From Oscillospiraceae bacterium (GTDB lineage: Bacteria > Bacillota > Clostridia > Oscillospirales > CAG-272): DNA of 64,000 nt. Location: assembly GCA_003343845.1 (NCBI GenBank), contig QAKK01000025.1, positions 66,418 through 130,417 on the forward strand, in the 5' to 3' direction. Both the position numbers and the translations under genes were made by a program. The notes beneath the pieces are model-generated. The model searched no databases, was not told the DNA's origin, and saw only the letters and a list, made by a program, of their open reading frames with translations. Of this stretch, positions 1 to 64,000 are shown in pieces. Position 1 is the stretch's first letter; each line of letters begins with the position of its first letter.

Positions 1-1639
1 CTACGACAGCCTGCTCGAAGAGCAGGTCTGCCCCGAATGCGGCGGCGGACGGCTGAACAAGATGATGCTGGCAGTCACGGTCGGCGGCAAGAACATCTAT
101 GAGCTTTGCCTGATGCCGATCGACAGGATACTCGACTTTGTCACAAAGCTGGAGCTGGACAACGAGCACCGGCAGATCGCCGCCGAGATCGTCAAGGAGA
201 TCCGCGCGCGCCTCGGCTTTCTCGTCAGCGTCGGGCTTGAATACCTCAACCTCGCACGCCGCGCGGGCACGCTCTCGGGCGGCGAGGCGCAGCGCATCCG
301 CCTGGCGACGCAGATCGGCTCGTCGCTCGTCGGCGTGCTCTACATCCTCGACGAGCCGAGCATCGGTCTGCACCAGCGCGACAACGACAAGCTGATCGCC
401 ACGCTGAAAAAGCTGCGCGACCTCGGCAACACGGTGGTGGTCGTCGAGCACGACGAGGACACCATGCGCGCCGCGGATTACCTCGTGGACATCGGTCCCG
501 GCGCGGGCATCCACGGCGGCTATATCTGCGCGGCGGGCACGCCCGCCGAGGTGGCAAAAAACAAGAAGTCCATCACCGGCGACTACCTCGCCGGGCGGCG
601 GAAGATCGAGGTCCCCGCCACCCGCAGACCGGGCAACGGCGCGTTTCTGACCGTGCACGGCGCGCGGGAGCACAACCTCAAAAACATCGACGTGACCTTC
701 CCGCTCGGCAAGTTCATCGCCGTGACCGGCGTGTCGGGCAGCGGCAAGTCCTCGCTGGTCAATTCGGTGCTCTACGAGAGCCTTGCCGCCACGCTGAACC
801 GCGCGGTCACCTTCCCCGGCGAGCACGACAGCATCGAGGGGGTCGGCGCGCTTGACAAGGTCATCGCGATCGATCAGAGCCCGATCGGGCGCACGCCGCG
901 CTCGAATCCGGCGACCTACACCGGCGTGTTCTCCGAGATCCGCGAGCTCTTTGCCAAGACCCGCGAGGCGAAAGCACGCGGCTACAAGGCGGGGCGCTTC
1001 TCGTTCAACACCAAGGGCGGCAGGTGCGAAGCCTGCGAGGGCGACGGCGTGAAGTGCATCGAGATGCACTTCCTGCCCGACGTCTATGTCAAGTGCGACG
1101 TCTGCGGCGGCAGGCGGTACAACCGCGAGACGCTCGAGGTGCACTACAAGGAAAAGAACATCTACGAGGTGCTGGAGATGACCGTGGAGGAGGGCGTCGA
1201 ATTCTTCGCGGGCGTCCCCTCGGTGAAGCGCAAATTGCAGACGCTCTGCGATGTCGGGCTCGGCTATATCAAGATCGGGCAATCCTCCACCACGCTTTCG
1301 GGCGGCGAGGCGCAGCGCGTGAAGCTGGCGACCGAGCTTGCCCGCCGCTCCACCGGCAAAACCGTCTACATCCTCGACGAGCCGACCACGGGTCTGCACA
1401 GCGAGGACGTAGCAAAGCTGATCTCGGTTCTCAACCGCCTCGTGGACGCAGGAAACACCGTCATCGTCATCGAGCACAACCTCGACATGATCAAGGTTGC
1501 CGACCACATCATCGACCTCGGCCCCGAGGGCGGCGAGGGCGGCGGCAGGATCGTCGCCGAAGGCACGCCCGAGGAAGTTGCCGAAGTCGAAGGCTCCTAT
1601 ACGGGCAAATATCTGCGAAGCAAGCTCGCGGAGAAGTGA
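1..1639 (+). CDS. uvrA: excinuclease ABC subunit A, C-terminal part (5' end off window)
   Basis: Frame is open from nt 2 ([20 protein letters not shown]...). It has two [11 protein letters not shown] signatures, Walker [10 protein letters not shown], and zinc module [17 protein letters not shown] stop at 1637-1639. Confidence 0.97.
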
Positions 1640-1640
1640 G

Positions 1641-1850
1641 GGAAAGGGGATTCGGCTCCCCTGTGCAAGGGGAGAGCTGTACGAGACGCGAAGCGTCTCG
1701 CGGCGTTTTCCCGATGGGAAAACATCCTGAGCCGTAGGCGACTGATGCGGGATTGTACAAAGCAAAATATCGTACCATGCTGTGTCGGCTGCCTGCATGC
1801 CCTCATCCACCGCTAACGCGGTCCCCCTTCCACACCGGGGAAGGCTAAGA
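1641..1850. repeat. intergenic mosaic repeat cluster (modules H2+, H3, H1)
   Basis: H2 at 1672-1729 (GAGCTGTACGAGACGCgaaGCGTCTCGCGG..TTTTCCCgatGGGAAAAC), H3 at 1742-1808, H1 at ~1827-1846. Confidence 0.85.
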
Positions 1851-1891
1851 GACGCCCCACAGTATGTGCGGATTCTTTACCCGCTCCACAC

Positions 1892-1927
1892 AAAAAGCCG
1901 CGCGCCGAATCGGCGCGCGGCTTTTTT
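1892..1927. terminator. bidirectional intrinsic terminator hairpin
   Basis: GCCGCGCGCCG-AAT-CGGCGCGCGGC, an 11-bp perfect stem, flanked by A5 and T6. It lies between convergent uvrA and the methyltransferase reading frame. Confidence 0.8.
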
Positions 1928-2037
1928 CACCCCTCGGGGCGGTCAAATTTGAAATACTGGTACAAAAAGCACGGGATCATGCCGTTGTAGAGCTTGCGCA
2001 CCTTGTCGGCGCGCCTGCCGTACAGGCGTTCAAACCG

Positions 2038-3057
2038 CTAGCTGGAGGTCAGCACATAGACCTGCCAGGGTTCGAGTGAGCGGAAATGCTGCCCCATGCG
2101 GGCGTAAAGCCGCTCCACCTCGTCGGCGCTGCCCATGCGCTCGCCGTACGGCGGATTGCAGACGATCGTGCCGCGCCGCCCGCCGGTGCGGATGGTGCAG
2201 GCATCGGCAACGAAGGTCTTCACCACGTCCGAAACGCCCGCGCGCGCCGCGTTGTCGGCGGCAAGCTGCACCATCTCGGGGTCGATATCCGATGCGTATG
2301 CCTCAAAAGCGGTCGGGCGGATCGCCGCCTTCGCCTCGGCGCGCGCCTCTGCCCAAAGCTCGGGCGGGGCGACGGCAAATTCCTCCGCGGCAAAGCGGCG
2401 GAACAGCCCGGGCGCCTGATTCTTCATGATCATTGCCGCCTCGATGGCGATCGTGCCGCTTCCGCAGAACGGATCCCACAGAAGCACATTCTCGCGCGGG
2501 CGGGAATTGAGCGCCAGCGCCGCCGCCAGCGTCTCGCGCAGGGGCGCAGCCCCCGCGATGGCGCGGTAACCGCGTTTGTGCAGCGGCACGCCCGAGGTGT
2601 CGATCATCAGGGTGGCGACATCCTTCAGAATGAAGAACTCGACCTGATATTTCGTCTTGCTCTCGGGAAACCAGCACATGCCATACTCGTTGTCCAGCCG
2701 CTTGGCAATCGCCTTTTTGACGATGCTCTGGCAGTCGGGAATCGAGAACAGCTTGCTCTTCACCGCATGTCCCTTGACCGGGAAGGCGTCCTCGCGCCCG
2801 ATAAAGCGCTCCCATTCGATGGCTTTCGTCCCCTCAAACAGCTCACCGAAGGTGCGCGCGCGAAAGCTCCCCATCTTGATATAGACCCGCTCGGCGCAGC
2901 GCAGATGGATGTTGCAGCGGGCGATCGCCGCCTCGTCGCCGATAAAGCTGACTCTGCCGTCGATCGTCTCGGTGCGGCGATAGCCGAGGCGGTCGATCTC
3001 CTCGCCGAGGAAATGTTCCAGCCCGAACAGGCAGGTTGCTACAAATTCGATAACCAT
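2038..3057 (-). CDS. THUMP-domain class I SAM-dependent RNA methyltransferase (RlmL/YpsC-like), ending at an in-frame TAG; homology continues in the same frame to 1927
   Basis: N-terminal THUMP-like region, SAM motif DPFCGSGTIAIEAA and catalytic NPPYGERMG. After TAG (2040-2038) the same frame reads RFERLYGRRADKVRKLYNGMIPCFLYQYF...TGA (1929-1927). Confidence 0.9.
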   Translation of the reverse strand: MVIEFVATCLFGLEHFLGEEIDRLGYRRTETIDGRVSFIGDEAAIARCNIHLRCAERVYIKMGSFRARTFGELFEGTKAIEWERFIGREDAFPVKGHAVKSKLFSIPDCQSIVKKAIAKRLDNEYGMCWFPESKTKYQVEFFILKDVATLMIDTSGVPLHKRGYRAIAGAAPLRETLAAALALNSRPRENVLLWDPFCGSGTIAIEAAMIMKNQAPGLFRRFAAEEFAVAPPELWAEARAEAKAAIRPTAFEAYASDIDPEMVQLAADNAARAGVSDVVKTFVADACTIRTGGRRGTIVCNPPYGERMGSADEVERLYARMGQHFRSLEPWQVYVLTSS

Positions 3058-3134
3058 TCTATATGACGCCGCTCCGGCTTACCGTTTTTGCCGACGACGG
3101 CGCATCCTCCAGACTTCCTTTTTACGCGCCCGCG

Positions 3135-3581
3135 TTACTGCTTTTTGTTCAGCCGTTCCAGCTCCTTCATGAAGGTCGCCACGTCCTTGAACTCGCGGTA
3201 GACCGAGGCGAAGCGGACATAGGAGACCGCGTCCAGCGTCTTGAGCTTATCCATGATGATCTCGCCGATCTCGGTGGTCGTGATCTCGGCGCGCAGCGAG
3301 TTTTGCAGCTCTGCCTCAATCTCGCGGGCAAGCGCGGCGGTATCGACCGGGCGCTTTTGGCACGCCTTGATGAGTCCGCTCTCCAGCTTCATGCGGTCGA
3401 AAAACTCCTTCGAGCCGTCCTTTTTGATGACAACGAGCTGCACCGAGTCGATGACCTCATAGGTCGTGAAGCGGCGGCGGCAGGACAGGCATTCGCGTCT
3501 GCGGCGGATGCTGCTGTTGTCGCCCACGGGGCGGGAATCAATGACCTTGCTCTCTGCAAAGCCGCAGTTGGGACATTTCAT
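3135..3581 (-). CDS. nrdR: transcriptional repressor NrdR
   Basis: [18 protein letters not shown]...[12 protein letters not shown] zinc ribbon plus ATP-cone. Start chosen at the MKCPNCG ATG (3581), preceded by AGGAGA. TAA stop. Confidence 0.95.
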
Positions 3582-3600
3582 GGAATTTCTCCTGTAAAAG

Positions 3601-3649
3601 CACAATATATAGTGCTTTTATTATAGCATAATGCCTATATTCTTGTAAA
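3601..3649 (-). promoter_or_regulatory. nrdR promoter (TTTACA-18-TGcTATAAT) with two NrdR-box-like palindromes
   Basis: The -10 is at 3620-3625 and the -35 at 3644-3649 (minus strand). Box CACAATATATAGTG is at 3601-3614 and the weaker box ATGCCTATATTCTTGT at 3631-3646, about 31 bp centre to centre. Confidence 0.6.
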
Positions 3650-3669
3650 TAGGAAATGCAAAAAAACTG

Positions 3670-3698
3670 TTGACAAATCCGCCTGTCTGTGTTATAAT
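3670..3698 (+). promoter_or_regulatory. sigma-A type promoter of tRNA-Pro
   Basis: TTGACA (3670-3675), 17 bp, TGtTATAAT (3693-3698). Confidence 0.65.
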
Positions 3699-3724
3699 AA
3701 TCTGCGCTGAAAAGATATCAGCAT

Positions 3725-3801
3725 CGGGATGTAGCACAGCTTGGTAGTGCGCTTGGTTCGGGACCAAGAGGTCGGGTGTTCGAATCACCTCATTCCGACC
3801 A
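3725..3801 (+). tRNA. tRNA-Pro (anticodon CGG), CCA encoded
   Basis: CGGGATGTAGCACAGCTTGGTAGTGCGCTTGGTTCGGGACCAAGAGGTCGGGTGTTCGAATCACCTCATTCCGACCA. Cloverleaf with acceptor CGGGATG/CATTCCG, anticodon loop TTCGGGA and T-arm GGTTCGAATCC-like. Confidence 0.93.
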
Positions 3802-3835
3802 AAAAAGAAGACGCCGTGCGCGTCTTCTTTTTTTG
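3802..3835 (+). terminator. intrinsic terminator after tRNA-Pro
   Basis: AAGAAGACGC-cgt-GCGTCTTCTT hairpin followed by a T run. Confidence 0.75.
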
Positions 3836-3875
3836 CGTTCGGGTTTATTCCGATGCATCAAAGCATCGCTTTGCT

Positions 3876-4175
3876 TCAGAATTCGTAGTCCATGCAGACG
3901 CGGGACTTGACCACGCTGCGAACATGATTTGCCGCTGCGACGTGCGCGGGATGTACCTTGTAGCCGTCGTAGGCTGCCGCGTCGGTCATGGTGCTGTCCA
4001 GCATCATGTCCACGTTGCTGCTGTCCATCGGGTTGATCTCAACGTGCAGCGAAATGAGCCCCGGCACAACGCCGACCAGCGCTTCCAGATCGCGCTTGCA
4101 CTGCTCTGCCTCCGCGCGCTTCTCCGCGGGGGTGAGTTCGTCCTTCAGCTGCCAAAGCAGAATATGTCTGACCAT
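3876..4175 (-). CDS. Dabb (stress-responsive alpha/beta barrel) family protein
   Basis: 99 aa. MVRHILLWQLKDELTPAEK...YDGYKVHPAHVAAANHV is typical of Dabb domains. Confidence 0.85.
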   Translation of the reverse strand: MVRHILLWQLKDELTPAEKRAEAEQCKRDLEALVGVVPGLISLHVEINPMDSSNVDMMLDSTMTDAAAYDGYKVHPAHVAAANHVRSVVKSRVCMDYEF

Positions 4176-4226
4176 GATTTTTGTCTCCTTTATTTACAAA
4201 AATGAAATACAAGTGAATTTTGGTGT

Positions 4227-4372
4227 GCAGCGGCGGGAAGCAGACGGTGTCCTACGGTATGCACGGTTTTTGCGCTATCCGGCAGGAGGCGGCGTTTTTC
4301 AGGCTTCCCTTGGGGGAGCGCTGTGCGAGACGCAAGGCGTTTTTCAGGCTTCCCCACCGGGGAAGGCTTGGT
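4227..4372. repeat. intergenic mosaic repeat cluster (H6, H1, partial H2, H1)
   Basis: GCGGCGGGAAGCAGACGGTGTCCTACGG. AGGCTTCCCttGGGGGA. AGGCTTCCCCaccGGGGAAGGCTTGG. Confidence 0.8.
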
Positions 4373-4383
4373 TACCCCCGCTT

Positions 4384-6276
4384 TTACACATCCATGATGA
4401 CCGGGAGAATCATCGGCTTGCGGTGCGTCTTCTGATACAGATACTTGCCGAGCGCGTCCTTGACCGAGGTCTTCAGCTCCATCCAGTCGGTGCGGCTGGC
4501 TTCAAGGCACTTGTTCAGCGCCGCGGCGGCAATTTCACGCGCCTCGCCCATCAGTTCCTCGCTCTCGCGCACATAGACAAAGCCGCGCGAGATGATGTCG
4601 GGTCCCGAGGACAGCAGGCGTGCGTCAAGGTCAACCGCCGCAACCACGACGATCAGCCCGTCCTGCGACAGGTGCTTGCGGTCGCGGAGCACGATACTGC
4701 CGACGTCGCCGACGCCGTAGCCGTCCACCAGGATCTTGCCCGAGGGAATCGTGCCCGCAAAGCGTGCACCCTTTGCATCGATCTCCAGCACCTTGCCGAT
4801 GTCGGAAATGAAGATATTCTCGTCCGGAATGCCCATCGAGCGGGCGATCTGCCGGTTGGCATCCAGATGGCGCAGCTCGCCGTGGATCGGCATGAAATAC
4901 TTCGGGTGCGTGAGCGCCTGCATCAGCTTCAGCTCCTCACGGCAGGCGTGCCCCGAGACGTGCACGTCGGTCTCGGGATCGTGCATGACCGAGACGCCCG
5001 CGCCGATCAGCGCGTTGATGATCTTGCCGACCGACTTCTCATTGCCGGGGATCGCCGAGGCGCTGATGACCACAAGATCCTTCTGCCCGAGCGTGACGCG
5101 GTCGTTGTCACCGAAGGCGAGGCGGTAGAGCGCGCTCATCGGCTCACCCTGGCTGCCCGTGGTGACCAGCGTGACCTGGCTCTCGGGATAGCGCTTGATG
5201 TCCTTGACGTCGATCAGCAGCCCGTCCGGCACGTTCATGTACCCGAGCGCGCTGGCAGCGGCGATGACGTTGACCATGCTGCGCCCCATGACGGCGACCT
5301 TGCGCCCGTTCTCGGCGGAGAGCGAAATGATCTGCTGCACGCGGTGGACATTGGACGAGAATGTCGCGATGACCAGCCGCTTATCCTTGTTTTTGAGAAA
5401 GATGTCCGCAAGGCTTCTGCCGACGGTGCGTTCCGACGGGGTGAAGCCCGGGCGCTCGGCATTGGTGGACTCGCACATGAGCAGCAGCACGCCCTCATTG
5501 CCGATCTCGCCGATGCGGGTAATATCCATCATCTTGCCGTCCACGGGGGTGAGGTCGAGCTTGAAGTCGCCGGTGTGGAACAGGATGCCGAGCGGCGTGC
5601 GGATCGCGATCGCGCAGGCGTCGGCAATGGAGTGGTTGACGCGGACAAACTCTGCCGAGAGGCTGCCGAGCTGCACGGTGTCGCCGGGCTGCACGGTGTG
5701 CAGGCGGGGCGTGTGCGGCAGCGAATGCTCGGACAGCTTCTTCTCGACGATGCCGAGCGTGAGCGCCGTGCCGTAAATATCCGGGTTGATCGAGCGCAGG
5801 ACGTAGGGCAGCGAGCCGATGTGGTCCTCGTGCCCGTGCGTCAGCAGGATGCCGCGGATCTTCTCTTTATTCTTTTCGAGGTAGGTGACGTCCGGGATAA
5901 CGAGATCAATGCCGAGCATATCCTCATCGGGGAATGCGATGCCGCAGTCCACCACGATGATGTCGTCGCCGTACTCGATCATGGTCATGTTCTTGCCGAT
6001 CTCATGCAGACCGCCGAGCGAGGCGATGCGGATCTTGCCGGTCGGCTTTGCGCCGCCCTTGCCACCGCGCTTGCGCTTCGCCGGCTGCGCGGTCTGTGCG
6101 ATCTGCGCCGGCGTCACGGCCGCAGCGGGCGCGGCGGGCTGTGCCGCCTGTGTCTGCGCCTTCTTCGGTCTTCTTGTGTAGTGCCGCTTGGCGGTTTTCT
6201 TCTCCGCCGCGGCGGGACTTTGCGGATGCTCCGCGGGGTTATTCTGCGCGGGGTTTTTCTGATTGTTTTTTTCCAT
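4384..6276 (-). CDS. rnj: ribonuclease J with ~75-aa basic low-complexity N-terminal extension
   Basis: Metallo-beta-lactamase HGHEDHIG motif, beta-CASP and C-terminal domains. AAAGGAGAA RBS lies before ATG 6276. Confidence 0.95.
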   Translation of the reverse strand: MEKNNQKNPAQNNPAEHPQSPAAAEKKTAKRHYTRRPKKAQTQAAQPAAPAAAVTPAQIAQTAQPAKRKRGGKGGAKPTGKIRIASLGGLHEIGKNMTMIEYGDDIIVVDCGIAFPDEDMLGIDLVIPDVTYLEKNKEKIRGILLTHGHEDHIGSLPYVLRSINPDIYGTALTLGIVEKKLSEHSLPHTPRLHTVQPGDTVQLGSLSAEFVRVNHSIADACAIAIRTPLGILFHTGDFKLDLTPVDGKMMDITRIGEIGNEGVLLLMCESTNAERPGFTPSERTVGRSLADIFLKNKDKRLVIATFSSNVHRVQQIISLSAENGRKVAVMGRSMVNVIAAASALGYMNVPDGLLIDVKDIKRYPESQVTLVTTGSQGEPMSALYRLAFGDNDRVTLGQKDLVVISASAIPGNEKSVGKIINALIGAGVSVMHDPETDVHVSGHACREELKLMQALTHPKYFMPIHGELRHLDANRQIARSMGIPDENIFISDIGKVLEIDAKGARFAGTIPSGKILVDGYGVGDVGSIVLRDRKHLSQDGLIVVVAAVDLDARLLSSGPDIISRGFVYVRESEELMGEAREIAAAALNKCLEASRTDWMELKTSVKDALGKYLYQKTHRKPMILPVIMDV

Positions 6277-6498
6277 AAATTCTCCTTTGTGTCAGTCTTG
6301 AAAACGTACACGCCGCGCGAAAAACGGGCGCGGGCGCGAAAATAAAATCTGTCGGACAAGTCGGACAGACCAAAAGTAAAAGCACTCGGACGCGGCAAAA
6401 AACCGCCCCCGATCGGGTGTATGTCGGCTTGGAGCGCACCGCGGAACGCACAGGCGGGCACTTTACGCACATAAAAACCGTTCAACAATTACAAAGAT

Positions 6499-6527
6499 AT
6501 TATACATCAACTGCGGCGGGAATGCAA
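6499..6527 (-). promoter_or_regulatory. candidate rnj promoter (TTGCAT-17-TATAAT), implying a ~215-nt leader
   Basis: Minus strand TTGCAT at 6527-6522 and TATAAT at 6504-6499. Confidence 0.5.
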
Positions 6528-6555
6528 GAGGGTTTGTAAAAAAGGAAAGCGGGCA

Positions 6556-6862
6556 AGGCTTCCCTTGGGGGAGAGCTGTACGGGACGCTGCGCGTCTCGC
6601 GGAGTTTTCCCGATGGGAAAACATCCTGTGCCTGATGAGGGATTGTGCAAAGCAAAGCATTCCGCCATGCTGTGCCTTCTGCCTGCAAGCCCTCATCCAC
6701 CGCTGGCGCGGTCCCCCTTCCCCAAAGGGGAAGGCTTAGATGCGGCGGGAGCAAGCCCCCGCCCGTGCGGTGTGTACACAGTTCCCGCTATTCCGTAGGG
6801 GCGACCATCGGTCGCCCGTTTTTGCTTTGTGACAGCGGGCGACCGATGGTCGCTCCTATAGG
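6556..6862. repeat. most complete mosaic repeat cluster (H1, H2, H3, H1, H6, H5)
   Basis: H2 at 6571-6628, H3 at 6632-6698, H1 at ~6712-6740, H6 at ~6742-6775, H5 at 6794-6862. Confidence 0.88.
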
Positions 6863-6945
6863 TTTGCCTCCCTTTTGCGCCAACCGGCAGGGGTCATGGC
6901 GACCCGCATCCGCACTGTACGGCGCGCCGATTCCCGCGATTTCCC

Positions 6946-7200
6946 TCAAAAGATCCACCAAAGCAGCAAAAACAGCAGCCCGCCAGCCAGCATCCCGGCG
7001 GCAAACAGCCAGAGCCGCGGATGCCGCCGCGTGCGGCGACACGTGGTGTTCAGCGCCACCAACCGCTCCGCCTCGCGCACAAGCTCCCCCTCGCTCCCGC
7101 GCGACCGGTCAAAATCCTTGCGCAGGAGAAAATACGCCTCGTCAAAAATCTGGGAATCCGTTCCCTTTAACATAATGATCTGTCTCTGACAGCCGCGCAT
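6946..7200 (-). CDS. hypothetical small tail-anchored membrane protein (84 aa)
   Basis: Strong RBS GGAGGTG lies 6 nt before ATG 7200. There is a C-terminal TM segment LWLFAAGMLAGGLLFLLLWWIF. The longer 172-aa ORF upstream part looks non-coding. Confidence 0.6.
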   Translation of the reverse strand: MRGCQRQIIMLKGTDSQIFDEAYFLLRKDFDRSRGSEGELVREAERLVALNTTCRRTRRHPRLWLFAAGMLAGGLLFLLLWWIF

Positions 7201-7317
7201 CGTCTCACCTCCGATGGGATTTTTACCAAATTCGGGGCAGACTATGCAGACGGTGCACGCTTGCTTTTCGGGCAAGAACATGCTACAATAGATATAACAC
7301 GACGAGCGGAGGTGCGC

Positions 7318-8217
7318 ATGGATTTTACCGTAGACAAGACCTGCGACGGGCGCACGCTGCGCGACTATCTGCGCGGCGGGCTCGGCGTCTCCTCCGGGCT
7401 GCTCTCCGCGCTGAAGGCGGCGGGCGGCATCACGGTAGGCGGCGCGCCCGTCACGGTGCGGCATGTCCTCGCGGCGGGCGAGACGGTCTCGCTTGCCTTT
7501 GAAGACACCGAATCCCGCCCCGAGCCGTCCGATACGCCCGTGGACATCCTATTTGAGGACGACTTCATCCTCGCGGCGGCGAAACCGCCTTACATGCCCA
7601 CGCACGAGTCGCACGGGCATCGCGGCGACACGCTGGCAAACGCCATCGCGGGCGAGTTTGCGCGGCGGGGCGTGCCCTTTGTCTTCCGCGCGGTCAACCG
7701 CCTCGATGCGGACACCAGCGGCGTCCTGCTTGTGGCAAAGAACCGCTACGCCGCCGAGCGCTTCGGCACGCTTGTCGCAAACCGCAGGATCGAAAAAACC
7801 TACCTCGCGCTGCTGACGCATGCGCCGACACCGCCCGCCGGCGTGATTGACTCCTACATCCGCCGCGTGGGCGAGAGCATCATCCTGCGCGCGTCCTACC
7901 CGACCGGCGCACAGCGCGAACACGCCGTGACCGTCTATGAAACGACGGAAACGATCGGCGGCATCGCCGTGGTGCGCTGCGAGCCGAAAACCGGGCGCAC
8001 GCATCAGCTGCGCGTGCACTTTGCCTCGATCGGCTGCCCGATCGTGGGCGACGACCTCTACGGCGGCGGCTTTGCCATTCCGCGGCAGGCGCTGCACGCC
8101 GCCGCGCTTGCCTTTGTCCATCCGGTGACCGGCGCGGATATGCGGATCGAATGCCCGCTCCCGCCCGATCTTACCGCTTATCTCGAAACCCTCCGAAAGG
8201 AAGAAAACCATGACTGA
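7318..8217 (+). CDS. RluA-family 23S rRNA/tRNA pseudouridine synthase with N-terminal S4-like domain
   Basis: Catalytic motif NRLDADTSGVLLVAK and C-terminal GRTHQLRVH. GGAGG lies before ATG 7318. Confidence 0.92.
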   Translation: MDFTVDKTCDGRTLRDYLRGGLGVSSGLLSALKAAGGITVGGAPVTVRHVLAAGETVSLAFEDTESRPEPSDTPVDILFEDDFILAAAKPPYMPTHESHGHRGDTLANAIAGEFARRGVPFVFRAVNRLDADTSGVLLVAKNRYAAERFGTLVANRRIEKTYLALLTHAPTPPAGVIDSYIRRVGESIILRASYPTGAQREHAVTVYETTETIGGIAVVRCEPKTGRTHQLRVHFASIGCPIVGDDLYGGGFAIPRQALHAAALAFVHPVTGADMRIECPLPPDLTAYLETLRKEENHD

Positions 8218-9310
8218 ATTCAAGGCTTTTGTCAAGAAAAACATCCCGACGGCGGCGCTCGTCCTCTACGCCGTCTTTCTCGTCGCGCTCGCCGTCCGCA
8301 TCGCCGCAGGGCTGTCCGCGCCGTTTGCCGACGCCTACAACCGCACGGTCGGCGCGGTCTGCCGCGCCGCGTTTGCCTGGGTGACGGCGATCTTCCCCTT
8401 CTCGCTCGCCGAGACGCTGCTCCTCGCGGCGCTCCCCATCGGCGTGTGGTATGTGCTCTACTGCATCAAGGTCGTCCCGCCCGAGCGGCTGCTCCGCCAC
8501 GTCTTCGGCGTGCTGGCGGGGCTTGCGCTGATCTTCTCGGCGTTCTTTCTCAACTACGGCGCGGCATACGGCGCAACGCCACTGGAGGACAAGATCGGGC
8601 TGGAGGTCACCGCGCCGAGCGCGGAGGAGCTGACGGACGCCACGCTTTACACGGCGGTGCAGCTGAATGACGCGGCAAAAGAGGTGCAATTCGCCGCCTC
8701 CGGCGCGTCGCACATGCCCTATTCCTTTGCCGAGCTGACGAAAAAGCTGAACGCCGCCTACGACAAGCTCTACGAAGAATACGACTTTCTCACACCGCTG
8801 CATGCGCCGGTCAAGCGCATCGCGCTCTCAAAGCCGATGACCTACACGCATCTCTCGGGCATCTACGCGGTCTACACCGGCGAGGCGAACGTTAACTTCA
8901 ACTACCCGGATTTCGTCATCGTCTACACCACGGCGCACGAAATGGCGCACCAGCGCGGCGTTGCCCCAGAGGATGAGGCAAATTTCATCGCCTATCTCGT
9001 CTGCACCGCGTCAGACGACCCCTACATCCGCTACTGCGGCTACGCCAACCTCTATGAATACCTTTCGGACGCGCTCTACAGCGCAAACCCGGACGCTTAC
9101 CGCACGATCGCGTCTCTCCTCGACACCCGCGTGCACGGCGAATTTGCCGCCTACTCGAAGATGTTTGAGCCTTATCGCAATTCCACCGCGTCCGACGTTG
9201 CCGACACGGTCAACGACACCTACCTGAAGTGGCAGGGCGAGACCGCAGGCACAAAAAGCTACGGGCTTGTCGTCGATCTTGCCGTGGCGTATCTGAAAAA
9301 GCTGTATTAA
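8210..9310 (+). CDS. DUF3810-type membrane protein with HExxH (putative zinc metallopeptidase)
   Basis: N-terminal TM helices and the AHEMAHQRG motif. It overlaps the upstream gene by 8 nt. Confidence 0.85.
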   Translation: MTEFKAFVKKNIPTAALVLYAVFLVALAVRIAAGLSAPFADAYNRTVGAVCRAAFAWVTAIFPFSLAETLLLAALPIGVWYVLYCIKVVPPERLLRHVFGVLAGLALIFSAFFLNYGAAYGATPLEDKIGLEVTAPSAEELTDATLYTAVQLNDAAKEVQFAASGASHMPYSFAELTKKLNAAYDKLYEEYDFLTPLHAPVKRIALSKPMTYTHLSGIYAVYTGEANVNFNYPDFVIVYTTAHEMAHQRGVAPEDEANFIAYLVCTASDDPYIRYCGYANLYEYLSDALYSANPDAYRTIASLLDTRVHGEFAAYSKMFEPYRNSTASDVADTVNDTYLKWQGETAGTKSYGLVVDLAVAYLKKLY

Positions 9311-9353
9311 GGCTCGGCGGGGACGGCTTATTTTCAAAGTCCTTGGAAAGAGG

Positions 9354-9396
9354 AACGGGGGAAACTTTCGTACACGAAAGTTTCCCCCGTTTTTTC
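9354..9396. terminator. bidirectional intrinsic terminator
   Basis: ACGGGGGAAACTTTCG-tacA-CGAAAGTTTCCCCCGT long stem plus a T run, between convergent DUF3810 and dut. Confidence 0.8.
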
Positions 9397-9405
9397 TTTT
9401 CCGAT

Positions 9406-9906
9406 TTACTTCCCCGTCGAGCCGAAACCGCCGCGGCGGACGCCGTCGGCATCGTCGTCGAAGGTGATGCCGTACTCCACGAACACGCCCTGCGCGAAGG
9501 CATCGCCCGCGGCAAGCGTGAGCGTCTTGCCCTCGTTGGAATCATTGGTGAGCTTGACGAAGATGTGTCCCTCGTTGTCGGCGTGGTAATAGTCGCTGTC
9601 GATGATGCCAACCGTGTTGTTCAGCTGTAAGCGGTATTTGAACCCCAGCCCGCTGCGCGGGTAAATCTGGAGCACCCAGCCGTCCTCGATGCAGGCGCGG
9701 ATGCCCGTGGGGATCTTGACCGTCTCGCCCTGCGCGATGGTCAGCGCGCGCGGCGTGTAAAAATCATAGCCTGCGCTGCCCGCCGTGGCGCGGCGCGGCA
9801 GCTTCAGCGTCCCGTAGACGGCTGCGCCGTCCTCGCCGAAGCAGTCGCGATACCCCTCGCAGAACTGCGCCTCTGAAACCTTCTCAAATCTCGCAATGCG
9901 CTTCAT
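9406..9906 (-). CDS. dut: dUTP diphosphatase (dUTPase family)
   Basis: AGSAGYDFY, PRSGLG, GIIDSDY and GGFGSTGK motifs. ATGA overlap with nrdG. Confidence 0.9.
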   Translation of the reverse strand: MKRIARFEKVSEAQFCEGYRDCFGEDGAAVYGTLKLPRRATAGSAGYDFYTPRALTIAQGETVKIPTGIRACIEDGWVLQIYPRSGLGFKYRLQLNNTVGIIDSDYYHADNEGHIFVKLTNDSNEGKTLTLAAGDAFAQGVFVEYGITFDDDADGVRRGGFGSTGK

Positions 9907-10418
9907 CTTGTCTGTTCCTTTCCGTAGTCGGTGTCGTGCAGCACGATCTCGCCCGCCGCGCGCGTCGCGGGGACGTCGATGACGCGCTGGTTGGAGCTGC
10001 CCTTCCAGTGCAGTCTGACATCGCGCTTTGCCGCGTCGTATCTGCCGTCCACCAGCACATCCACAAAGCCGAGCACCGGCAGTTTCGTAATCTCCTCGTA
10101 GGTATACCCGGTGTAGAGCCAGATCGTCTTTTTCGGGAAGCGGGCGCGCACCTCGGCGGCAAGCGCCGTGACCGCCTCGCGATTGGCGGGATAGAGCGGG
10201 TCGCCCCCGCTGAACGTGATGCCGCTGATGTGCGGCTTGCCGAGCTTTTCAAACAGCTCTGCCTTCGCCGCCTCGTCAAACGGCAGGCCGCCGCACGCAT
10301 CCCAGGTGACCGGGTTCTGACAGCCGGGGCATGCGTGCCCGCAGCCCGCCACCCAGAGCACGGTGCGCAGCCCGTCGCCGTTGAGCATGTCGTCGGTGGT
10401 AATATTGTGATAATTCAT
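9903..10418 (-). CDS. nrdG: anaerobic ribonucleoside-triphosphate reductase activating protein (radical SAM)
   Basis: GCGHACPGCQNP cluster motif, 171 aa, immediately downstream of nrdD. Confidence 0.95.
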   Translation of the reverse strand: MNYHNITTDDMLNGDGLRTVLWVAGCGHACPGCQNPVTWDACGGLPFDEAAKAELFEKLGKPHISGITFSGGDPLYPANREAVTALAAEVRARFPKKTIWLYTGYTYEEITKLPVLGFVDVLVDGRYDAAKRDVRLHWKGSSNQRVIDVPATRAAGEIVLHDTDYGKEQTR

Positions 10419-10439
10419 CTTCTTGCATCGACTTTCTGT

Positions 10440-12560
10440 TTACATCGACTTTCTGTCTTTGATCTCCGCCATCTTCGCGGCGTTGAGGCGGGTGTCGCCC
10501 TTGACGCGCGAATAGGAGAGGTAGCCGTTCATGCGGTCGATCTTGGTCAGATTCTTCGACCCGCACTTCGGGCAAACGTCCATTTCCAGCTCCTGATGTC
10601 CGCAGTCGTCGCAGTAGGCAAGCGAGAGGTTCACGCCCTCGTAAAAGCCCTTGCCCATCGCGCGGCGCACCAGCGTCTTGACTGCCTCGCGATTGTACTC
10701 GATCGGGTACTTGACGTACTGGATCTTGCCGCCGTTCATCAGATCCCAGAAGCGGCCCTCAAGATCCTGCTTCTCGATCGGCGTAATCTCCTCGGAGACG
10801 TGGCAATGGAAGGAATTTGACACATAGGGGCGGTCGGACACGTTCTCGACGATGCCGTACTTCTTGCGGAACTGCTCCACCTGAAGCCCGCAGAGGCTCT
10901 CGGCAGGCGTGCCGTACATCGCGTACAGCCTGCCGTCCTCCTCCTTGAACTGCGCGACCTTCTCGTTGATGTGCTCCATCACTTCGATCGCAAACCGACC
11001 GTCCTCAACCAGCGATTTGTGGTTGTGCAGCTGCTGCAGCTCGTTGAGCGCGGTGATGCCGAAGGACGCCGTGGCGCTTGCCAGCAGCGGCTTGATCTTG
11101 TCGTGAATGCCGAGGTGCCCGCCGTAGAACCCGCCCTCGCAGTAAGCAAGGGGGTTGGTGGACGCGCGCATTTCGCCGAGGTAATCATAGGTGCGCAGGT
11201 GCAGCTTGCGGATCAGCTCGAGATAGTAATCCAGCACCTCGTAGAAATCGCGGCTCTCCTTCTGCGCCTTGGCGTAGATCATCGGCAGATGCAGGCTGAC
11301 CGCGCCGATGTTGAAGCGCCCGACAAAGATCGGCTCATCCGCGTCGTCCGCGGGCTTCATGCCCCCGCGCTCAAACCACGGCGAGAGGAACGCGCGGCAG
11401 CCCATCGGCGAGACGACCTTGCCGTAGCGCTTGTAGATGCCCGCCACATAGCCGTCACCCGTGAGCGAGAGCCAGTCGGGGTACATCGAGCGCTGCGAGC
11501 AGTCCACGCCCGCCTCGAAGACGTCCTCCAGCTCCCCGCCCTCGCCGTGCAGGTTCTCGTCATAGAGGAAGACCAGCTTCGGGAAGAGCACCGGCTTCTT
11601 GCACCACTTCTTGCCCTGTCCGCCACGGCGGACGGCAAGCATCGACTTCGATGCCATCTTGGCAAAGCGGTCGCGCCCGAGCCCGAAGGTCACGGTGATA
11701 AACGGATAGTCGCCGCGGCTGGACGCCACGGTGTTGAACTTGTATTCCCAGCCCTGGAAGCCCTGGTGGAAGTCGTTTTCCAGGTCTTTGATCGTCTCTT
11801 CCTCGCAGCGCGCCTCGTCGAGCCCCAGCGCGCGGTACTTCTCCATGTACTTGTCATAGCTGCGCGCGGCGTATTTCGACAGGATCTTGTCCGCCTCGGG
11901 CACGGTAAAGCCGCCGTACTGCTGGCTTGCCGCGCTGAGCACGATGTCGCCGATGACGTCGAACGCGACATCGAGCGTCTTCGGCTCGTTGTACCAGAGG
12001 TTGCCCATCTCAAAGCCGCCCTCCAGCACCGCCGCCACGTCAAAGAGGCAGCAGTTCATCGTGTCGCGGCGCGCGGACATGTCGTGCACGTAGATATAGC
12101 CGTCGCGGCACGCCTGCAATTCCTCGACCGTGAGGAAGAATTTCTGATACAGCTCCTTGTTGAGCTGGTTGAAGATCAGCGAGCGCTTGGTGGACACCAG
12201 CGCGGAGTCCGCGTTGGAGTTCTCCTTGTCGCCGATGTACATGATCGCCTGGCTCTTGCGGTAGACCTCATCGAGCATGTGGACGAAGTCCTGCTTGTAG
12301 TTGCGGTAGTCGCGGTAGCTCTTGGCGACGGTCGGGTTGACCGCCTCCAGCGCGGCCTCGACGATGTTGTGCATCTCGGCGATGGCGATCTCGTCCTTGC
12401 CCATCTGCAACACGCGGCTGTCCACAAAGGTGCAGATCTTCCGATAGTCCTCGTCGGTAAAGGTGACGAGCGCCCGGTTGGCGGATTTGGTCACGGCAGC
12501 GACGACCTTCTGTACGTTGTAGTCCTCGCGTGTGCCGTCTTTTTTAATGATGCGGATCAT
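10440..12560 (-). CDS. nrdD: anaerobic ribonucleoside-triphosphate reductase (class III)
   Basis: N-terminal ATP-cone, C-terminal CDDCGHQ...CPKCGS zinc site and glycyl-radical tail RVKGDTRLNAA. GGAGG RBS. Confidence 0.97.
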   Translation of the reverse strand: MIRIIKKDGTREDYNVQKVVAAVTKSANRALVTFTDEDYRKICTFVDSRVLQMGKDEIAIAEMHNIVEAALEAVNPTVAKSYRDYRNYKQDFVHMLDEVYRKSQAIMYIGDKENSNADSALVSTKRSLIFNQLNKELYQKFFLTVEELQACRDGYIYVHDMSARRDTMNCCLFDVAAVLEGGFEMGNLWYNEPKTLDVAFDVIGDIVLSAASQQYGGFTVPEADKILSKYAARSYDKYMEKYRALGLDEARCEEETIKDLENDFHQGFQGWEYKFNTVASSRGDYPFITVTFGLGRDRFAKMASKSMLAVRRGGQGKKWCKKPVLFPKLVFLYDENLHGEGGELEDVFEAGVDCSQRSMYPDWLSLTGDGYVAGIYKRYGKVVSPMGCRAFLSPWFERGGMKPADDADEPIFVGRFNIGAVSLHLPMIYAKAQKESRDFYEVLDYYLELIRKLHLRTYDYLGEMRASTNPLAYCEGGFYGGHLGIHDKIKPLLASATASFGITALNELQQLHNHKSLVEDGRFAIEVMEHINEKVAQFKEEDGRLYAMYGTPAESLCGLQVEQFRKKYGIVENVSDRPYVSNSFHCHVSEEITPIEKQDLEGRFWDLMNGGKIQYVKYPIEYNREAVKTLVRRAMGKGFYEGVNLSLAYCDDCGHQELEMDVCPKCGSKNLTKIDRMNGYLSYSRVKGDTRLNAAKMAEIKDRKSM

Positions 12561-12601
12561 GGTGCGCCTCCGTATTTGAGAATCATTCCTAAAGTGTTTT
12601 T

Positions 12602-12660
12602 ATTGTACCACACCGCTATATGTAGTTTCAAGTGGCAAATTGTACAACAATATATAGATT
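12602..12660 (-). promoter_or_regulatory. nrdD promoter (TTGAAA-18-TGgTACAAT) with tandem NrdR boxes
   Basis: The -10 is at 12607-12602 and the -35 at 12631-12626. One box lies in the spacer (12608-12625, ACTACATATAGCGGTGT on the minus strand). The second is at 12641-12658 (ACAACAATATATAGA), about 32 bp apart. Confidence 0.65.
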
Positions 12661-12820
12661 TTTTCAGTGAAGTTGGTGGGGGAGGGGTGAAAACCGCTGC
12701 CCTGCCTCCGCTATTTCGTAGGGGTCGGCGCCTACGACGACCCGTTTGTGCTTTGCCGTTATCTCTCCCGCAGGCGCTATCGCGCCAGCTCCCCCGTCAG
12801 GAGGAGCCTTGGATAGACGC

Positions 12821-14227
12821 TTATTCCGCGCCTTCGGGGATTTTGGCGATAATCTGCCGATAAATGCGCGCAAAGAGCAGGAGCGTGACCGTGAGGGAGA
12901 CGACCTCGGCGATGGGATAGCTCCACCAGATCAGGTTCAGATCGCCGCTGCGCGCGAGCAGGTACGCCACCGGGACGAGCACAAGCAGCTGGCGCGCGAT
13001 GGACACCAGCATCGAATACGAGCCCCTGCCGAGCGCCTGGAACACCGAGCCGAGTACGATGCACACGCCCGCGAACAGAAAGCTCGTACTGATAATGCGC
13101 AGTGCGGTGCAGCCGAGTTCGACGACCGCCGCCTCCTTGATAAACAGCGAGAGCAGCACATCCGGGATGAGCTGCATGAGGAGCAGCCCGAGCAGCATGA
13201 AGCCGAGCGCCACGCAGGCGGCGAGCTTCACCGTCTTCATCATACGGCGGCGGTTGCCCGCGCCGTAGTTGTAGGCGATAATCGGGATGACGCCGTTGTT
13301 CATGCCGAACAGCGGCATAAACACGAAGCTTTGCAGCTTGAAATACACGCCGAAGATCGACGCGCCGAAGGCGGAAACGCCCATGAGGATGATGTTCATC
13401 GCATAGTACATGACCGAACCGACCGCGACCATGATGATCGAGGGGACGCCGATGGCGTAAATATTTTTGATGATGGTGGGATCCGGGCGGAACTCGCGCA
13501 CCTTCAGGCGGATCTCGGTGTTGAACCTATGGTTGAGCAGGATCGCAAGGACGCAGGCGACCGCCTGTCCGAGCACGGTTGCCCATGCGGCGCCCGCCGC
13601 GCCGAGCCCGAGCCCGCGCAGCCCGAAGGGCAGCTCCTCCAGAATGAAGATCGGGTCAAACACGATGTTGAAGATCGCGCCGACACCCTGCGTATACATG
13701 GTGTAGATGGTCTTGCCGGTGGACTGCATCAGCCGCTCAAACATGATCTCGAGGAAGACGAACAGCGAAAGGATCGTGCAGATGCGCAGATATGCAATGC
13801 CGCTTTCCTTGACGGCGGCGAGGTCCAGCCCCGCGTCAAGCTGTGCCGAGCTGAGAATGCCGTCGAAATACAGATTGCAGCCGAACAGTCCGAAAACGAG
13901 GATGACAACATAGCCGACGAACGCGAGCAGCACGCCGTTTTCGGCGATGCGGTTGGCGCGCACCGGGTCTTTCTCACCGAGCGCCTTTGAGAGCAGCGCG
14001 TTGACACCGACGCCTGTGCCGGTGGCAATGCCGATCATGAGATTCTGCGCCGAGAACGCCTGTCCGACGGCGGTCAGCGCTTCGAGACTGACCATGCCGA
14101 CGAAATAGCTGTCCACCACGTTGTACAGCGCCTGCACCAGCATGGAGACGATCATCGGCAGCGACATGGAGATGAGCAGCCTGCCGACCGGCATCGTGCC
14201 CATCTTGTTTTCTTTTTGCAAATCCAT
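12821..14227 (-). CDS. MATE family efflux transporter
   Basis: 12-TM profile and N-terminus MPVGRLLISMSLPMIVSMLVQALYNVVDSYFVG. Start chosen at ATG 14227 (GGAGAAG RBS) rather than the ORF-track start. Confidence 0.92.
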   Translation of the reverse strand: MDLQKENKMGTMPVGRLLISMSLPMIVSMLVQALYNVVDSYFVGMVSLEALTAVGQAFSAQNLMIGIATGTGVGVNALLSKALGEKDPVRANRIAENGVLLAFVGYVVILVFGLFGCNLYFDGILSSAQLDAGLDLAAVKESGIAYLRICTILSLFVFLEIMFERLMQSTGKTIYTMYTQGVGAIFNIVFDPIFILEELPFGLRGLGLGAAGAAWATVLGQAVACVLAILLNHRFNTEIRLKVREFRPDPTIIKNIYAIGVPSIIMVAVGSVMYYAMNIILMGVSAFGASIFGVYFKLQSFVFMPLFGMNNGVIPIIAYNYGAGNRRRMMKTVKLAACVALGFMLLGLLLMQLIPDVLLSLFIKEAAVVELGCTALRIISTSFLFAGVCIVLGSVFQALGRGSYSMLVSIARQLLVLVPVAYLLARSGDLNLIWWSYPIAEVVSLTVTLLLFARIYRQIIAKIPEGAE

Positions 14228-14358
14228 AGTCTTCTCCTTCAAAGTAAACAACATTTCTATTGTACCACACCTACCCTGCCGCGTCAATCCGACAAACCGA
14301 CGAAATGCGCCCGCTTTCGCCACGCATTTCCGACAGCACAGATTTTTTTGCAAAGCCC

Positions 14359-14408
14359 TTGACAAAATCCGAAATCGGATTTATAATTAAAATCCGAAAT
14401 CGGATTTT
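14359..14408 (+). promoter_or_regulatory. consensus promoter TTGACA-17-TATAAT with two copies of palindrome AAATCCGA-AA-TCGGATTT (probable MarR operator)
   Basis: TTGACA at 14359-14364 and TATAAT at 14382-14387. Palindrome 1 (14365-14382) fills the spacer. Palindrome 2 (14389-14408) covers the start region. Confidence 0.7.
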
Positions 14409-14421
14409 GAAAGAGAGCGTG

Positions 14422-14871
14422 ATGTACTTGAAAGAGATGACAAGATTGAACGCGGCGCTCAACGCGCTGTACATGGAGCAGGACGACATCTATTCCGCCT
14501 ATGCGGCGCACTTCGGGCTGTCGGGCACGGCATTCTGGATTCTGTACGCGATCTGCGAGAGCGACGAGGTGAAGACGCAGAATGCGCTGGCCGACGGGTT
14601 TCACATGCCGCGGCAGAGCATCAACTCAGCGGCAGCGGCGCTGGCAAAGCAGGGATATGTTGCGCTCGAGCAGCTCCCCGGTGCGCGCAGCGGCAAGGCG
14701 CTGCGGCTGACCGTGACGGGCAAAGCGTTCTGCGACCGCGTGATCTACCCGTTTTTCGCAATTGAGAGCCGCGCGCTCGACGCGCTCGGCGCGGACGCCG
14801 AACGTTATGTGGAACTGACGCGCCGCATGATCGCCGCCCTTGGGGACGGCGTCACGGATGCGATCAAGTAG
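14422..14871 (+). CDS. MarR family transcriptional regulator
   Basis: Winged-helix core (TQNALADGFHMPRQSINSAAAALAKQGYVALE). Divergent from the MATE gene and upstream of the ABC exporter pair. Confidence 0.88.
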   Translation: MYLKEMTRLNAALNALYMEQDDIYSAYAAHFGLSGTAFWILYAICESDEVKTQNALADGFHMPRQSINSAAAALAKQGYVALEQLPGARSGKALRLTVTGKAFCDRVIYPFFAIESRALDALGADAERYVELTRRMIAALGDGVTDAIK

Positions 14872-15000
14872 GGGCGGCTGCGATGCGGCGGGAGACAGAC
14901 GGCGCCCTACGGTGTGTAAAAGCACCGCCCCTACAAAACAGTGGGAGCTGTGTGCCCTATTCACGCCTTCCCCAGCGGGGGAAGGCTGAGATGCGGCAGA
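14872..15000. repeat. mosaic repeat cluster (H6, H1)
   Basis: ATGCGGCGGGAGACAGACGGCGCCCTACGGTGTG. CCTTCCCCagcGGGGGAAGGCTGAG. Confidence 0.75.
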
Positions 15001-15048
15001 GCCATTTCTGCACACGCTCCCACCCAACCATTTTTCAAAGGAGACTTT

Positions 15049-16779
15049 ATGAAAACCGTACTGCGGTTTCTGAAACCATACAAAACCAAAATCCTGCTCG
15101 TGATCCTCTGCATGGCGGCAGAGGCGGCGGGCGGACTGCTGATCCCGACCGTGACCGCCGACATCATCAACACCGGCATCGCGGGCGGCGACAGCGGCTA
15201 CATCCTGCGCCGCGGTGGGCTGATGCTGGTCATCGCCGCCGCTGCGGCAGCGGCAGCGCTCGGCGCAAGCTACACCGCCGCCGCCTTCTCGGCGAGCTTC
15301 GGGCGCGATCTGCGCTGCGCCGTCTATGACAAAACGCTGACCTTCTCGGCGGACGACGCGGAGCACTTCGGCACCGGCACGCTCATCACCCGCACACTCA
15401 GCGACGTGAGCATCGTGCAGCAGACGACCGTGATGCTGCTCCAGGGCATCCTGCCCGTGCCGCTGGTCTGCGCCGCCGGCATTTTTCTCGCCTTCCGCAT
15501 CGACCGCACGGCTGGCTTTCTGCTGCTCGGACTTACGGCGCTGATCCTCGCCGCCTCGGTGCTGGTCATGCGCCGCACCACGCCGCTCTTTGAGAAGCAG
15601 CAGCGCTTTCTCGACCGCATGAATCTCTCGGTGCGCGAGAGCATCACCGGCGTGCGCGTGGTGCGCGCCTTCAACAAGGAAGCGGCGGAGGCAAAGCGCC
15701 TCGGCGGCATTTTCGACGGCTACCGCGGCGTGTCCATCCGCGCCAACCGCATGTTTGCGGGGCTGGACTGTACGCTGATGCTGATCATCAACCTGGTGAC
15801 CGTGGCGATCCTGTGGCTGGGCGGCAACCGCACAGGCGCAGGGCTGATGGAGATCGGCGACATCTCGGCGCTGACCCAGTACGCCGCGATGATCCTGTTT
15901 TACCTTCTGATGGCGCAGTTCACGCTCATTATGATCCCGCGCGCGGTGGTCTGCGCCGGGCGTCTTGCCGAAATTCTGAACCGCACGCCGACCATCACCG
16001 ACCCTGCCGCCCCGACGGCGGCACAGGCGGGCGGCGGCGAGGTGCTGCGCTTCCGGCATGTCAACTTCCGCTTTTCCGATGCGGACACCGACGCACTCTC
16101 CGACGTGAACTTTGTCTGCCGCCGCGGGGAGACCGTGGCAATCGTGGGCAGCACGGGCAGCGGCAAATCCACCGTGGCAAAGCTGGCGCTCCGCTTCCAC
16201 GACGTGACGGGCGGCGAGGTGGACTTCTGCGGCACGGATGTGCGCAGGCTGACGCAGGGCGACCTGCGCCGCCGCATCGCCTATGTACCGCAGCAGGCAT
16301 GGCTCTTTGCCGGAACGGTGGCGTCCAACCTCCAGAGCGGTGCGCCCGGCGCGGATGCCGCCGCGATGCGCCATGCGCTGGAGGTGGCGCAGGCAAACTT
16401 CATCACAGGCGACGCAGACGGACTCGCACGCCGCGTTTCGCAGGGCGGCACCAACTTCTCGGGCGGACAGCGCCAGCGGCTGGCGATCGCCCGCGCGCTG
16501 ATGAAGCACGCCGACCTCTATATCTTTGACGACAGCTTTTCGGCGCTCGACTTCAAGACCGACGCGGCACTGCGGCATGCGCTTGCCGCCGAGACAAAGG
16601 ACGCCGCCGTGCTGATCGTGGCGCAGCGCATCAGCACCGTGCTTGCCGCCGACCGCATCGTCGTCCTCGAGGACGGCTGTGTGGCGGGCATCGGCAGACA
16701 TGCGGAGCTGCTCGAAAGCTGCGCGGTCTACCGCGACATTGTGGCATCCCAGATGAAAGGAGGCGTGACCCATGGATGA
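15049..16779 (+). CDS. ABC transporter permease/ATP-binding protein (type I exporter half)
   Basis: 6-TM domain plus NBD with Walker A GSTGSGKST, signature FSGGQRQR and Walker B LYIFDD. AAAGGAGA lies before ATG 15049. Confidence 0.93.
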   Translation: MKTVLRFLKPYKTKILLVILCMAAEAAGGLLIPTVTADIINTGIAGGDSGYILRRGGLMLVIAAAAAAAALGASYTAAAFSASFGRDLRCAVYDKTLTFSADDAEHFGTGTLITRTLSDVSIVQQTTVMLLQGILPVPLVCAAGIFLAFRIDRTAGFLLLGLTALILAASVLVMRRTTPLFEKQQRFLDRMNLSVRESITGVRVVRAFNKEAAEAKRLGGIFDGYRGVSIRANRMFAGLDCTLMLIINLVTVAILWLGGNRTGAGLMEIGDISALTQYAAMILFYLLMAQFTLIMIPRAVVCAGRLAEILNRTPTITDPAAPTAAQAGGGEVLRFRHVNFRFSDADTDALSDVNFVCRRGETVAIVGSTGSGKSTVAKLALRFHDVTGGEVDFCGTDVRRLTQGDLRRRIAYVPQQAWLFAGTVASNLQSGAPGADAAAMRHALEVAQANFITGDADGLARRVSQGGTNFSGGQRQRLAIARALMKHADLYIFDDSFSALDFKTDAALRHALAAETKDAAVLIVAQRISTVLAADRIVVLEDGCVAGIGRHAELLESCAVYRDIVASQMKGGVTHG

Positions 16780-18598
16780 AGAATTTGAGGGCTTTGAGGG
16801 CGAGCTTGACGACGACTACGACATCTCGACCCCGGGGCATGCGGGCGCGACGCTCCGCCGCTTTCTGAAAACCGCGTCTGACCAGTGGGTGCGGCTCGCC
16901 ATCGTCACCCTCTCCATCGTGTGCTACACGGTACTGACCGTCTACGCCCCCTTCCGCAGCGCGGGCGTGGTTGACCTGCTGTGGAATCAGATTCAGGCGG
17001 CAAACGCTGCGGGTGTGCGCTTCTCCATCACCTGGGCAGACGGCGGGCGCGACATTTTCGTGCTGCTGCTCGTCTACCTCGGCGTGGGTGCGTTCTACTT
17101 CTTACAGAGCTTTCTCATGGCGAGCTTTGCCGAGAACATCAGCTACCGCCTGCGCTGCGCCATCGCCGACAAACTGAACCGCCTGCCGCTTGCCTTCTTT
17201 GACAAAAACAAGCCGGGCGCGATCCTCACGCATGTGACCAACGACCTCGACAAGGCGTCCGAAGCGATGCAGACCGGCGTTTTGCAGCTGCTTTCCGCCG
17301 CCGGGATGATCGTCGGCTCGATCGCCATGATGTTTTATTTCAACGTGTGGCTGACGCTCGTGTTCCTCGCCTTTTCGGCGATCGCGGTCTTTGCCACGAA
17401 GAAGATCTCAGATGTGACGCTCCGCGCCGCCGAACGGCGGCAGGCATGTGTCGGCGCGGTGACGGCAATGGTGGAGGAGAACTACACCGGGCGCACCGTC
17501 GTCAGGGCATTCTGCCGCGAGGATGCGTCGTCCGCCGCGCTGCACGGCGCAGCGGAACAGTTGGCGGAGGCATCCCGCAAGGCGGACTTCATGGTCGATG
17601 CGATCAACCCCGCCATCCGCCTCATCAACCGCGTGGGTCAGGTGCTGCTCGCCGTGTTCGGCGGCGCAATGCTGCTGCGCGGCAGGATAAGCGTGGGCGT
17701 TTTTCAGGCGTTCTTCCAGTACGTCGGGCAGGCGGCGGAGCCGCTGACCGAGATCGCGTATATGACCAACTCCATGCAGTCGGCGCTCGCCTCGTTCGAG
17801 CGGGTCTACGGGCTGCTCGACGAGGCGGAGCTCCCGCCCGAGCCGTCCGCACCGTATGTTCCCGGCGAGGTGCGCGGCGAGGTGGAATTCCGGCATGTGC
17901 GCTTCGGCTACACGAAAGAAAAATGCCTGATGCAGGACGTGAACTTCCGCGCGCTGCCCGGACAGAAGATCGCCGTGGTGGGCAGCACCGGCGCGGGCAA
18001 GACCACGCTTGTCAACCTGCTGATGCGCTTCTACGACACGGACGGCGGCGAGATCCTGCTGGACGGCAGGGACATCCGCGAGATGACCCGTGCCGACCTG
18101 CGCCGCGTCTTCGGCATGGTGCTCCAGGATGCGCGCCTCTTTGAGGGGACGATCGCCGACAACATTGCCTACGGCAGACCCGACGCGACGCGCGAGGAAA
18201 TCGTCGCCGCCGCAAAGGCGGCGCGCGCGGATTTTTTCATCCGCACCCTGCCGGGGGGATACGACACCCCGCTCGACAGCGACGCCGAAAAGATCTCGGT
18301 CGGGCAGCGGCAGCTGCTCACGATCGCGCGCGTCCTCTGCTGCAACCCCGCCGTGCTGATCCTGGACGAGGCGACCTCCTCGGTCGACACCCGCACCGAG
18401 ATCGAGATCGGCAAGGCGGTGAAGAACCTGCTGCGCGGGCGGACGTCGTTTGTCATCGCGCACCGCCTGTCCACCATCACCGATGCCGACCTGATCCTCT
18501 ACATGGAGGACGGCAACATCGTAGAATCCGGCAATCATGAGACCCTGCTTGCCCGCGGGGGGCGGTATGCCGCGCTCTACAACAGCCAGTTTTCCTAA
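16772..18598 (+). CDS. ABC transporter permease/ATP-binding protein (partner half)
   Basis: GSTGAGKTT, SVGQRQL and LILDEATS motifs. It overlaps the upstream half by 8 nt (heterodimeric exporter). Confidence 0.93.
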   Translation: MDEEFEGFEGELDDDYDISTPGHAGATLRRFLKTASDQWVRLAIVTLSIVCYTVLTVYAPFRSAGVVDLLWNQIQAANAAGVRFSITWADGGRDIFVLLLVYLGVGAFYFLQSFLMASFAENISYRLRCAIADKLNRLPLAFFDKNKPGAILTHVTNDLDKASEAMQTGVLQLLSAAGMIVGSIAMMFYFNVWLTLVFLAFSAIAVFATKKISDVTLRAAERRQACVGAVTAMVEENYTGRTVVRAFCREDASSAALHGAAEQLAEASRKADFMVDAINPAIRLINRVGQVLLAVFGGAMLLRGRISVGVFQAFFQYVGQAAEPLTEIAYMTNSMQSALASFERVYGLLDEAELPPEPSAPYVPGEVRGEVEFRHVRFGYTKEKCLMQDVNFRALPGQKIAVVGSTGAGKTTLVNLLMRFYDTDGGEILLDGRDIREMTRADLRRVFGMVLQDARLFEGTIADNIAYGRPDATREEIVAAAKAARADFFIRTLPGGYDTPLDSDAEKISVGQRQLLTIARVLCCNPAVLILDEATSSVDTRTEIEIGKAVKNLLRGRTSFVIAHRLSTITDADLILYMEDGNIVESGNHETLLARGGRYAALYNSQFS

Positions 18599-18642
18599 GG
18601 GCGGACGGATACGGCGGGAGGCAGACAGCGCGCTTCCCTTCT

Positions 18643-19059
18643 TTATTTCTTCTCTTTGTTTATGTACCGGTCGTGCTTGCGGCGGACATAGGACTCGTCA
18701 TGCTCGCCCGCGAGGAACGCGATGCGCTGCCAGGAACGCACGCCGTCCACATACCGCAGCATGAACAGCTCGCGCACGTCGCTGTCCGGGATCTCCTCGA
18801 TATACCGGATGAGCAGCGCCTCCTCTGCCTCGGCGGCGCGCAGATAATCCATCAGCGCGTCGCGCTTATCCGCAAGCAGCGCGCGCAGCGCCGCTGCCTC
18901 GGCATCGTCCGCCGCCTGCTTCAGGCGGTTTTCCGCCGCGGCAATGCGCTGCCGCGTGCGCGTGATCTCCCGCCGCAGCCCGACCAGGCGTTTCAGCCGC
19001 GCTTTATCCATCTGCATGCCGTCCGTGCCCGCGGTGCTTTCTTCTCTGTCGATGCTCAT
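18643..19059 (-). CDS. coiled-coil plus sigma-70 region-4-like HTH protein (phage/ICE-type regulator, DUF1492/Tn916-Orf7-like by eye)
   Basis: C-terminal IPDSDVRELFMLRYVDGVRSWQRIAFLAG resembles a sigma region 4 HTH. The ATG (19059) overlaps the TGA of the upstream small gene (ATGA). Confidence 0.6.
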   Translation of the reverse strand: MSIDREESTAGTDGMQMDKARLKRLVGLRREITRTRQRIAAAENRLKQAADDAEAAALRALLADKRDALMDYLRAAEAEEALLIRYIEEIPDSDVRELFMLRYVDGVRSWQRIAFLAGEHDESYVRRKHDRYINKEKK

Positions 19060-19256
19060 GCGTCCGCCCCCAGGTCGCGGAGCAGGGACTGCCACCGCGC
19101 AATGTCGCGGTCGGTGCGCCGCAGGGCGGCAAGCAGTTCATCCCGCTTTTCCCGCTCGGCATCGAGCTTATCACAGAGCGCCGCAATCTCGGCACGCATC
19201 TCCCGGCGGCTGCGCCCCGCGCCGCCGAGCGCTTCTTCGCTCACAAAAAAGTTCAT
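19056..19256 (-). CDS. small coiled-coil protein (66 aa), hypothetical
   Basis: AAAGGTGAG RBS before ATG 19256. Charged heptad-like sequence. Translationally coupled to the next gene. Confidence 0.5.
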   Translation of the reverse strand: MNFFVSEEALGGAGRSRREMRAEIAALCDKLDAEREKRDELLAALRRTDRDIARWQSLLRDLGADA

Positions 19257-19282
19257 AAATCTCACCTTTCCGCACAAATCTC

Positions 19283-19311
19283 TTGAAATACCGAAATATC
19301 TGTGCTACTAT
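19283..19311 (+). promoter_or_regulatory. rightward promoter TTGAAA-17-TACTAT with operator O1 in spacer
   Basis: TTGAAAtACCGAAATATCTGTgcTACTAT. O1 is at 19290-19303. Confidence 0.6.
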
Positions 19312-19341
19312 AGAATCAAACAGATGGTCTGCATATGAAAA

Positions 19342-19355
19342 ACAGAAATATCTGT
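19342..19355. promoter_or_regulatory. operator O2 ACAGAAATATCTGT between the two face-to-face promoters
   Basis: Exact ACAGA-N4-TCTGT palindrome arms. Confidence 0.55.
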
Positions 19356-19366
19356 ACCGTGTCTTT

Positions 19367-19395
19367 ATGGTAGCACAGATATTTCTGTATGTCAA
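19367..19395 (-). promoter_or_regulatory. leftward promoter TTGACA-17-TACCAT with operator O3 in spacer
   Basis: Minus strand TTGACAtACAGAAATATCTGTgcTACCAT, 26/29 identical to the rightward promoter. O3 is at 19375-19388. Confidence 0.6.
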
Positions 19396-19426
19396 GACTT
19401 TTTTTGCAAAATCGGAGGATTTTTTC

Positions 19427-19756
19427 ATGCAGCGAACCAACACGGAGATCGCAGAGAGCATCCGCGCGCTCGCAAAAGCGCGGGGCGTGACGATCAAACA
19501 GACGCTTGCCGACTGCAAAATCAACCGCAACTTCATCTACGACCTCGAACACGGCGGCTCGTCCCCCTCGGTGGACAAGATCACGCGCATCGCCGACTAC
19601 TTCGGCGTCAGCACGGCGGCGCTGCTCGCGGGCGAGACGGAACGCGGGGAGAGCGGCGACCTGCACGCCTTTCTCGAGCTGTACCGCCGCCTGTCCGACG
19701 CGGATCGCGCCGAGCTGCGCGCCTACATGCGGAAGCTGCTGGAAAACGGGGACTGA
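19427..19756 (+). CDS. XRE-family helix-turn-helix transcriptional regulator (109 aa)
   Basis: IRALAKARGVTIKQTLADCKINRNFIYDLEHG...ITRIADYFGVS is a classic HTH_3. GGAGG lies before ATG 19427. Confidence 0.9.
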   Translation: MQRTNTEIAESIRALAKARGVTIKQTLADCKINRNFIYDLEHGGSSPSVDKITRIADYFGVSTAALLAGETERGESGDLHAFLELYRRLSDADRAELRAYMRKLLENGD

Positions 19757-20040
19757 GTATCTCCCGCCGCCGTTCCGCCGCCCTCATCCGCATGATGGCG
19801 GTAGGCGTCGAGAACGGCATGTTCAAGCGTGTGCCGGAACGGCGCGTTGATCGGGTGGGCAATGTCGCGGTAGGTGCCGTCGCCGTTTTTGCGGCTGGGC
19901 ATCACGATAAACAGCTTTTCCTGCGCCTCGATGACCTTGATGTCGTGCACGGCAAACTGGTCGTCGAATGTGACCGATGCGACCGCGCGGAGCGGCGCCG
20001 TCTCAAAGGTCCGTCTGATTTTGACATCGGTAATTTCCAT
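19723..20040 (-). CDS. spoVG: septation/sporulation regulator SpoVG
   Basis: MEITDVKIRR...AVASVTFDDQFAVHDIKVIE...FIVMPSRK..DGTYRDIAHPIN. An alternative start is at 20052. Confidence 0.9.
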   Translation of the reverse strand: MEITDVKIRRTFETAPLRAVASVTFDDQFAVHDIKVIEAQEKLFIVMPSRKNGDGTYRDIAHPINAPFRHTLEHAVLDAYRHHADEGGGTAAGDTQSPFSSSFRM

Positions 20041-20191
20041 CGTGTACACCATGCTTTCGCCGCGGCGAAAGCTTCCTTTCTCCCGAATTTGCCGCACTGC
20101 GGTGATTGGGACGCTTAGATTATTTGACTGAATCACGCATTTTATACATATAATGAAAATAAGCCCACGGCGGGCTGAATGGGGGACGCAC

Positions 20192-21586
20192 ATGTCTGTA
20201 ACAAACACACATTTCGGCGCGGAAAAGATCTCGCGTATGCTGAGCGGCAGAAAAGCCGTCTATTTTCTCGGCATCGGCGGCATCACGATGTCGTCGATGG
20301 CGCATATCACGAAAACCATGGGCTATCGCGTCGGCGGCTCGGACCGCACGCTCTCGCCGCTGACCGAGCGGCTGGCGAAAGAGGGCATCGAGATCTTCTG
20401 CGGGCATGACGCATCGCATCTCGACGGCTATGACGCGCTGATCTACACCGTCGCCGTGCGTGACGACACGCCCGAGCTTGTCCGCGCCCGCGCCGAGGGG
20501 CTGCCCGTGATCTCGCGCGCGGATTACCTCGGCTACCTCATGCGCGGCTACACGCACCGCGTGGGGCTTGCCGGCATGCACGGCAAGAGCACGACCACCT
20601 CGATGACCACCGAGATCTTCCTCGCGGCAGGCGCTGACCCCACGGTCATCTCGGGCGCGGAGCTCTCCTCCATCGACGGCGCGTACCGCGTCGGCGGGCG
20701 GGAGAATTTCATCTTTGAGGCGTGCGAATACATGGATTCCTTTCTCGATTTCTACCCCACGGTCGCTGCTGTGCTGAACATCGAGATGGATCATGTGGAC
20801 TATTTCAAGAGCATGGCGCAGATCAAGCATTCCTTCCGCGCCTATATCGACAAGACCGTCGGCTGCGGCTGCGCCGTGCTGAACGCCGACGACGACAATG
20901 TCTGCGACATGGCGGAGGGCTTCGGCGGCAGCGTGCTGACCTTCGGCATCCGCCGCGCGGCGGACGTAACGGCGAAGAACATCACCTACGACCGCGGCAG
21001 AGCCTCGTTTGACCTCTGCCACGGCAGCATGAAAAAGCATGTGACCCTCGCGGTCTGTGGGGAGCACAATGTGTACAACGCGCTGGCAGCGGCGGCGTGT
21101 GCCATTCTCTGCGGCATCCCCTCGGGCGCGATCGTCACCGGGCTCGGCAACTTCCGCGGCGCGAAGCGGCGGCTGGAGTTCAAGGGCAAGCTCGGCGGCG
21201 CGGATGTGTACGACGACTATGCGCACCATCCCACCGAGATCGCGGCGACACTGGACGCAGCGCGGCAAATGGGCTACGACCGCGTGATCTGCGTCTACCA
21301 GCCACACACCTATTCGCGCACGAAGGGGTTGTTTGACGAATTTGCCGCCGCGCTCGGCAAAGCCGACCTGCCGATCCTCTGCGACATTTACGCGGCGCGC
21401 GAGACCGACACGCTCGGCGTGTCGAGCGAGCTGCTGGCAAAGGCGACACGCGGCGCGGTCTATATGGAGAGCTTTGACCGGATCGCCGATTACCTGCGGG
21501 AGCATGCGCGCGCGGGTGACCTCATCCTCACCATGGGCGCGGGCGACATCGCAAAGCTCGCCGGTCTGCTGCTCGGCGGGAAGTAA
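20192..21586 (+). CDS. murC: UDP-N-acetylmuramate--L-alanine ligase
   Basis: GIGGITMSSMA, GMHGKSTTTSM, and Mur ligase middle and C-terminal domains. Confidence 0.96.
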   Translation: MSVTNTHFGAEKISRMLSGRKAVYFLGIGGITMSSMAHITKTMGYRVGGSDRTLSPLTERLAKEGIEIFCGHDASHLDGYDALIYTVAVRDDTPELVRARAEGLPVISRADYLGYLMRGYTHRVGLAGMHGKSTTTSMTTEIFLAAGADPTVISGAELSSIDGAYRVGGRENFIFEACEYMDSFLDFYPTVAAVLNIEMDHVDYFKSMAQIKHSFRAYIDKTVGCGCAVLNADDDNVCDMAEGFGGSVLTFGIRRAADVTAKNITYDRGRASFDLCHGSMKKHVTLAVCGEHNVYNALAAAACAILCGIPSGAIVTGLGNFRGAKRRLEFKGKLGGADVYDDYAHHPTEIAATLDAARQMGYDRVICVYQPHTYSRTKGLFDEFAAALGKADLPILCDIYAARETDTLGVSSELLAKATRGAVYMESFDRIADYLREHARAGDLILTMGAGDIAKLAGLLLGGK

Positions 21587-21600
21587 GAAGCATACAATAG

Positions 21601-21637
21601 AAAGAAGCACCACCCCACCGGGGCGGTGCTTCTTTTT
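21601..21637 (+). terminator. intrinsic terminator after murC
   Basis: GAAGCACC...GGTGCTTC stem followed by TTTTT. Confidence 0.7.
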
Positions 21638-21639
21638 GT

Positions 21640-21815
21640 GCGTGGGAGAGCTGTACGAGACGCAAAGCGTTTCTTAGGCTTCCCCCTTGGGAGAGAGCTG
21701 TACGGGACGCAAAGCGTCTCGCGGAGTTTTCCCGGAGGGGAAACTCATTAGGAACGCAACGCGTTCCGGGGTACACTTCCCCCAAGGGGGAAGGCTTGGA
21801 TGCGGGTGTGTGCGC
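21640..21815. repeat. mosaic repeat cluster (partial H2, H1, H2 variant, H1)
   Basis: GGGAGAGCTGTACGAGACGCAAAGCG. GAGAGCTGTACGGGACGCAAAGCGTCTCGCGGAGTTTTCCC. CTTCCCCCaaGGGGGAAGGCTTGG. Confidence 0.8.
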
Positions 21816-21836
21816 AGCGTTTGTCTTTACGGATGC

Positions 21837-21866
21837 TTGAAAAGCATGCCGCCCGTGTGCTATAAT
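21837..21866 (+). promoter_or_regulatory. candidate promoter TTGAAA-18-TATAAT of the sigma/anti-sigma operon
   Basis: TTGAAA at 21837-21842 and TATAAT at 21861-21866. Confidence 0.5.
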
Positions 21867-21914
21867 GCTGGCAGAGAACAAATTCGGAAGGAAGGGTTGC
21901 ATTTGCTGACCGCC

Positions 21915-22475
21915 ATGCTGACCGCCTGCGGCATTGAAGACGCGGACGAACGCGAACTCGTGCAGCAGCTTTTTTTCACCTATGGGCGGCAGGTCAAGGC
22001 ACTCGCCCGGCATATCCTGCACAATGAGCAGGACGTCGAAGACGCCATGCACGACACCTTCCTGAAAATCATCCGATACCGCAAAAAGTTCACCGACGCC
22101 GACCCGACGGAGACCAAACGGCTGATCGTCATCCTCACAAAAAGCGTCTGCTTCAATCTCTACCGCCGCAAAAAACGCGAATGCGACCTCTTTGCGGCGG
22201 AGGACGGGGAACCCGATTTGCAAAGCGCGGGCGAAATCGACGCGATCGAAGCCTTTCTTGCGCACGAGAGCGCGGCGCGGCTGCGGGACGCGATCAACAC
22301 GCTGCCCGCCCCCGCGCGGGAGATCGTGCTGCTGAAATATTACGGCGACCTTTCCAACACCGAGATCGCCGCGCTGCTCGGCATTCCCGCATCCACAGTC
22401 GGCACAATCCTTTGGCGCAGCCTGAAAAAAATCAAAGAAAGAACGGAGGCATACTTCTGTGACAACAACGGATAA
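21915..22475 (+). CDS. sigma-70 family (ECF-type) RNA polymerase sigma factor
   Basis: Region 2 (EDAMHDTFLKII) and region 4 (REIVLLKYYGDLSNTEIAALLGIPASTVGTILWRSLKKI). The start is uncertain: ATG 21915, or in-frame TTG 21897/21903 just after GGAAGGAAGGG. Confidence 0.88.
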   Translation: MLTACGIEDADERELVQQLFFTYGRQVKALARHILHNEQDVEDAMHDTFLKIIRYRKKFTDADPTETKRLIVILTKSVCFNLYRRKKRECDLFAAEDGEPDLQSAGEIDAIEAFLAHESAARLRDAINTLPAPAREIVLLKYYGDLSNTEIAALLGIPASTVGTILWRSLKKIKERTEAYFCDNNG

Positions 22476-23163
22476 CCGGGAGCTTTGCGGTCTGGCGGCA
22501 GCAGCACGCCTCTGCCTGGATGAAGACGTCGCCGCTTTTGACGCGCCGGATACGACGGATGTGACAATCAGCCGCAAAGAGCGCGCGCGGATTCTGCGTT
22601 TGATCCGCGCCTCCGGGAAGCGGCGCAGCGGGCGTTTCGGCAAGGCGGCAGCCTGCTTTCTGCTCGTTTTTTCCCTGCTCTTTGCCGGGGCTATGTGCAT
22701 AGAGCCGATCCGTGCCGCGGTTTTGCATGCCATCCTTGACTGGTATGACGAATATGTCGCCGTGCATTTGACCGAGCCGAAGACCGAAACGCCGCCGAGC
22801 AGCATCGGCGAAATCATCCTGCCGGATATGCCCGAAGGATGGGAAAGCGAAGAAATCTCTTCTGACAGCGGACTTGTATTTTTCATCCTGCGTTCCCCTG
22901 CCGGACAGTGCCTATCGTTTCAGCAAACGATCACCGATGACACGCCGATTTGGCTTGACAGTACCGATTGCACCGTGCAGGAGATTTCCCTGCAAAACCG
23001 AAGCAGTGCGCAATTATTTACCTATACAGATGGGAAATACAGCATCATTTGGGAAAACCGCTATACTTTCCTGCTGACCGGTAAGGACATTGACCTTGAT
23101 ATTTTGCTTGCCATGGCGGAGAGCGTAAACGACAAAGCAGAACAGCTTTCGACAAAAAAATAA
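22459..23163 (+). CDS. anti-sigma-factor-like membrane protein with C-terminal DUF4367-like domain
   Basis: GTG start overlaps the sigma gene end. It has a single TM (AACFLLVFSLLFAGAMCI) and an extracytoplasmic domain (LPDMPEGWESEE...). Confidence 0.75.
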   Translation: MTTTDNRELCGLAAAARLCLDEDVAAFDAPDTTDVTISRKERARILRLIRASGKRRSGRFGKAAACFLLVFSLLFAGAMCIEPIRAAVLHAILDWYDEYVAVHLTEPKTETPPSSIGEIILPDMPEGWESEEISSDSGLVFFILRSPAGQCLSFQQTITDDTPIWLDSTDCTVQEISLQNRSSAQLFTYTDGKYSIIWENRYTFLLTGKDIDLDILLAMAESVNDKAEQLSTKK

Positions 23164-23311
23164 ATTTTTTAAAGAAAATGTGGGACGCATGCAACCTCCC
23201 GTTTGTTATATAGAGCAGAAGTAGATTTTCGCGATAAAACGCAGCGGTTTCCCGCCGAAATACGCCGTTCCGCTTGCGATGTGCTTCAATCTGAAAAAAG
23301 TGAGGGAAGAT

Positions 23312-23710
23312 ATGAAAAAACTTTGTTCTGTAATTTTGGCATGTCTTTGCATTGTCGTCATGTGCCTCGGCATCTCCGCAGAAGGCTCGGCGATGCCGCT
23401 TTGGGACAACTTCGATAGTTTGGTAACAAAAATCACATTTTCCGGCACATCCGGTTTGGCATCTGCTTCGATCTCCGATTCAACCTACTCGGCGGATGTC
23501 ACCGGAATGCTGACCGTATACAAACAGACAAAAGCCGGTTGGCTGTTTATCTGCCGTGAAACCGGAGAATCAAACCGCGGCGTTTTGAGCTTAAGTGCAA
23601 ATTTTACAGGTGAAAGCGGCGCGTACTACAAGGCAGAGTTCAGCGTGACGGTTACAAAAAACGGCGTCAGCGAACCGGCTACCAAAGTTGCCTACAAAAC
23701 TTGCCCATAA
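23312..23710 (+). CDS. small secreted hypothetical protein (132 aa)
   Basis: Signal peptide MKKLCSVILACLCIVVMCLGISAEG and GAGGGAAG RBS. AT-rich gene. Confidence 0.65.
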   Translation: MKKLCSVILACLCIVVMCLGISAEGSAMPLWDNFDSLVTKITFSGTSGLASASISDSTYSADVTGMLTVYKQTKAGWLFICRETGESNRGVLSLSANFTGESGAYYKAEFSVTVTKNGVSEPATKVAYKTCP

Positions 23711-23808
23711 ATCCAATCCGCAGTTGATGTCCCGCTCGGCGGCGGACTTCCGATGAAGTCCGGCGGGAAAAGACAATTATTTATATTGCTATGAAAGGAA
23801 ATCAAGAC

Positions 23809-25107
23809 ATGAAGAAAAACAAAGTTTTTTACAAAGCCATTTCTTTGATTCTGTTGACCGTTTCAACACTTTCTTTCCCTGCAAATGTTGCCGCGGCATC
23901 AATCGTTCCGCAAACCGTGACGGGTAGCGAGCATGAACCCAATAACACATTTGCAACCGCGCAAATTATGCATTCTGATTACACATTAACCGGGTATATC
24001 AACTCTGCTGGAGATGTTGATTATTATCAGGTTACATTCCCTGTTTCCGGGTATGCAAGTTTTTGGTTGGGGAACATTCCCTCCTCCATGGATTTGGATT
24101 TGTTTATTTATAATCAATCTCGCACACAAATTGCATCTTCTACCGGAAACGGAAACGCTGAACTCATTTCCAATGTTGCTGTCACGGCGGGGCAAAAATA
24201 TTATATAAAAGTCGAATCTTTCCATGCGGACTTATACGATGCTTCAAACCCGTATTTGATTCGCACAAAAGTGCAAATGAATTCATATGCGTATTTTTCT
24301 CAGAATCCTACCAACTTTAGCACAACCAATCTCGAAAAAACTTACACATCATACGATTCATCGGACTGGAAGTCTCTGTTGACTAACACCGGATGCGTTA
24401 TATGCGGATACGCAATGATTCTAAACAACCTCGGAGCAACTTTGACAGAGAAGATGAAAGATGTTCGCACGGCAAATTCCAACGGAGATATGACTGATGT
24501 AGCGAGTATGGAAGCAGATCCGTACAGCGTTATGCTTGCGGCATGCAACATTACCAATTCCTCCGCGATTACTTATTCTAACGGCAGATTCAATATTGCC
24601 GCTAAAAAGGACCCGATGCGGTCAGCTATTGCAACGGTTTCCGAAAAATTTGGAACTAACTACAAACTTTACAAATTCACTTCTGGTTCTAAAACCGCCA
24701 CATACAAAAAGCAACTTGCTGCATATTTGGTTGCCGAGCATCCGCAGGGAATCGGCTTGTATTTCAGCAACGGAAGCAGTATGCACTTGGCTGTATTAAC
24801 CGAGTCATCGTATACGGTGGGAGAAGATTTTGTGCCGATGAGCCCGACCTCTTCAACCGCTCTCGGTTATTCGGAAGAGCTCGAACAAAACAGTGAATCA
24901 TTCAATATGCAGCCGACAGCGGTTGCTTCGGATGCAGCGCTCCTGGGAACCAAAGCTGCAACGACGATTGAGGACGGCGATAAATTTATCATCTATGACC
25001 CATATCACGAAAGCACATCTAAGGGGGATGGCATTCTCCTTTCTAACAGCTATACCGGCAAAGTTTATACATGGGACGATTTGTATACGATTTCTGTATT
25101 TTATTAA
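23809..25107 (+). CDS. secreted protein: N-terminal pre-peptidase C-terminal (PPC)-like domain plus putative papain-fold (C39-like) cysteine peptidase domain
   Basis: Signal peptide, then EPNNTFATAQ...GDVDYYQVTF...DLDLFIYN...KYYIKVESF (PPC pattern). Candidate Cys/His/Asp triad: NTGCVICGYAMIL, SSMHLAVL, IIYDPY. Confidence 0.6.
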   Translation: MKKNKVFYKAISLILLTVSTLSFPANVAAASIVPQTVTGSEHEPNNTFATAQIMHSDYTLTGYINSAGDVDYYQVTFPVSGYASFWLGNIPSSMDLDLFIYNQSRTQIASSTGNGNAELISNVAVTAGQKYYIKVESFHADLYDASNPYLIRTKVQMNSYAYFSQNPTNFSTTNLEKTYTSYDSSDWKSLLTNTGCVICGYAMILNNLGATLTEKMKDVRTANSNGDMTDVASMEADPYSVMLAACNITNSSAITYSNGRFNIAAKKDPMRSAIATVSEKFGTNYKLYKFTSGSKTATYKKQLAAYLVAEHPQGIGLYFSNGSSMHLAVLTESSYTVGEDFVPMSPTSSTALGYSEELEQNSESFNMQPTAVASDAALLGTKAATTIEDGDKFIIYDPYHESTSKGDGILLSNSYTGKVYTWDDLYTISVFY

Positions 25108-25116
25108 AATAATATT

Positions 25117-26403
25117 ATGAAAAACAACAAAATTATCGGTATTCTTGTATTGTTCTGCGTGATGACCGCCGTTTTGCTCGGCGGCTGCACGCAGACGCCG
25201 CAAAAGCCCGACATCCGGGAGGGGGCGGCGATCTCCCCGATCACCGCCGTCTTTTTTCCGGACGACTGCACGGATTTCACGGGAGCGAGACTTCCGACAG
25301 TGCAGGAACTCCGCGTATCCGAAGAAAACACGGCATACACCGCCGTTGACGGTGTGATTTTCACAAAAGATCTGGAGACACTGGTCGCATTTCCCGCAGG
25401 GCGGGACGGTACCTATGCCGTGCCGGACGGAACGAAAAAAATCGCCGCCGTCGCATTTGCAAACTGCCGCATCGAGGAGGTTTATATCCCCGACAGCGTT
25501 ACGGCAATCGGGAACAGAGCGTTCGACGGCTGTATGGCGCTGAAAGAAATTTCTTTTCCGACGGTATTTGCGGCGGACGGAAACATTCTGCCGCACTGCG
25601 CCGCGCTGCCCGAGTACATCATAGAGGGTCTGCGGGTGCATCATCGCGGCGAGCCGAACGAGATCAAGGATACGCTCGGGGACATTCTCCCAGAAATGTG
25701 TCCGTATCGCAGCCGTACATGCGCCAAAAACGGGCAGGGCAATCTCGGCAGAACGATCACCCTGTATCGGCTTCAGAAAAACCACCTTGACCTTTCCACC
25801 GGGGCGATCGCCGAAATCGTCTATACGATGCAAACGGCAGAGTATTTAATGAACGGCGGCGACATCGTGATTCCCGAGGGGTATAAAAGCTGGACCGTGA
25901 ATGATTTGCAGTATGCCCGTTTTCCCATTACATCCGTTACCTTTCCGAACAACGTGGGCGTGGGAAACATGATCCTGTTTATGTCGGACTTCGGAATCGA
26001 GGATTATCCGTTTTCGATGTACGACTACTATGTGAAAGCGGATAACCCCCGCTTTGTTTCGGTGGACGGCGTCATCTTCACCGCGGATCTGAAATCGCTT
26101 GTGGCATTCCCGATCGGAAGAACGGGACACTACGACATTCCGGACGGCACGGAAATCGTCGAATACGGCGCGTTTTTGGATACGCACTTAGAGTCCGTTT
26201 ACGTGCCGGACAGCGTTCGCCTTGTCGATGACCTCGGGCTCAACAGCCTGCATTTGAAGTCGCTTTCCCTGCCTGCGCATGCTGCCGACCCATCGGCTCG
26301 GTTTTTCGGCTACGCCGCCATTGCGGGTCTCAACACGGGCTCCGTTCCGGATGACCTGGTCATCACCTATCGCACTGCAGCATCCGAAACATCGCTGCGA
26401 TGA
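25117..26403 (+). CDS. BspA-type leucine-rich-repeat (LRR_5) lipoprotein
   Basis: Lipobox LLGGC. Repeats of the type AFANCRIEEVYIPDSVTAIGNRAFDGCMALKEISFP and YTAVDGVIFTKDLETLVAFP. Confidence 0.85.
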   Translation: MKNNKIIGILVLFCVMTAVLLGGCTQTPQKPDIREGAAISPITAVFFPDDCTDFTGARLPTVQELRVSEENTAYTAVDGVIFTKDLETLVAFPAGRDGTYAVPDGTKKIAAVAFANCRIEEVYIPDSVTAIGNRAFDGCMALKEISFPTVFAADGNILPHCAALPEYIIEGLRVHHRGEPNEIKDTLGDILPEMCPYRSRTCAKNGQGNLGRTITLYRLQKNHLDLSTGAIAEIVYTMQTAEYLMNGGDIVIPEGYKSWTVNDLQYARFPITSVTFPNNVGVGNMILFMSDFGIEDYPFSMYDYYVKADNPRFVSVDGVIFTADLKSLVAFPIGRTGHYDIPDGTEIVEYGAFLDTHLESVYVPDSVRLVDDLGLNSLHLKSLSLPAHAADPSARFFGYAAIAGLNTGSVPDDLVITYRTAASETSLR

Positions 26404-26579
26404 AACGTATTGCGCTTGGCGCTTGTGACGCGGCGGCATCGCTGACCGCAGACAAGCGAAAAGAACTGTTGACCGGGCATTCGGCGTTTTATCAGGACTG
26501 TGTCCTGCTCGGCATCACGCCCTATGAGACGCCCTATGAAAAACAGGTTGCCGACCTTGTAGCAAAGTCAAACGGATAG
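26400..26579 (+). CDS. possible 59-aa ORF translationally coupled (ATGA) to the LRR gene
   Basis: ATG 26400 overlaps TGA 26401-26403. The product is MKRIALGACDAAASLTADKRKELLTGHSAFYQDCVLLGITPYETPYEKQVADLVAKSNG. It is below the 60-aa cutoff of the ORF track and no homology was recognised. Confidence 0.3.
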   Translation: MKRIALGACDAAASLTADKRKELLTGHSAFYQDCVLLGITPYETPYEKQVADLVAKSNG

Positions 26580-26602
26580 CCCGGTTATGCCGCACACACA
26601 CA

Positions 26603-26632
26603 AAAAGCACCACCCTCGGGTGGTGCTTTTTG
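26603..26632. terminator. bidirectional intrinsic terminator
   Basis: AAAAAGCACCACCC-tc-GGGTGGTGCTTTTT between convergent genes. Confidence 0.8.
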
Positions 26633-26640
26633 TGTTCTGT

Positions 26641-29600
26641 TTACTTCTTGAAGTAAGCGAGGGCACTGTCCGCGTAGTGCATCAGTGCGTAGTATACCGT
26701 CTTCTCGGTATCCGATGCAGAAGCATCGCTCACGCGCTTTGCACCGTAGTACTCTGCGCCTGCTTCCAGCGTGTAGGTGGTGATCACGCGCTTCTGATTG
26801 CCCGTGCCGTAGTTCTCGTAGATGTTGATCTCGAGCATCTGTCTCAGGTTCTTTGCATCGATCCCGTTGACGTTCAGCACAGGTCTCTTCGCTGCCGTGT
26901 CATATGCCCATTCGCTGCCCGGCAGTACCACCGTCTTCTTCTCGCCCGTCACTGCATCCGTGAACGTATACACTGCCGTATATGCCGAAAAGTCCGTCTG
27001 CGATGCGTTTGCCGGTCTCGCCTTCAGCACGATGTTCACCTTGTCCTGCAGCTCAAACGCGATGGTCATTCCCGCGAAGACTGCCGTCTCATCGGCGTCA
27101 AGCGCACCCTTCAGAACTGTCTGGTTGCTGACGACCGTATCACCCGAGAAGTCTGCAATGACATCCCGCTTCAGCGAAGCGTCCAGGTTGGCATTGACCG
27201 GGTTCTCCAGGTTATAGTCGAAGAATCGCTGTGCCGCCGCGCCGTAGTTCAGCACTGCCGCATAGAATGCGCGCTCGGCGGTCGAAATACCGCTCTTATG
27301 CAGCTGGTTGTACAAGTACGTGTGGATACCGTAGTCCACCGTTCTCGTCTCCACGCTGCCGTCTGCAAGGATACCGTAGCAGTTGATCTTGATTGCATTG
27401 TTCATGCACTTTGCAGAAATGCCGCTGAACACATACTGATACTTCGTCGTATCGCTCACGGACAGCTTATCCGTCAGCACCAGTCTCGTTGCGGCAAAGT
27501 CGCTGCTGCCTTCGAGCAGGGTCTTGCCGTCTGTGCCGCAGAGCTCAAGCACGACATAGTAGTCCTTGTATCTTGCGTCGATACTTGTCTTGGTGGAGCC
27601 GACCAGCAGCTCGATTGCAGACTCCATCTGCAATGCCGCCGATACGGGAATCTCGCTTCTCGTGACCGCCGTCATGGCATTGGGGCGGACGATCGCCTTC
27701 ATGCCCTGTGCCGGCGTATACGGGATGATGCTGTCCTCGACGATCTTGCCGTCCGCGCGGACATATCTGCCCGTGACATCCAGCGTATAGTCGCCCGCAA
27801 TGGTGATGCCGCTGAAGTTACCTGCAAGGTAGACCGTCGTCTTCGGCGTGACCGTCTCGGTTACGCCTTCTTCCACGTCAATGGTCTCCAGTGCCTTGGC
27901 TGCGTCAAACGCCGCCTGCACCGTCTTATACCCGACCTCGCCGATGTATGCGACATAAACCTCGGGTTCGGGCAGAGGATCGATGTCGCGGGTCTCGGTC
28001 TTCTTGCAGACCGCGCAGGTGCGGGTCTCTTCGCCCTTCACGCCGACCTGTGCAGGCGTGGTAACGATCCATTCACCGAAGGTGTGCTTGCCGGTTGCGG
28101 GGATCTTCTGCGTATAGCTGTCGCCGCAATCGCACTTGAACAGCTTTTCGCCGTCCTCACCGCAGTTTGCTTCCTTTGTGATCGTCTCGACGTACTTGTG
28201 CTCGTGTGCCGATGCCGACCAGGTATAGCCGATGCCGTCTGCTTGCAGAGCTTTCGCATCGTCGTCCAAAACTTCGAGCAGCTCGATCGTGAAATCTGCC
28301 GTCTCCGCGTCAAAGCCTTCTGCCACCGTGTAGGTCAGTGCGAGAATGTTATTTTTATCGAAGGATGCCAGGGTCTGCTCGTCAAAGTTGAGCAGGACCA
28401 TGGAGTCTGTGCCTGCGCCGAAGCTGAGGCCGCTCGGCGCTGAAGCGTCCGCGTCCGGAATCTCGGCAAGCGTGGTCGAAGCCGAAACGTAGGTAAGACC
28501 TGCGGGGACAACGACTCTGAAGCGAAGCCCCTTGAGCGCCTCAGTTGCAGCCAGCGAAACCGTAACGGTCGCCGTGCCGTTCGCGATTCTGACCGACTCG
28601 ATTCTGAGCGTGATCGGCGCGGTCAACGTCTCTGCCGTCTCATCGCAGACGACGCACTTGTAGCCGTCCTCGGTGGGGAGCCACTGATGGTATTCGCATG
28701 TATGCCGAATGGTCTCGGTCTCCGCATAGCCGCACTTTTTGCAGGTGCGGACCTTCTCGCCGTCCTTGGTTGCGGTTGCAGGTTTGACAACCTTCCACTC
28801 GCCGAATTCGTGCTTGCAGCTTGCCTGGTCAACCTCGCCGCACGCGGTGCAGGCGCCGTCAACAAAATTGTGCTTGTGGAAAACGCGCAGCTCCGCACCG
28901 GCAGTGGTGATCATCCATGTGTCGGATGCAGCGGCAAGCTCGGGGAAGAGCGCCTTGTTTTCGTCTATCGTCGAAGCGGGCGTCACGATTGTTTCGGTGA
29001 CATTGCGAACTTCCTCTGTCACTTCCACCGCTTTTGTGCTGTAGAAGGCGGATGCAAGAGGCGCCGCTTTCGCTGCGTTGGCGCCAACGACTGCACCGAC
29101 GTATTGCGAACCTGCACCGAACGTAACATCGCCCGCGTTATACAGGCGGGAGAGCTTATGCGCCACGTCGGCACCGTTAGCAGCGCCGATAACACCGCCA
29201 ACCGAGCCGGTCACGGAATAAACCGAGCCCTCGTTGAAGGCATCCGACAAGGACGCAGTCGTTTTGTAAGAACGATAATAGCCTACAATACCGCCGGCAT
29301 ACTTACCGCCTTCGGTTCTGATTGTACCCTTGTTATAAATCACACTGATGCTGACATCAGCGCCTGCATTGTTGGTAAACAGACCTGCCATACCACCTGC
29401 ATGACCGCCGTGCATCGAAGAGCCGTCTTCGCCGGTTGTCGTAATATCGCCGTAGTTTGCAAATCCCGTGATGACGGTTTCACCCACGGTGGAAGCCTTG
29501 CCCGACTCGTAGCGTCCGACAAGACCGCCTGCCATACACCGACCCGAGACCTTGCCGTAGTTCGCGCAATCGGTAATCTCCAGCGGGGAATTGCCGGTCT

Positions 29601-30222
29601 TGTACAGACGACCGAAGAAGCCGCCGATATGTACACCTGCCGAGGAGGAAATCTCGCCGTAGTTCTTGCAGTTCCGGACGATCAGCGACGAGTTCGCCTT
29701 CGTCAGATCGACGGATCCGACAAAACCAGCCGAACGATCCTTACCGGAAACGTGAATCCGGTTCACGCAGTTCTCGATCGTAAGCGGGACAATGCCATAA
29801 CCGATGAGACCGCCGACAGCAGCCGCGGTACCCTTGACATTACCGTTTACGGTCAGATTTCGGATCGTCGCCCCCTGCACTTTGCCAAAGAAGCCGGTCA
29901 TGCTGCCTCCGGACAGATCGATACCGCTGACGGTATGTCCCTGTCCGTCAAAGGTACCGGTGAACGCCGTCGTGGAATTGCCGATCGGCGCCTGCGCCTT
30001 CGTACCCGTGTACGTTGCAAGATCGATGTCCGCCGTCAGAACAATCGTCTTGCTCCAGTTGGCGGCGTTTTCCGGATCCATCAGCTGTTCAACAAGCTGA
30101 TCCGCCGTGCTGATTTCAATATCCGCCGTGATTGCGTCCGCCGCGGACGTTCCCACAACAAACGGGAACGCGCCGAGCAGCAAGCACAGCGTCAGAATCA
30201 GGCTCAGAATCTTCTTTTTCAT
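26641..30222 (-). CDS. large secreted protein (1193 aa): GLUG-motif repeat region, Cys-rich CxxCG modules, cohesin-like beta-sandwich, unknown C-terminal region
   Basis: Signal peptide MKKKILSLILTLCLLLGAFPFVVGTSAA. Recurrent GGLIGY/AGFVGS/IGGFFGR/AGGLVGR/AGGMAGL/AGGIVGY motifs. Also HKHNFVDGACTACG and RTCKKCGY. GGAGAGAG RBS before ATG 30222. Confidence 0.85.
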   Translation of the reverse strand: MKKKILSLILTLCLLLGAFPFVVGTSAADAITADIEISTADQLVEQLMDPENAANWSKTIVLTADIDLATYTGTKAQAPIGNSTTAFTGTFDGQGHTVSGIDLSGGSMTGFFGKVQGATIRNLTVNGNVKGTAAAVGGLIGYGIVPLTIENCVNRIHVSGKDRSAGFVGSVDLTKANSSLIVRNCKNYGEISSSAGVHIGGFFGRLYKTGNSPLEITDCANYGKVSGRCMAGGLVGRYESGKASTVGETVITGFANYGDITTTGEDGSSMHGGHAGGMAGLFTNNAGADVSISVIYNKGTIRTEGGKYAGGIVGYYRSYKTTASLSDAFNEGSVYSVTGSVGGVIGAANGADVAHKLSRLYNAGDVTFGAGSQYVGAVVGANAAKAAPLASAFYSTKAVEVTEEVRNVTETIVTPASTIDENKALFPELAAASDTWMITTAGAELRVFHKHNFVDGACTACGEVDQASCKHEFGEWKVVKPATATKDGEKVRTCKKCGYAETETIRHTCEYHQWLPTEDGYKCVVCDETAETLTAPITLRIESVRIANGTATVTVSLAATEALKGLRFRVVVPAGLTYVSASTTLAEIPDADASAPSGLSFGAGTDSMVLLNFDEQTLASFDKNNILALTYTVAEGFDAETADFTIELLEVLDDDAKALQADGIGYTWSASAHEHKYVETITKEANCGEDGEKLFKCDCGDSYTQKIPATGKHTFGEWIVTTPAQVGVKGEETRTCAVCKKTETRDIDPLPEPEVYVAYIGEVGYKTVQAAFDAAKALETIDVEEGVTETVTPKTTVYLAGNFSGITIAGDYTLDVTGRYVRADGKIVEDSIIPYTPAQGMKAIVRPNAMTAVTRSEIPVSAALQMESAIELLVGSTKTSIDARYKDYYVVLELCGTDGKTLLEGSSDFAATRLVLTDKLSVSDTTKYQYVFSGISAKCMNNAIKINCYGILADGSVETRTVDYGIHTYLYNQLHKSGISTAERAFYAAVLNYGAAAQRFFDYNLENPVNANLDASLKRDVIADFSGDTVVSNQTVLKGALDADETAVFAGMTIAFELQDKVNIVLKARPANASQTDFSAYTAVYTFTDAVTGEKKTVVLPGSEWAYDTAAKRPVLNVNGIDAKNLRQMLEINIYENYGTGNQKRVITTYTLEAGAEYYGAKRVSDASASDTEKTVYYALMHYADSALAYFKK

Positions 30223-30290
30223 AGCTCTCTCCTTCGAAATATTTGCCCAAACACACATTTTCAGCACAATAAGGGCATTTTCTGTATCTC

Positions 30291-30319
30291 ATTATACATC
30301 TCCCCCCAAATGAAGTCAA
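30291..30319 (-). promoter_or_regulatory. promoter TTGACT-17-TATAAT of the GLUG-protein gene
   Basis: Minus strand TTGACT at 30319-30314 and TATAAT at 30296-30291. Confidence 0.6.
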
Positions 30320-30759
30320 GGGAGGAGATTTGGGCGCTTTGACATCTTTGAAAAAGTGACGATTTTGTATTTTTGTGCAACATGAATAATTGTTCGTGGC
30401 AATTTCGCAAAATTTCGGCATTGTTTTTTGGACGAGATACACAAATCCAGTCAATTTCAAGTCAAACTTTCAAAACAGTCCGAAAAAATTTGTGGCGCTG
30501 TGCAAGGGGGAATTTCTCCGTTCTGCACAAAAAGGAAACATTTGTTTCACGGATGTGAACTTCTTGCACCGAAAAGCGGGGGGAGCTTGGCTCTCTGCAA
30601 GACTCCTTCCGTCGGCTCCGCCGACACCTCCTAAGTGAGGGAGGTAAATGTCAGGGCGGTACGGGGGAGAGTCGGCGTATTCTTAGGCTTTCATTGGGGG
30701 AAAGCTGCACGTTTCTAAGGCTTCCCTTGGGGGAAGGCTTGGAGGCGCAAGGGCGCAAA

Positions 30760-30795
30760 AAAAGAAGAGAGCCGAAGCTCTCTTCTCTTTTTGCT
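30760..30795 (-). terminator. intrinsic terminator of the first S-layer-type gene
   Basis: Minus strand AGAAGAGAGC-ttcg-GCTCTCTTCT followed by T7. Confidence 0.8.
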
Positions 30796-30806
30796 TTGGG
30801 ATTGGA

Positions 30807-33800
30807 TTACTTGGTGATAACTCTGAAGACGATCGTCGTAGCAACGCCCGAAGCCTCAGTCTTAGCACCGTAGTAGTGAACGTTTACAGTTACAGGAGCC
30901 GTGCCGTCATCAACTGCAGGAATCGTAACTGTCTCGTTCCGGAAGTCAACCATCATCTGGTTGAGAACACCCTCGGTCTCAGCCGTAATGTCTTCAACGA
31001 CATCACCGTTGATCGGGAATGCAAGGTCGCCCTTATCGGTCTCAGCAGCATAGTCATACTTCTTGCCGATCGCTTCCGTGTACTTGACACCTGCGAGGTA
31101 AGCAGCACTGTAGTCATAGTCCGCAGTGTCGATATCGGTCAGATCCAGCGTGATAACCTTTGCCTTGAGGTAGGTTGCATTTGCATTCTCGGTACCGCCG
31201 AAGCCGACGAACTCGCCGTTCATAACAAGGTGGTCGAAGCAGATTGCATTGCCGTCCTTACCGCTATGGTTCTTCTTACCATCGCAGAGATCCATGCTCG
31301 TCTTGATACCTGCAACGAGTGCCTTGTAAATATCAAGCGTGGTGCCGAGCTTGGTGTAGTTGCCGACTGCAGCGAACACATTCTTTGCATCTCTCTTGAG
31401 AACGGTGCCTGCCGCATTAGCAAGCAGCTTCAGATTAGCATCGGTATACTCGATCGTCTGATCTGCAGCCGTCTTCAGGGTCTTCAGGTCAAAGAGATCC
31501 TTGACCACGAGAACGAACTTGCCGTCTGCATTCTCTTCGATATCATAGGTGGTGTTGGGCATCACCATGAAGTAGTTTGCCGTCGTGGTTGCGCTCTTGC
31601 CGCTCCAGGTCTCAAGGTTGTCCTTGTTGCTCTTGTCCAGAACGAACACGAACAGATCGGAGCTTGCAGCGTAGAAGGTAGCCGCCGTACCAACGAACTT
31701 ATTGTTGTCACCCAGAGGCGAGTAAGCGCCGACTCTGGTTGCAACAACACCGGTATCACCGCCGATGGCGATGAAGCGCGTGGTGTCGGTGTAGGTCTTA
31801 CGCTGCTTCTTATCTGCAGCCATGATTGCTGCATCATCATCCAGCGAGATCTCGTAGATGTAGCTGGTAACCTTTGCAGCGGAGGTCAGCGTGATACCGT
31901 TTTCGCCGCGACCGGAAGCAACGACCTTGCTGCCGCCCTGCATCTTGTCAGCGACAACCATTGCGCCGTCCTTCTCAGAAACGACTGCAACGATGTGATC
32001 CTGGGTATCCAGAACTGCCTTAGCAGCTGCGAAAGCAGCTTCCTTGACAGGATCAAGCGTCAGACCCATATCCTTGAACGAAGCCATGGATGCAACATCG
32101 GTGGTCACGTTGAAGACTTCCTTCGTTGCGTCGTAATCCGAAGCAACGCCGGAGATGTAGCCGACTTCCCACTTACCGGTGGTCTTGTCGAGGACTGCAA
32201 CAGCAGCGCCCTTGTCTGCAACATAGACGCCTGCCTTGAGCGCTGCATTGTACTGGTCCTTCGTCAGATCCAGAACAGATGCAACCGTCTCGGCATCGGT
32301 CGAAATGATTGCATAGTCATAGCCTTCGCTCGCAGAGGTGGAATCCTTGGAAATGGGAGACATCTTTACGATCTTGCCGTCGATCGCAAGGAACTTAACG
32401 TTGTCCTTGCCGACTTCAAGCTTGCCGATGTAATCCTTCTTGATGTCCGCAGGCTTTACAGCTACAGCCATCTTGTAGGTGGTGCCGCTGATCTTAACGG
32501 TCTCACCGTTGGAAGCAACGGAGGTCAGACGACCGGTCTGGAAGTTGCCGCAGTTGAGGGCAACCGTCAGAATGTTGTCTGCATCGTTGTATGCATAGTA
32601 CACGAAATCGCCGGACTTGACGGTTTCGCCCTCAACGGTTACAGCCTTTGCAGCCTCGCCGTTCTTTCTGGAGACGGCAGCGGTCTTGTCGGTGATGGTT
32701 GCGTTGGAGCCAAACAGCTTGTAGGTCTCGCCGTAGTTTGCAGAGTATGCAGCGAAATCAGCATTCTTGCTGGTGGTGGCATCCTTCGTGTTGAATACCT
32801 TGTACTGACCAAGTACATAGGGCGTGTAGAGAAGCTCTACGACGTCATAGGTCTTGTTGGCGGAAGTATCCGTGTAGCCGTCCTCGATCACGCGGTAAGC
32901 AACCTTGCCGTAGGTGTTGGCGCCGTCTACATCGTAGCCCTTCTTTGCGTCATAGTGGAAGTTCTTCAGGAACTCGTTGTTTTCCGCGCTCGTTGCCGAA
33001 GACCATGCATCGGCAAAGCTCTTGTCGGTGTCGAAGAGCTTCAGATCGAACACGTACTTATCAAGCGAGAACTTCGCGCCGTTCAGCGTCAGAGCCTTGC
33101 TGTCGACTCTGATGTTGCCTGCCTTGCCGAGGTTCTCAACCGTGGTGTAGGTCTCGTAATCGGCATAGACGACATTTGCCTTGGACTCAGCGGGATCAAC
33201 ATTGTACTTGCCTTCGAAATCTTCTGTAGCGCAGTCGATCAGCAGGCTTACGGGCAGACCCATGTAAGAGATCTTCGGGGTCTTCGCGGTGATGCCGAGG
33301 TCAGCTGCGTTGATCTCCAGACCGCCCTCAAGCGTAACAACGTCAAAGTCGTTGTTCTTGTCAGCAGCCTTGAAGTCGACAATTACGGACTCGATCTTGC
33401 CCGAAGCGTAGCCGGACTGCTCCAGCAGCGTCTTGCGCGGGATCTTTTTGCCGTCCTTGCCGATGAGCGCGTCCGTCAGACCGGTATCATCGGGGTACAG
33501 GATCTTGTCGCTGAGCGGGTCAACAACTGCAACCTTCGTGTTGAGCATATCCCAGATGATCTGAGAGGTCTCGCCGCGGGTCAGAGCAGCCTTGAAGTCA
33601 ACCTTCTCAACATTGTCGGTGAGGTTCAGCTTCTTTGCAGCGAGGATATAGCCGTAGGGGTACTTCATGTCAGCGGTCTCATAACCGAGGGCACGAACTG
33701 CCATAACGAGCATATCCTGATAGGTGATCGCGTCATCGGGTCCGAAGACACCGTTGCCGCGGCCGGCAACGATGCCGGCGCCCTGAACGTAGTCAATAGC

Positions 33801-34100
33801 CGTACCGTAAGCGGTGACGTCCTTGAATACGGTGCTCGTCTTTTCTGCGTTCCAGACTTCAACGCGGGTCTCGCCCGAGAGAGTCTGAGCAAAGAAGAGA
33901 GCTGCCTGATAACGGGTAACGCCGTTCTCAAGCATGAGATTGCCCTTCTCATCGCCCTTCATGATCTTGAGGGCAACGAGGTGCTGTGCAGCTTCGGTAT
34001 AATCAGCCTTGCTGTCAGCAGCACCGGTCGTAATGACTGCTGCGCTCAGGATCATGAGCGTTGCCATTACGAGGGCGAGAAACTTCTTGAAATTTCTCAT
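30807..34100 (-). CDS. S-layer-type protein with three N-terminal SLH motifs (1097 aa), paralog A
   Basis: Signal peptide MRNFKKFLALVMATLMILSAAVITTGA. SLH-like segments (AAQHLVALKIMKGDEKGN..VTRYQAALFF; FKDVTAYGTAIDYVQGAGIVAGRG..ITYQDMLVMAVRAL; YGYILAAKKLNL..LTRGETSQIIWDML). AAAGGAGAAAA RBS. Ala/Thr/Lys/Asp-rich. Confidence 0.9.
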   Translation of the reverse strand: MRNFKKFLALVMATLMILSAAVITTGAADSKADYTEAAQHLVALKIMKGDEKGNLMLENGVTRYQAALFFAQTLSGETRVEVWNAEKTSTVFKDVTAYGTAIDYVQGAGIVAGRGNGVFGPDDAITYQDMLVMAVRALGYETADMKYPYGYILAAKKLNLTDNVEKVDFKAALTRGETSQIIWDMLNTKVAVVDPLSDKILYPDDTGLTDALIGKDGKKIPRKTLLEQSGYASGKIESVIVDFKAADKNNDFDVVTLEGGLEINAADLGITAKTPKISYMGLPVSLLIDCATEDFEGKYNVDPAESKANVVYADYETYTTVENLGKAGNIRVDSKALTLNGAKFSLDKYVFDLKLFDTDKSFADAWSSATSAENNEFLKNFHYDAKKGYDVDGANTYGKVAYRVIEDGYTDTSANKTYDVVELLYTPYVLGQYKVFNTKDATTSKNADFAAYSANYGETYKLFGSNATITDKTAAVSRKNGEAAKAVTVEGETVKSGDFVYYAYNDADNILTVALNCGNFQTGRLTSVASNGETVKISGTTYKMAVAVKPADIKKDYIGKLEVGKDNVKFLAIDGKIVKMSPISKDSTSASEGYDYAIISTDAETVASVLDLTKDQYNAALKAGVYVADKGAAVAVLDKTTGKWEVGYISGVASDYDATKEVFNVTTDVASMASFKDMGLTLDPVKEAAFAAAKAVLDTQDHIVAVVSEKDGAMVVADKMQGGSKVVASGRGENGITLTSAAKVTSYIYEISLDDDAAIMAADKKQRKTYTDTTRFIAIGGDTGVVATRVGAYSPLGDNNKFVGTAATFYAASSDLFVFVLDKSNKDNLETWSGKSATTTANYFMVMPNTTYDIEENADGKFVLVVKDLFDLKTLKTAADQTIEYTDANLKLLANAAGTVLKRDAKNVFAAVGNYTKLGTTLDIYKALVAGIKTSMDLCDGKKNHSGKDGNAICFDHLVMNGEFVGFGGTENANATYLKAKVITLDLTDIDTADYDYSAAYLAGVKYTEAIGKKYDYAAETDKGDLAFPINGDVVEDITAETEGVLNQMMVDFRNETVTIPAVDDGTAPVTVNVHYYGAKTEASGVATTIVFRVITK

Positions 34101-34169
34101 TGTTTTTTCTCCTTTACGAATTTTTTTGGATACCGCCGCACCTGTCGGTATCGGTTTTATCCTGATGTT

Positions 34170-34198
34170 ATCTTAAGCCATGCCGATTTTTTTTGCAA
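34170..34198 (-). promoter_or_regulatory. promoter TTGCAA-17-TAAGAT of paralog A, with an A8 tract starting in the -35
   Basis: Minus strand TTGCAAAAAAAATCGGCATGGCTTAAGAT. The -35 is at 34198-34193 and the -10 at 34175-34170. There is a T8 run on the plus strand at 34187-34194. Confidence 0.55.
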
Positions 34199-34299
34199 TA
34201 GGTTTTGCCAAGATGTAACGAAACTGTAATAATAAACCCTATTTAGAAATGTTTCGGGCGGTTTTTTGTCAGAATGGTGACAGAATGGAGGGGGAGGGG

Positions 34300-34475
34300 G
34301 CATCTCAGGCTTCCCTTGGGGGAGAGCTGTCAACGAAGTTGACTGATGAGGGGTAGCCATTCGCAGAATGGCGTCTCTACAGCACAGAACGAGACTGCTC
34401 AGACGGATGTCTACGCATCCTACCCCTCATCCGGTGCTAACGCACCACCTCCCCCCGGGGGGAAGGCTTGGATGC
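34300..34475. repeat. mosaic repeat cluster (H1, H4 four-helix element, H1)
   Basis: H4 at 34345-34431, flanked by AGGCTTCCCttGGGGGA and CCCCCCggGGGGAAGGCTTGG. Confidence 0.85.
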
Positions 34476-34571
34476 GACCGCTTCTTTTCCTATATCGAAA
34501 GTTTTTGCGGGGTCAAGGGGGCTTTTTACAAAAAGCCCCCTTGCGTTTCCTTTCCCCCTCTCCGCAAGGCG

Positions 34572-34600
34572 CAAAAAGCTCCCCCGAGGGGGAGCTTTCG
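34572..34600 (-). terminator. intrinsic terminator of paralog B
   Basis: Minus strand AAAGCTCCCC-ctcg-GGGGAGCTTTTT. A second palindrome lies at 34514-34543. Confidence 0.7.
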
Positions 34601-34620
34601 CATTTGAGCCGCGCTGCGGT

Positions 34621-37600
34621 TCAGCCGCCGTAGGGCATGAGGACGCGGGCGACGTTCAGCGTGAGCGCGCCGGTGTTCTCATTGTATTCTGCCATGATCA
34701 TCAGCATCACGGTGATCGAGGCTGCGCCCTCGTAGTCATCGCGGTCAGCCTTGGGCACGAGGATCTCCATGCCCGCGGTATCCAGGATGAACTGATCGAG
34801 CACGCCTGCGACCGGCTCGGTGATCTCATTTGTCACCGAGGTATCCAGCGGATAATCGTAGCCGAAGAAGTCCTCGCGGATCTCCACCTCGGTCGAGCCG
34901 AAGCCGTTTTCGCTGTACGCATGATTCAGCGCGAGGCGCGTGAAGTCATACTTGTCTGCGTCAAGTCCGGTTGCATCGATCGTGACGACCTTGGCAAGGA
35001 CGGACGCCAGCGCGTCGGGCAGGTTCAGCGCGCCGCCGTCCACCCGGACGGTGTCCGCGTCGGTGAAGGTCAGGTCGGACGCCTTGATCTCAACCATGCC
35101 GTTCTTCGACTCGTTCAGCAGGCAGGCTGCCTTGAATGCGGCGAGCACGCTCATGTTGGCATGCGTGATCACGCCGTCCTCGCTTGCATACAGCGCCTTC
35201 GTGAGGTCGAAGCTCAGCACGGTGTCGGTGTTGAAGCTCTTCGACGCGACGACCTGCATGGTGCGGAGGTCGAGCAGGTTGGTGATGGTGACGGTGTACT
35301 TCTCCTTCACGTCCTCGCCGCTCGATTCGATCATCAGCTCGGTGTCGGCAAGCGGCGCATAGTAGGTCTCCGTGCTGCTGTGCGCACGGCTCTCGCCCCA
35401 CGCCTCCATATCGGCGTAGCCGCCGGTGAAGACAGGCGCATCAAACTGCGCAACGATCAGATCCGAGGATGCGGCATAGAACTTCGCCGCGCCGGTGACC
35501 GAGAACTTCGCCTTCTGCACGCCGACGCGCACGCCGACGTTGCCGTTCTTATCCACGAGGGCGATCACGGTCCCGGCATCCACGGTGACGCGGGATGCGG
35601 AGACGTTTGCATCCGGATCCGCCTTGATGTGGTTGGTCTTCGCCGTCGTATCCGAGAAGATAAGACCGCCGTCCACGGTCGCATATTTCACAGCGCCTTC
35701 CGCCGTGCCGAGGTCGTACACGCCGTTCTTTTCACCGGTGACGGCGAAGATGCCGCCGCGGATCAGCGCGTCGCGCAGAGCAACGTAGTCCGTGTACTTC
35801 GTGTAGGACGAACCGGCGATGTCGGTGTAGGTCGCGAGCGTGCCGATGCTGCCGCTCGTCTTGTATGCGTCGGTATCGGCATTGTAGCCGGCCGCCATCT
35901 TGTCGACGGAGACGAGCTTCCACGTGCCGGTAGCGGTGTCGAGCATCGCCAGCTGTACGTTGCCGTCCTTGTCGAGGACAAAGTCGGCGGTGTAGTTCAG
36001 CCGATCGGCGTCAACCTTCATGAGCTTTGCCAGCAGATCGCGGTCGGCGCTGACGATGGCGAAATCATGCGAGGTCCGCTTTGCCTCGCTGCTGTACGCC
36101 TCGAGGAAGACGATTCTGCCGTCCACTTCGACGTAACGGACATTGTTCTTGTCCTTCTCGTAGGACTTGATGATGGATTCGACGGTGGAGCGGTTTGCCG
36201 CAAAGCTCGAGTAGGAGGCGTCAAAGCCGCCCTTGAAGCCGAAGCTCTTCTGCGCGCCGTCGATACGGACGCTCTCGCCGAGCGGATTGACGCTGTTCAG
36301 CTTGCCGGTGCGGAAGCCGCCCGCGTTCTGTGCAACGGTGAGAATGTTATCCACTGCGTTGTAGTAGTAGAACATGAAGTCGCCGGACTTCACGCTCTCG
36401 CCTGCGAGGGTCACGCTCTTTGCCGCCTCGCCGTTCTTCTTCGAGACCGATGTGGTGGCGGAGGTGACGCGCGAGGTCGTGCCGAGCAGCGTCTCAACAA
36501 AGTTGGACTTCACGCCGTCCTTGTTCTCGATCTTCTCCGCCGCGTAGGTACCGATCGTCACAAACGAGGTGTCCTTCGAGGTGAAGGCATCGCGCAGGGT
36601 GCGGGTGAAATACTGCCCGAATGCGTAAGGCATATAATAGATATGGAGCGTTTTGATCGTGTCGTCGCCCTGCTTCGTCTCGCGGACGATGAACTTGACC
36701 GCGCCGTTCGAGTTTGCGCCGGTGTAGCCGTCCTTTGCGGTGTAGGCAAAGTTTTTAAGGAAGGCGTCGCCCGTGGTCTTCGTCCAGCCGTCCTTCGTGA
36801 AGCTGTAGAAGGCGGTCGCGTACTTGTCGGTGGTGTACTTCACGCCGTCAAGCAGGATCTGCGAGGTGCCGTCCCCGTTTTTGATGACGCGGATCTTGCC
36901 CGCATCGCCGAGGTTTTCCACCGTGGTGAGCGCGTCGCTGTCCGTGAAGACGATTTTCGCGTCTGCGTCGTCCTTGTCGACATCGTACTTCGAGAAGAAG
37001 TCCTCCGCCTTGCAGTTGACGTAGAGCGTCATGGGCAGACCGAGGTAGCCGATCTTCGGCGTTTCTGCGGTGATGCCGAGGTCAGCCGCCGCCAGCGTGT
37101 AGGTTGCGCCGTTGTACTCGACCGTGACCGTGTCGGCTGCGTCCTTTTTGCCTGCCTCAAAGCCCTTGACCGTGACGGTCAGCTTGCCGTCGGCAAAGCC
37201 CGCACGCTCGAGGTAGGTCTCACGCTGAATTTTGCCGGGGCCGAGCAGCGCGCCGTATGCGGAGGCATCCTGCTTGCCGGGGTAGATCAGGTCGCCCGTG
37301 ATCGGATCCTTGATGGCAAGCTCGGTGCTGAGCATATCCCAGACCAGCTGCGCGGTTTCGCCGCGGGAGAGCGGCTCCTTGTAGCGGATGCTGTCGATGT
37401 TGTCGGTCAGCCCCAGCTCGCGTGCCGCGAGGATGTGCCCGTAGGGGTAGTTCATATCCGCAGTCTCATAGCCGAGGGCACGAACCGCGAGGACGAGCAT
37501 ATCCTGATAGGTGATCGGGTCGTTGTAGCCGTAAATGCCGTTGCCTCTGCCGAGGATGAACTTCATCCCTGCGAGGTAGTCGATCGCCGTGCCGTATTCG

Positions 37601-37884
37601 GGCACGTCGGTGAAGACGGTGCTTTTGTCTGCGTTCCAAACCTTGGTGTCGGTGTTGCCGGTGATTGCCTGAACGAAGAACAAAGCAGCCTGATAACGGG
37701 TCACGCTCTTATCGAGCATGAGATTGCCGTTTTCATCACCCTTCATGATGCCGATTGCCGCCAGATGATGCGCCGCGTCGGTATAATCCGCGCCGGTCTT
37801 TGCCGCGCCGGTCGTGATCACGACCGAGCCCGCGATCATCAGGGTCGCCAGCATGAGGGCAAGAAATTTTTTCAAATTTCTCAT
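34621..37884 (-). CDS. S-layer-type protein with three N-terminal SLH motifs (1087 aa), paralog B
   Basis: MRNLKKFLALMLATLMIAGSVVITTGA. It is colinear with paralog A (shared VTRYQAALFF, YGTAIDY, ITYQDMLV.AVRALGYETADM.YPYG, KNGEAAK, VKSGDF, DNILTVA, FYAASSDL). Confidence 0.9.
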   Translation of the reverse strand: MRNLKKFLALMLATLMIAGSVVITTGAAKTGADYTDAAHHLAAIGIMKGDENGNLMLDKSVTRYQAALFFVQAITGNTDTKVWNADKSTVFTDVPEYGTAIDYLAGMKFILGRGNGIYGYNDPITYQDMLVLAVRALGYETADMNYPYGHILAARELGLTDNIDSIRYKEPLSRGETAQLVWDMLSTELAIKDPITGDLIYPGKQDASAYGALLGPGKIQRETYLERAGFADGKLTVTVKGFEAGKKDAADTVTVEYNGATYTLAAADLGITAETPKIGYLGLPMTLYVNCKAEDFFSKYDVDKDDADAKIVFTDSDALTTVENLGDAGKIRVIKNGDGTSQILLDGVKYTTDKYATAFYSFTKDGWTKTTGDAFLKNFAYTAKDGYTGANSNGAVKFIVRETKQGDDTIKTLHIYYMPYAFGQYFTRTLRDAFTSKDTSFVTIGTYAAEKIENKDGVKSNFVETLLGTTSRVTSATTSVSKKNGEAAKSVTLAGESVKSGDFMFYYYNAVDNILTVAQNAGGFRTGKLNSVNPLGESVRIDGAQKSFGFKGGFDASYSSFAANRSTVESIIKSYEKDKNNVRYVEVDGRIVFLEAYSSEAKRTSHDFAIVSADRDLLAKLMKVDADRLNYTADFVLDKDGNVQLAMLDTATGTWKLVSVDKMAAGYNADTDAYKTSGSIGTLATYTDIAGSSYTKYTDYVALRDALIRGGIFAVTGEKNGVYDLGTAEGAVKYATVDGGLIFSDTTAKTNHIKADPDANVSASRVTVDAGTVIALVDKNGNVGVRVGVQKAKFSVTGAAKFYAASSDLIVAQFDAPVFTGGYADMEAWGESRAHSSTETYYAPLADTELMIESSGEDVKEKYTVTITNLLDLRTMQVVASKSFNTDTVLSFDLTKALYASEDGVITHANMSVLAAFKAACLLNESKNGMVEIKASDLTFTDADTVRVDGGALNLPDALASVLAKVVTIDATGLDADKYDFTRLALNHAYSENGFGSTEVEIREDFFGYDYPLDTSVTNEITEPVAGVLDQFILDTAGMEILVPKADRDDYEGAASITVMLMIMAEYNENTGALTLNVARVLMPYGG

Positions 37885-37938
37885 GTGTGTTCTCCTTTTT
37901 CTTCTTTCGGCGCGGTCGCTGCCGCGTTCCGTGAGCTT

Positions 37939-37967
37939 ATCTTAGCAAAGAAGAAACCGGATTGCAA
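37939..37967 (-). promoter_or_regulatory. promoter TTGCAA-17-TAAGAT of paralog B
   Basis: Minus strand TTGCAATCCGGTTTCTTCTTTGCTAAGAT. It has the same hexamers and spacing as paralog A. Confidence 0.55.
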
Positions 37968-38205
37968 GGCTTGTCAGCAAGCTGTCAGCAAAGTGTTGGT
38001 TTGCGCGTTTTTTTGCAAGTTTGATTGTAAGATTTGCGCCTTTTTTTGCCGTGGGTGGAAGTGCGTGGGGCAGTGGTACATGCGGTTTCCGTTATTCTGT
38101 AGGGACCGGCGTCCTCGACGGTCCGCCTGCAAAAAGCAAAGAAGTCCGGAGGGAATCCGCCTGCGGCGGTTTTCCTCCGAACTTCTAACGCTTCACATTT
38201 CGCGT

Positions 38206-39156
38206 TTACCTGTTTTTATCCGTCTCATCCATGCCGAACTGCCCCATCAGGCGCTTGTTGAACTCCTCGGCGGTGTTGTAACCCATGCGCTTCTGCCGGT
38301 TGTTCATCGCCGCGATCTCGAGGACGACGGCGAGGTTTCTGCCCGGACGCACCGGGATGATGAGCGACGGCAGCTCGATGCCGAGGATCTCGGTGGTCTG
38401 CGGCTCCAGCCCGAGGCGGTCGTACATCTTGCCCTGCACCCAGGGTTCCAGCGTGACAACGAGGTCGATCTTCTCGGTGTCCTTGACCGCGCCCATGCCG
38501 AACAGGCGGCGCACATCGACGATGCCGATGCCGCGCAGCTCGACGTAGTGCCGGATGATCTCGGGCGCCGAGCCGACGAGCGACTTTGCCGAGACGCGCT
38601 TGATCTCCACCGCGTCGTCCGCGATGAGGCGGTGACCGCGCTTGACCAGCTCAATGGCGGTCTCGCTCTTGCCGACGCCGCTGTCGCCGAGGATCAGCAC
38701 GCCCTCTCCGTAGACCTCGACCAGCACGCCGTGGCGGGTGATGCGGGGCGCAAGCATGACATTGAGATAGGCGATCAGCGCCGCCATGAACTCACTTGTG
38801 CGCTCGGCGGTGCGGAGCAGGGGCACGTCGTACTTTTCCGCGCAGGCGAGCATGTTGGCGGGCAGCTCCAGACTGGAGGTGACGACGACCGTCGCCGGGT
38901 GGGTGGCAAAAAACGCGTCCATCGCCTTCTCGACCGCCTCGCGCGGGCGCTCGTTGAGGAAGCGCACCTCGCCCTTGCCGAAGATCTGGATGCGCTCGGC
39001 ATCGAAGGTCTCGAAGAAGCCGATCAGCGGCAGTACCGGACGGTTGACCTCGTTGGAGGTGATCTGAATCTCGGATGCCTCGGTCGGCAGGGTCAGGGGT
39101 TCAAGCGCAAATTCGCGAATCAGGGATTCGAGGGAAATGCTGTACTTTTCCTGCAT
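38206..39156 (-). CDS. hprK: HPr kinase/phosphorylase
   Basis: Walker A GDSGVGKSE, plus ADD..E and LRGIGIVDVRRLFG motifs. 316 aa. Confidence 0.96.
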   Translation of the reverse strand: MQEKYSISLESLIREFALEPLTLPTEASEIQITSNEVNRPVLPLIGFFETFDAERIQIFGKGEVRFLNERPREAVEKAMDAFFATHPATVVVTSSLELPANMLACAEKYDVPLLRTAERTSEFMAALIAYLNVMLAPRITRHGVLVEVYGEGVLILGDSGVGKSETAIELVKRGHRLIADDAVEIKRVSAKSLVGSAPEIIRHYVELRGIGIVDVRRLFGMGAVKDTEKIDLVVTLEPWVQGKMYDRLGLEPQTTEILGIELPSLIIPVRPGRNLAVVLEIAAMNNRQKRMGYNTAEEFNKRLMGQFGMDETDKNR

Positions 39157-39230
39157 ATGATGTTCCTTTCCCGCATCGGCGGTGACTTTCCTTCAGTTTA
39201 CCACAAAGTGCGCGCAATTACAAGCGCGGC

Positions 39231-42200
39231 TCAGTTCTTCACGTCGGCGCCGTACAGCCGCCCGAGCAGCCGCACGACCACCGTCGCCGTCTCGGCGCGC
39301 GTGATCTGTCCGCCGGGGCGCAGCGTACCGTCGTCATAGCCGGAGATCAGCCCGGCTGCAATCGATTTTTGCAGCATTTCCGCCGCCCACGGCGCGATCC
39401 GGTCCGCATCCGTAAAGCCGTCAAGCGACGCGGATTCCGTCTCGTCGACGGTGCCGCCGAGGACGTAAAACGTCTCCTCGCGCGTGATAGCGTCACGCGG
39501 GGCGAAGAGCAGCCGCCCGTCCGGCGTGTCCTTGCCGTGCATCAGCCCCGCGCCGAAAACGGCGCGGACATAGGGCAGCGCCCACGCGGCGATGTCCGCG
39601 CTGTCGGCAAAGGGCAGCTCGGTCTCGGCATACGCTGTCGGATCGAGGTTCAGCAAGCCGCAGAGGATCTTGGCAAACTGCTCACGGCTCAGGCTGTTGT
39701 CCGGGTTGTAGACGGTTCTGCCGGTCTCGTCCTCGCTGCCGCTGACCACGCCCGCAAAGGAGAGCGCGTTGACATAGTAGGACGACCAGTGCCCGGCAAG
39801 GTCGGCATAGCGGTTCGGGTCATACTGCTCCGTGAGCAGCAGCGGACCGACCGTGACGGTGCGCGCTGGGTCGGTCACGGCAAAGCCGAGCAGCGTTTTC
39901 AGCGTGAGCACGCCGTCCGCCGCTTCTGGCACAAGAGTGAGGAGCGCGCGCCCGTTGTACCCGGCGAAATCATAGTATGCGTCATAGGTGTAGGTGACCG
40001 TCGTCTCCGTGCCGTCGGGAGCGGTCAGTATGAACGTGGCATAGGGCGTTTCCGCGGCGGAAATGCCGTCCGCCCACAGCCACAGCCGTCTGCCGACAAG
40101 TCCGGCGCTCGAAAGCCCGGTGACGTTCAGCTCGACCGGGATCGGTTCGGGCACAGGTTCCACAATCGGCTCGGCAGGTTCGGTGGATTCGGAAGTTTCA
40201 GAGGTTTCCGCCGGTGCGGTCGTTTCAGCGGGCGCGGCGGTCTCCGCGGGCGCAGTTGTTTCAGCGGGCGCGGCGGTCTCTGCGGGTGCAGTGGTCTCCG
40301 CGGGCGCGGTTGTTTCGGCGGCGGGAGCGTCCGTTTCCGCTGCCGTTTCGGCAGATGCGGTCGTTTCCGCGGCGGGCAGGACGCGCGGCATCAGCACAAA
40401 CGCGCCGCCCGCAGCGATGCCGCCGGTCTCCGCATAGGAGAGGGTATAGTCACCGCCGACCGCCGCCGCGCCGTTTTGCAGCAGACCGTCCAGCTTCAGC
40501 GGGGAAGCAGGCTCGCCGAACAGCGCCGGGATCACCAGCGTGCGGTCCGCCAGCACAATGGCAATCCGCCCGCGTGCGGCGGGCAGGGGCTCTGCCGGGG
40601 TCTCGGCGGGGTCGGTGGATTCTGCGGATTCTTTTTCGGCAGTATCATCGGCTTCGCCGGGGATCTTAATATCGGTCTGTGCAAAATAGAAGGTGTTGCC
40701 GCGCCGCGCACTGCCGATCGCCGCATTCTCGCAGCGGACCTCGGCAAGGTCGCCGTAGTACACCTCCGCGCCCTCCGCAAAGGCGCGGACAGTCAGCGAA
40801 GCCGTGCCGTCCGCCGCGGCAAGCAGGAGCGTCTGGTCGGCGCGCAGCTCGTCCACGGTATCGGTGACGCGCAGGTAGCAGGACGCGCGCAGGGTCTTAT
40901 CGCCGTACACGGTCTCAACCGTGAGGATGCCGCCGCCCTTGACTGCCGCAGGCGTGAAGCGGATCTCGCCGTCGGCGACTGCGGCGCTGCCGAGCGCATC
41001 GGAGATTGTGACGGTGGTGTTTTCCGCCGTCAGAACATGTTTAAGCGTCTCGCCCGCGCCGTTCGTGACGGTCGCGGTGAGGGGATATACCGCGCCGGCA
41101 AGCAGGGTCAGCGCAGGCTGTTCCAGCGTCAGCCGGGGCGCGGCGGACGCGGTTTCAGTCGTTTCATAGAGCGCCGCCGCGTTGGAAACCTTGCGTTCGC
41201 TGCCGTCGGAGGGGCGGTTTTGCACGGTCGCCTTGCCGTCCGCAAAGGTGACAAGCGCGGTCGAGCCGCCGCCGTCGAGGTTGATCGCGTCGGTGCAGCC
41301 GAGCGCCAGGAGCGTATCGGCAAGCGCCGTGAGCGTCAGCCCTGCGGCGTAACCGGTGCGTCTGCCGTCGGTGACGAAGAGCAGATAGCTGCCGTCCGCG
41401 CGGATGCCGAACGCCGTGCGGGGCTGCCGGGTCTTCTCATGCTCCTCGTTCACCACGCCGTCGACGGGCTTGCCGTCCCGCAGGATGACGTCGCCGCCGC
41501 CGATCGCCGTGACCGCGTCGGTGAAATCGCTCTCGCAGGCGACGCGCACCGTGACGGTCTCGCCGACCGCAAGCGCGGCATAATCCGCCGCTGTCGCAAG
41601 CGTATCCGGCACGGTCAGGACGGCGCATCCCGCGGGGATCTCGCCGTCCTCGACGCCTTTGCGCACTGCGGTGACCTCGGCGCGCACCTCGCCGCCGAGC
41701 GTGACGGCGTCGTCGAGCGCGAGGATATACTCGGTCGCGGCAAAGCCGGTCAGCGTCGTGGTCTCGCCGTAGTCGCGGGTGAGCAGGTAGACGCCGTAGA
41801 CGCCGGGATATTTGTTGAGATGGCTGACCGGGAGGGTCGCGTCGCCGATCCCGATCGTGACCGTCTCACCGATCTTGCCGAAGATCGCATTGCCGTCCTT
41901 GTCAAAGCCGACGGCATCGCGGTTGTCCGACGAGGAGAGCAGCCGCCCGTCCGTGAGCAGCACGCCCATCGGCACGCCGGTGTACAGGCTGAAAAAGTCG
42001 GCGTTGACCGCTGCGGTCAGGGTCTCGCCGTCTGCGGCTGCCATGCCCGCCAGGGTCGAGAGCTTTTCGCGGCTGTGCAGGGTCGTGCCGAGGTTGACGG
42101 CAGCGATCCGCGCGCCGTTCGCGGGCGATGCGGTGACGGTGAATGCGGTCTGCACAATCTCGCCAGGTGCGCGGTTCTCATAGCGCGTGAGCGTTGCCGC

Positions 42201-42452
42201 CGCGCCGAGCGGAGTCTCGGTCATGCCCGTGATGCTGCCGAAGGCGCCGAGCCTGTCCGGGTAGACCGGCGCCGCCGGTTCGGCGGCAGGGTCCGGATCG
42301 GTCTGCGGTTCGGTTCCGGTATCGGAAGCGGTCACTGCCGTGGCGGCGGTTTCCGCCGCGGTAACGGTTTCGGCGGCGGCAGGAAGCAGCAGGGACAGCG
42401 CAAGTGCGAGCGCCGTCAGTGCCGCGGTAATTCTTTTGTATGTATACGTCAT
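39231..42452 (-). CDS. phosphodiester glycosidase (NAGPA/DUF2233) family surface protein with Thr/Ala/Pro/Glu repeat linker and three C-terminal SLH motifs (1073 aa)
   Basis: Signal peptide MTYTYKRITAALTALALALSLLLPAAA after AGAAGGAA RBS. AVNADFF...RQPRTAFGIRADGSYLLFVTDGR...INLDGGGSTALV. C-terminal FADSADIAAWA..., FTDADRIAPWA.... Confidence 0.88.
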   Translation of the reverse strand: MTYTYKRITAALTALALALSLLLPAAAETVTAAETAATAVTASDTGTEPQTDPDPAAEPAAPVYPDRLGAFGSITGMTETPLGAAATLTRYENRAPGEIVQTAFTVTASPANGARIAAVNLGTTLHSREKLSTLAGMAAADGETLTAAVNADFFSLYTGVPMGVLLTDGRLLSSSDNRDAVGFDKDGNAIFGKIGETVTIGIGDATLPVSHLNKYPGVYGVYLLTRDYGETTTLTGFAATEYILALDDAVTLGGEVRAEVTAVRKGVEDGEIPAGCAVLTVPDTLATAADYAALAVGETVTVRVACESDFTDAVTAIGGGDVILRDGKPVDGVVNEEHEKTRQPRTAFGIRADGSYLLFVTDGRRTGYAAGLTLTALADTLLALGCTDAINLDGGGSTALVTFADGKATVQNRPSDGSERKVSNAAALYETTETASAAPRLTLEQPALTLLAGAVYPLTATVTNGAGETLKHVLTAENTTVTISDALGSAAVADGEIRFTPAAVKGGGILTVETVYGDKTLRASCYLRVTDTVDELRADQTLLLAAADGTASLTVRAFAEGAEVYYGDLAEVRCENAAIGSARRGNTFYFAQTDIKIPGEADDTAEKESAESTDPAETPAEPLPAARGRIAIVLADRTLVIPALFGEPASPLKLDGLLQNGAAAVGGDYTLSYAETGGIAAGGAFVLMPRVLPAAETTASAETAAETDAPAAETTAPAETTAPAETAAPAETTAPAETAAPAETTAPAETSETSESTEPAEPIVEPVPEPIPVELNVTGLSSAGLVGRRLWLWADGISAAETPYATFILTAPDGTETTVTYTYDAYYDFAGYNGRALLTLVPEAADGVLTLKTLLGFAVTDPARTVTVGPLLLTEQYDPNRYADLAGHWSSYYVNALSFAGVVSGSEDETGRTVYNPDNSLSREQFAKILCGLLNLDPTAYAETELPFADSADIAAWALPYVRAVFGAGLMHGKDTPDGRLLFAPRDAITREETFYVLGGTVDETESASLDGFTDADRIAPWAAEMLQKSIAAGLISGYDDGTLRPGGQITRAETATVVVRLLGRLYGADVKN
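40205..40320. repeat. tandem ~18/36-bp coding repeats (encode ETTAPAETAAPA... linker)
   Basis: Reiterated GGTCTCCGCGGGCGCAGTTGTTTCAGCGGGCGCGGC units on the plus strand. Confidence 0.75.
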
Positions 42453-42493
42453 GCGGGATTCCTTCTTTTGCGGTTTTGCGGAAAAGCTGTGTA

Positions 42494-42520
42494 TACCCTC
42501 GATTGACAAGAGCAGATACG
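42494..42520. repeat. proximal arm of perfect 27-bp inverted repeat in the glycosidase leader
   Basis: TACCCTCGATTGACAAGAGCAGATACG. Confidence 0.95.
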
Positions 42521-42741
42521 GTTTTTCGGGGCGGAAACCGCGCCTGCCTTTGTTTTCCTCATTGGCGGGCTGATGCCTGTCTGCTTCGTCAGCCTCGTCC
42601 GGCACATTTCCGCGCCCGAAAAACTCCGAAGGACTTTCCGGTGAGGAAAAATTGGGGTCGGCGAGGAAGAGGACGAAGGTGTGCCGACCGCCCACCAAGG
42701 ACGATGACGATGTCCGGCGCCAACTTTTTGCCGCCGGAAAG

Positions 42742-42768
42742 CGTATCTGCTCTTGTCAATCGAGGGTA
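42742..42768. repeat. distal arm of perfect 27-bp inverted repeat
   Basis: CGTATCTGCTCTTGTCAATCGAGGGTA, the exact reverse complement of 42494-42520, 221 bp away. Confidence 0.95.
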
Positions 42769-42773
42769 CTCTC

Positions 42774-42802
42774 ATTGTAGCACACACGCATCGGCAAGTC
42801 AA
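42774..42802 (-). promoter_or_regulatory. promoter TTGACT-17-TGcTACAAT of the glycosidase gene
   Basis: Minus strand TTGACT at 42802-42797 and TACAAT at 42779-42774. The predicted start falls at the outer edge of the distal IR arm. Confidence 0.6.
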
Positions 42803-42869
42803 AAGAAATTTGCGGAAAGCCGCCGTGACGGGGAAGTGAAGACGGGGGGAATCACGCATCAGCAGGGTA

Positions 42870-43075
42870 CGGCTCCCTTTTAGGCTTCCCCGGTGGGGAA
42901 GCTGGCGCCGTAGGCGACTGATGAGGGATTGTACAAAGCAAAACCTCGCACCATGCTGTGCCGACTGCCTGCAAGCCCTCATCCGTCACAGGATGTTTTC
43001 CCATCGGGAAAACTCCGCGAGGCGCAAAGCGTCTCGTACACCTCTCCCCACCGGGGAAGGCTTGGTTCGTTCGCG
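42870..43075. repeat. mosaic repeat cluster (H1, H3, inverted H2, H1)
   Basis: H3 at 42918-42984. H2 in inverted orientation at 42989-43047. H1 copies are at both ends. Confidence 0.85.
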
Positions 43076-43104
43076 AACGGAGGCAATACCCCCGCATAGC
43101 AGCA

Positions 43105-43133
43105 AAAAACCTCCCGACTTCGGGAGGTTTTTT
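43105..43133. terminator. bidirectional intrinsic terminator
   Basis: AAAAAACCTCCCG-actt-CGGGAGGTTTTTT. Confidence 0.8.
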
Positions 43134-43151
43134 CTTGTTTTCAGCAAAAAC

Positions 43152-43994
43152 TCAATAATAGAACACGTGGTTGCCGATGGTCTCGATATACTCGCGGTTC
43201 TTCTCCATCCAGCTGCCGCTGCTGACGCGCCCCGCGCAGAAGTACAGCGCGTTGTCCACGACCTCGACGCCCTCGAGCACCGCCTTGGCGGCGCGCACCG
43301 AGCTGTCGGTGGGGTCATTGTAGATCGAACCGGTGGCGACCGGCGAGAACTGCGTGCCGTATTTGCGGTCGAAAATGACGCCGTAGACCGTGTCCGGGAA
43401 CGAACCGTCCTCGGTGCGGTTCATCACGACGTTGCCCACCGCAATCTGCCCGCGGAAAGGCTCGCCGCGGCTCTCCGCCGAAATGATGCGGGAAAGCCAG
43501 TACACGATGTCGCTGTCATAGAAGGTGTCGCCATGCTCAAGAGCGGTCGGCGTGCCCGTGAGGTACACCGCCTTCTCGGCGCCGTTCCACGTGCATTCCA
43601 GCGAGTAGATGCGGCTGATCGTGCGGATCGGCACATAGATCGTGTCGTCGATATTGCGGTTCTTCGCAAGCTCGGAACAGAGGATTCTTGCGTTCGCCTC
43701 AATGTAATGTTCGTCTGCCTTCGCCTCGATCGTCATGCCGAGCGAAGTCGCGACCGAAACGCCGCGGGAACCGTCCCACTCAAACGTTGCGTCCGGGTCT
43801 GCTGCGAGAATACCTACACGATAGGGGATGTACGCCGTGCCGTCTGCCAGCCGTGCGCCTTCTACGGGGTTGCTGTTGATATAAAGGTCAATGGGGGTAC
43901 CGAAATTTTCGGAAGCCGCGCAGGTTAATGACATCAGCAGCAGGGAAAGCACCGTGACCGTCAGCCAGAGCGCCGTCTTTTTGCATAATTTCAT
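43152..43994 (-). CDS. SleB-type cell wall hydrolase (Hydrolase_2) with N-terminal copper-amine-oxidase-like stalk domain
   Basis: Signal peptide. The N-terminal half has YIPYRVG..., YVPIRTISRIY. The C-terminal half has ISAESRGEPFRGQIAVGNVVMNRTEDGSFPDTVYGVIFDRKYGTQFSPV. Confidence 0.88.
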   Translation of the reverse strand: MKLCKKTALWLTVTVLSLLLMSLTCAASENFGTPIDLYINSNPVEGARLADGTAYIPYRVGILAADPDATFEWDGSRGVSVATSLGMTIEAKADEHYIEANARILCSELAKNRNIDDTIYVPIRTISRIYSLECTWNGAEKAVYLTGTPTALEHGDTFYDSDIVYWLSRIISAESRGEPFRGQIAVGNVVMNRTEDGSFPDTVYGVIFDRKYGTQFSPVATGSIYNDPTDSSVRAAKAVLEGVEVVDNALYFCAGRVSSGSWMEKNREYIETIGNHVFYY

Positions 43995-44100
43995 TCTGCT
44001 ATTCTCCTTGTAAATTTTGGGGGTCCATTGCTGAAAAGCAAACTTCGAAAAACGGGCGTTTACCTACACCTTCGCACCCGATCTCTCGAAAACGCTTGTT

Positions 44101-44130
44101 ATAGTAGCACAACTTGCCCCACTTTGTCAA
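44101..44130 (-). promoter_or_regulatory. promoter TTGACA-18-TGcTACTAT of the hydrolase gene
   Basis: Minus strand TTGACA at 44130-44125 and TACTAT at 44106-44101. Confidence 0.5.
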
Positions 44131-44702
44131 CACTTTTTTTGCAAAATGTGCCCGATTGCCCTCCGGAGGCGCTATCATTCTTGCCCCGTTTTGCACGATT
44201 TTATTCAATTTATTATATACAGGCGGTTGCGAAAACACACTTTTTGCAGGTAAAAATTTTTATTCCGCCGACGGAAAAACACCGGGTTTTGCGGTCGGCG
44301 GGCGGGCAAAAGCAGCCGCAAATTTCCGCGCAGATCGGCAGCAGCGCCGCGATTTTTCCGCGCGGTTTCGGGCCGCTGCAAGCAGCGGTTCACGCGCGCA
44401 TCCGCCGCCGTTTCCGAGCGCTTCGGACGCTTGTTTCCGGATGTTTTTTGCGTTGTTTTCTTCCTTATTATATATAGAACAGGTTTCACGCCGAACGGAC
44501 GTTTTCGCAAATGCCGATGCGCCCTGCGACGGCAAGGGAAGAACAGGTGTTTCCGCACAGTTCAAAACGCTGCACGGCAGGGAAGCGCAAGTGCGCCGTC
44601 GGCAAAGCGAGAATCTTACGTTTCCGAAACGCCGCAAACCCCATGGTTTTGCTTGTCTTGTGTTGGTTTTGTTTTCGGGTACAAGATGTAGTGGTTGTGG
44701 AA

Positions 44703-44718
44703 CGTTTCACGTGAAACA
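44703..44718. promoter_or_regulatory. parS site 1 (ParB binding)
   Basis: cGTTTCACGTGAAACA, 15/16 to consensus TGTTTCACGTGAAACA. Confidence 0.88.
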
Positions 44719-44753
44719 TCTCAGGGCGTGCAACGCGGGTATACGCACGTAAA

Positions 44754-44769
44754 AGTTTCACGTGAAACA
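44754..44769. promoter_or_regulatory. parS site 2 (ParB binding)
   Basis: aGTTTCACGTGAAACA, 15/16 to consensus. Confidence 0.88.
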
Positions 44770-44818
44770 TTTTCGGATGTGCAAATGTGAATTTTATCTT
44801 AATTTTATAGGTCTTCGG

Positions 44819-44847
44819 TTGACTTGCGCGCAATCAGATGCTATAAT
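44819..44847 (+). promoter_or_regulatory. parAB promoter TTGACT-17-TGcTATAAT
   Basis: TTGACT at 44819-44824 and TATAAT at 44842-44847. Confidence 0.6.
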
Positions 44848-44877
44848 AGGGACAGTCTTCAAGTTTCGGAGGGTATT

Positions 44878-45639
44878 ATGGGAAAAATCATAGCATTTGC
44901 CAACCAGAAAGGCGGCGTCGGTAAAACGACCTCGGCTGTCAACATCGCCGCGTCGGTCGGCATTCTCGGAAAATCCGTATTGCTCATCGACCTCGACCCG
45001 CAGGGGAACACCACCAGCGGCGTCGGTATCAATAAAAAGAATCTGAAATCCACATCCTACGAACTGCTGATTGATGAAATCGACGCTGCACAGGCAATCG
45101 TGGAGACCGAATTCAAGAATCTCTCGGTCATCCCCTCCAACATCTCGCTGGCGGGCGCGGAATTCGACCTCTATCAGCTCGACAACCGCGAGTATCGCCT
45201 CAAAAAGCAGCTGGAAGCCGTCAAGGACAATTACGACTACATTTTCATCGACTGTCCGCCGTCGCTCGGCATGATCACCGTCAACGCGCTGGCTGCCGCC
45301 GACGCCGTAATCATCCCGATGCAGTGTGAATACTACGCGCTGGAAGGGCTTTCGCAGCTGATGATCACGATCCGCAAGATCAAGCAGCTCTACAATCCCG
45401 AGCTGGAGATCTGCGGCATTCTCATCACGATGTTCAACGGCAGGCTGATTTTGACCATGCAGGTCATTTCCGAGCTGAAGAAATACTACTCGGACAAGCT
45501 GTTTAAGACGCCGGTCTCGCGCAACGTCAAGCTCAGCGAGGCGCCGAGCTTCGGCAAACCGGTCTACTACCACGACAAATCCTCCAAGGGTGCTGTCGAG
45601 TACCTTGAGGTCGCAAAAGAACTGATCGAGCGCATCTGA
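44878..45639 (+). CDS. parA: chromosome partitioning ATPase ParA/Soj
   Basis: MGKIIAFANQKGGVGKTT deviant Walker A. 253 aa. GGAGGG RBS. Confidence 0.96.
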   Translation: MGKIIAFANQKGGVGKTTSAVNIAASVGILGKSVLLIDLDPQGNTTSGVGINKKNLKSTSYELLIDEIDAAQAIVETEFKNLSVIPSNISLAGAEFDLYQLDNREYRLKKQLEAVKDNYDYIFIDCPPSLGMITVNALAAADAVIIPMQCEYYALEGLSQLMITIRKIKQLYNPELEICGILITMFNGRLILTMQVISELKKYYSDKLFKTPVSRNVKLSEAPSFGKPVYYHDKSSKGAVEYLEVAKELIERI

Positions 45640-45664
45640 GCGCAGAAGCAGGGGGAAAACAACC

Positions 45665-46552
45665 ATGGCTAAGAAACCGGCGGGGCTGGGAAAAGGCTTT
45701 GACAACATCTTTTTTGACAACTCAATCGAGGAAAAAAGCGGCATCACGCGCCTGCGCATCGGACAGATCGAACCGAAGGCGGATCAGCCGCGCCGCGTCT
45801 TTGAAGGCGAGGCGCTGGCAGAACTGGCGGATTCGATCGCGGTGCACGGCGTCTTGCAGCCGATTCTGGTGCGCGAGATCGCGGACGGGCACTATCAGAT
45901 CATCGCGGGCGAGCGGCGCTATCGCGCGTCCAAGATGGCAGGTCTGACCGAAGTGCCGGTCATTGTCCTCGACAAGAGCGACCTTGAAACCGCGCAGATC
46001 TCGCTGATCGAGAATATTCAGCGCGAAGACCTCAACCCGGTTGAGGAGGCGCAGGCATACCGCGCACTGATCGACAGCTACAACCTCACGCAGGAGGAGG
46101 TCTCCGCCAAGGTCGGCAAGGGCAGAAGCACCATCACCAACGCCTTGCGCCTGCTGGATCTCAGCGACGACGTGGTCGCGATGCTGAATGCGGGCGAGCT
46201 TTCCGCCGGGCATGCGCGCGCGCTGCTTTCGCTGAAGGACAAGAGCCGCGAGCGCGAGGTTGCCGCAAAGATCGTCTCGGGCGGACTTTCGGTGCGCGCC
46301 GCCGAAGATCTTGTGAAAAAGGAGAACCGCGCGGCAGCCGCTACGGCGGAAAGCGATGCGGAGGCGCCCGAGCTTGGGCTTGAGATCGACTACTACGCCG
46401 AGCTTGAGAAAAAAGCAATGGGCATGCTCGGCAGACGGGTAAAGATCAGTCACCGCGGCATTTCCAAGCACGTCACGATCTCCTATGAAGACAACGAGGA
46501 TCTGGAGATCCTGCTCACCAAGCTCTGCGGCAACGGAATTATTGAGTCGTAA
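45665..46552 (+). CDS. parB: chromosome partitioning protein ParB/Spo0J
   Basis: GVLQPILVR, IIAGERRYRAS, and HTH LTQEEVSAKVGKGRSTITNALRLL. Confidence 0.96.
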   Translation: MAKKPAGLGKGFDNIFFDNSIEEKSGITRLRIGQIEPKADQPRRVFEGEALAELADSIAVHGVLQPILVREIADGHYQIIAGERRYRASKMAGLTEVPVIVLDKSDLETAQISLIENIQREDLNPVEEAQAYRALIDSYNLTQEEVSAKVGKGRSTITNALRLLDLSDDVVAMLNAGELSAGHARALLSLKDKSREREVAAKIVSGGLSVRAAEDLVKKENRAAAATAESDAEAPELGLEIDYYAELEKKAMGMLGRRVKISHRGISKHVTISYEDNEDLEILLTKLCGNGIIES

Positions 46553-46695
46553 AGTAACCGGAATGCCGGGATGCATTTGGGAGCTATACGAGACGCAAGG
46601 GGGAAGGCTTAGAGCGGCGGGAGCAAGCCCCCGTCCTACGGATATGACTTCACCCGTCCCGCAAATCCCTAGATATATAATAAGGAGGTGTTTGT

Positions 46696-47238
46696 ATGTC
46701 CGCTCTGCGTGACTTCTTCGCCGAGCTCGGCGATTACCTCGGGGAAAAATACTTTTCACCCGACCTCGGCGACCTGAATTATCTGAACAGCGACGCCGCC
46801 GTGCGGTTTCTGCCGCTCTGCATTGTCGGTCTGTGCGCGGGCATCTTTCTCGCCGCGCTGATCTATTACTACAATTGTGAGTATCTCGGGCGCGCGGTGC
46901 GCCGCCTTTACGCGGCAGGGGCGTTCTCGCCCGAGGAGGCAAAGACGCTTGCCGAGATCCGCTGCGACAGCCGCGCCTATCGGAAAAACCTGCGGCGCGA
47001 CACCGTACTGTCGAAATATGTCCGCCCGGCAGAGGAGGACGGCGCGGCGGAATCCGCGCGGTACTACATTCCCGAAGACCGCCGCGCGACCGCGCTGAAG
47101 CGCTACAAGCCGCTGCACGGCGGCATTGCCTCGCTGATCGGCATTCTGATTGCCTGCGTGGCACTCTGTTTCATCCTGTTGTATTATACCCCCGATGTGG
47201 TGCGGCTTGCAGACAACGCGATCGGGCTGATTAAATAA
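46696..47238 (+). CDS. hypothetical membrane protein (2 TM, 180 aa)
   Basis: AAGGAGG RBS. TM segments FLPLCIVGLCAGIFLAALIYYY and IASLIGILIACVALCFILLYY. Confidence 0.7.
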   Translation: MSALRDFFAELGDYLGEKYFSPDLGDLNYLNSDAAVRFLPLCIVGLCAGIFLAALIYYYNCEYLGRAVRRLYAAGAFSPEEAKTLAEIRCDSRAYRKNLRRDTVLSKYVRPAEEDGAAESARYYIPEDRRATALKRYKPLHGGIASLIGILIACVALCFILLYYTPDVVRLADNAIGLIK

Positions 47239-47256
47239 CAGATATTTCTGTATAAT
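47238..47256 (+). promoter_or_regulatory. fourth copy of operator ACAGATATTTCTGT fused to a TATAAT -10, upstream of the MORN gene
   Basis: ACAGATATTTCTGTATAAT at 47238-47256. The 14-mer is identical to O3 at 19375-19388. Confidence 0.55.
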
Positions 47257-47266
47257 GGAGTAAACT

Positions 47267-48454
47267 ATGGCTGATAACAATACATGGCTCTCCCCCGAGG
47301 AACGTGCGGCGCTCGCGCGGCAGCGGGAGCTGGAAAGTGCGCGGCGTGCCGCCGTGCAGAACCGGACACAGACCGCCCCGCGCGCACAGCAGCCGCAGGC
47401 GACCGCCCGTCCCGCCGGCACAAAACCGACACAGACAAACCCGCGCGCGCAGCAGCGCCCGCAGCCCGGCGCGGCGCAGTCCCGCCCGGCACAGCACGCA
47501 GGGAGACCCGCCGTGCGCGGCGGCATGCCGAGCGGCGTTCGCCAAGTGCAGCGCTCCGCGCACCCGCCGGCGCCGGTTCGCCCCGGTGAAGCCACCGGCG
47601 ACACCAAGGAGCTGCCGCGCTACATTCACACGGCAAAGCGTGGCGGGCACAAGCCGCCGCGGCGGAAGACCCGCACCGTACCGCCCGTCCGCATCAAGCT
47701 GCCGCCGAAAGTGCGCGCTGTCCTGCTTGCCATCGCCGCAGTCACGCTGATCTTCATCATTCTGATGATCTGCGGTGTGCGCTACACCAAGGACACCCGC
47801 GCCGACGGCAGCACGATCAAGTTCTTCGGCATTGCGAATGCAAGCGGCATCCAAAACGGCTGGATCTCCGCCGACGGCACGCGCGGACGCATCGCGGACG
47901 GCAATAAGATCACTTATTCCAACGGCGACGTCTACGAGGGCGGCATGACGGGGCTGAAGAAGTCCGGCACGGGTACTTACACCTATAAAAACGGGGACCT
48001 CTATGTCGGCAGCTTTGCCGACGACCGCGCAAACGGCAGCGGCACGATGACCTATGCAAACGGCAATGTCTACACCGGCGCGTTCAAGGACGGACTTCCC
48101 GACGGCGAAGGCACGCTGACCTACAAGAGCGGCGACACCTACGTCGGCAGCTTTGCAGCCGGGCGCAAGAACGGCAAGGGCACTTACACGAGCGGCGACG
48201 CGGTCTACACCGGCGCATATGTGAACGACGTCCGCGAGGGCGAGGGCAAGCAGGTCTACGCCAACGGCGACGTCTACGAGGGTACGTTCAAAAACGACAT
48301 GCGCAACGGGCAGGGCACCTACACCTTTGCCAACGGCGAGCGCTATGTCGGCTCGTTCCGCGACAACCAGCTCAGCGGCGAGGGCACATACACCTGGCCG
48401 AGCGGCAAGACCTACACCGGTCGGTTTGAAAACGGCAAGATCGTAGAAGAATGA
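47267..48454 (+). CDS. MORN-repeat membrane protein with Arg/Pro/Gln-rich N-terminal region
   Basis: One TM (AVLLAIAAVTLIFIILMICGV), then about 9 repeats of type Y.NGD.Y.G.F.....G.G. Confidence 0.88.
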   Translation: MADNNTWLSPEERAALARQRELESARRAAVQNRTQTAPRAQQPQATARPAGTKPTQTNPRAQQRPQPGAAQSRPAQHAGRPAVRGGMPSGVRQVQRSAHPPAPVRPGEATGDTKELPRYIHTAKRGGHKPPRRKTRTVPPVRIKLPPKVRAVLLAIAAVTLIFIILMICGVRYTKDTRADGSTIKFFGIANASGIQNGWISADGTRGRIADGNKITYSNGDVYEGGMTGLKKSGTGTYTYKNGDLYVGSFADDRANGSGTMTYANGNVYTGAFKDGLPDGEGTLTYKSGDTYVGSFAAGRKNGKGTYTSGDAVYTGAYVNDVREGEGKQVYANGDVYEGTFKNDMRNGQGTYTFANGERYVGSFRDNQLSGEGTYTWPSGKTYTGRFENGKIVEE

Positions 48455-48461
48455 GAAATAT

Positions 48462-48496
48462 GCGAAAAAGGCTTCCCATCGGGAAGCCTTTTTCGC
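48462..48496. terminator. 16-bp-stem hairpin terminator built from the GGCTTCCC/GGGAAGCC module
   Basis: GCGAAAAAGGCTTCCC-atc-GGGAAGCCTTTTTCGC. Confidence 0.7.
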
Positions 48497-48686
48497 ATGG
48501 AGACAGTCGCCCCTGCGAGGTTTGTGCGTGATTTTGTGCATACCGTTTTCAAGGATTCCCCCTTGGGGAAGGCTGTACGGGACGCAAAGCGTTTCTTAGG
48601 TTTCCCTTTGGGGAAGGCATGGATACACCTCCCACCACGCAAAGACCGCCCTTCATGCAGGGCGGTCTTTTTATCTTTCTTTGCGG

Positions 48687-51023
48687 TCAGTTGCGGATGG
48701 GGACCAGGTCACGGGCGACGATGTACTGCTTCTGTCCCGTGTAGTAGTTGATAACGGGGCAATAGGTGTACGGCATGTTGTTGTCGATCTCCGGCTCGTC
48801 CATGTAGACGCCGAGGCGCTTGCCGAGCGACCAGATGATGGTGCCCTCACGCGGCGTCGCGCCGACATTGGTGCCCATGACGGGCAGCGTCAGGAAGTCT
48901 GTCTGACTATCGCCCTTCAGCTCACTGAACTCAACCTGGCACCAGCCGATCTGATGCGCGTAAACACTGCGTTCCGCCACGGCGATCGCCTGCTCGATCG
49001 TGCACTTGTTGTTCGGCGAGAGCGTGGTGTCCGACGTGCCCTTGATGAGGTCAAGCGCGTTCATGAACGCCATGGATTCCACCGCCCAGCTCTCGAGCTG
49101 TGCGTTGTCCGCGTAGTTTGCCAGCTTCGAGGTGTAGCTCGTGTAGCTGTAATCGGAATTCTTCTCGATATAGCGCAGCGTGCGGTAGAGGAAGGTCGCC
49201 ATCTGCTGGCGGTTGAGCGTGGCATCGGGAGAGAAGGTGGTCGCCGAGGTGCCGGAGGTGATGCCTGCGGCATACGCCTTGAGGACATAGGGACTGTTCG
49301 TGTCCGTAAAGGTGTTCGCGGCGGCGGGCGTGATGGTCTTGCCGGTCATCTCCTCGGCGAGGCGCACCACCACGGAGCAGAACTGCAGGCGCGAGATGTT
49401 CTTCGTGTAGTCATTGCCGAGCAGATCGAGATCCAGCAGGTTGTCGTTGAGCGCGAAGTTGACATCGCTTTGCGCCCAGGCGCTGGTCTTGGCGGTGTTG
49501 CGGAGGCGAAGCGTGAACATGCCCGCCTGATCCTCGGTGCTGCTGAGCGCGAGCGTCTCGCGCATCTGCAGCGCGGCGTTGACCTCCTGCTGATAGTGTT
49601 CCAGCGTGCTGTCATTGCCGCTGAGGGTGAGATCCTTCTCGGTCAGATGCTGCTGCAGGTAGCGGTCGGATCTGCCGCAGACGTCGCAGCTGAGCCAGTA
49701 GACATGCATGCCCGCCGCGTTGACGCCGATATACGCCTCATCGGTGGCAAGCTCGTCGTACAGCGTGGCGTGGGTAAACTCCATCAGCTTCTCAATCGGC
49801 TTTGCCTTGAAGTTTGCGGAGACATGATTCGGATTATACTCGCATTTGCCGCAGATTGCGCAGGAGTAATACCACCGCGGAGCGGTCTGGCAGTTCGCAA
49901 AGGTGTAGACGCGGTCGGCAGACCGGATCTGATGAGTGTAGACATGCCCGGGGCACCAGTCCTTTGTGGCGGCAGCGCCGCCTGCCTTCTGTGCGGCATA
50001 GACATCATTGCCCGCATACACCTTGATGCTATAGGGAATGGAATAACCGCGCCCCTCCGTCATTTTTTTCGCAAATTCAGCCACGGAGGACTCGGGGATG
50101 TACAAAGTCGCATCGGTCGTGCAGAACTGGAGGTCGCTGCGGCTTTCCCAAAGCGGCGAATGAAACACCGGGTCGTGCAGCTCACCGTCCATACGGCCGA
50201 CAAAGGTGTAGACATCCACCTTGTCGCTCAGCCAGATCTCCTTCAGATAGGGCTTCCACACAATGACCCAGGCGAAGCCGTCCGCGCATTCGTGGTTGTA
50301 GAAGTCGCTGTCGTCCACATCCATGATGAGCGTGCCGACGTCGTCATATGCGTCGAGCGTGGCGAAGTTATAGCCTTCGCCGCGATGTTCTCTGTCCATG
50401 ATGACTACGGTTTTGCCCTTGTTCTCGGGGTTTTTCACATCCGCCTCTGCCTGCGTGCGTGCCGGATAGACGGCGCGGCGCGCTGCGGCAAGCGCGGCGG
50501 CGGTCTTTTCCTGCTTGGCGGCAAGCTCGGCGCGTTCCGTATCGGTCATGCGCTCGCCCTCAATCTTCAGGCTGACCTGCAGGGTTGGAAAATAGGGTGC
50601 GCTGGTGCGGGCGGTGGCAGGCTGCCCATTGACCGTGGCGGTGAAGGTGTCCGCCGTCACGACCGTGTCGCCTTCAAGCATTTTGTAGTTGGCGCAATAG
50701 CCCTTCGTCGTGTCAAAGGCGAGCTTGATCGTGACGAGATAGGTGGTGCCGGCGCGGAAGAGAAAATCGTCCTCGGTCTCCACATCGTCGCCCGCCCACT
50801 CAGTGTACATAATGGTGGCGCCGGCAGCCATCAGGTCGATGTTGCCACTCTTGATGGAGCGGACGGTGACTTCGGTCTCCATTTCGCGGGAGTCGCCCGC
50901 CTTCGGCATGTCAAAGACGATGTCGATATGATTGAGCTTGGTGGGCTCGGCGGCGGATGCCGTCAGCGGCACAAGGGAGAGGGCAAGTGCCGCGATAAGT
51001 AAGAGGGATAGAATCTTCTTCAT
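48687..51023 (-). CDS. secreted SLH-domain protein (778 aa) with Cys-rich CxxCG modules
   Basis: Signal peptide MKKILSLLLIAALALSLVPLTASA. It has SCAICGKCEYNPNH and SCDVCGRSDRY. SLH-like segments: FTDTNSPYVLKAYAAGITSG..LNRQQMATFLYRTL and YADNAQLESWAVESMAFMNALDLIKG. Confidence 0.85.
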   Translation of the reverse strand: MKKILSLLLIAALALSLVPLTASAAEPTKLNHIDIVFDMPKAGDSREMETEVTVRSIKSGNIDLMAAGATIMYTEWAGDDVETEDDFLFRAGTTYLVTIKLAFDTTKGYCANYKMLEGDTVVTADTFTATVNGQPATARTSAPYFPTLQVSLKIEGERMTDTERAELAAKQEKTAAALAAARRAVYPARTQAEADVKNPENKGKTVVIMDREHRGEGYNFATLDAYDDVGTLIMDVDDSDFYNHECADGFAWVIVWKPYLKEIWLSDKVDVYTFVGRMDGELHDPVFHSPLWESRSDLQFCTTDATLYIPESSVAEFAKKMTEGRGYSIPYSIKVYAGNDVYAAQKAGGAAATKDWCPGHVYTHQIRSADRVYTFANCQTAPRWYYSCAICGKCEYNPNHVSANFKAKPIEKLMEFTHATLYDELATDEAYIGVNAAGMHVYWLSCDVCGRSDRYLQQHLTEKDLTLSGNDSTLEHYQQEVNAALQMRETLALSSTEDQAGMFTLRLRNTAKTSAWAQSDVNFALNDNLLDLDLLGNDYTKNISRLQFCSVVVRLAEEMTGKTITPAAANTFTDTNSPYVLKAYAAGITSGTSATTFSPDATLNRQQMATFLYRTLRYIEKNSDYSYTSYTSKLANYADNAQLESWAVESMAFMNALDLIKGTSDTTLSPNNKCTIEQAIAVAERSVYAHQIGWCQVEFSELKGDSQTDFLTLPVMGTNVGATPREGTIIWSLGKRLGVYMDEPEIDNNMPYTYCPVINYYTGQKQYIVARDLVPIRN

Positions 51024-51290
51024 GGCGTTTCCTCGTTTCCGATGGTGTGACCCTCTGCCGGGCAGAGGAGCTTCTATCGCTATTATAACGCGCATGCAGG
51101 GCGCGGCACAAGTCTTTTTTCAAGAAAATTTCGGCAAAAAAGCGTCGCCCGCGTCCGGATACGCGGACGCGGGCGGGGATATTGGGAATCCGCTGCTTAG
51201 TGCGTGAACACCTCATCCGGCGGCTACGCCGCCGCCTTCCCCGCTGGGGAAGGCTAAGATGCTGTGGGAGCAAACCCACAGCACGCGGCA

Positions 51291-51788
51291 TTACCCCAGC
51301 GCTTTCCGGACGCGGCGGATAACTTCTTCGTTATCCGGCATCATGGAGAGGATCACGACATTGCCGCAGGTGACGACGGCGGCGTTTTCGGCATAGCCGG
51401 ACAGCCCTGCAGTGTTCAGTGCGCGCTTTGCCGCGGCGGCGCGCCGCTTAAAGAAGAGCGCGCCGTCCTGCGTGTCGGACGCGCGGTAAAGCCGCATTAC
51501 GCAAAGCTCGCAGAAGTCGCCGGAGAGGGAGGAATAGAGCGCAAAATCCTCGATCTTGTCGCGGAACGCGGGGTAGCCCGCAAGCCCGAGATAATCGTCG
51601 AGAAAACCCGCGTCCGCCGCCGTATCGTACCCGCGCCCATAGCAGAGGATGCTGCCCGCGGGCAGGGTTTCGTCGGCGGCGGTCGCCGACAGCACAACAT
51701 CGTACAGCCGCGCCCTGCCCCCGCAGGAGGACAGGCAGAGCAGTAAAGCGACGAAAAGCAGGATCATATTTAAGTAAAATTTCTTCAT
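51291..51788 (-). CDS. DUF4358-like lipoprotein
   Basis: Lipobox LSSCG. 165 aa. Family assignment is from memory of DUF4358 architecture and is only moderately certain. Confidence 0.65.
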   Translation of the reverse strand: MKKFYLNMILLFVALLLCLSSCGGRARLYDVVLSATAADETLPAGSILCYGRGYDTAADAGFLDDYLGLAGYPAFRDKIEDFALYSSLSGDFCELCVMRLYRASDTQDGALFFKRRAAAAKRALNTAGLSGYAENAAVVTCGNVVILSMMPDNEEVIRRVRKALG

Positions 51789-51953
51789 ATTATTATAAGT
51801 GTTCGGCGGGATTCCCGCGTGGTGGGTAGGAGGCGGTTTCCGCGTATCTTAGGCTTCCCTTGGGGGAGAGGCTTGGATAGAACGGCACGAATGCGGGCGA
51901 TCCGGCAGTCGACCCCACAGGTGTGTGCGTCCTCTCTGCCTACCGATTCCTCT

Positions 51954-54347
51954 CTACTTCTTTTTGATGTGGATGACGGCGGCGGTCATATCGTCGCGGC
52001 AGAGCGTGTGCCGCTTGGCTTCGGCAAGGATGCGCGCGGCGGCATCGGCGGCGGCGAGATCCGCGCCGCACAGGAATTCGCACAGCCAGAGCGGTTCCTC
52101 GATGTCCTCGGTCACACCGTCGCTCAGCATCACCACGGCGTCGCCGTCCTCGCAGGCAAAGGTGGTTTTTTCGGCGTCCACGTCCTCGAGGATGCCGATC
52201 GGCACGGTGCGCGACCGGATCTTGAAGATGCGTTCGCCCCGCTTGACAAACGAGGGCGCCGCGCCGCTCTTGAAGAACGTGCCCCGCCCGGTGAAGCAGT
52301 CGAGCGCAAACAGATCCACCGTGGTGAACCCCTCCTCGCGGTCGGTGCGCGCCATTGCCGAGAGCAGCTCCAGCGCGGCGGTCACATCGTTGCCGGCGGC
52401 GAGCATTTTTTCGAGGAAAAGCGCAGCTTTCGCGCTCTTTGCGGCGGCGGCGCGCCCGCTGCCCATGCCGTCGTTGACCACCGCGTAGAAGCAGCCGTTT
52501 TTCGCGTCGAAGCTGCGCACGCGATCACCGTTTTCCTCGCCGCCGCCCGCAGCGACCGTGGCGGACGAGGCATCCGCCGAGAAGGTGGGCGCGCCCGTGG
52601 CGATCATGTTGATGCCGCCGTCCGCAAACTCGAAGAGCGGCGGCTCAAACCTGCCGCCGAGCGCCGCGGTGAGCGCCTCCGTGATCGCATCCGCCGAGCA
52701 GTTCATCGCGCTGCCGCCGACGCGGAAGGCGTAGACCTTCTTCTGCCGCGTGCCGAACACGCCGAGACTGTCCGCCGAAAAGCCGATGCGCGTGAGCGCG
52801 GTCGTCACGGCGGCGCGCCCCTCGGTGTCCGGCGTGTAGGCTTCGTCTCCCCTCTTCAGCGCGTCGGTGAGCACGCGGGAGAAAACGGCATAGTCCACCG
52901 CCGAGCGGCGGCTGCCGTCCGCGGCGAGCATTTCGCGGAGCATCCTTGCGTTCTCGCGCTCGATCTCCTCCAGCATACGATCGGCAGAGGTGCAGCGCGC
53001 GCGAAATTCCGGCGGCAGGTCGGCGTGCTCAACCTTGCCGTATTTGTAGAGCTTTGCACTGATCTTACTCAGTGTATCCATGGTCACGGTGTAATCCCTT
53101 TCCCAGCATAAGCTACATGCCGCACAGCGGCGGCAGAACCGGTCACAGACCTTGTCGCAGATGTGACGGACATCGAAGATGCCGATCCGCGTCTCGCGGT
53201 CGGACAGCCCGGCAAACGCGTCGGACATCGCCTCAAAGGTGGCGGAGAGGTCGCGCAGGGTCTCGCGCTCGCTCTTTTCCCGATAGGGCAGCACTTCACC
53301 CGCGGCATCCGGCTTTGTCCGCCTGCCGGTGAAGGGCAGGAGCTTTTCCCCCGCCGCGCCGAGCGGCAGAAAGGAGAGCGCCGTGCCGATGAGGAATTCG
53401 GGCAGAACCGAGAAAAGCAGCGCCGTGCCGCCCGCGAGAAAGCAGAGCGCGGCGAACCCGACGACCCCCGCCGCCGCGGCAAGCCACACGGGGATATGCG
53501 CGCAAAGCATCGAAAACAGCAGCGCAGCCACCGCCGTTCCGGGTGATGCGGCGGGCACGGCGGCAAAGCCGAAAAGCAGCGCAAGCACGCCCGCCGCGAG
53601 GGGATCACGCCGCCGCGCGGCAAGCATCGAGAGATAGGCGGCAACCGCCGTCGCCGCCGAGAACCCGAGCGGCAGGGAAAGCGACGACAGGGCGAACACA
53701 AACGAAACGAGCAGAGCGGCGTGTCCGATCACAAAGCGGGGGCTGCTGTGCGCCGTCGCGGTGGTGTACCCGATATATAAATATGTAAGCGCGGGGCAGA
53801 TCAGCACCGCAAAGCAGACGCCGACGAGGTCGCCGATGGCAAAGCCGCCGGCAAACAGCCGCACCATGCCCGCCGTGAACGCGGCGACGGCGGCGGAGCA
53901 GACGCGCAGCGCCTCGCCCTCGCGGAAGAGGACGGCGCAGGTCTCCTTTGTGAAAAGGCGCGGGCGCACAGGGGCGGCGCGGCGGGGGTCAAACACGAGT
54001 GAAAAGATGAGCCGCAGGGTGACGAGCACGATCACGCCCGCAAGCGACGGCACATTGCCCGCAAAAAGCGCGCCGAGCAGCACGCCGACGGCGAGCGCGG
54101 GGGTGTCCCCGACCCCGGCGGCGACGGCGGCAAGCCCGAGCGGGTAGGTGGAGAGCGGCAGGCGGACGCTGCCGAGCAGGGCGGCAAAGGCGGCGGGCGC
54201 GACGGCGGCGAAAAAGCGGCGCAGGGTGCGCGCGATGCGGGCGCCGTCGCCCTCGTCCGTGCGCTCGGTGATGCGCGTCCGCAGTCCGGCAAAGAAACCG
54301 CCGATGCGGTCTGCCGCGGCGGCGGTCACAGTCTGAAAGTCCTTCAT
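51954..54347 (-). CDS. spoIIE: stage II sporulation protein E (membrane PP2C phosphatase)
   Basis: About 10 N-terminal TM helices, a central regulatory region and a C-terminal PP2C (GDRVRSFDAKNGCFYAVVNDGMGSG...MLSDGV). Confidence 0.93.
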   Translation of the reverse strand: MKDFQTVTAAAADRIGGFFAGLRTRITERTDEGDGARIARTLRRFFAAVAPAAFAALLGSVRLPLSTYPLGLAAVAAGVGDTPALAVGVLLGALFAGNVPSLAGVIVLVTLRLIFSLVFDPRRAAPVRPRLFTKETCAVLFREGEALRVCSAAVAAFTAGMVRLFAGGFAIGDLVGVCFAVLICPALTYLYIGYTTATAHSSPRFVIGHAALLVSFVFALSSLSLPLGFSAATAVAAYLSMLAARRRDPLAAGVLALLFGFAAVPAASPGTAVAALLFSMLCAHIPVWLAAAAGVVGFAALCFLAGGTALLFSVLPEFLIGTALSFLPLGAAGEKLLPFTGRRTKPDAAGEVLPYREKSERETLRDLSATFEAMSDAFAGLSDRETRIGIFDVRHICDKVCDRFCRRCAACSLCWERDYTVTMDTLSKISAKLYKYGKVEHADLPPEFRARCTSADRMLEEIERENARMLREMLAADGSRRSAVDYAVFSRVLTDALKRGDEAYTPDTEGRAAVTTALTRIGFSADSLGVFGTRQKKVYAFRVGGSAMNCSADAITEALTAALGGRFEPPLFEFADGGINMIATGAPTFSADASSATVAAGGGEENGDRVRSFDAKNGCFYAVVNDGMGSGRAAAAKSAKAALFLEKMLAAGNDVTAALELLSAMARTDREEGFTTVDLFALDCFTGRGTFFKSGAAPSFVKRGERIFKIRSRTVPIGILEDVDAEKTTFACEDGDAVVMLSDGVTEDIEEPLWLCEFLCGADLAAADAAARILAEAKRHTLCRDDMTAAVIHIKKK

Positions 54348-54650
54348 TGTATGCAGTTCCTTTCTTTTTTATGTATCTGCATTGTAGGAAATACCGGGCA
54401 AAAAAGCCGTCACATCCGCGCTGTCGGGGCGGGGAATATTTGCGGGACGGGTGGCGACGGTGCGCGGGAAATACGGGGTCGTCCTATTTCCGGGGGGAGA
54501 AAGCGCGAAAGGGGATGCGGCATGCTGAAAAAAGGCGGACGAAAATGCGGGGGGAAGGGACGATGTGCCTTTCGGCTTCCCACCGGGGAAGGCTTGGACG
54601 CGGTGTGTAGGACTTTTCCGCATAAAAATCATTTTTCTTTCAAAAACAAC

Positions 54651-54679
54651 TTGACAAATCCGTATGGACTTGTTATAAT
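54651..54679 (+). promoter_or_regulatory. sigma-A type promoter of tRNA-Thr
   Basis: TTGACA (54651-54656), 17 bp, TGtTATAAT (54674-54679). Confidence 0.65.
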
Positions 54680-54691
54680 ATACTCCGGTTC

Positions 54692-54767
54692 GCTGCTATG
54701 GCTCAGTCGGTAGAGCACATCATTGGTAATGATGAGGTCACCAGTTCGATTCTGGTTAGCAGCTCCA
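54692..54767 (+). tRNA. tRNA-Thr (anticodon GGT), CCA encoded
   Basis: GCTGCTATGGCTCAGTCGGTAGAGCACATCATTGGTAATGATGAGGTCACCAGTTCGATTCTGGTTAGCAGCTCCA, with anticodon loop TTGGTAA. Confidence 0.93.
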
Positions 54768-54798
54768 AAAAGCACTTGCATGTCGCAAGTGCTTTTTT
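54768..54798 (+). terminator. intrinsic terminator after tRNA-Thr
   Basis: AGCACTTGC-atgtc-GCAAGTGCT followed by TTTTT. Confidence 0.8.
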
Positions 54799-54861
54799 GC
54801 GTTTGCGAAACCGCTTTAACATTTGCCGAAAACAGAGCGGAAAATTTATGCGATTTGCCTG

Positions 54862-54890
54862 TTTACTTTCGTTTTTGACTTTGTTATAAT
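54862..54890 (+). promoter_or_regulatory. promoter TTTACT-17-TGtTATAAT of the giant surface protein gene
   Basis: TTTACT at 54862-54867 and TATAAT at 54885-54890. Confidence 0.55.
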
Positions 54891-54953
54891 CTAAACAAAA
54901 CAGATCTATTATTTTTGTCGGGAAACAATCTTTCGGACACCTGGGAGGTAACT

Positions 54954-57900
54954 ATGAAAAAACACCTGTGCGGACTTGCAATCATCCTTTTGATTTGTGC
55001 CGCGCTCTTTGCGCTGCCCGCCTTTGCGGCGGACGTCGCAAAAAATGAGAGCACGGGCACGCTTTACGACACGCTCGATGCAGCGCTTGAGGAATCAAAC
55101 GATGGTGACACCATCACGCTGCTGGACGACGTGGAAACCGCAGACCCTGAAGGCGAGGGCAGCTACACCTATTGGCCGCTGACCATCGAGATGAACGGCC
55201 ACGGCATCACCGGCAAACTGACCGTCACGGACGACCTGAAACTCAAGGGCGGCTGGTTTTACGGTCTGCTTGTGGTCGATATAAGCGGCGAGGAAGGCGC
55301 CCTCACAATAACTGCGCCCGATACGGCGGACTACGCCGTCAATCAGATGCTGACGGTCAACGACGGCACGGTCAACATCTCGGGCGCGAAGATCGCCGTC
55401 CGCGGCACGCTGTCCGTCTCCAGCGGCACGGCAGTCACCCTCTCGGGCACGGAGAAGGCAGTCGAACTCTTCGGCGCCGAAACCTTCGGCAACAAATTCT
55501 ACGGCACGGTCGATGCGGACGGCAACACGGACACCGCCGCTGTCTACGACGAGGCGAAGCAGACCTACACCGTCGGCGGCGTGGCGGCAAAGAAGCTCTC
55601 CAATATAAATACCGGCGAACCGGAGCCGGCGGAAAAGCCGACGCCCAACCCGGGCAAGACCACCGTTCCCGTAACGGCAGGTTCATCCGCAAGCTTCAAG
55701 GTTGCCTACACGGGCACGGAAGACCTCACGTTGGATATCCAGAAGAACGCACTGGATGACACCATCCGCGTGAGCGCCGGAAAAACCGCCGACAACATGT
55801 GGACGGTCACCGTTACGCTGGCGGACGAACCCAAGCAATCGGGCTATCTGCTCCATATCTACCCGGAGGGCGACCCGACGCGCAGCGCCACCGTCACCGT
55901 CAAGGTCTTGCCGCACAAGGCAAAGGTTGTAGAGAGCGGCAAGACGACCTACCTCGACGACCTTTCGTGCACCCTCACCGCCGACGACGGCTCCATGCAG
56001 ATCACGCTGCTTGACGACATCGAATTCGGCGCTTACAAAGACCCGCTCACCCTCCGCGGGGGCAGTCCGATCACGCTCGACCTCGGCGGGCACAGCATTG
56101 ACTATGTCTGCATCGGCGAGGATATCTATGACGAAAACTATGGAACCATCGGCTACAACAGCGCCCATGTGACTGTCGTGGGCGACGGCAGCATCGAAGA
56201 ACTCTATCATGTCGTAGGCACCGTCCGCGTGCGCGGCGGTACAATCAATCACCTGTCCTGCTCCAGCAGCTACGAGCAGGAAGGCATGTACCACGGCAAT
56301 GTTTTCATCTCGGGCGGCACGCTGATCGGCAATCTGTCTGTCTCCACCGGCAGCTACAACGTGACGGTCGAGGGCGGCACCGGTCATAAAGCCCTTATTT
56401 TCTGCGACGCCCTTGAGACGAAGATCACGGACGGCGAATTTGAGGAACTCATCCTGGTTCCCCCGACGAGCTCGGACTGCACGCTTGTCCTTTCGGGCGG
56501 CAAATTCGGCAAGATAAAAACCCAAAGCGGGACAAACGAGAAGGGACTCTATCTTGCAAAGTACCTCGCACCGGACTATTTCTTCTATACGAAGCCCGCA
56601 GGCGGCAGCGACTACACGCAGCTTGTTGACGCATCGGCGGTGACCGAGCTTACCGATGTGATCATCAAGAAGCACACGCACACCGTCGGCGCGGACGGCA
56701 AGTGCACCGAATGCGGCACGCATATTGCGGACATCCGCGTGGTCAAAGACGGCGCGGAGACCTACCTCTCCGCCGACAAGCTGCAGGACGCCATCAACAT
56801 GATGCAGACGTCGGACAGCTATGCCAACACCGTCACGCTGCTCTCCGACATCGAGCTTGGAAACGGCAGAATCACGATTAAAACCGGCAAGTTTACGCTT
56901 GACCTCGGCGGAAAGACCCTGTCCTCCGGCTATGTCGGGACCTGGCACGCACTCCTCGAAATCAAACCCGACTACGGCGTGTACACCAATGTGCATATCC
57001 AAAACGGCAGCATCGTCAACCGAATCCATGACAGCTCCGTCTATTCGGAGACGATAGCGCTCCTCCTCTCCAATAATGCCGCCGTCACCCTCTCCGATGT
57101 GACCGTATCGGGCGGCACGAATCAGAGCGGCAAGAACCCTGCTGTCACGCAGACCTTCGGCACACTGGTTGTGGAGGGCGACAGCGTGCTCGACGGCGGT
57201 CTCTTTGCCGATAAGCCGTATGCAATCACGCTGCGCGGCGGCAGCTTTACGGCGGGATATCAATCTTACGGTATGCTGACCGCAATCAAGGTCACCGCGC
57301 CGGGCGACTTCGGTTATTACAGAGACGCGGTTGACTTTCTTGCCGACGGCTGTGCCTTTGTCAAGGCGGACGATGAGACCGCCTTTGTTACAAACCTCGG
57401 CAACATCACGGAAGATGTCAAGATCATCCCGCACACGCATGACTTCTCGGCGGGCGACACCTGTGCGTGCGGCGTCTCCTATGTCGCAGAGCTTGACGGC
57501 GTGAAGTACACCTCGCTGAACAAGGCAATCGCTGCGGCAAACGGCGGCACAGTAAAGCTGCTGTGCGACGTGGACTTCGGCGCGTCCGGCACGCTCTATG
57601 CGGCGGATGCGGCTTACACGCTCGACCTTGCGGGGCACACCCTGCGCGGCAATGCCGACACGCTGGTGGCAGTCGTCAACAGCGAGGACGGGACGGCAGC
57701 CGTCTCCATCCTCGGCGGCTTCGTTGTCGGCAGCAACAGCTACACAACCATCCGTACCATCGGCGCGGATCTGACGCTGCATACCGATGTTACAAATACC
57801 AAGCCCTACGACTATGTGCCCTCGGCAGCCATCATTGCGTCAAACAGAGTGGATTCGGGCAGCCGCATCACCATCGTGGACGGCACCTACATCGGCGGCG

Positions 57901-60900
57901 TCCACTGCTACAGCAAGGATTCGACGGTGCGGATTATGCGCGGCGTCTTTGAGAGGGGCGGCAACCTCTTCTCGCTCAAAGCAAGTTACTACGATATCGA
58001 TCAGCGCAAGGAGGTTGACCTCCCGCTCGCAGCCTTCATCGCGGACGGCAGCTATGTCGTAAAGACGGCGGACAACACGAAAGCCGATCTCACGAATCTG
58101 TCCGTGATTGAGGACGCCGTCACCGTCAAGGTCTGCACTGCGCATGACTTCGGCTTGTCGATGAATACAAACGGCGTAGAATCCGTCGCCTGCAAAAACT
58201 GCGGCAAGCGCTGCACGCACCAAGCGCCCGGCGCGGACGGCAAGTGCACCGAATGCGGCTTCACACTGGAAGCGCAGGTGGGCGATACCTACTATGCATA
58301 CTTCTCCACCGCCGTCAAGGCAGCGGCAGAGGCAGGCGGAACGGTTAAACTCCTCTGCAATGTGACCGCCACCGGACCGCACAACATCGCCGCACTGCCG
58401 AGCGGCACTTACACGCTCGACCTCGCGGGGCACAAGCTCTCAGTCGGCACCGATGCGGAAAACCCGGGCGCATTCAACTGCGGCGATGACACCGTGCTCA
58501 CCGTCATCAGTTCGGACGGTGCGGGCATCCTCAATGCCGGGCTGTACATCCACGGCGACTTCAAAATCGCGGACAACCTGTCGGTCGAGGGGCTTATCAA
58601 CATCTATAAGTCGCTCGAAGTGGACAGCACCTCCTATGCCGCACCGACCTTCAACGGCGAAGTCACCGTCAAAAACGGCGGCACGCTGACGGTTCGCCAC
58701 GGCAACTTCCGCAAAAATGTCACTGTGGAAAGCGGCGGCAGGCTGAACGCTTTTGAGCGGGACGGCGGCGATGCGCGCTTCACTTTCCCGGTCAAGATCA
58801 ACGCGGGCGGCAAGCTCCGCGTCACGGGCAGCAGCAGTTTTCAGAATCTGGAGATTGCGGCAGGCGCGGATGTTCTCCTCGAGGGCGGCAGATTCAACGG
58901 CTACATCTACACAAGCGACGGCAGCCCGCTGGCGCCTTACCTCGCGGACGGCTACGCCTTTGAAAATTTCGTCACCGGTGTCATTCAGGATTCAGGTGCA
59001 AACTCGCTCACCACTGTCACGGTCGTCGGGCACACCGCGCACAACACGGTCGATGCGGACACCGGCAAGTGCGCCTGCGGCAAGCAGATGCTCGCCGTGC
59101 TCATCGCGAGAGACAACAGTGTGGTTGCGGGCTATGACAACCTCCGCGATGCGCTTGGCGAAGCACAGTTCGGCGATACGGTCCGCCTCTTCGGCAGCGC
59201 CGTCGGCGGCTTCACGCTGCACCCGCAGAGCACCCAGCCCGAGATCACGCTGGATATGAACGCGGGGCAGATCATCGACGGTCTGACGCTTGAAAATGTC
59301 AAGCTCACCGTCGTAAACGGCAGACTGCCCGCCGGCGCCGCATTTACGGTCGCAAGTGACGCATCGCTCACGCTGAACGATGTCGAGTGCGGCTGGGATG
59401 TCACGGTTTCCGGCAAACTTGCCGTCACCGATGCAGACACCGTCTGCGCGGGCACCGTCACGGTCAAGGACGGCGGCAGCGCCGCACTCTCGGGCGGCTC
59501 GTACAAGAAAATCGTGTGCGAGACCGGCAAGGTCGCGGACCTCCTTGAAGATGCTTTTGGCTACACCGAGACCGCCAATGCCGAAAGCTGGCTGGGTGGC
59601 GACGGCAAGACCATTGCAGACACCACGGTGCTGCGGATTCCGCTTCTGCTCGTCCATATCGGCAACACCAGTGTCCCCTACGGCACCGATGGCATGCTGA
59701 CGGTGCTCTATGATACGATTGATATCTCCCCCGACAGGTCGAAGGTATCCTTCCAGTGGTATACCATCTCGGGCGACACCTACACGCCGATTGCGGACGA
59801 GACCGACGATATGTATGTCCTGCGCGCCGGCACAGTGCCCGGCAAATATCATGTCGCCTGCGCCGTCACCTACAAGGGTTACACCATGCGTGCCGACGGC
59901 TTAATCGGAATCCGCAAAGCGACGCTCACAGAGGGCACGCATTACACCGCGCCCACGGCAGCATCGCTTGTCTATGACGGAAACGCGCACGCCCTGCTTG
60001 CGGCAGGCAGCATCGCGGCGAACGCCGACCTTGCAGGCTGCAAGTTTGTCTACAGCGACAGCAAAGACGGCAATTATACCGAGACGATGCCCACTGCGAC
60101 GGCTGCGGGCAACTACACAGTCTGGTATAGGGTGCAGGGCAACAACTGCTTTGAAGACTCCGCAAAGGGCAGCATTGATGTGCATATTGCTGTTGCCACA
60201 GTCACGGCAGTCAACAAAGACTACCCGTCGAACTTTACCTACGGCAAGGCAATTTCCGCGCCCACCAAGGCAAACCTGACCGTCACCGGCGACTATGACG
60301 ACGCGACGCTCAGTTATGCATGGCGCGACGCTTCGGGCAATACGCTTGCAGCAGCGCCCACCGAACTCGGCAGCTACACGCTGCACATCGAGATCGCCGC
60401 CACCGCCAACACGGGCACGGCGGTCGTCGACATCCCGATCAGCATCGTGCCGGAAACGGTTACGAAAGCCGTCACAAAATCCGTTTCGACCTACAACGGA
60501 AGTTCGCCGCGCAGCTATGAGGTCGACCTCCTCGCGCTTGTGAAAGATGCCGGACTTATTCCGGCAGGCGACACGCTAACGGTGCGCGACCAATTTGATA
60601 TTTTCTTCTTCACCGATGACGGCAGCTATTCCGCTTACGACCCCGCCACGGCGGACTACGCCGTCACCGCTGTCAAGAAGGACGGCGAACCCACCACGCT
60701 GGTGATCACCGTCTCCGGGCTTGACAGAACCCCGACCAAAATCTACTGCATGATCAACGTAAGACTGTCGAATGCGCACTACACCAACATCGTCGCGCAG
60801 ATTTCGCTCGTCGCCAAGGACAAGGAAGATAAGACGCTCTCCGTGATGATGAACGGCTGGACTTACGGGCAGTATGATGCGAATGCCAACAAGCCGGTCT

Positions 60901-62813
60901 ACATGGTGCCCGGCAATGTGCAGCAGACCACCGTCACCTACTATGCAGAGGACGGCAGTGCACTGAACAGTGTTCCCACAGATGCAGGCAACTACAGCGT
61001 GCGTGTCGTCTGCGAGACCGGCGACGCCATCTGGAGCGGCAGCGCGGACTTCACCGTCGCGCGGCGCGACATCGCGGATGCCTCCGTCACGCTCGGCGAC
61101 GCACTCACCTACGACACCACCGAGCAGACGCAGACCGTCCGCGCCGTACACTTTGACGGCGTCGATGTCTCCTACACCGTCGAGACGGGCAGCGACAAGG
61201 CAACAAATGCGGGCAATTACACGCTCCGCCTGATCGGCACCGGCAACTACACCGGCACGCTGGAAGTGCCGTTTGTGGTCTCGGCAAAAGTCGTCACCGC
61301 AGCCGTCGTTGTCGAGGGCAATTACACCTATGCGGGCGGCAACGCCATTCTCCCGACCGTCAAAGTCACTGACGGCAATGTTGAAATCGACCCGTCCGAA
61401 TACACCGTAGCGTGCGCAAACAACATCCATGCGGGCACTGCCACCGTCCGCATCGTGAATGCCGACGGCGGCAACTACGTCGTCTCGGGTACAACCACCT
61501 TTGAAATCGGCAAAGCAGCGCAAAATCTCGCGGCAGACCCCGTCACCGGCGTTTACGGCGAGAGCGGCAGGACCGTTTCCGCCACCGGCACGGTCGGCGC
61601 AATCACCTATGCGGTCACGGCGGGCAGCGAAGTGCTGGACGTGAACGAAAGCGGTGCGCTGACCTTCAGGCAGGGCGGCGACGCGACGGTCCGCGTCAGC
61701 GCCGCAGGCGACGACGACCATGAGGCAGCGTTCATCGACGTGAAGGTTCATGTCGACAAGGCGCATGTCACGCTCCGTGCGCTCGACAAGCAGATCCGCA
61801 CCGGCAAACGGATTCCCGCGCTGGATGCACCTGTTCTCGGCACGGATTACACCGTCGAGGGTCTGCTCGGCAGCGACAGCCTCACCGGCAAAGTCACGCT
61901 CCGCTATGACGGGACGCCGAATGCGTCCCGGGCGGGCGAATATGCAATTCTGATCGAGCATGACGGCACCGACCCGCGCTACACGGCGGACACCGTCGCA
62001 GGCAGGCTGATCGTCAAACGCAACACGGAAGATATGCGGGAGGAGAAGTCCTACAAGATCTCCGTCAGAACATCCGAGGGCGGCAGCGTCAGCCCCTACG
62101 GCACAATCCTCGCCCTTGCAGGCAAGGATCAGACCCTGACCTTTGTTCCCGACGACGGCTACCGCGTCTCCGCCCTGTATATCGACGGCAGCCGCGTACC
62201 CACCGCCGAGAGCTACACCTTCAAGCGGGTAAACAGCACGCATACGGTTGAGGTGATCTTCGCCAAGATCGGCGATATCGTCGCCTCCGACTTTGACGAC
62301 GTACCGGACGACGGCTATTATAAGGATGCGGTCGACTGGGCAGTCGATCAGGGCATCACGGTCGGCGCATCGGCAACAAAGTTTGATCCGAACGGCGTCT
62401 GCACCCGCGCACAGGCGGTCACGTTCCTGTGGCGCGCACTCGGCAAGCCCGCGGCAAAGAATACGGCAATGTCGTTTACCGATGTTGCGGCAGATGCATA
62501 TTACCGCGACGCGGTACTTTGGGCGGTCGAGAAAAGGATCGTCCTCGGCGTCAGCGAGACGAAGTTTGACCCGGACGGCATCTGCACCCGTGCGCAGATC
62601 GTCACGCTGCTGTGGCGCGCGGCAGAGTCGCCCACGGCAGACAGTGCAAATCCGTTTACCGATGTGGCAGCGGATGCGTACTATGCAGATGCAGTCCTCT
62701 GGGCAGTCGGCAAGGAGATCACCATCGGTACGAGCGGTACAACGTTCAGCCCGAACCGAATCTGCACCCGCGCCGAGATCGTCACCTTCCTGTACCGCAC
62801 CCTCGCAAAGTAA
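54954..62813 (+). CDS. giant SLH-anchored surface protein (2619 aa): repetitive beta-rich modules punctuated by His/CxxCG motifs, MBG-like repeats, Ig-like repeat, three C-terminal SLH motifs
   Basis: Signal peptide MKKHLCGLAIILLICAALFALPAFA after GGGAGG. It has HTHTVGADGKCTECGTH, CTHQAPGADGKCTECGF, HTHDFSAGDTCACG and HNTVDADTGKCACG. YDGNAH...AGNYTVWYRV-type repeats are present. C-terminal FDDVPDDGYYKDAVDWAV..., FTDVAADAYYRDAVLWAV..., FTDVAADAYYADAVLWAV.... Confidence 0.9.
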   Translation: MKKHLCGLAIILLICAALFALPAFAADVAKNESTGTLYDTLDAALEESNDGDTITLLDDVETADPEGEGSYTYWPLTIEMNGHGITGKLTVTDDLKLKGGWFYGLLVVDISGEEGALTITAPDTADYAVNQMLTVNDGTVNISGAKIAVRGTLSVSSGTAVTLSGTEKAVELFGAETFGNKFYGTVDADGNTDTAAVYDEAKQTYTVGGVAAKKLSNINTGEPEPAEKPTPNPGKTTVPVTAGSSASFKVAYTGTEDLTLDIQKNALDDTIRVSAGKTADNMWTVTVTLADEPKQSGYLLHIYPEGDPTRSATVTVKVLPHKAKVVESGKTTYLDDLSCTLTADDGSMQITLLDDIEFGAYKDPLTLRGGSPITLDLGGHSIDYVCIGEDIYDENYGTIGYNSAHVTVVGDGSIEELYHVVGTVRVRGGTINHLSCSSSYEQEGMYHGNVFISGGTLIGNLSVSTGSYNVTVEGGTGHKALIFCDALETKITDGEFEELILVPPTSSDCTLVLSGGKFGKIKTQSGTNEKGLYLAKYLAPDYFFYTKPAGGSDYTQLVDASAVTELTDVIIKKHTHTVGADGKCTECGTHIADIRVVKDGAETYLSADKLQDAINMMQTSDSYANTVTLLSDIELGNGRITIKTGKFTLDLGGKTLSSGYVGTWHALLEIKPDYGVYTNVHIQNGSIVNRIHDSSVYSETIALLLSNNAAVTLSDVTVSGGTNQSGKNPAVTQTFGTLVVEGDSVLDGGLFADKPYAITLRGGSFTAGYQSYGMLTAIKVTAPGDFGYYRDAVDFLADGCAFVKADDETAFVTNLGNITEDVKIIPHTHDFSAGDTCACGVSYVAELDGVKYTSLNKAIAAANGGTVKLLCDVDFGASGTLYAADAAYTLDLAGHTLRGNADTLVAVVNSEDGTAAVSILGGFVVGSNSYTTIRTIGADLTLHTDVTNTKPYDYVPSAAIIASNRVDSGSRITIVDGTYIGGVHCYSKDSTVRIMRGVFERGGNLFSLKASYYDIDQRKEVDLPLAAFIADGSYVVKTADNTKADLTNLSVIEDAVTVKVCTAHDFGLSMNTNGVESVACKNCGKRCTHQAPGADGKCTECGFTLEAQVGDTYYAYFSTAVKAAAEAGGTVKLLCNVTATGPHNIAALPSGTYTLDLAGHKLSVGTDAENPGAFNCGDDTVLTVISSDGAGILNAGLYIHGDFKIADNLSVEGLINIYKSLEVDSTSYAAPTFNGEVTVKNGGTLTVRHGNFRKNVTVESGGRLNAFERDGGDARFTFPVKINAGGKLRVTGSSSFQNLEIAAGADVLLEGGRFNGYIYTSDGSPLAPYLADGYAFENFVTGVIQDSGANSLTTVTVVGHTAHNTVDADTGKCACGKQMLAVLIARDNSVVAGYDNLRDALGEAQFGDTVRLFGSAVGGFTLHPQSTQPEITLDMNAGQIIDGLTLENVKLTVVNGRLPAGAAFTVASDASLTLNDVECGWDVTVSGKLAVTDADTVCAGTVTVKDGGSAALSGGSYKKIVCETGKVADLLEDAFGYTETANAESWLGGDGKTIADTTVLRIPLLLVHIGNTSVPYGTDGMLTVLYDTIDISPDRSKVSFQWYTISGDTYTPIADETDDMYVLRAGTVPGKYHVACAVTYKGYTMRADGLIGIRKATLTEGTHYTAPTAASLVYDGNAHALLAAGSIAANADLAGCKFVYSDSKDGNYTETMPTATAAGNYTVWYRVQGNNCFEDSAKGSIDVHIAVATVTAVNKDYPSNFTYGKAISAPTKANLTVTGDYDDATLSYAWRDASGNTLAAAPTELGSYTLHIEIAATANTGTAVVDIPISIVPETVTKAVTKSVSTYNGSSPRSYEVDLLALVKDAGLIPAGDTLTVRDQFDIFFFTDDGSYSAYDPATADYAVTAVKKDGEPTTLVITVSGLDRTPTKIYCMINVRLSNAHYTNIVAQISLVAKDKEDKTLSVMMNGWTYGQYDANANKPVYMVPGNVQQTTVTYYAEDGSALNSVPTDAGNYSVRVVCETGDAIWSGSADFTVARRDIADASVTLGDALTYDTTEQTQTVRAVHFDGVDVSYTVETGSDKATNAGNYTLRLIGTGNYTGTLEVPFVVSAKVVTAAVVVEGNYTYAGGNAILPTVKVTDGNVEIDPSEYTVACANNIHAGTATVRIVNADGGNYVVSGTTTFEIGKAAQNLAADPVTGVYGESGRTVSATGTVGAITYAVTAGSEVLDVNESGALTFRQGGDATVRVSAAGDDDHEAAFIDVKVHVDKAHVTLRALDKQIRTGKRIPALDAPVLGTDYTVEGLLGSDSLTGKVTLRYDGTPNASRAGEYAILIEHDGTDPRYTADTVAGRLIVKRNTEDMREEKSYKISVRTSEGGSVSPYGTILALAGKDQTLTFVPDDGYRVSALYIDGSRVPTAESYTFKRVNSTHTVEVIFAKIGDIVASDFDDVPDDGYYKDAVDWAVDQGITVGASATKFDPNGVCTRAQAVTFLWRALGKPAAKNTAMSFTDVAADAYYRDAVLWAVEKRIVLGVSETKFDPDGICTRAQIVTLLWRAAESPTADSANPFTDVAADAYYADAVLWAVGKEITIGTSGTTFSPNRICTRAEIVTFLYRTLAK

Positions 62814-62823
62814 ATCCACACAA

Positions 62824-62853
62824 AAAAAGCCTTCCGCAAGGAGGGCTTTTTTT
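62824..62853 (+). terminator. intrinsic terminator of the giant gene
   Basis: AAAAAAAGCCTTCC-gcaa-GGAGGGCTTTTTTT. Confidence 0.75.
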
Positions 62854-62887
62854 GTGTGGGTGAGGGATAAAAAGCACACCATTATCC

Positions 62888-63000
62888 TGTAGGGGCGACC
62901 ATTGGTCGCCCGTTTACACATTGCACAGGCGGGCGACCGATGGTCGCCCCTACGGTATAGTTGGAATTGTGTACACACCGCACGGGCATCGTCTGTCCCC
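62888..63000. repeat. mosaic repeat cluster (H5 nested palindrome, inverted H6)
   Basis: GTAGGGGCGACCATTGGTCGCCCG...CGGGCGACCGATGGTCGCCCCTAC at 62888-62955. Confidence 0.85.
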
Positions 63001-63152
63001 TCTTTTTTCGATTGAACTTGACATTTTTTGCATTCTCTGCTACAATACAGATAACACACATAGAGGAGACCGCCATGACACAAAAAACACCCGCCAGCCC
63101 CGAAGCTCTTGCGCGCGGCTAAAAAAATGCGCGCGGAAACCTGCTTCTCGTC

Positions 63153-63644
63153 GTGATTTTCACCGTTATCAACGCTTTTATGGCTTTTGTGGGATCTTCA
63201 TCCTACTTTCTTTTCTCGGCTTATCTGCCCTATTATTCGGTCATACTCGGGCTTGTGCTCACCGGGCGGATGGATGTCGGTCAGGAATATCAGCTGGATG
63301 AAAAATACCTCGTCTATTTTGTCGGCTTTGCCGTCCTTGTGCTGGGGCTGTATCTGCTGTTCTGGCTGTTCTCCAAGAAGCATTACGGCTGGCTGATCCC
63401 GGCGCTGGTCTTCTTCGCGCTGGACACGATCTTTTTGCTGCGGGATTCGTTCGGCGGCGGCTTTGATTTCAGCATGGTGATGGACATTGCGTTCCATGCG
63501 TGGGTTCTTCTCTCGCTGGTGTTCGGTATCATCAACGGCTCAAAATTGAAAAAGCTCGCCGAAGCCGAAACTGCCGCTGCACCGATTGAAACGACAGCCG
63601 AGGATGTGACCGAAAAGAACGACGACAGCGTGTTCAAGGGGTAA
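63153..63644 (+). CDS. hypothetical polytopic membrane protein; likely true start ATG 63075 with an in-frame TAA at 63120
   Basis: Four hydrophobic segments. The only strong RBS (GAGGAG) precedes ATG 63075, which is in the same frame as the GTG 63153 ORF. Confidence 0.65.
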   Translation: MIFTVINAFMAFVGSSSYFLFSAYLPYYSVILGLVLTGRMDVGQEYQLDEKYLVYFVGFAVLVLGLYLLFWLFSKKHYGWLIPALVFFALDTIFLLRDSFGGGFDFSMVMDIAFHAWVLLSLVFGIINGSKLKKLAEAETAAAPIETTAEDVTEKNDDSVFKG

Positions 63645-63679
63645 AGTACGCGATATATTTTATCTTACGCACCAATCCC

Positions 63680-64000
63680 GTAGGGCATCGTCTGTCTCTC
63701 GCCGTATCCAAGCCTTCCCCCTTGGGGGAAGGTACCGCCGTATGGCGGGGGATGAGGGGTAGCCATTCGTCAGAATGGCGTATCCGCAGAGCAGAACGAG
63801 GCTGCTCAGACGGACGCTTGCGCGTCCTACCCCTCATCAGTCAACTTAGTCAGGATGTTTTTCGGTTTCGCATCGCGAAATCGTCGGTGTTCAGCCGACG
63901 AAGAAAAACTCCGCGAGACGCTTTGCGTCTCGTACAGCTCTCCCCCAAGGGGGAAGCCTAAAGCGCAAACCGCATGGGCGCCGTCTGTCTCCCACCGCAT
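63680..64000. repeat. mosaic repeat cluster running to window end (H6 inv, H1, H4, inverted H2, H1, H6 inv)
   Basis: H4 at 63751-63838. Inverted H2 at ~63893-63950. Confidence 0.85.

Follow-up and report, generated by a model that had tools for sequence, protein, structure and literature searches.

A probable MITE copy with a conserved two-arm fold in the leader of a surface glycosidase gene of gut Oscillospiraceae

Classic bacterial MITEs are shorter than 200 bp and AT-rich (PMC2229807). The Correia or NEMIS elements of Neisseria are non-coding, carry terminal inverted repeats (TIRs) of about 25 bp and have TA ends with target duplication; they occupy intergenic positions just upstream of genes, are co-transcribed with these and fold into long hairpins, and no cognate transposase is known for them (PMC10969869, PMC2229807). 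Inversion of Correia elements has been reported (PMC10969869), and one such element, located immediately after the mtrCDE promoter, has TIRs at which RNase III cuts the transcript (PMC10969869, PMC2229807). The RUP elements of Streptococcus pneumoniae, which are 107 bp long, AT-rich and located at TA, have TIRs matching a known insertion sequence and provide the Firmicute precedent: their presumed mobiliser is a trans-acting transposase of the IS630 family, that of IS630-Spn1 (PMC2229807). ERIC, BOX and REP repeats, finally, are dispersed, transcribed, structure-forming intergenic sequences which can alter mRNA stability (PMC10969869, PMC3049150).

The element described here, 271 bp long and located in the leader of a cell-surface glycosidase gene, belongs to a MITE family that is closest in kind to the Correia and RUP elements. 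With the former it has in common its non-coding nature, TIRs of about 25 bp, TA ends with target duplication, an intergenic position upstream of genes with presumed co-transcription, a predicted fold into long hairpins and the want of a known cognate transposase, and with the latter its setting as a Firmicute MITE at TA with presumed mobilisation in trans. It exceeds classic bacterial MITEs in length and GC content, and likewise the Correia elements, which measure about 100-200 bp; where these form a single hairpin, it has a two-arm fold with a three-way junction, and no outward promoter or IHF-type site is detected in it. Its host is a Gram-positive gut Oscillospiraceae bacterium, sequence is not evidently shared with the Neisseria elements, and the likeness to them is architectural only. 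Unlike for RUP, no insertion sequence with matching TIRs was found. From REP and BOX, which are without long TIRs or TA duplication, it differs in showing the classic hallmarks of cut-and-paste transposition, while sharing with the ERIC, BOX and REP repeats their dispersed, intergenic and structure-forming nature.

In its geometry, the locus also resembles an entirely different kind of system, the leader invertons of Clostridia. Those of C. difficile at cwpV and flgB have inverted repeats of 20-30 bp and a size of about 150-300 bp, and lie between the promoter and the open reading frame (ORF) of a surface gene; both orientations are present in populations, and the segments are particular to their loci and do not represent insertions that duplicated a target. 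The window element agrees with these in repeat size, in spacing and in its promoter-to-ORF position at a cell-surface gene, whereas it is seen in one orientation, has an empty site in relatives and has dispersed copies.

The window, by which we mean the whole 64-kb stretch of DNA that was analysed, contains on its minus strand a gene for a protein of 1073 residues with a signal-peptide-like N-terminus, a NAGPA phosphodiester-glycosidase domain and three C-terminal SLH domains (Pfam); judged by these domains, the product is a secreted, cell-wall-anchored phosphodiester glycosidase. Its orthologues range from 87% to 39% identity, and the exact protein also occurs on an ENA gut-metagenome scaffold, where the leader is identical to that of the window. 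In the direction of transcription, the features of the locus are:

42774-42802, minus strand: sigma-70-type promoter TTGACT-17-TGcTACAAT of the NAGPA/SLH gene (promoter scan), in host DNA outside the element
42767-42768, minus strand: TA, promoter-side copy of the probable target duplication (alignment of filled and empty sites)
42742-42766, minus strand: terminal inverted repeat of 25 bp, CCCTCGATTGACAAGAGCAGATACG, the 'B end' (repeat search, comparison of copies)
42634-42741, minus strand: arm I, closed by CTTTCCGG / CCGGAAAG (consensus fold columns 29-137; repeat I2)
within 42634-42741, minus strand: inner hairpins of arm I, CCGGCG/CGCCGG and GGTCGGC/GCCGACC
42625-42633, minus strand: central hairpin TCC-TTC-GGA between the two arms (consensus fold, helix 5)
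42521-42624, minus strand: arm II, closed by GTTTTTCGGG / CCCGAAAAAC (consensus fold columns 147-253; perfect 10-nt repeat I17)
42496-42520, plus strand: terminal inverted repeat of 25 bp, the 'A end', matching the promoter-side repeat exactly in inverted orientation
42494-42495, minus strand: TA, gene-side copy of the probable target duplication (alignment of filled and empty sites)
42453-42493, minus strand: original short leader with the ribosome-binding site (RBS) AGAAGGAA (42466-42459), conserved in element-free relatives
39231-42452, minus strand: NAGPA/SLH gene, ATG at 42452 (Pfam)

The outer 27 nt of the inverted repeat are perfect (42494-42520 and 42742-42768, with 221 bp enclosed), and a repeat finder extends the arms to 44 nt at 84% complementarity (42494-42537 and 42725-42768). 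Read along the minus strand, the promoter is followed by gagag, the repeat TACCCTCGATTGACAAGAGCAGATACG (42768-42742), the 221 bp, the exact inverted copy (42520-42494), then tacacagcttttccgcaaaaccgcaaAAGAAGGAAtcccgcATG and the ATG. The TA at the outer limit of either arm is most readily taken as the duplicated target dinucleotide; the element proper thus spans 42496-42766, a GC-rich, protein-less stretch of 271 bp with terminal repeats of 25 bp, and the unit including both TAs measures 275 bp. Searched with up to three mismatches, the 27-mer is found in two places only in the 64 kb, one per strand, and without any match in 100 of 100 shuffles; a profile search of the window for further, diverged copies finds this one alone. 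The sole ORF across the element (42449-42982) runs into host promoter DNA and is impossible in relatives that lack the element. The scan of 1.4 kb around the element (42000-43400) returns the promoter of the gene as the sole sigma-70-like site, and neither the scan nor inspection by eye reveals an outward or internal promoter in the element. A first-pass annotation of this DNA had already noted a 221-bp segment bounded by perfect 27-bp inverted repeats, downstream of the promoter and upstream of the RBS of a surface glycosidase gene, and repeat finder, promoter scan and Pfam bear it out; it was likewise right about the near-consensus promoter at 42802-42774 on the minus strand, about the nested pairings inside the segment, which are present in the sequence and in the repeat finder output, and in seeing the 27-mer nowhere else in the window and no obvious promoter inside the segment.

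That the unit was inserted into a pre-existing leader follows from orthologous loci. Three orthologues were fetched with their flanks: L002 (87% protein identity), L003 (74%) and L004 (72%). All keep the order of genes, ParA - (x) - SleB-like cell-wall hydrolase - NAGPA/SLH - HprK; the promoter is identical and the RBS the same as in the window, but the leaders measure only about 45 nt and have no inverted repeat, and the empty site reads ...CAATGAGAG-TA-TACAGC. In the alignment, the L002 row reads ...GCTACAATGAGAG-TA-TACAGCTT..., against ...GAGAG-TA[CCCTCG...CGAGGG]TA-TACAGCTT... for the filled site in L024 and L083, which are strains of the species that the window comes from; the gap is clean, and the difference amounts to the 271-bp element and a duplicated TA. 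Alignment thereby shows the unit to be an insertion, which three related species lack at this position. The leader in the window has an extra 2-bp 'ca' just downstream of the element (tacacagc versus tacagc). Contigs that carry the element are 98-99% identical to the window over the first 1.5 kb of the gene (98.8-99.2% for L024 and L083), whereas of the empty relatives L002 shows 91.6% nucleotide identity in the same region and the others about 80%. This gap in identity indicates that the insertion is specific to one species-level lineage; within the window's lineage, the element occupies the NAGPA locus in all five or six strains sampled, and the reading frame and RBS of the gene are intact in all carriers. 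A second locus behaves in the same way: a copy in L016 lies at attatga-TA-taatga, L042 has that TA single, and L042 has a copy of its own in the opposite orientation at the next TA, 8 bp downstream of the L016 site. At the level of sequence comparison, this locus is a second, independent proof of TA duplication.

Homologous copies are widely dispersed. A 20-mer of the terminal repeat occurs on four contigs of three GTDB MAGs (two Oscillospiraceae and one 'Clostridia bacterium'), and a degenerate 22-nt form of it on 78 contigs, nearly all of them from human-gut metagenomes; searches with the terminal repeat gave 0 matches in viral contigs and none in a plasmid collection, and one unverified 'Bacteriophage sp.' faecal scaffold holds a 332-bp relative of the element. 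These loci contain the motif at 134 sites and have 39 copies of full length; their flanks fall into 68 distinct clusters, which correspond to about 30 insertion sites. Most full-length copies measure 274-277 bp, a few being shorter (167-241 bp) or longer (304-314 bp), and all are bounded by TA except for a few with a mutated terminal base; the family consensus of the terminal inverted repeat is TACCCTCGATTGACAAGGGCAGA. Their sequences fall into at least three subfamilies: interiors are about 88-99% identical to the window copy in subfamily 1 and about 77-81% in subfamily 2, and in subfamily 3 (L005, L006, L008, L087) the common sequence is limited to some 35-40 nt at each end. The inner ends of the repeats differ (...CACGGTTTTTCGGGG at the 'A' end, ...CACGCTTTCCGGCGG at the 'B' end), so that the orientation of copies can be scored. 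Many contigs stop within the element, as expected of an assembly-breaking repeat, and short-read metagenome contigs attach one flank to differing partners, making linkage across the element unreliable. A literal string search for the motif returned nothing relevant, and we could not find an earlier description of this family from human-gut Oscillospiraceae.

Because the filled site has empty counterparts, because the TA is duplicated and because homologous copies are dispersed, we read the 275-bp unit, with a probability of about 0.87, as one copy of a non-autonomous MITE which inserted at a TA near the transcription start and duplicated it; it has no coding capacity for a transposase, and its 25-bp TIRs are perfect. 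A MITE landed in the UTR was one of three readings put forward in the first-pass annotation, and the empty orthologous sites, the TA duplication and the dozens of dispersed copies speak for it; many dispersed copies with target duplications, which the annotation had named beforehand as the mark of a plain MITE, are indeed what we find. Its transposase would have been supplied in trans, from a gene located elsewhere in the genome. Duplication of TA is the signature of IS630/Tc1-mariner transposition, and some relatives of IS5 and IS30 likewise give 2-bp duplications; here the duplication, as the one feature bearing on the family of the enzyme, points to a transposase of the IS630/Tc1-mariner type. 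A search for an autonomous element, as repeat pairs 1-2 kb apart, gave 0 of 87 loci. The ORFs beside solo repeats encode ABC transporters, a TetR regulator and an MFS protein, with no transposase among them, and no transposase or recombinase domain is present in the window ORFs of at least 150 aa that were scanned (all except a few overlapping alternative frames), in agreement with the first-pass statement that the window has no recombinase gene. Plasmid and viral collections gave no match that could lead to a parent transposase, and the phage collection gave only a further MITE copy, on the unverified faecal scaffold.

Folded as RNA, the leader has a predicted energy of -146.6 kcal/mol (z = -7.3 versus shuffles), with a 27-28-bp helix that closes a multi-branched structure and with the RBS unpaired. 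In the consensus fold of 27 distinct copies, the terminal repeats pair to give the 26-bp helix P1; the other parts are arm I, closed by CTTTCCGG/CCGGAAAG, the TCC-TTC-GGA hairpin, which is invariant in the 27 aligned copies, and arm II closed by GTTTTTCGGG/CCCCGAAAAAC; over the family, 98% of cells are paired. Changes on both sides are seen in 19 of 89 pairs, compared with 0-3 in controls slid by 1-3 columns; four of these pairs are in arm I and eight in arm II. Most of the compensatory changes separate two subfamilies and thus represent few independent events. The consensus reaches -121.7 kcal/mol in the mRNA sense versus -107.6 kcal/mol on the other strand, with 141 G-U versus 17 A-C cells, a comparison that is indecisive because the structure was predicted on the mRNA-sense strand; with this strand folding only slightly better, strand-specific selection at the level of RNA was set aside. 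In these models, folding on both strands fits a palindromic DNA element as well as it fits an RNA. At the NAGPA locus itself the repeats co-vary, with GAG/CTC in the window, GGG/CCC in L024 and a mixed state in L025 and L083 that would give a G-U pair on the mRNA strand; this single case is suggestive of selection, or of gene conversion, acting on the pairing. Taken side by side, the compensatory arms and the co-varying repeats hint that pairing is kept beyond what a decaying passenger would need.

The geometry of the locus had led the first-pass annotation to consider a site-specific invertible segment. As a switch, the 221-bp segment would be flipped by a recombinase, one orientation letting the promoter read through and the other blocking expression, as at cwpV or flgB of C. 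difficile. Perfect 27-bp repeats around 221 bp in the promoter-to-gene interval of a surface protein would suit this, and weak 5-bp terminator-like hairpins lie inside the segment, one per strand; however, the segment includes neither the promoter nor a strong terminator. Contig comparison also gives a single orientation at the NAGPA locus, in 6 of 6 contigs (the window, L001, L024, L025, L083 and, in part, L022), in all of which the B end faces the promoter and the A end the RBS. Orientation is likewise fixed at about 17 other sites with 2-6 contigs each, for roughly 60 junction observations; assemblies give the majority orientation only, and rare flipping would escape such a comparison. Two cases seem to show inversion. 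The flank X adjoins the B end of the element in L010 and the A end in L078, L080 and L086, but L010 is probably a mis-assembly, since its partner flank is mismatched and X occurs with four partner flanks; given this inconsistency, we rejected the case as evidence. In the other, near-identical contigs carry a solo copy of the repeat motif, 21 bp long, in opposite orientations. Against a switch there is, further, the lack of a recombinase in the scanned window ORFs, and the unit is an insertion with TA duplication, its interior homologous at unrelated loci. One orientation at almost every site, together with the lack of a recombinase or transposase in the window, leaves the switch unsupported; we consider it very unlikely, and this extends to a weaker version in which a MITE is able to invert as well, in the way reported for the Correia elements.

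The remaining first-pass reading, a structured leader, holds in one part: the transcribed element should form the long P1. That it evolved as a dedicated 5' UTR for the NAGPA/SLH gene, with the 27-bp P1 tying the 5' end to the initiation region, is very improbable, even though the predicted fold is very stable and backed by compensatory changes, the transcript probably begins at the first bases of P1, and one P1 pair passes from G-C through G-U to A-U, the path expected of selection on a sense-strand RNA. Orthologous leaders, to which the first-pass annotation had proposed to turn, lack the unit in the three nearest cases, and these share promoter and RBS with the window; covariation was seen between mobile paralogues and not between orthologous leaders, and both strands fold well. 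Copies meet promoters with either end (six with the A end, six with the B end) and also adjoin terminators and gene 3' ends, so the element is not a cis-regulator tied to a class of genes. A search of Rfam 15 gives nothing over the element at E <= 10, which accords with the first-pass remark that no known riboswitch class was recognised, and nothing at gathering score for seven other loci. With both orientations, no Rfam match and absence from orthologous leaders, a dedicated riboregulator is unsupported. It is also most improbable that the 22-bp motif TACCCTCGATTGACAAGGGCAG is the primary entity, a protein-binding site or 5'-end hairpin at many transcription starts of which the 275-bp unit would be a spreading doublet. 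Solo copies of the motif do exist, and at five of seven solo loci they start 5-13 nt past a -10 box and are followed by an RBS (L007, L073, L050, L026, L008); yet the 22-nt search pattern had a part in selecting the solos, the empty NAGPA site is without a solo motif, one type of solo would be explained by AGGG microhomology deletion of a full element, and the motif string was not found in the literature searched. A -10-like box 3-12 nt from the TA in 14 of 68 flank clusters compares with 4% of all TA sites and 13% of low-GC TA sites, an enrichment of less than two-fold over the latter and against an imperfect control; with so small an enrichment and so rough a control, a preference for transcription starts was set aside. 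The same was done with the solo motif as a stabilising 5' hairpin, as its hairpins are weak (-4 to -6 kcal/mol) and no better than those of shuffles.

As a MITE copy in the leader, the element is almost certainly transcribed as the 5' UTR of the NAGPA/SLH gene, since the promoter closely precedes it, the RBS closely follows it and it shows no outward promoter. The promoter-side TA lies 6-7 nt past the -10 box, so that transcription is expected to begin at the first bases of the element, and the mRNA would then have its 5' end tied up in P1: the RNA is predicted to form a three-way junction, closed by a 27-bp helix which holds the 5' end and leaves the RBS free. By analogy with the Correia elements, so long a duplex would be a plausible substrate of RNase III or a plausible protector of the 5' end; mRNA stability, and with it expression, may thus change. 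It is conceivable, though on balance unlikely, that the family is a mobile structured 5'-leader module and not just a passive MITE, a view suggested by the compensatory fold, by the tendency of the first base to fall at the transcription start and by the G-U path at the NAGPA locus. If so, the element or its 22-nt solos would be kept for 5'-end protection or RNase III processing, and a transposase-derived regulator might bind them, wiring scattered genes into one post-transcriptional circuit.

A candidate phase-variation switch is here resolved, in all probability, into an ordinary transposon insertion, and the two can be told apart by the empty site that relatives have, by the duplicated TA and by an orientation that stays fixed across samples. 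The family so defined is a GC-rich MITE of about 274 bp with a conserved two-arm fold, from uncultured human-gut Oscillospiraceae; what novelty remains lies in this fold and in the possible role as a portable leader. Members of the family break and mis-join short-read assemblies and create spurious ORF calls, and they would give false positives in screens of gut metagenomes for invertons that are based on inverted repeats. If the element alters the stability or processing of mRNA, it would be a source of strain-level differences in expression among gut commensals, in the present case of a cell-wall-anchored glycosidase.

The 271-bp element (a MITE with 25-bp terminal inverted repeats) and the adjoining promoter are spanned by a 177-aa open reading frame (window 42449-42982, minus strand), which lies at 3471-4004 of the public scaffold L001 and is annotated there as a gene; relatives lacking the element cannot have this frame, and it is almost certainly spurious.

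The intergenic spacer between the cell-wall hydrolase gene and the NAGPA surface glycosidase gene ranges from 277 to 700 bp among relatives, and these length differences are explained by other small palindromic insertions, for example in the element-free relative L004 by a unit of about 130 bp with the ends CCCCTACAGG/CTGTAGGGG and the hairpins GGGCGACCATTGGTCGCCC. The spacer is a recurrent landing site of small repeats. Stretches in this region are:

Window 42830-43150: within the hydrolase-NAGPA spacer
L004 2800-2925: within the hydrolase-NAGPA spacer, element-free relative
L003 2480-2880: within the hydrolase-NAGPA spacer, element-free relative
Window 43104-43133, bidirectional: strong intrinsic terminator 3' of the hydrolase gene, 13-bp stem, AAAAAACCTCCCGACTTCGGGAGGTTTTTT

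This terminator gave rise to weak, spurious matches to Rfam leaders and sRNAs. Elsewhere in the window, very large surface proteins are abundant (22000-34000 and 48687-62813), among them SLH proteins (2632, 1097 and 802 aa), an LRR protein of the BspA type and one with a PPC domain. At 22-26 kb and 30-34 kb the GC content drops to 0.48-0.54, against about 0.61, and these two stretches are possibly acquired DNA. ParA/ParB at 44.8-46.6 kb suggest that the region lies close to the replication origin.

Two independent insertions of the family, oppositely oriented and from different samples (L016 8381-8655 and L042 1-163), occupy neighbouring TA dinucleotides of one promoter region, separated by 8 bp, a pattern suggestive of a local hot spot (ATGA-TA). 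A 332-bp relative of the element, in which both terminal repeats are altered in concert (TACCATCGA... / ...TCGATGGTA), is found at 2420-2751 of MT837146.1 (L087), a record from human faeces deposited as 'Bacteriophage sp.'; it again sits between a -10 box (TGcTATACT) and an RBS, and the scaffold appears to be of bacterial, not viral, origin.

Across the element, one and the same flank meets different partners depending on the contig, as seen for the flanks labelled X, Z and W in L010, L011, L055, L063, L067, L078, L080 and L086; at L057 2850-3124, the NAGPA promoter and the element are followed by an unrelated gene. Such joins are either assembly chimeras formed through the 274-bp repeat or products of real recombination between copies.

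At several loci the terminal motif, 19-22 nt long, occurs alone or truncated, with the remainder of the element missing:

L007 5403; L070 7726; L073 831; L050 5982; L026 8298; L008 5876; L052 1938; L018 1299: solo or truncated motif copies

In five of seven loci the solo motif starts 5-13 nt past the -10 box and is followed by the RBS. The L026 type (TACCCTCGATTGACAAGGGTA) can be accounted for by a deletion in a full element, running from one AGGG microhomology to another. At one locus the 21-nt solo motif, preceded by a TATGCT -10 box and followed by the RBS, reads one way in some samples, TACCCTCGATTGACAAGGGCA (L073 810-831, L054 3148-3169), and the opposite way in others, TGCCCTTGTCAATCGAGGGTA (L049 6260-6281, L020 2501-2522), within flanks that are near-identical across 170-260 bp (1-2 substitutions). 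This difference is a precise, tiny inversion, perhaps caused by hairpin-mediated template switching.

Half or truncated elements are also seen in mid-contig, comprising the B end (the terminal repeat on the promoter side in the window copy) and 45-93 nt, roughly arm I of the predicted fold or less:

L035 8144-8236; L029 665-755; L028 1053-1143; L017 1963-2043; L079 555-635; L085 502-582; L047 2103-2148: half or truncated elements

As these partial elements lie inside contigs, the MITE family decays through internal and one-sided deletions.
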